From positions 1 to 16,321 of the forward strand of contig JBHLRS010000059.1 in NCBI GenBank assembly GCA_048882325.1: a stretch of DNA of 16,321 nucleotides, read 5' to 3'. The stretch is from Candidatus Thorarchaeota archaeon. Lineage in GTDB: Archaea > Asgardarchaeota > Thorarchaeia > Thorarchaeales > Thorarchaeaceae. Under the pieces are notes generated by a model that saw only the letters and a list, made by a program, of their open reading frames with translations, was not told where the DNA came from and ran no database searches. How positions within the stretch are numbered: position 1 is the first letter of the stretch; each line of letters begins with the position of its first letter. The position numbers and the translations under genes were made by a program. Of the stretch, positions 1 through 16,321 are shown one piece after another.

Positions 1-1250
1 GCAATCCGTTCTTCATAGTCTTTAGGACTTCTACTCTTATTCGTTCGTTTATACCATCTATCAATTCGATCGAGAATGCCATGATCTACTATCATTTTTC
101 CGAAATTCGGATGCTCTCGTTTTTCTTCAGGGGGATGTATGAGTTCGAACTTCTCACCACGAGTGCCATAGAATATGAGCTCTCTTGCCTTTTCACTGAG
201 GTCTTTGAAAGGAGTATCTAAACTAAAACCGAAATGCTCAGCTATACTGTAAATGCGGACATAGTGCCAGTTGATAATTCGCTTGAAAGTCTTCAATTCC
301 ATATTGAGTGAAAACTTTTCTATTGCACCCTCTCGAAGACTCTTGTTAGGGTCAACGACTAGTAGAAAAGGATCTGTACGCATGTATGTACCTAGTCCGC
401 CACAGGTTCTACAGGCTGCATCAGATTCGTTAGCAGAAAAATACCAAGGAAGAAGCTCGCCAGCTAAAATGTGATGTTCTGAACACGCGAGACCTTCGTA
501 GAAAGCCTCTAGGTTTATGTTATGTGATTCAGCATTAATGATATTGATATGAATGAAACCTTCCCCAATTATCTGACATTCAATGAGAGCATGGACTATT
601 TGTTTTGTCTGATCCCCATTGATAACAAAGCGGTCAACTACAGCTTCGATGTTGTATTCTTCATCTTCATCAAGCTCAATCTTGTCAGCTGTACTGTGTT
701 GTTCTCCATTGATGTAGAGGTCACGACAACCAGCGTTACGAACCTCATCGAAGAGAAATTCATAGTTCTCACCATAAATCTTGAAGACTGGAGCCAGAAT
801 CTCCACATTTGTCCCTGAGGGTAAAGACTGGATTCTATCTGCTATCTGATGTGGAGTTCTTGTTTGAACCTTGGACTCACAGAATGGACAATGAGGTTCA
901 CCTACGGAGGAAAAGAGTAAACGAAGATAGTTCTGGGTCTCTGTTAGGGTTCCAACTGTACTACGAGGATTCCTTACTCCTTGACCCTGAGAGATAGAGA
1001 GAACAGGTGAGAGTCCCTTGACATAATCTACAGCGGGTCGTTTCACCATCGGAACCCGAGTTCGCGCGTAAGCTGATAGCGACTCCATGAAACGTCTTTG
1101 ACCTTCGCCAAAGAGAACATCAAATGCTAGCGAAGACTTTCCTGAACCACTGAGACCAGTAATGACTACTAACTGATCACGCGGTATTTCAACTGATACA
1201 TTCTTCAGATTATTTTCCTTTGCTCCTGCAATCTCGATTGTTGTTCTCAC
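1..1250 (-). CDS. uvrA: UvrA-family excinuclease ABC subunit A, divergent; 5' part only, continues past window start
   Basis: Manual translation from GTG at 1250: MRTTIEIAGAKENNLKNVSVEIPRDQLVVITGLSGSGKSSLAFDVLFGEGQRRFMESLSAYAR...GLSPVLSISQ...NPRSTVGTLTE...GEPHCPFC...ACRTCGGLG. This gives Walker A, UvrA signature blocks and Zn-module cysteines. The start overlaps the upstream TGA (GTGA). Not in the ORF track because no stop lies in the window. Confidence 0.93.
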   Translation of the reverse strand, partial: MRTTIEIAGAKENNLKNVSVEIPRDQLVVITGLSGSGKSSLAFDVLFGEGQRRFMESLSAYARTRVPMVKRPAVDYVKGLSPVLSISQGQGVRNPRSTVGTLTETQNYLRLLFSSVGEPHCPFCESKVQTRTPHQIADRIQSLPSGTNVEILAPVFKIYGENYEFLFDEVRNAGCRDLYINGEQHSTADKIELDEDEEYNIEAVVDRFVINGDQTKQIVHALIECQIIGEGFIHINIINAESHNINLEAFYEGLACSEHHILAGELLPWYFSANESDAACRTCGGLGTYMRTDPFLLVVDPNKSLREGAIEKFSLNMELKTFKRIINWHYVRIYSIAEHFGFSLDTPFKDLSEKARELIFYGTRGEKFELIHPPEEKREHPNFGKMIVDHGILDRIDRWYKRTNKSRSPKDYEERI

Positions 1251-2185
1251 AGTAATTCATCCTCCGAGAAATAATATGCTGCCTCCATCTCAGGCTCACG
1301 ACTCCTACTGGTCAAGTGAACTGGTTTAGGCATCCTCTGAATGACTCCTTCATTTGCTAGCCATTCACAAACTCCAATCAGCGTATTTCCTTGAGGCATT
1401 CCAAGTTTCTTATTGAAATATGCATCAATTCTTGAAATGCCACAGTGTCCGCCTTCATCTATTAGAAAATCTAAGATAGGTCGAAAGAAATCGAGTGTTT
1501 TCTCCTTAGTATAGTCGACCAATATTTGATTGACCATCTCGACTGACTCTCTAGTAACACCCTCATCGAGAATGTCAGTATACACTTTCTTGAAGAGTTC
1601 AGGATTGATTTGTAGTGCCTGTTGTAAGTACTCCCTTCCTGGTATCTGATCATTAAAGATGATTTCCAATCGTGCGATACTGTCAATGGCATTCAATAGA
1701 AATCGATACGCCATGATATAATCATTGTAAATCTGAAGAGATTTTCTAACTTTGGCGAACTCCCCATCGAGGTACATTGCTGACCGCATCAATTGTAGTT
1801 GCTTATCCCTTTGACCAATAGAAACTGCATTCTGAATATATCGTGTAAGACTTTCATCCTTTGAGAAGAGAATCTTACTTGTTGATAGAAGGTGAAACAT
1901 ATGAGAGCTATCTAATGCACGTTCAACAGATTGACGAAAGTATTGTCGTGATTCGATATACACCTGAATCAGAATGTCTCCATCCACTAACCAATAATCA
2001 ATGAACTGTTTCGTTGCGTCTTTAGAGATGAGAATCAAATCGATATCTGATTCCTCCCAGACGTTACCATTTACAAGACTACCAAAAAGAATTGCAGCAA
2101 TGATGTTTGAATCCTTCTCTACTCGTTCGAGAAACTCATCTAAGACCATATTATAATGTGCTACTAGTTTTTCATCGACCGTCAT
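1247..2185 (-). CDS. Pol-beta-superfamily nucleotidyltransferase with C-terminal helical domain
   Basis: ILFGSLVNGNVWEESDIDL matches the hGS-x10-DxD motif. ATG at 2185 lies 1 nt after the upstream TAG and is preferred over the track start at 2224. Confidence 0.8.
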   Translation of the reverse strand: MTVDEKLVAHYNMVLDEFLERVEKDSNIIAAILFGSLVNGNVWEESDIDLILISKDATKQFIDYWLVDGDILIQVYIESRQYFRQSVERALDSSHMFHLLSTSKILFSKDESLTRYIQNAVSIGQRDKQLQLMRSAMYLDGEFAKVRKSLQIYNDYIMAYRFLLNAIDSIARLEIIFNDQIPGREYLQQALQINPELFKKVYTDILDEGVTRESVEMVNQILVDYTKEKTLDFFRPILDFLIDEGGHCGISRIDAYFNKKLGMPQGNTLIGVCEWLANEGVIQRMPKPVHLTSRSREPEMEAAYYFSEDELL

Positions 2186-2186
2186 T

Positions 2187-3071
2187 CTATTGTCCCCTCT
2201 TTCGAATCGGCATGTGTAAATCAAGAATCAACTCATCTTCAGGGGCTGATGGATCTCGCGCCCGTTCAAGCTCTTGATGTTTTCCTAGCTTGTATTCCTT
2301 TGAGTTTGCAATCCATAGATGAAGTCGCCTCCATGAACTCAGAAATCCCTCTTTTTGGAATTGCTCAGCTTCCATTTCCTCTTTCAAATTGCATGTGGCT
2401 ACTGCATATAGTCCACCCTCGAACTCTTTGATCTTTATCTCACCCTCTGGTTCAACCTCAGGCCCGACACGAATCCAAAATTCATATCCGTACTCCTTTG
2501 TACTGGGTGATGGATTAGGATTATTGAACCCAAAGACGGGATGATTCTCAAGATTCTTCAGAAATCCCTTGGACTCAGCCCATGGTCTCATCTTTTCCCA
2601 TGCATCGTTCTCAGGAGTCTTACTTATGACTCGTACATATGCAACTCTCATCGGTGGGAGCTCTACAATTCGAATATCACTGAAGTCTGTAGAGTAATCG
2701 GTAGTCTTACTATGTATCAGCTCAATATATTCTGCAGACCTAAGTGCTCTGATATTCCGCCAACGCTCTGATTCCACATATGCCACTGCAATTGCATAAA
2801 TGAGTGCGAACCCATCATTACTTAGAACATATCGTCCACGGTCCACGTGATTCAGGATACCACTGTCAACCATTTTATTGAGATGATGAACAAGTGCAGT
2901 CTTGCTTAGCCCTGTTCCTCCTCGTAACTCATTGAAATCTCGTTCATCAATTGCTAGAAGTTGAATGATCTGCAATCGTGTTTCATGGGCTAAAGATCTG
3001 AGGAGTTCTGCCAAATCTTTCTTTGAACGTGCAAGGATTTCAAAAATCATGTTAGAGTCAGGCTCGCTCAT
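2187..3071 (-). CDS. ArsR-like winged-HTH regulator fused to a GyrI-like small-molecule-binding domain
   Basis: N-terminal LRSLAHETRLQIIQLL...LSKTALVHHLNKMVDSGIL; C-terminal IVELPPMRVAY...PENDAWEKM...FGFNNPNP...YGYEFWI...GGLYAV...LE. ATG 3071 preferred; the track uses TTG 3089. Confidence 0.85.
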   Translation of the reverse strand: MSEPDSNMIFEILARSKKDLAELLRSLAHETRLQIIQLLAIDERDFNELRGGTGLSKTALVHHLNKMVDSGILNHVDRGRYVLSNDGFALIYAIAVAYVESERWRNIRALRSAEYIELIHSKTTDYSTDFSDIRIVELPPMRVAYVRVISKTPENDAWEKMRPWAESKGFLKNLENHPVFGFNNPNPSPSTKEYGYEFWIRVGPEVEPEGEIKIKEFEGGLYAVATCNLKEEMEAEQFQKEGFLSSWRRLHLWIANSKEYKLGKHQELERARDPSAPEDELILDLHMPIRKRGQ

Positions 3072-3116
3072 AGCACTAGTATTTACCAAGTAGTCTATTA
3101 AATATCACTATTAAAG

Positions 3117-3143
3117 TAGTACTAATAGTACTAATATTACTGA
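3117..3143. promoter_or_regulatory. Putative operator: tandem 9-mers TAGTACTAA-TAGTACTAA-TATTACTGA
   Basis: Both direct repeat and dyad (TAGTACTA-A-TAGTACTA, 3117-3133), about 45 bp upstream of the regulator start. Confidence 0.45.
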
Positions 3144-3170
3144 ACATTTAGAGATATCCAGTAGGACCTA

Positions 3171-3219
3171 GAAATAGAACTTTCCCTTGCCGCTCACTGT
3201 TGAGCACCCTTTTCATTTT
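3171..3219 (+). repeat. Array repeat R1
   Basis: GAAATAGAACTTTCCCTTGCCGCTCACTGTTGAGCACCCTTTTCATTTT. Confidence 0.85.
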
Positions 3220-3323
3220 ATCAATTAAGTAGATAGTATATCCAATTACTGTAAATTCTTATAATTCAAAGTTGAGCCTCATTTTTCAATTTAAAATTCA
3301 GCCTTAAATAAGTGGAGAGATGA

Positions 3324-4313
3324 ATGTTGGAATACCTACAGCTCAAAGGTAGCTACTATGAAATTGGAAAAGCGTTTGGAAAATCCCGGAGGGCTGATAG
3401 GTTATTATATCATACTCCTGACAATGAGAGGTTGGAGTACGCATATGCCTGTGAAGATGTAGTGAGGACACATGCTCCTGATCTACTTGACGAGCTGAGA
3501 GGATTTTCGGATGGAATAGGTTTGGAGTATCAGCAGATCCTTCCTACACATATTCTTCCTGTAGTTTCAACTGGTTGTAATCTTTTCTTTGTAAAAGGAG
3601 AGAGTACTTGCACTAGACTACCTATCTTTGTGCGCCATATGGATTGGATAGAAGATGATCTCAAGTTTCTTAATCTGCTTGAAACAAAACCAGTAGGAAA
3701 GCATTCTGTACTTGGTTTCAACCTTGCTGATCTTGGATGCTTTGATGGATTGAATGAAACTGGATTAGCAGTAGGAACAGCCTCCATTCCATTCTATATT
3801 GGAAAGAATGGAGTGGGTATTCGTGAGAATCTTGCTACAAGATGGTCGCTAGACAACTTCTCTACTGTTGAAGAAACTGCTGAATATCTAAAGAGTATTC
3901 CTCATGTTCAACCAATAGTCTATCTTATAGCTGACAAGACAGGGGTTTCAGCACGTGTGGAATGCACGCCAATAAGGGTCGATGCTGAAATTTCTGAGAG
4001 CAACCTTAGAATCGTGTGTAATTTCTTCATGCTTGGAAGCATGAAAGAATTGGACTCTATGCCGAAGGATGACCGGGCTTGGACCTATTATCGGCGAATC
4101 ATGGAATGGTTCACTCAATCCAATAATGACGTAAAATTAGATGATATCAAGAGAATCTGTAGGAGTCATAATACTGGTATATGTGAGCACCTGGATAATC
4201 CCCCTGGAGGCACCATCTATTCTTGGTTCTCTGAACTTGGTACCGGTATAATTCATCTGGCAGTAGGATATCCCTGCAAGAACGATTATCAACGGTATCA
4301 GTTTACAAGATGA
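3324..4313 (+). CDS. C45-family Ntn-hydrolase (acyl-CoA:6-APA acyltransferase-like peptidase)
   Basis: LKGSYYEIGKAFG N-terminus, autoproteolytic G|C site (STGCNLF), RHMDW, DGLNETGLAV, YLIADKTG, GYPC. Confidence 0.85.
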   Translation: MLEYLQLKGSYYEIGKAFGKSRRADRLLYHTPDNERLEYAYACEDVVRTHAPDLLDELRGFSDGIGLEYQQILPTHILPVVSTGCNLFFVKGESTCTRLPIFVRHMDWIEDDLKFLNLLETKPVGKHSVLGFNLADLGCFDGLNETGLAVGTASIPFYIGKNGVGIRENLATRWSLDNFSTVEETAEYLKSIPHVQPIVYLIADKTGVSARVECTPIRVDAEISESNLRIVCNFFMLGSMKELDSMPKDDRAWTYYRRIMEWFTQSNNDVKLDDIKRICRSHNTGICEHLDNPPGGTIYSWFSELGTGIIHLAVGYPCKNDYQRYQFTR

Positions 4314-4402
4314 ATTGTCACAAGATTTTCACGATTTCAATCGTGGAGAGAGCTTGCTCTGTCTTCGGACGGAGAGAGGTGCAGGCTATGACGGCGGAGT
4401 TA

Positions 4403-4450
4403 GCAACGGGACCTTTCCCTAGCCACTCACTGTTGAGCACCCTTTCATTT
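4403..4450 (+). repeat. Array repeat R2
   Basis: GCAACGGGACCTTTCCCTAGCCACTCACTGTTGAGCACCCTTTCATTT. Confidence 0.9.
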
Positions 4451-5353
4451 CGCTGACATACATTCAAGCTCTGTCTGGAAGATTTTCACTATTCTGAAAC
4501 CCTTGTTTGTCAAGGTCAGGCATTCAGTGTGTTGTTCTTTTCCGTCATCTTTTTGAACGACCCCCTTTCCCAAGAGCTCATTCATAACGAGTCTTTTGGC
4601 TTTCTTCTTGGGAGCGGCTCGCAACCGGGGATTGGTTTGCCGTTTCAAGATTCCTTTCACGACCAACTCGACCGGTAGTGAGCCTGATTCACATATTTCC
4701 AACAGGGGATAGATTGCAGCTCTTAGCTGTTCAGCAAAAGCGGACCAACTGAAGATAGTGTTAGCGTAATCTGTTGCTTGGTCAAGCGGAGTCACTGTCA
4801 CACGTGACGCCATCTCCTCTGGAATCGATTCGACATCAATGAGAAATCCGACGAAAGGGCAAGAATCAACAGCTGAATCATACATTTCATCCTCTCCTTT
4901 CGCAGGTATGCCCTTGGGTGCAATCACGAAAACGTCAGAATATGGGCCTGCATTAATTCCCACTGGATTAACTGTGATCTCTATGGGAGTCCTAGTCAGG
5001 GCGTCTTTCGATTGTATCACCGTTCTCACGCCGAAGAGACCCGCCACTCCCAAGGAATCGATTGCGCACATGGCGTATCCGGTGCCTATACCCTCGACAG
5101 TTATTCTGTGGTCAGTTTCAAAAGGTGAAAATGGATAGGCACCTCGTAGAGTGCCTTCATCATCAAAGCTCAAAAGTGACGTGTAGTGTGCTATCTCTAC
5201 ATAGTTGAGTTGTTTGAAAAGTCTAGAAAACTTCACCTGTATCTCGTCAAATGTCGTTCCCTTTAGCACGCAACTCAGGACCTCGAGGTGTAGGTTTAGG
5301 AAGTCACTGACGACTCGATTATTGATCAGTTTCAATTGTGCATCGGTTGTCAC
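4445..5353 (-). CDS. MerB-like (organomercury lyase family) protein with a C-terminal extension
   Basis: GAYPFS...TDHRI...YAMCAIDSLG...CPFVGF places Cys, Asp and Cys like the MerB catalytic triad. About 90 extra C-terminal residues. Confidence 0.75.
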   Translation of the reverse strand: MTTDAQLKLINNRVVSDFLNLHLEVLSCVLKGTTFDEIQVKFSRLFKQLNYVEIAHYTSLLSFDDEGTLRGAYPFSPFETDHRITVEGIGTGYAMCAIDSLGVAGLFGVRTVIQSKDALTRTPIEITVNPVGINAGPYSDVFVIAPKGIPAKGEDEMYDSAVDSCPFVGFLIDVESIPEEMASRVTVTPLDQATDYANTIFSWSAFAEQLRAAIYPLLEICESGSLPVELVVKGILKRQTNPRLRAAPKKKAKRLVMNELLGKGVVQKDDGKEQHTECLTLTNKGFRIVKIFQTELECMSAK

Positions 5354-5544
5354 CTAATCAACCCCTATATGGTGAATGAAGAATCGTCATGAAATGTCTG
5401 TAAATGAACGACTTCATGGAGCAATTGGTTAGGAGGTTCAAAGTCTCTCTCTCCACAACCTGCGAGAGACATGAATTCCACATACTTTTCAAACTATTGT
5501 TAAGAGCAATCACATAGGAAGCAGATAATGAGTATGAGGACTAG

Positions 5545-5602
5545 CCGTGGTAGAACCACGGGTAATTGCCCAACTGGATCTTTTAAGCACCCTTTCTCTT
5601 TT
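5545..5602 (+). repeat. Array repeat R3 (divergent copy, preceded by hairpin CCGTGGT-AGA-ACCACGG)
   Basis: GGGTAATTGCCCAACTGGATCTTTTAAGCACCCTTTCTCTTTT. Confidence 0.7.
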
Positions 5603-5691
5603 GCAGCAGTCAAGAATCAAAAACCGAATTAACGAGTATTTTAGCGGACAGTAGAAAGATATAATCACATCTTTATGGATGCGTAGTAGTC

Positions 5692-6063
5692 ATGACTAGA
5701 TTTACACGTGTGTATACTGACGAGAATGGTGAAACTCATTTTGAAGATGTGGAGGTTGAATTATCACCAAGTAGCTTTGCACCACCAGCACCACCCTTGA
5801 ACCTCTCAGAATTCAAAGAATCAAAGAAATACGGATTCGTGAAAGCACCTAGTGGATGGTTTGGAGATTGGCACCCCACACCCAAGTGTCAAATGTTTGT
5901 CTATATTTCAGGGAAGATGGAAGCACAAGTTAGTGATGGAGAAGTACGTATATTTGGTCCAGGCAGTGTCACTCTAGTGGAGGATACAACAGGGAAAGGA
6001 CACAAGTCCCGAGTAATTGGAGAACAGGATGTTCTTACACTCGTCATTCAACTTGAGGAGTGA
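5692..6063 (+). CDS. Cupin-fold protein
   Basis: YTDENGETHFED, DWHPTP, SDGEVRIFGPGSVTLVEDTTGKGHKSR are typical of a widespread small cupin family. Confidence 0.85.
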   Translation: MTRFTRVYTDENGETHFEDVEVELSPSSFAPPAPPLNLSEFKESKKYGFVKAPSGWFGDWHPTPKCQMFVYISGKMEAQVSDGEVRIFGPGSVTLVEDTTGKGHKSRVIGEQDVLTLVIQLEE

Positions 6064-6082
6064 TAATCCACAAACACTTACC

Positions 6083-6144
6083 AGGCTACCAAGTTTGGTA
6101 AATAGAGAACTGTCCCGTCCTCACCCGTTGAGCACCCTTTCATT
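6083..6144 (+). repeat. Array repeat R4
   Basis: AGGCTACCAAGTTTGGTAAATAGAGAACTGTCCCGTCCTCACCCGTTGAGCACCCTTTCATT. Confidence 0.9.
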
Positions 6145-6261
6145 CAAATTAAACTAATTTCATTACACCTCTCCGCTGTGGTTTTTGCTAACTTCCAAAT
6201 TGTGCCTATAACTGATGCCTTATTTCAGATTATATGTTCCAAAAAGAAGGAATGAATACTC

Positions 6262-7266
6262 TTGCCACTCCCCAATGATATTCGTCTCCAAATAACTTCA
6301 GAATGCAATTATCACTGCAGTCATTGTTTTTCATCCAGTAATGAAAATGACGTGAACACAGACCTAAGTGATTCAGAAATCCTTCGTCTATTGAATCAGA
6401 TTTTACACGAGAATCTGACAGCTATTAGTATTACAGGAGGAGAACCATTAGTCAAATCAGAGCTCGTTTTCAAGATTCTCAAACGACTGCAAGGGTATGC
6501 GATTACCAAGACATTGAACACAAATGGTTGGTTCTTGTCACTGCCAACTGCTATTCGACTAAAAGAATCAGGATTGAACATAGTTCAAATTAGTCTGGAC
6601 AGCAGCACTGAGGAAAAACACGATTCATTTCGTAAGATGAGCGGCTCATATAGACGGGCATTAGAGGCAATAGAAAACTCTGCTAAAGCAGGTTTAGAGA
6701 CTCATGTGAGAGTTACAATCACTTCATTCAATTATGATGAGATGTCAACTATCTTAGATTTGGCCCTCAAGAAGGGTGCAACCAAGTTAGTTGTGAAACC
6801 TCTCATTCATTCAGGTCGAGGGTCACATGACTGCAAGCCATTGAAACCTGAACAGCATAAAAGAGCAATTTCTGACCTTCTTAATTTAATCCATTCTAAC
6901 TCAAACTTGACGAATAACCATGTCCAGTTCCTCACACCGTGTTTTCCTTTCTTGATTGATCAAGAATATGTTCAATATACTGATCCGTGTGAGTGTGGGA
7001 ATGGCCTTGCATTCATTGCTAGTAATGGTGATGTACAACCATGTGGTTATGCTCACATTACTTTGGGCAATATACTCAGAACATCTCTAGAGAGTATATG
7101 GAGTGATTCACCACATCTACTCAGATGGAGAGGAACTAAGCTCAACGGAAAGTGTCTAGTTTGTAAGTTTGGTGAAATCTGTCAAGGTGGGTGTCGTGCT
7201 GCTGCCTATGAAGCAACTGGTGATATGACATCCCCAGACCCAGCATGTTGGCTGGAGGAATCTTGA
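6262..7266 (+). CDS. Radical SAM enzyme with SPASM domain
   Basis: CNYHCSHC (CX3CX2C), TGGEPL, TNG, QISLD; SPASM CECG...GDVQPC...CLVC-x5-C-x-GGCRA...DPAC. Confidence 0.92.
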   Translation: MPLPNDIRLQITSECNYHCSHCFSSSNENDVNTDLSDSEILRLLNQILHENLTAISITGGEPLVKSELVFKILKRLQGYAITKTLNTNGWFLSLPTAIRLKESGLNIVQISLDSSTEEKHDSFRKMSGSYRRALEAIENSAKAGLETHVRVTITSFNYDEMSTILDLALKKGATKLVVKPLIHSGRGSHDCKPLKPEQHKRAISDLLNLIHSNSNLTNNHVQFLTPCFPFLIDQEYVQYTDPCECGNGLAFIASNGDVQPCGYAHITLGNILRTSLESIWSDSPHLLRWRGTKLNGKCLVCKFGEICQGGCRAAAYEATGDMTSPDPACWLEES

Positions 7267-8177
7267 TGATTATGCCCACTCATGCCCGAACAGTGAAAGT
7301 GGTGACGCGAGCTGACTTTCACTCCATAAGTGAAATTTTAGGAACACTCACCTATGAAACGACAGAGTACTGTATATACCTTGACGAACAAGAAGAGAAC
7401 GTTATTGGCGTATTTCGGGTGACATCCATTCCTGAAACTGAACCTTTCGCCAGAATAAAGGAACTTGTAGAGATTGCACCCGAAGCACCAAAACGACTCA
7501 TTCAGGACTCACATTTGGATGTTACAAGTCCCTTGCAAGTTCTAAGATACTTGGAAAAACTCAAAGCTGGTAGCATTGGTCCGGAAACCATCACCTTCAT
7601 TGCAAAGCATGACCATGTAACCTTTGCATACTGCGACCGCCCAGTTAGTCTTCCTGGAATTCAAGTGATTGATGTAGTTCCTCCTTCACCAAGTAAGCTT
7701 GAAAGAGCTCTGAAGGTATTACAGCATGCAGGCGTGGTTCCAGTTGATTTTCCTGTCACCTATCATCTGATTGATGAGGTTGAGCTACTTAGGGGAATGA
7801 AGTCAGAACCAGTTCTGATTCCATGCAGACTCAGTGATTTAAACACGAATCAGACAAGAAGAAGGATCTTCTCAGTAGACAAGAACCTTCATCAGTTGGA
7901 AGACGGAAAAGTGCATGTACTGGGGTGTACAAGAACACAGCAAGCGGCGCAAGCTCATGGGATTGAGGTTGAGGAGTTCAAGAGTATGTGTCCTAAACAC
8001 AATCTTCCCGAAAAGGGATTCTTCATCGCCAAGTGCTGCATGATGAGATCTGGTGTTGAGCAAATTGAATATGAGCAAGCTAAAGGTGTAGTAGTTCCTT
8101 GGGGATTCAACTATGCTCAGATATTCGAAGCTGGTATTCTACTTCAAGATTTGATAGTCTCTAGTTTCGTTTACTAA
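7266..8177 (+). CDS. Cys-motif protein of unknown function, coupled to the radical SAM gene
   Basis: TGATG stop/start overlap at 7264-7268. Motifs DVVPPSPSKL, LIPCR, VLGCTRT, MCP, AKCC, VVVPWG. Confidence 0.7.
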   Translation: MIMPTHARTVKVVTRADFHSISEILGTLTYETTEYCIYLDEQEENVIGVFRVTSIPETEPFARIKELVEIAPEAPKRLIQDSHLDVTSPLQVLRYLEKLKAGSIGPETITFIAKHDHVTFAYCDRPVSLPGIQVIDVVPPSPSKLERALKVLQHAGVVPVDFPVTYHLIDEVELLRGMKSEPVLIPCRLSDLNTNQTRRRIFSVDKNLHQLEDGKVHVLGCTRTQQAAQAHGIEVEEFKSMCPKHNLPEKGFFIAKCCMMRSGVEQIEYEQAKGVVVPWGFNYAQIFEAGILLQDLIVSSFVY

Positions 8178-8318
8178 TTACCAAAGATTAGCTCATCACT
8201 CATAAACAGTCGCCTCAAGTTACATGAACTTCTCTTATTATTTCCTCAACAAAAATGCATCTTGTTCAATTCTTGCATAGGATAGCAAGGTATCTGTAAC
8301 GGAGCCTGCGGATGGAAA

Positions 8319-8402
8319 ATGGACTTAGGATATAGACTGACAGGGTTCGGTGAACAGAGAACTTTTTTCTTCCTCACCTGTTGAGCCACCCTTTTCATTT
8401 TT
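8319..8402 (+). repeat. Array repeat R5 (long form)
   Basis: ATGGACTTAGGATATAGACTGACAGGGTTCGGTGAACAGAGAACTTTTTTCTTCCTCACCTGTTGAGCCACCCTTTTCATTTTT. Confidence 0.9.
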
Positions 8403-8467
8403 CTAGAATTTCGGATTTGATTTCCACTATCATTATTCTAATATTCAACGACGTGGAAGGTTTGATT

Positions 8468-8629
8468 ATGAAGCAAGTAAACGGACTTTATGAATGCGAA
8501 GAATGTCATTTATTTTATGAAGATGCAAAATGGGCAAAGAAATGTGAGGAATGGTGTATCGAGCACAAGTCTTGTAACCTCGAGATTATGAAACACGCCA
8601 CGAAGGATTCTAAATTAACTCTCTCATAA
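8468..8629 (+). CDS. Small Cys/His-rich putative metal-binding protein (53 aa)
   Basis: MKQVNGLYECEECHLFYEDAKWAKKCEEWCIEHKSCNLEIMKHA. The track start at 8381 lies inside R5, so ATG 8468 is preferred. Confidence 0.7.
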   Translation: MKQVNGLYECEECHLFYEDAKWAKKCEEWCIEHKSCNLEIMKHATKDSKLTLS

Positions 8630-8652
8630 ATACTCTAAGTCGCTTTTCTCAG

Positions 8653-8733
8653 ATGGACCTGGGGTATAGGCTGTCGGGATCCAGTGAACAGGGAACTTTC
8701 CCCCTCCTCACCTGTTAAGCACCCTTTCATTTT
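8653..8733 (+). repeat. Array repeat R6 (long form, closest to consensus)
   Basis: ATGGACCTGGGGTATAGGCTGTCGGGATCCAGTGAACAGGGAACTTTCCCCCTCCTCACCTGTTAAGCACCCTTTCATTTT. Confidence 0.9.
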
Positions 8734-8866
8734 CGTTCAATATGTGGAGATTAGCTTTGATGCATCAAGATTTGATTTGTGATTCAGGTCTATTGACGTT
8801 ATTGTAGTATAGCAAATTCGACATAGCCACATATTAGAACAGTTAGAAGACATACAAAATGTGGTT

Positions 8867-9349
8867 ATGCCTATGAGAAAACCGAATACGGATTTTACTC
8901 TAGAGGTAACAGGAACTAGTAGGCGGTGTCCTGTTGGAGAGAAAACTGGTGCTCAATATATGTCGGAGAAAAAAACACCTATTCTCGCCTGTGCAGGAGC
9001 ATGTATCCGAGGCGAAATCGCTCGATTAGCCGCGAACATAGTTTCGAAAAAGGACGGGTTTCGACATGCATGTCATGGCGAAGTACTCACTGTCCCGGGT
9101 TCGGGATTTGATAATTGGATTGCAGCAGCAGACAAAGTCATACTAATCGACGGATGTTTCATGCGATGTTGGGGACGGATTTTAGAAAATCTGATTCCTG
9201 AAGAGAAGTTGATTCAGTTCGATGCATTGTCTCATTATAAGAAGTATACGAATGTATTCGATATTGATGCTGTCCCTGAATCTGAAAGGAATCAGGTGGC
9301 ACAAAGTGTGGCTAGTTGGGTACTTGCTAGTATGGAAAAGGACGTCTAG
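8867..9349 (+). CDS. DGC-domain putative zinc-binding protein
   Basis: ILACAGACIRGEIARLAA, HACHG, ILIDGCFMRC. Start could be 8861, 8867 or 8873. Confidence 0.85.
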   Translation: MPMRKPNTDFTLEVTGTSRRCPVGEKTGAQYMSEKKTPILACAGACIRGEIARLAANIVSKKDGFRHACHGEVLTVPGSGFDNWIAAADKVILIDGCFMRCWGRILENLIPEEKLIQFDALSHYKKYTNVFDIDAVPESERNQVAQSVASWVLASMEKDV

Positions 9350-9548
9350 TATTCGAAGCTACTGCAACTCCGACGGAAATATAACACCACCTACAACGCC
9401 ACCAATAACTCCACCCGGACGACTCCCTTCTATTGATGTAATCAAATTTTACGAGAAATTGTGATACGCATTGACCTACAAGGTTCAGAATCCCTGGAGC
9501 TTTGATGTCTGGATGGAGAACCCGTGATAGATTTCAGGATAGAGAGAA

Positions 9549-9614
9549 GTAGAGGCGGTGGCGATAGAGTATTTGGGGATTACGAAATGCTCATTGCTGA
9601 GCCCCTTTCATTTT
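9549..9614 (+). repeat. Array repeat R7 (subtype B)
   Basis: GTAGAGGCGGTGGCGATAGAGTATTTGGGGATTACGAAATGCTCATTGCTGAGCCCCTTTCATTTT. Confidence 0.8.
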
Positions 9615-9631
9615 ACAGCGGCTGCTATCCA

Positions 9632-10315
9632 TTATTCCGCGCGTCGGAACAGCTGGATATATGGTATGAGTGCAGCCACTAACTTTCCTTCCGCTTTCTT
9701 CAAATGATCGACAAATGTAGTTCTTGGAACATGCAACCTCTTCGCAATCGTCTGAACATTCGCTCTCCTTGGAAAACTGAAGTATCCCTGAGAGTACGCA
9801 GTGACTAAAGCATCTATTTGCTTATCTGTCAGTTCTGAAAACAAAGTATCTGCTGTCATCGCTACTGAGCTGATGAACGAACCACTGTACGGTTTCTTCC
9901 GTAGTATTTCGACTTCAAAATCTTCAGTTGCGAGATTCTTCATCAACTTCGTGATATCTTCATGCTTGAACGCAACTATCCTGTAGTATTCCCACCCCTT
10001 CTCATAATACACTGGGTTGAATTCGAGGAAGTTCAACTCCTCGAGATATCGACTTACAGATCCAGGTTCTAGACAAGAACATGATTTCGTGACCAAATGG
10101 ATCCTATTGCTATCGGATACCTCATTCATGATACTCATGGTCTTCTGCAAATCACTTCGAATGCTGGGATACTCGTCCTGATTCCGAATAACTAACTCTA
10201 GGACATCGTGCTCGCGATTACACCATTGAAATATCTTCAATGATGGATGCTTGCGTGAAATGTTTCCAACCGGACAATCATGACTTACTTTGAATGTGAC
10301 CTCGAAGAGTGGCAT
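9632..10315 (-). CDS. Archaeal HTH_10 (bacterio-opsin activator-type) transcriptional regulator
   Basis: N-terminal HDCP; C-terminal LTDKQIDALVTAYSQGYFSFPRRANVQTIAKRLHVPRTTFVDHLKKAEGKL. Confidence 0.9.
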   Translation of the reverse strand: MPLFEVTFKVSHDCPVGNISRKHPSLKIFQWCNREHDVLELVIRNQDEYPSIRSDLQKTMSIMNEVSDSNRIHLVTKSCSCLEPGSVSRYLEELNFLEFNPVYYEKGWEYYRIVAFKHEDITKLMKNLATEDFEVEILRKKPYSGSFISSVAMTADTLFSELTDKQIDALVTAYSQGYFSFPRRANVQTIAKRLHVPRTTFVDHLKKAEGKLVAALIPYIQLFRRAE

Positions 10316-10353
10316 ACACTTTCACTGTTTCACTCCAATATATAGTATTAGCA

Positions 10354-10391
10354 GTAATATTACGTTTGAGATTCACTAACGTCATATTACG
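10354..10391. promoter_or_regulatory. Putative twin operator GTAATATTACG / GTCATATTACG
   Basis: Perfect palindrome GTAATATTAC at 10354-10363 and a 1-mismatch copy at 10381-10391, in the divergent intergenic region next to the HTH_10 gene. Confidence 0.5.
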
Positions 10392-10438
10392 CTACAATAC
10401 TAAACTGAGTTCTGGGTATCTATTATCATGTGATTATC

Positions 10439-10654
10439 ATGGCGTGTGAAACAAGTTATGTATCAATGGAACGTAAAGTCACAAGTAGAGATGACGAAGA
10501 GTCAGTCGATACATCCAACCATCTAAACAGCGATGGGAACAAGGCTGAACAGATCAGGGCGTCGCGTGAGAGCATGTACCTTAAACGCCATCGCATTGAC
10601 CGATACCGGACATCCGGTAGGGCTCTCCTGTTCGCGGCTTCCTTTAACAAATAA
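10439..10654 (+). CDS. Small hypothetical protein with acidic N-half and basic C-half
   Basis: Open frame divergent from the HTH_10 gene just after the twin operator. No recognisable family; start could be 10430, 10439 or later. Confidence 0.5.
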   Translation: MACETSYVSMERKVTSRDDEESVDTSNHLNSDGNKAEQIRASRESMYLKRHRIDRYRTSGRALLFAASFNK

Positions 10655-10829
10655 TGGAGATGACATGAAATGCAAGAACTGCTAACTGTATTGCCTCTCC
10701 CGCCTCTATTTGATATTGGATTTTCCAGCGGACTTGCGTTATTAGTACTCGGTTATAGAGAAGACCTGAGAGTCTTTGCAAGGAGAATTAGAAACAATCG
10801 ATCAAATGATTGAGGAGGAGGTGAAATAG

Positions 10830-11057
10830 ATGGGATGCGGAAGTGCAACAACAAAGAGAAAATCCAGATATACTGCGAGAAGTCCGGAGAGAGTTGATCG
10901 CGGTACATCGACTATTCTGATGCCTCGAGTTCCACAGAAATGCTTCAACTGTGGGGCGAGCATTCACACTGAAAAGGTGAATTGGATTGGCCCAGATAGA
11001 ATAGAGTGTCCATACTGCGGACAAGCCTTAACAGTTGAGTTCGAAAAAGTGGTTTGA
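10830..11057 (+). CDS. Small zinc-ribbon protein
   Basis: CFNCG...CPYCG; strong ribosome-binding site GGAGGAGGTGA just upstream. Confidence 0.75.
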   Translation: MGCGSATTKRKSRYTARSPERVDRGTSTILMPRVPQKCFNCGASIHTEKVNWIGPDRIECPYCGQALTVEFEKVV

Positions 11058-11063
11058 ATGGGT

Positions 11064-11134
11064 GCAGAGGCAACGGTGAGATAGAGTGTTTAGGGTAATG
11101 CCCTTCTCACATTGCTGAGCACCTTTTCATTTTT
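11064..11134 (+). repeat. Array repeat R8 (subtype B)
   Basis: GCAGAGGCAACGGTGAGATAGAGTGTTTAGGGTAATGCCCTTCTCACATTGCTGAGCACCTTTTCATTTTT. Confidence 0.85.
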
Positions 11135-11239
11135 CAATTATCAATATTTTTGAGCGGGTTCTACGGAGTGTTAAATAATCTCTAATCTGAATTCCACATT
11201 GGAATGACCTAGGAAGCAAAGAGATTTCTTCTAAGTGTA

Positions 11240-11818
11240 CTATCTGGAGTTTGCAGTATCAGCTTTCGGAAGAATGCCATATCGCTGAACAAATTCACTC
11301 TTGATGATGTCCATAATAGCTACATCGTCTCTCTTTCCATTGATGTACGCTCCTTCTCTAAGAAATCCCAATTTCTGGAATCCAATTTTCTCATAGAAAC
11401 TGATTGCGTGTTGATTGAATTTATAGACAAAGAGATAGACATTATGCAATCCTAAAATGTTGAAAGTAAAATCCAGCAGAACCAACATGGCATCTTTTCC
11501 ATACCCCTTTCCTCTGTTGTTTTTATCAAAGATTACCAAGTTATCAATCATACCAGTACCACTGATCCAGTTGATGTTTGATACATCTATGAATCCCACT
11601 AGTTTCCGTGTTTTTTGGTCTTCAATGCCGAATGTGAAGACATATCGACCTGCAAAGCCTTCATTCCTCGATGAAATAAAATCCTGAATCTCCTTGTGTG
11701 TCTTGGGAAATGGATTTGGGAAATATTGTCTGATTTGATATTCATTCCAGTGTTCAAGTATGATGTCTGCGTCTGCAAGCTCTAAACGTCTTAGCTTTAC
11801 TATTTCCCCTTGGTACAT
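11240..11818 (-). CDS. RimJ/RimL-type GNAT N-acetyltransferase
   Basis: GEIVKLRRLE, RGKGYGKDAM, LGLHNVYL, FNQHAISFYEKIGF, G.LRE. ATG 11818 preferred over 11950. Confidence 0.9.
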   Translation of the reverse strand: MYQGEIVKLRRLELADADIILEHWNEYQIRQYFPNPFPKTHKEIQDFISSRNEGFAGRYVFTFGIEDQKTRKLVGFIDVSNINWISGTGMIDNLVIFDKNNRGKGYGKDAMLVLLDFTFNILGLHNVYLFVYKFNQHAISFYEKIGFQKLGFLREGAYINGKRDDVAIMDIIKSEFVQRYGILPKADTANSR

Positions 11819-11957
11819 TAGAATCAGATACGCGTAATTATCTCTAATTTTAACTATATGGGAGTGCGCTGGTTTACGCATTCGATAAGAACGGTCGTCG
11901 CAATTAGAAATGCATCTCAGAATAACTTCAGAACTTGCTATCTCAATCATTTATCCT

Positions 11958-12041
11958 AGATGGTCTTTTGGCATAGGCTGAGGGGTCGGGTATCCAGGGA
12001 AAATTGCCTTGCCTATCCCGTTGAAACCCTCTCTCTCTTTT
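11958..12041 (+). repeat. Array repeat R9 (long form, diverged)
   Basis: AGATGGTCTTTTGGCATAGGCTGAGGGGTCGGGTATCCAGGGAAAATTGCCTTGCCTATCCCGTTGAAACCCTCTCTCTCTTTT; colinear with R6. Confidence 0.75.
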
Positions 12042-12205
12042 GCATAAGTAGCCTAATCTTCACTTCATATCAGCTATAACCTGCTACTAATTCCGCGAAC
12101 CCCCTCAGACTTTGAAATGTTCGAAGATGGCTTCCTAACACAAGTGTTAAATGAAACACTACAAATTAATTAACAATAGTTAATGATGATGAAGGTAAAA
12201 TCCAC

Positions 12206-12637
12206 ATGCCCGCTCAAATCAGATTCTCTCAGATCATTGATAGACCCGTGACTAAAGTGTTCCACTTCGTAGCTGAACAACATGTCCGTAATCACCCACG
12301 CTGGGACCCAGACATAGAGCTCTGGTTGGAAACGGATGACCCAATTGAAGTTGGAACGATTATTCACAGACGCAATAGCCGCAGTGGCACCCCTATTGAG
12401 GGAACCATGGAAGTCGTGGAATTCGATCCTAACCATGCCTTTGGAACTGTCATCCACGATGGTCCAGCTGAGATGCGTGGAAGGATCACATTCGAGGCAA
12501 TTAGTGAGAACCAAACCACAGTGACGACTGTTATTGACATTCCCGGAATGGATGAGTCCATGGATAAGAGCTTCATAACAAGCCGCTTGGAACGGAGCGG
12601 TCAAAATATGAAACAGCTTATCGAGTCTGAAACCTAA
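12206..12637 (+). CDS. SRPBCC / polyketide-cyclase-like protein
   Basis: IDRPVTKVFHFVA...NHPRWDP...VGT...EVVEFDPNHAF...LERSGQNMKQLIES. Confidence 0.8.
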   Translation: MPAQIRFSQIIDRPVTKVFHFVAEQHVRNHPRWDPDIELWLETDDPIEVGTIIHRRNSRSGTPIEGTMEVVEFDPNHAFGTVIHDGPAEMRGRITFEAISENQTTVTTVIDIPGMDESMDKSFITSRLERSGQNMKQLIESET

Positions 12638-12661
12638 GAATCCTGTGGAAGATGGTGAAAG

Positions 12662-13048
12662 ATGGCAGAACCTATAGTATTCATCATCCGTCATCGAATA
12701 AAGGAAGGAATGCTAGATAATTTCAACGATCACTACCGGCAAAGCATCCCATTGACAGAGAAAAGTAAACCAGGCACGATTATCCAGCTTGCGTACGTAA
12801 ACGACGATGCGGCTGAGGTTGATATTGTTCGCATCTTTCCCAATGCGGAGGCATTAGACCTCCAATTACAAGGAGCTGATCAGCGATCAAAGACAACCTA
12901 CAAATTCATCGAACCAATCAGCATCGAAATTTATGGCACTCCCAACAATTTTGCCATTGAGATGATAAAGAAGATCGCGGGATCGGGGATCGACGTGAGT
13001 GTCAAATCTCAATTCATTGGCGGCTTCATTCATTCCAATTATGAGTAA
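12662..13048 (+). CDS. Dimeric alpha+beta barrel (ABM-like) protein
   Basis: RHRIKEGMLDNF...KPGT...YVNDD...IFPNAEALD...IEIYGTP. Confidence 0.65.
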   Translation: MAEPIVFIIRHRIKEGMLDNFNDHYRQSIPLTEKSKPGTIIQLAYVNDDAAEVDIVRIFPNAEALDLQLQGADQRSKTTYKFIEPISIEIYGTPNNFAIEMIKKIAGSGIDVSVKSQFIGGFIHSNYE

Positions 13049-13095
13049 TCAGGGAACTTTTCAGTTCTCACTCTATTGAGCAACCCCTTCTCTTC
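13044..13095 (+). repeat. Array repeat R10
   Basis: AGTAATCAGGGAACTTTTCAGTTCTCACTCTATTGAGCAACCCCTTCTCTTC. Confidence 0.8.
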
Positions 13096-13119
13096 TAGAA
13101 AATCAGGTTAGTTGTAACA

Positions 13120-13575
13120 TTACCATTCGATTGTCTTGTCTTTATATTTGGAATAGCAATTTTCACATACACGCAAAGGAAACTCTGGTTTTGTACACTG
13201 AAGTTTATGTGACTGAACTCCATCTTTGTGGACTTTCAACTGATCTCCGCAAATGTTACAATTGTATAGAGCCTCGATTTTGAACTTGATTTCTCGAGAT
13301 GGACAATTATACACCCTCATGTTACGTTCTGGACTGCCCAACTCCCTCATGTCACCAAAGACTCGCATGGAATGTAATATAGGATACATTCCAACAAGAC
13401 TCTCCATGCAAATTCCCTCTGGAGAGTTCCAACTAAACTCGAATTTTTGCCCAACTTTATGACTTGCACGGCAATTCCCATCTTCTATAATTGTGACTCT
13501 AAAGGAAACAACTTCTTGCTGACTATCTCGAAGCCTTAGGATTGATTCTTTTTCTGAAAGATTCCTTGAAGCCAT
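13120..13575 (-). CDS. TIGR04076-like Cys-rich protein with a C-terminal CxxC...CxxC module
   Basis: GNCRASHKVGQKF...PEGICMESL...NCP...IKFKIE, then CNIC...CENC. Start 13575 or 13584. Confidence 0.7.
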   Translation of the reverse strand: MASRNLSEKESILRLRDSQQEVVSFRVTIIEDGNCRASHKVGQKFEFSWNSPEGICMESLVGMYPILHSMRVFGDMRELGSPERNMRVYNCPSREIKFKIEALYNCNICGDQLKVHKDGVQSHKLQCTKPEFPLRVCENCYSKYKDKTIEW

Positions 13576-13728
13576 TTCTAGCACCTATATTTCAATATAC
13601 ACTCCCCTCTATATTATTCACTCCTCTCTATCTTGTAGAGCACCCAGACCAGCGTATTGTCAAATCCAAAGTCTTATGATTATGGATAGAGAAGAGGTCC
13701 AACTTTCAATCTGTTAAAAATTGGAGTC

Positions 13729-13789
13729 AGACTGGATTTGGTGAACATGGAACTACCCTTCCCTAACTGTTGAGGCACACTTTCATCTT
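13729..13789 (+). repeat. Array repeat R11
   Basis: AGACTGGATTTGGTGAACATGGAACTACCCTTCCCTAACTGTTGAGGCACACTTTCATCTT. Confidence 0.8.
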
Positions 13790-13822
13790 GTATATCTCAT
13801 ATACTACAGGAACTCTTCAAAA

Positions 13823-14263
13823 TCAAACACGTTTTGGCTTCCGCTTGATCTGCAATAGTTTCTTAATATCCTCAATGGACATCGCTTCAGACATTGTAAT
13901 CCAAAGCCAACGCCCATCACGCAATTGCCCTGTATTGCTATACTGGTTTCTCAGAACCGGAGCTAGTTCATTCAGGATTTCCTCTACCTTTCCCACCTCA
14001 TTACTTCCAAGCACAATCAGGATTGTGAAACTACCAGCCTCGGGAAACAATGAGCAAAGTGTCTTCCCACTCTTGCGATAGCGAACAGTCCAACCGTATT
14101 TTTTCCCATAGAATACAGTTTCAGGTACAATATCATAGTTATTCTCAAGAAACTCTTTTAGTTCACTCCACTCTTTTACGAACTTTGATCCTATGAAAAT
14201 CCTCATGTCTTCATCTGACGGCAACTTCTCCTTCTCATACATGCGTTGGGGAACATTATTCAA
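13823..14263 (-). CDS. DUF3788-family protein
   Basis: YGKKYGWTVRYRKSGKTLCSLFPE...DGRWLW...DIKKLLQIKRKP. Confidence 0.8.
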   Translation of the reverse strand: MNNVPQRMYEKEKLPSDEDMRIFIGSKFVKEWSELKEFLENNYDIVPETVFYGKKYGWTVRYRKSGKTLCSLFPEAGSFTILIVLGSNEVGKVEEILNELAPVLRNQYSNTGQLRDGRWLWITMSEAMSIEDIKKLLQIKRKPKRV

Positions 14264-14402
14264 TTTCTAAATACTCCCTTCACTTTCAGTGATGTCAATG
14301 TGATTCGAGATATGACTTGTTCTGGTTTAAAATCTATGAATGAATTAAAAATCAGCAACAGGTATCTCAAAGTTCTCAGAATTCTAGTTAAGTAAGAATC
14401 AA

Positions 14403-14504
14403 AGACTGAAGGAATGAAGTGAACAGGGGACCTTCCTGTTCGTTCCTCTTTAATCAGATTCTCACACCACTTTATCTATTGAGGCGTCAATACCCCCAAT
14501 TTTC
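14403..14504 (+). repeat. Array repeat R12 (atypical or split copy)
   Basis: The 5' half AGACTGAAGGAATGAAGTGAACAGGGGACCTTCC matches R5/R6. A displaced 3'-like half CTCAC...TATTGAGGC...ACCCCCAATTTTC lies at 14461-14504. Confidence 0.55.
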
Positions 14505-14584
14505 TAGTATATGAAATATACACTCAAGACTAGTGAGTATCATGCATTTTATGTACAGGACAGGTACACCATCGCGTGAATCGT

Positions 14585-15091
14585 ATGAAACGAAAACTGA
14601 CAAAAGAGAAAATCATAGAACGAGTTCATACTGAGCGAAGAAGACTCGAGAAGAACCTCGCTTCATTATCTGATGATGATATGTTAGAATCAGGTGTAAT
14701 AGGTGAATGGTCTGTAAAGGATATTATGGCGCATCTCTTTGATTGGGAGCAAAGATTTCTTGGTTGGTATGAAGCTGGATTAAGAGGCGAGGTGCCTGAA
14801 ACTCCCGCTCCTGGACTCAAATGGAGTCAACTACGAATATTGAATCAGCAGGTATTTGAAAAGCATCGTGACCGAAAACTGGAAGAAGTCAAAACAGAGT
14901 TTCAGTCTTCTTTCGCACATGTACTTGATACTATAGATGAAATTCCTGAGGACGACATCTTTGAGATTGGTAGATACAGATGGACCGGTAGAGGAAATAT
15001 CGGCGGATTCATCCTAGCAAACACAGCTAACCACTATCGGTGGGCAAAGAGTAGGATACGTAGTTGGATGAAGCGAACTGGAAGACTTTGA
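14585..15091 (+). CDS. ClbS/DfsB-like (DUF1706, DinB-superfamily) four-helix-bundle protein
   Basis: WSVKDIMAHLFDWEQRFLGWY...PAPGLKWSQL..LN...NTANHYRWA. Confidence 0.8.
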   Translation: MKRKLTKEKIIERVHTERRRLEKNLASLSDDDMLESGVIGEWSVKDIMAHLFDWEQRFLGWYEAGLRGEVPETPAPGLKWSQLRILNQQVFEKHRDRKLEEVKTEFQSSFAHVLDTIDEIPEDDIFEIGRYRWTGRGNIGGFILANTANHYRWAKSRIRSWMKRTGRL

Positions 15092-15222
15092 TCTAGATGA
15101 TTTCCAAAGTTCATGACTATCTCATTCAACATACTTATTGGTGCGTTGAGTAATCTAATAGTGTCAATATTGGCGTAGTGTTCGCAAACTCAGAAAGAAT
15201 CAAGCTGGAGGGTAAGTTACTC

Positions 15223-16321
15223 GTGAATGTATATGCAGTTCTCGCTCATCCACTACGCGAGAAGATTCTAAAGATACTTGATTCTGAACGTTTGGTGTCC
15301 TATAAGACATTACTAAGTAGATTAGACTTGAAAGAAACGGGACTACTAAATTATCACCTCAAAAAGCTCGAGGGCTATGTAGAGAAGAACCAGGGATTCT
15401 ATCGGCTTACAGCTAAAGGGCACAATGCTGTAAATCTCATGTTAGCAAAAAGCCAGCTTATGACTGGCAAGTCGTCTGACAAACACATCACAGAAAGTAC
15501 TAGCGTGGTCCAAAGAATCGGAGTTATTCTATGTTCATGTGGAGGAGTGATTGATCGTACAATAGATGTTTCAGCGCTGACTGAGAAGTTATCAGAATTG
15601 CCAAATGTTGTTGCTAACAAGGCTTTTCCATTCTTGTGTATGCTAGAGAACCTAGAGAAAATTAAAACCTGGAGTAGTAAGCATTTCCTAAATGGTCTAG
15701 TAGTTGCCGCCTGTTCTCCAAGAATTCACCACGAATTATTTGGTACGATAAGTGAACAACTGGAGATACCGGTTGAGTTCACGAATATCAGAGAGCATTG
15801 TGCTTGGGTACACCGACGTAATCCTGAGCTGGCTACAGAAAAGGCTCTGTTATTGGTCGCTGCCAGTGTAGCAAAGCTACACCATCATACTCCCATTACA
15901 AAGAGAGTGGTACCTATTCGCAAGAGTGTGGCCATTATTGGTGGCGGCTTGGCAGGATTGATTGCAGCCAGTGTATTAGCTAAATCAGCTCTAGACGTTA
16001 TTCTGATTGAGAAAGACTCTTGCCTAGGTGGGATAGCTCGAAAGTGGGAGAGGATACATGAATCAGCGGATTGCAGCCCCTGTATGATTAGTGAGCTTGT
16101 TGCATCAGTCATATTACCAGGAAATGTCCGTATTTTCACAGAGAGTGAACTTACAGCCATCACAGGAGAATCAGGCAACTTTGAGATTACAGCTATCCAA
16201 AACCCCCGTTTTGTGAACTTAACTCGTTGTACAATGTGTGGAGAATGCATATTGGCTTGCCCTGAGTTAAAACCCAACGCTTTCGAGCTTGGTATCGGAC
16301 AACACCGTATAATCGATTTAC
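15223..16321 (+). CDS. Winged-HTH fused to heterodisulfide reductase subunit A-like FAD/Fe-S protein; continues past window end
   Basis: Manual translation from GTG 15223 (GGAGG at 15207): MNVYAVLAHPLREKILKIL...TGLLNYHLKKLEGYV...YRLTAKG, a short linker, then RIGVILCSCG...FLC...VVAACSPRIH...NIREHCAWVH...ATEKA...AIIGGGLAG...IEKDSCLGG...DCSPC...PRFVNLTRCTMCGECILACP. No stop in the window. Confidence 0.88.
   Translation, partial: MNVYAVLAHPLREKILKILDSERLVSYKTLLSRLDLKETGLLNYHLKKLEGYVEKNQGFYRLTAKGHNAVNLMLAKSQLMTGKSSDKHITESTSVVQRIGVILCSCGGVIDRTIDVSALTEKLSELPNVVANKAFPFLCMLENLEKIKTWSSKHFLNGLVVAACSPRIHHELFGTISEQLEIPVEFTNIREHCAWVHRRNPELATEKALLLVAASVAKLHHHTPITKRVVPIRKSVAIIGGGLAGLIAASVLAKSALDVILIEKDSCLGGIARKWERIHESADCSPCMISELVASVILPGNVRIFTESELTAITGESGNFEITAIQNPRFVNLTRCTMCGECILACPELKPNAFELGIGQHRIIDL

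Follow-up and report, generated by a model that had tools for sequence, protein, structure and literature searches.

A Thorarchaeota island of accessory-gene cassettes delimited by copies of the 16S rRNA trailer

Introduction

Among the closest described systems are additive flexible genomic islands and tandem accretions at tRNA/tmRNA 3' ends: fGI-2 of the Methylophilaceae is marked by a recurring 20-bp piece from the end of tRNA-Lys (PMC10872708), and the islands of Prochlorococcus are built by tycheposons (bioRxiv 10.1101/2020.12.28.424599). Clusters of attC sites without an integrase (CALINs) have been reported in Archaea, Asgard included (Ghaly et al. 2022, PMC9668308). In Ca. Heimdallarchaeum, the elements HeimM2 and HeimV2 are located between the sole 16S rRNA gene and a tRNA-Arg, and a homing-endonuclease homologue was proposed to mediate the site integration of HeimM2 (Wu et al. 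2022, PMC8813620). The archaeal pre-16S rRNA is processed at a stem in which leader and trailer form a helix with a bulge-helix-bulge cut by the splicing endonuclease (PMC7038931, PMC10351888). No published description of cassette arrays on 16S trailers was found in the literature. The locus compared here with these systems is contig C59 (the window, 16,321 nt) of the Thorarchaeota genome G000 (3,595,161 bp).

Results and Discussion

Co-oriented repeats and the modules between them

A repeat search of the window recovered one family of 12 copies, 70-125 nt each, on the + strand between 3142 and 14467. When a 12-copy nhmmer profile was run against the whole 3,595,161-bp genome, 12 significant matches were obtained (E 5e-16 to 2e-5), 12/12 on the + strand of contig C59, the next matches being at E 0.06 and 7.6 on other contigs; a broader 89-copy profile returned the same 12 copies in this genome. 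The chance of all 12 lying on the same strand is 2^-11. These results bear out the 12 co-oriented intergenic repeats proposed in a previous, sequence-only reading of this DNA and, in the genome and its relatives, confine them to arrays instead of dispersing them like REP or MITE elements. The starts given there agree within about 30 nt, although the copies extend further than was listed there, reaching about 125 nt. As had also been claimed, no copy was found inside a gene pair among the 12 of the window, and copies stand at convergent, tandem and divergent junctions. The Rfam search of the window gave no match, and the tRNA search found no tRNA. The copies delimit 11 unrelated modules, listed here with the flanking genes.

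3-1250, - strand: N-terminal part of a UvrA-like protein (Pfam UvrA_inter, UvrA_DNA-bind), cut by the contig end
1247-2224, - strand: Pol-beta-type nucleotidyltransferase, MntA-like (Pfam Polbeta, NTP_transf_2; NCBIfam MntA match weak, under the cut-off)
2187-3089, - strand: ArsR-HTH and GyrI-like/Cass2 effector-binding regulator (Pfam Cass2, GyrI-like, HTH_5)
3324-4313, + strand: module 1, C45 family acyltransferase/hydrolase (Pfam AAT; NCBIfam NF040521, 131 bits, above cut-off)
4445-5353, - strand: module 2, MerB-like, alkylmercury lyase family (Pfam MerB)
5692-6063, + strand: module 3, cupin-like (weak Pfam Cupin_2 match)
6262-7266 and 7245-8177, + strand: module 4, radical SAM/SPASM enzyme and its DUF7714/XcbA-like partner (Pfam/NCBIfam)
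8381-8629, + strand: module 5, 82-aa ORF (small82), no match in Pfam and NCBIfam
8861-9349, + strand: module 6, DGC-domain protein (Pfam DGC)
9632-10315, - strand: module 7, HTH_10/HVO_A0563_N regulator
10430-10654, + strand: module 7, 74-aa ORF
10830-11057, + strand: module 7, zinc-ribbon 75-aa ORF
11240-11950, - strand: module 8, GNAT acetyltransferase
12206-12637 and 12662-13048, + strand: module 9, SRPBCC protein and a 128-aa ORF ("ABM") with no match in the family search
13120-13584, - strand: module 10, TIGR04076 family protein (NCBIfam, 35.9 bits; cut-off 33)
13823-14263, - strand: module 11, DUF3788 protein
14576-15091, + strand: DinB/DUF1706 gene
15178-16320, + strand: HTH (DUF7347) and FAD/NAD oxidoreductase, cut by the contig end

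Most of the earlier gene labels were thus recovered by Pfam/NCBIfam, the cupin weakly, while the "ABM" and "small Zn protein" (module 5) labels have no family match behind them. Several modules recur in relatives: the MerB-like product is 88% identical to a product of G003 (contig C57), the cupin-like module reaches 91% identity in G013, where it directly precedes the DGC module, the DGC protein is 94% identical in G003 and G013, module 7 in its entirety (9632-11057) is 92% identical in G003, the two genes of module 9 are paired in G003 and G013 as well, and the 82-aa ORF is conserved in G018, G012 and G017. The UvrA-like gene is an accessory paralogue and not the core uvrA, its best match among 27 genomes of the genus being just 48% identical and another copy lying on contig C15 of G000; the regulator at 2187-3089 is a variable gene, with a 93% match in G006 alone and matches of about 40% elsewhere. 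Because the DinB/DUF1706 gene lies between detected repeat copies in G003, the variable island probably extends beyond the last repeat of the window.

Relation of the repeat to the 16S rRNA trailer

By homology, the repeat is a paralogue of the trailer that follows the 16S rRNA gene and supplies the 3' strand of the pre-16S processing helix. At locus L020 of G005, the 16S gene occupies 4252-5753 (Rfam) and the first repeat copy begins about 30 nt after it; in RNAcofold, this trailer (5780-5867) forms a predicted 70-bp duplex with the 16S leader (-110.8 kcal/mol), in which no canonical 3-4-3 bulge-helix-bulge could be discerned. When aligned with the G005 16S 3' end and trailer, R5 and two further copies match the terminal ~35 nt of the gene as well as the trailer, and in some copies the final 8-60 nt of 16S are retained. 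Read in array direction, every module closes with 70-170 nt homologous to the 16S trailer, whose end is T-rich. The repeat has a sharp, fixed 3' end and a ragged 5' end. The copies in the window are the following.

R1, 3142-3223, + strand: left part truncated; nhmmer and covariance-model matches; core nearest (95% over 43 nt) to a 16S trailer from a different genus (G156)
R2, 4331-4454, + strand: long trailer copy with a 5' TTCG-loop hairpin; nhmmer E 2e-18 (89-copy profile); last bases overlap the MerB stop codon
R3, 5532-5620, + strand: weak trailer copy
R4, 6077-6151, + strand: trailer copy
R5, 8283-8405, + strand: trailer copy with a ~35-nt 16S 3'-end remnant ahead (about 8283-8316)
R6, 8626-8742, + strand: top-scoring trailer copy; nhmmer E 1e-21 (89-copy profile); 80% identity (90 nt) to the trailer adjoining 16S in G017
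R7, 9523-9633, + strand: weak trailer copy
R8, 11055-11149, + strand: trailer copy
R9, 11944-12051, + strand: trailer copy
R10, 13035-13110, + strand: trailer copy
R11, 13698-13802, + strand: trailer copy
R12, 14376-14467, + strand: left half of a trailer copy, GTTGAGC core degenerate

R3, R7 and R12 are weak or truncated, R12 being without the GTTGAGC core. The rightmost ~25 nt of the trailer (CTGTTGAGC(C)ACCC...) recur in almost all 16S trailers read across the genera of the family, presumably because they form the base of the processing helix, and would thus offer the same landing pad in every member. As the separators are spare 16S-trailer copies, the tail of the rRNA gene would serve as an integron-like site of gene swapping.

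Archaeal terminators carry a T-rich stretch, and the T-rich unit ends could therefore point to an RNA-level role as what mainly keeps the copies, either as terminator or insulator stopping read-through driven by the strong rRNA promoter or as a processing signal pairing with the 16S leader in trans, with shuffling as a by-product. The leader pairing of the original trailer and the RNA-type features kept by eye (TTCG loops, G-U pairs, and a TTCG hairpin stem whose sequence varies among copies with pairing kept) are consistent with such a role. We nevertheless consider it quite improbable, since 41% of the array ORFs face the other way, so that a copy is unable to act as their 3' element, and since the hairpin differences are accounted for equally well if the copies stem from the diverged 16S trailers of separate lineages. 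In addition, no consensus fold was found across the 12 copies of the window, R3, R7 and R12 are decaying, and the independent assortment of modules described below would be left unexplained.

Anchoring at the 16S gene and distribution

In 5/5 genomes of the genus with the 16S 3' end and its flank assembled (G005, G012, G015, G017 and G042), a repeat copy lies directly against that end, and wherever the contig could be read in relatives the array runs downstream of this copy, the 16S gene being single. No 16S gene was found in the G000 assembly, so the linkage of the window contig to 16S is drawn from relatives; its left end is the UvrA-like paralogue and not rRNA. The repeat is present in 28/28 genomes of the genus, mostly in co-oriented arrays (190 copies on 31 contigs, co-oriented on 29/31), and in at least three other genera of the family copies of the own trailer recur downstream of 16S (G074, G065, G156). 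When about 185,000 species genomes were scanned for the exact motif, 41 stretches were obtained, with titles naming only Thorarchaeota, Promethearchaeota or archaeal MAG, and the motif had no match in IMG/VR viral contigs. The sequence-only reading had missed both the nature of the site, a 16S 3' end plus trailer copy, and the anchoring of arrays at 16S.

Exchange of modules between copies

Copy pairs in different genomes with a common neighbour module shared the left one in 102 cases, the right one in 59 and both in 1; modules assort independently. Relatives carry the same modules in other combinations and orders. Both between species and within natural populations, modules show gain, loss and re-ordering, and the breakpoints lie in the copies, in agreement with the earlier suggestion of a gene-capture or shuffling array that has a site type of its own. 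In G013, cupin and DGC modules are joined by a hybrid copy matching R4 on its left and R6 on its right; R10 is split, its left part accompanying module 9 in G003 and the ~20 nt at its right accompanying module 10 in G013; the counterpart of R9 in G003 has an extra 2.1-kb module on its right; and the left part of R7 is absent from G003 as well as from some contigs of the X1 and X4 runs, where 9343-9619 is skipped. Metagenome contigs present alternative junctions at repeats, with C45 joined to SRPBCC and small82 to an R2-type copy. No circular intermediates were seen in assembled contigs, as distinct from raw reads.

The exchange points lie inside the repeat, at about -50 to +40 around GTTGAGC (roughly 90 nt), and are not fixed. 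Three-way mapping placed them in clusters at 0..+15 and -50..-22 relative to GTTGAGC: 7/12 well-resolved points fall in one ~15-nt stretch (0..+15), which is also the most conserved and could be the place of a site-specific cut, and 4/12 lie 22-50 nt further left, a mapping that is noisy given that species differ by 10-25% and that gene conversion can blur exchange points. As the points are spread, the copies may act as portable homology and not as a classic recombination site.

With 283 clusters from 21 genomes, 180/283 in one genome only, the array cargo shows high diversity and is toxin-antitoxin-rich; ParE, PIN and a UPF0175+DUF3368 pair are among the commonest clusters, and units are mostly of one or two genes (median 1.2 kb). 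It resembles chromosomal-integron cargo in its toxin-antitoxin pairs, GNAT, DinB and Cass2. Together with the cassette-like layout and the CALINs reported in Asgard archaea (PMC9668308), this could suggest a classical integron array or CALIN whose attC sites are recombined by IntI. We regard that explanation as highly unlikely: sequence conservation and homology to the 16S trailer set the copies apart from structure-conserved imperfect palindromes, the genes point both ways and have long upstream regions, no attC-type fold was found in the repeat, and neither IntI nor any tyrosine recombinase was found in six genomes. In the accessible part of the genome table in PMC9668308, moreover, two Thorarchaeia MAGs are listed with just 2 attC each. 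This agrees with the sequence-only reading, which had set the locus apart from classic integrons.

Search for a recombinase or nuclease

An enzyme acting in trans or encoded elsewhere had been supposed. With positive controls in order, tyrosine recombinases (PF00589) gave no match in G000 and five relatives, and serine recombinases (PF00239) and HUH enzymes (PF01797) none in five genomes; none stands beside annotated arrays. The window genes, the commonest cargo clusters, the other annotated array cargo and the conserved block ahead of the 16S gene likewise yielded no recombinase. Such an enzyme could be carried by plasmids or viruses, which are absent from MAGs.

An unrecognised dedicated site-specific recombinase is possible, if doubtful, either as a new chromosomal family or on an unbinned plasmid or virus; its core site would be the conserved right-hand end of each trailer copy (as for IntI on attC/attI), and new cassettes would enter at the 16S-adjacent copy. 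The co-orientation of all copies, the sharp 3' end against the ragged 5' end, the seven well-resolved exchange points at 0..+15 and the first cassette after 16S, which differs among G005, G012 and G017, are all consistent with it. The integron R' consensus is GTTRRRY, and GTTGAGC fits it, possibly by coincidence. Against this stand the enzyme searches, the four well-resolved exchange points further left, the lack of dyad symmetry or consensus fold and the absence of the motif from IMG/VR.

Break-induced homing, in which an endonuclease or a fragile site would cut in or beside the trailer and repair would copy a cassette from a two-copy donor, is in our view unlikely. Co-conversion tracts of variable length would account for the spread of exchange points on both sides of one hot spot, and in the complete genome G054, from a different Asgard family, the 16S trailer and a direct-repeat copy of it (113 nt, 94.7% identity) flank a 6.6-kb LRR-protein element, and a free-standing LAGLIDADG gene and then a tRNA come directly after, a layout matching HeimM2 with its proposed mediator (PMC8813620). 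In 81 genomes of the Thorarchaeota family, however, LAGLIDADG matches lie mostly within long reading frames, probably inteins, or in the 16S gene span; the few small free-standing genes were not seen on the array contigs examined, and G000, G005, G012 and G013 have no LAGLIDADG.

Taken together, we lean towards an additive integron-like island of accessory-gene cassettes on 16S-trailer copies, with exchange mainly through homology-driven recombination. Recombination between trailer copies would drive exchange, a module being excised as a circle with a single copy when two copies pair, and the circle or imported DNA could then insert at any copy, the 16S-adjacent one included. Because the exchange points are spread and no recombinase gene was found, the engine would most likely be host homologous recombination or gene conversion instead of a dedicated integrase. 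A separate matter is the first acquisition of a trailer copy by a new gene, for which homologous recombination gives no explanation.

Comparison with known systems

As in the islands at tRNA/tmRNA 3' ends, the anchor is the 3' end of a stable-RNA gene, the island is punctuated by its direct repeats, and the cargo is strain-specific and accessory, in cargo-only units without an integrase of their own. The Thorarchaeota anchor differs in being the 16S trailer, a processing-helix strand, and not a tRNA, its repeats measure 70-170 nt against about 20 nt, its units mostly hold one or two genes, and tyrosine and serine recombinases were not found in the six and five genomes searched. With sedentary chromosomal integrons and CALINs it shares long co-oriented arrays, in which each one- or two-gene cassette is closed by a repeat, and a huge, mostly unique cargo pool with toxin-antitoxin cassettes interspersed, whereas IntI, attI and Pc are missing from the Thorarchaeota arrays, the site is sequence-conserved and derived from the rRNA flank instead of a folded attC, 41% of genes are opposite and exchange points are not fixed.

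In HeimM2/HeimV2, likewise, the Asgard 16S 3' flank is the insertion site, and the G054 element of that layout is flanked by its 113-nt 16S-trailer direct repeat; the Heimdall type is one large element adjoined by a LAGLIDADG gene, whereas in Thorarchaeota many small cassettes are arrayed and such a gene does not consistently adjoin them. Finally, while the 12 copies of the window are orphans with neither 16S gene nor leader adjoining, the putative founding copy next to 16S is exactly the trailer strand of the pre-16S processing stem, with its predicted 70-bp leader pairing.

Extent of the repeat array in the genome

The repeat family was recovered by a repeat search of the window and its 12 copies (R1 to R12) were aligned to build an nhmmer profile, which gave 12 significant matches in the whole genome of this Thorarchaeota archaeon (G000; 3.6 Mb, 89 contigs), with E values from 5e-16 to 2e-5 and all on the + strand of the contig forming the window (C59). 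The next-best matches had E values of 0.06 and 7.6, and a broader profile made from 89 copies left the result unchanged. The array of 12 intergenic copies on one strand, as described by the sequence-only reading, is real and far beyond chance. Its other statements on the window stood up as well: all copies are direct and none is inverted, and most gene labels were upheld by Pfam and NCBIfam. The copies keep to one contig and one strand instead of showing the even, genome-wide spread on both strands of a REP- or MITE-like family. The genes had also been described correctly as lying in both orientations with long upstream regions, unlike integron cassettes: 4 of the 11 modules (the gene units between copies) are reversed relative to the repeat, and + strand genes are preceded by upstream regions of about 90-170 nt. 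No family was matched by an Rfam scan of the window at E values up to 1, and no tRNA or tmRNA was found in it.

Individual features of the window are as follows.

3-1250, - strand: UvrA-like gene, an accessory paralogue with at most 48% identity to any copy in 27 genus genomes
4445-4451: site at which the reverse-strand MerB-like gene ends, its stop codon falling within the conserved TCA of the R2 core
6262-8177, + strand: two-gene cassette, a radical SAM/SPASM frame overlapping a DUF7714 frame

Because its stop codon falls there, the MerB-like gene takes its end from the repeat. The DUF7714 protein has a sub-threshold similarity to the XcbA family. The UvrA-like gene adjoins an MntA-like nucleotidyltransferase and an ArsR-GyrI/Cass2 regulator and may be a resistance or defence module instead of serving excision repair; being an accessory paralogue, it was ruled out as a core-genome flank of the array. 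Since the ArsR-Cass2 gene at the left of the window is also variable, the entire contig appears to lie within a variable island.

The repeat corresponds to the 16S rRNA trailer

Three relatives (G005, G012 and G017) have in common a conserved 12-kb block at whose end lies a non-coding stretch of 1.9 kb (90-94% identity), which directly precedes their first repeat. This stretch is a complete 16S rRNA gene, and the relevant features in G005 (stretch L020) are:

4252-5753: 16S rRNA gene (Rfam, 1366 bits)
about 30 nt 3' of the 16S end: start of the first repeat copy
5780-5867: trailer, paired to the 16S leader over 70 bp (RNAcofold, -110.8 kcal/mol)

As shown by this pairing, the repeat is the 3' strand of the pre-16S processing helix. 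The copies are homologous to the leader-pairing segment directly 3' of the 16S gene. Paralogues of the 16S 3' flank thus stand between the accessory modules of the array. The repeat ends T-rich, and for R5, as for copies in G019 and G010, the alignment extends into the final ~35 nt of the 16S gene. In relatives the array is anchored at the 16S gene, a copy adjoining it in all five genus genomes in which the 16S 3' end and its flank are assembled (G005, G012, G015, G017, G042). For the window itself this link is drawn from these relatives, because the 16S gene of G000 is unassembled; its contig C40 begins inside the conserved upstream block and stops short of 16S.

RNAalifold found 0 pairs and no consensus fold among the 12 copies on either strand, and therefore the repeat is not an attC-type site; short hairpins in the copies were seen by eye only. 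A coding reading of the repeat was ruled out by eye, as indels between copies shift the frame, and C/D-box sRNA, hammerhead and ωRNA were dropped because their motifs do not fit and Rfam is silent.

Some 16S genes of the family have peculiarities of their own. An insertion of ~30-40 nt at the 16S 3' end, between GGATGGA and TCACCTCC, is present in G161, G156 and G083 (L054, L057, L058) and in one cassette copy of G019. Lengths of 2.3-3.6 kb were seen for several 16S genes (G014:C73:13812-16104; G150:C2:589938-592348; G122:C71:619-4212), with a LAGLIDADG match within the 16S span in G014 and G150, probably in an intron.

Distribution and trailer lineages

The profile scan proposed by the sequence-only reading was run across the genus with a covariance model of the repeat built from sequence without structure, and all 28 genomes had copies, which on every contig formed clusters with a shared orientation. 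In total, 190 copies were located on 31 contigs of 22 genomes, co-oriented save on G012_C81 and G014_C102. On G012_C81, two inverted trailer copies (L015:3895-4534) lie 12-14 kb upstream of 16S, beyond the conserved block; they may belong to another small array or stem from a translocation.

Genomes from other genera of the family carry copies of their own 16S trailer downstream of the gene: four in G074 (three at 92-94% identity over 127-147 nt), five in G065 and one in G156. Among eight other Asgard families sampled, no own-trailer copies were found downstream of 16S, with one exception (G054). When one genome per species (~185,000 species) was scanned for exact occurrences of the core motif, 41 stretches were returned, titled solely Thorarchaeota, Promethearchaeota or unnamed archaeal MAG. 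The same exact search in IMG/VR viral contigs gave 0 matches, no string matching the repeat occurs in the supplements of Ghaly 2022, and no tRNA was found at the far end of the arrays.

The 16S-adjacent trailers vary by lineage in their left part and hairpin, and CTGTTGAGC(C)ACCC is common to almost all family trailers read. R1 and R2 resemble the core of the G156-type trailer, and R5, R6 and R9 the G005/G017 type, which suggests that cassettes may retain the trailer flavour of their place of formation. To the eye, the hairpin stems also differ among copies in an RNA-like manner, as would fit copies acting mainly at the RNA level; the likeness of the copies to trailers of different lineages explains these differences as well, and such a role is judged quite improbable.

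Module turnover and exchange points

Module content changes from species to species and also within populations, and the breakpoints fall inside the copies. Window proteins recur in arrays of other genomes beside different modules. Set against G003, the window carries additional modules between MerB and DGC and is without modules present there after GNAT and after the SRPBCC pair; in G013, the cupin module is immediately ahead of DGC and the TIGR04076 module comes before the SRPBCC pair, and not after it as in the window. The gain, loss and reordering of modules in relatives, with breakpoints in the repeat, for which the sequence-only reading had called, were thereby found. Among copy pairs across genomes, the left-hand module was in common in 102, the right-hand module in 59 and both in 1. 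Three-way comparisons revealed hybrid copies, the left part being like one partner and the right flank like another. By change-point mapping, seven well-resolved exchange points were placed at 0..+15 from the G of the core motif GTTGAGC and four at -50..-22; where DGC is the right-hand module, the switch lies at +3..+7 against G003 and at about -27 against G013. The data also point to uneven homogenisation: G017 shows a strong effect (0.82), G000 none (0.57).

Population evidence came from Logan contigs of four public sediment metagenomes, in which 254 other letters separate C45 from a following SRPBCC, and small82 (the 82-aa ORF of module 5) precedes an R2-type copy. Many contigs part from the window exactly at copy edges. 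Length variants were observed at two places, in runs holding most of the window.

9343-9619: 277 bp around R7, replaced by 32 other letters in a metagenome variant
11154-11237: 84 bp after R8, missing in a metagenome variant and likewise in G003

Two joints (3146->9545 and 3146->11080) were not used as evidence; they are probably variant copies of other strains aligned to the nearest window copy, and not deletions.

Cargo of the arrays

The 157 modules, in which ORFs were called crudely, are 1.24 kb long at the median, and roughly half of them carry one ORF; 192 ORFs (59%) are co-oriented with the repeat and 134 are opposite. Of 283 protein clusters in arrays or within 3 kb of them, 180 come from a single genome. 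ParE (10 genomes), a metallo-beta-lactamase-fold protein (8), PIN and a UPF0175+DUF3368 pair are among the most frequent, and others are accessory enzymes. Such a profile is that of a sedentary chromosomal integron.

Search for a recombinase

PF00589 (Phage_integrase) had no match in G000 (93% complete) or in five relatives (G004, G005, G012, G013, G017; the six genomes are 80-93% complete), with 14 of 14 control genomes positive. Most archaea use a XerA-type tyrosine recombinase to resolve chromosome dimers, and the absence of PF00589 would cover this enzyme too. Neither resolvase-type serine recombinases (PF00239) nor Y1 HUH transposases (PF01797) were found in five genomes, controls being positive; TnpB (PF07282) is sporadic and not on array contigs. 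No recombinase was seen among the window genes, as the sequence-only reading had stated, nor among the most frequent cargo clusters or within the 12-kb block conserved upstream of 16S (M1 peptidase, wHTH protein, MFS transporter, methyltransferase, OsmC, tRNA synthetase). The tyrosine, serine or HUH enzyme that was to be sought near the arrays thus did not turn up in these genomes.

Exchange could be driven by a site-specific enzyme that went unrecognised in these searches. We regard this as unlikely, though to be taken seriously, as the spread of the exchange points, together with the lack of a recombinase gene among those found, favours host homologous recombination or gene conversion.

Exchange could also follow break-induced homing, for which the complete genome G054, from another Asgard family, offers a lead. 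Its element (L063:100-8281) reads as follows.

from the 16S trailer: 6.6 kb encoding a 1171-aa LRR protein, then a 113-nt direct trailer copy (94.7% identity)
7066-7686: free-standing gene for a 206-aa LAGLIDADG protein, 3' of the trailer copy
8189-8281: tRNA

The layout matches HeimM2 of Ca. Heimdallarchaeum, which Wu et al. (PMC8813620) described as lying between the sole 16S gene and tRNA-Arg and as carrying a homing-endonuclease homologue; the trailer duplication noted in G054 was not met with in the passages of that article consulted. Against homing as the engine, in 81 Thorarchaeota-family genomes LAGLIDADG genes do not stand consistently beside arrays, the matches being mostly inside long reading frames, probably as inteins, or within the 16S span. 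Homing is considered improbable.

Proposed mechanism and implications

Modules would leave and enter when copies recombine with one another, all family members sharing one landing pad in the conserved base of the processing helix, and host homologous recombination or gene conversion would be the favoured engine. Taken as a whole, a cassette array of 16S-flank copies with exchange by this engine is, on balance, the reading we hold to be probable, by a modest degree. Homologous recombination, however, does not account for the first acquisition of a trailer copy by a new gene.

A broader proposal is put forward tentatively, with the chances somewhat against it: that Thorarchaeota capture genes without an integrase, using the base of the pre-16S processing helix, a sequence found again and again in the genera of the family, as a portable, family-wide landing pad, with cassettes moving between species and genera by host recombination alone or by a still-unknown enzyme, which might be tied to rRNA-flank cutting. 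If true, this would be a third way of building cassette arrays, beside integrons and tRNA-targeting integrases, and one belonging to the archaea most closely related to eukaryotes. Gene flux in Asgard archaea is heavy and its routes are poorly known; across a whole Asgard family, this locus is a concrete and conserved hot spot of gene gain and loss that is easy to recognise. It extends the landing-pad principle of stable-RNA gene ends from tRNAs to the rRNA processing helix, and gives an integron-like outcome (one-gene cassettes, stabilising toxin-antitoxin cassettes, vast unique cargo) with no integrase gene detected in assembled genomes. The trailer copies also account for the breaks in Thorarchaeota assemblies at the 16S gene and behind it; they can serve as a marker linking 16S genes to bins and to harvest the accessory gene pool from metagenomes.

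Comparison with known systems

The closest known systems are additive islands marked by recurring tRNA 3'-end repeats (PMC10872708), tycheposon-built islands, chromosomal integrons and CALINs, archaeal ones included (PMC9668308), and likewise HeimM2. Integrons have an IntI-type tyrosine recombinase next to the array and CALINs at least attC sites; PF00589 had no match in the window or the six genomes. The attC sites are imperfect inverted repeats (R''-L''...L'-R') folding as hairpins conserved in structure and variable in sequence; the copies here, in contrast, are conserved in sequence, homologous to the 16S trailer and form 0 consensus pairs. Integron cassettes are co-oriented and mostly promoterless, whereas ORFs here lie both ways (192 vs 134) and upstream regions are kept. 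With the attC-type fold, the PF00589 match and the single orientation all wanting, a classical integron is extremely improbable, close as its cargo comes. In pdif/Xer modules, 28-bp XerC/XerD sites alternate in orientation, but all copies here are direct and no Xer-type recombinase was found. REP, MITE and IS200/IS605 elements are dispersed in both orientations and rely on a Y1 HUH enzyme, unlike the copies here, which are confined to one contig and one strand; PF01797 was not found in five genomes.

Additive islands, or tandem accretion at a stable-RNA gene, start at the 3' end of the RNA gene, as seen in five relatives, and show recurring direct repeats of its end or flank, as do the 12 copies in the window and the 190 on 31 contigs; they have a tyrosine or large serine integrase on the elements or in the genome, which was not detected in the genomes searched here. 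No description of an rRNA-trailer-based cassette array was found in full-text literature searches. We class the array, for which no integrase was detected, as accretion at the end of a stable-RNA gene, with the 16S trailer as a new target.
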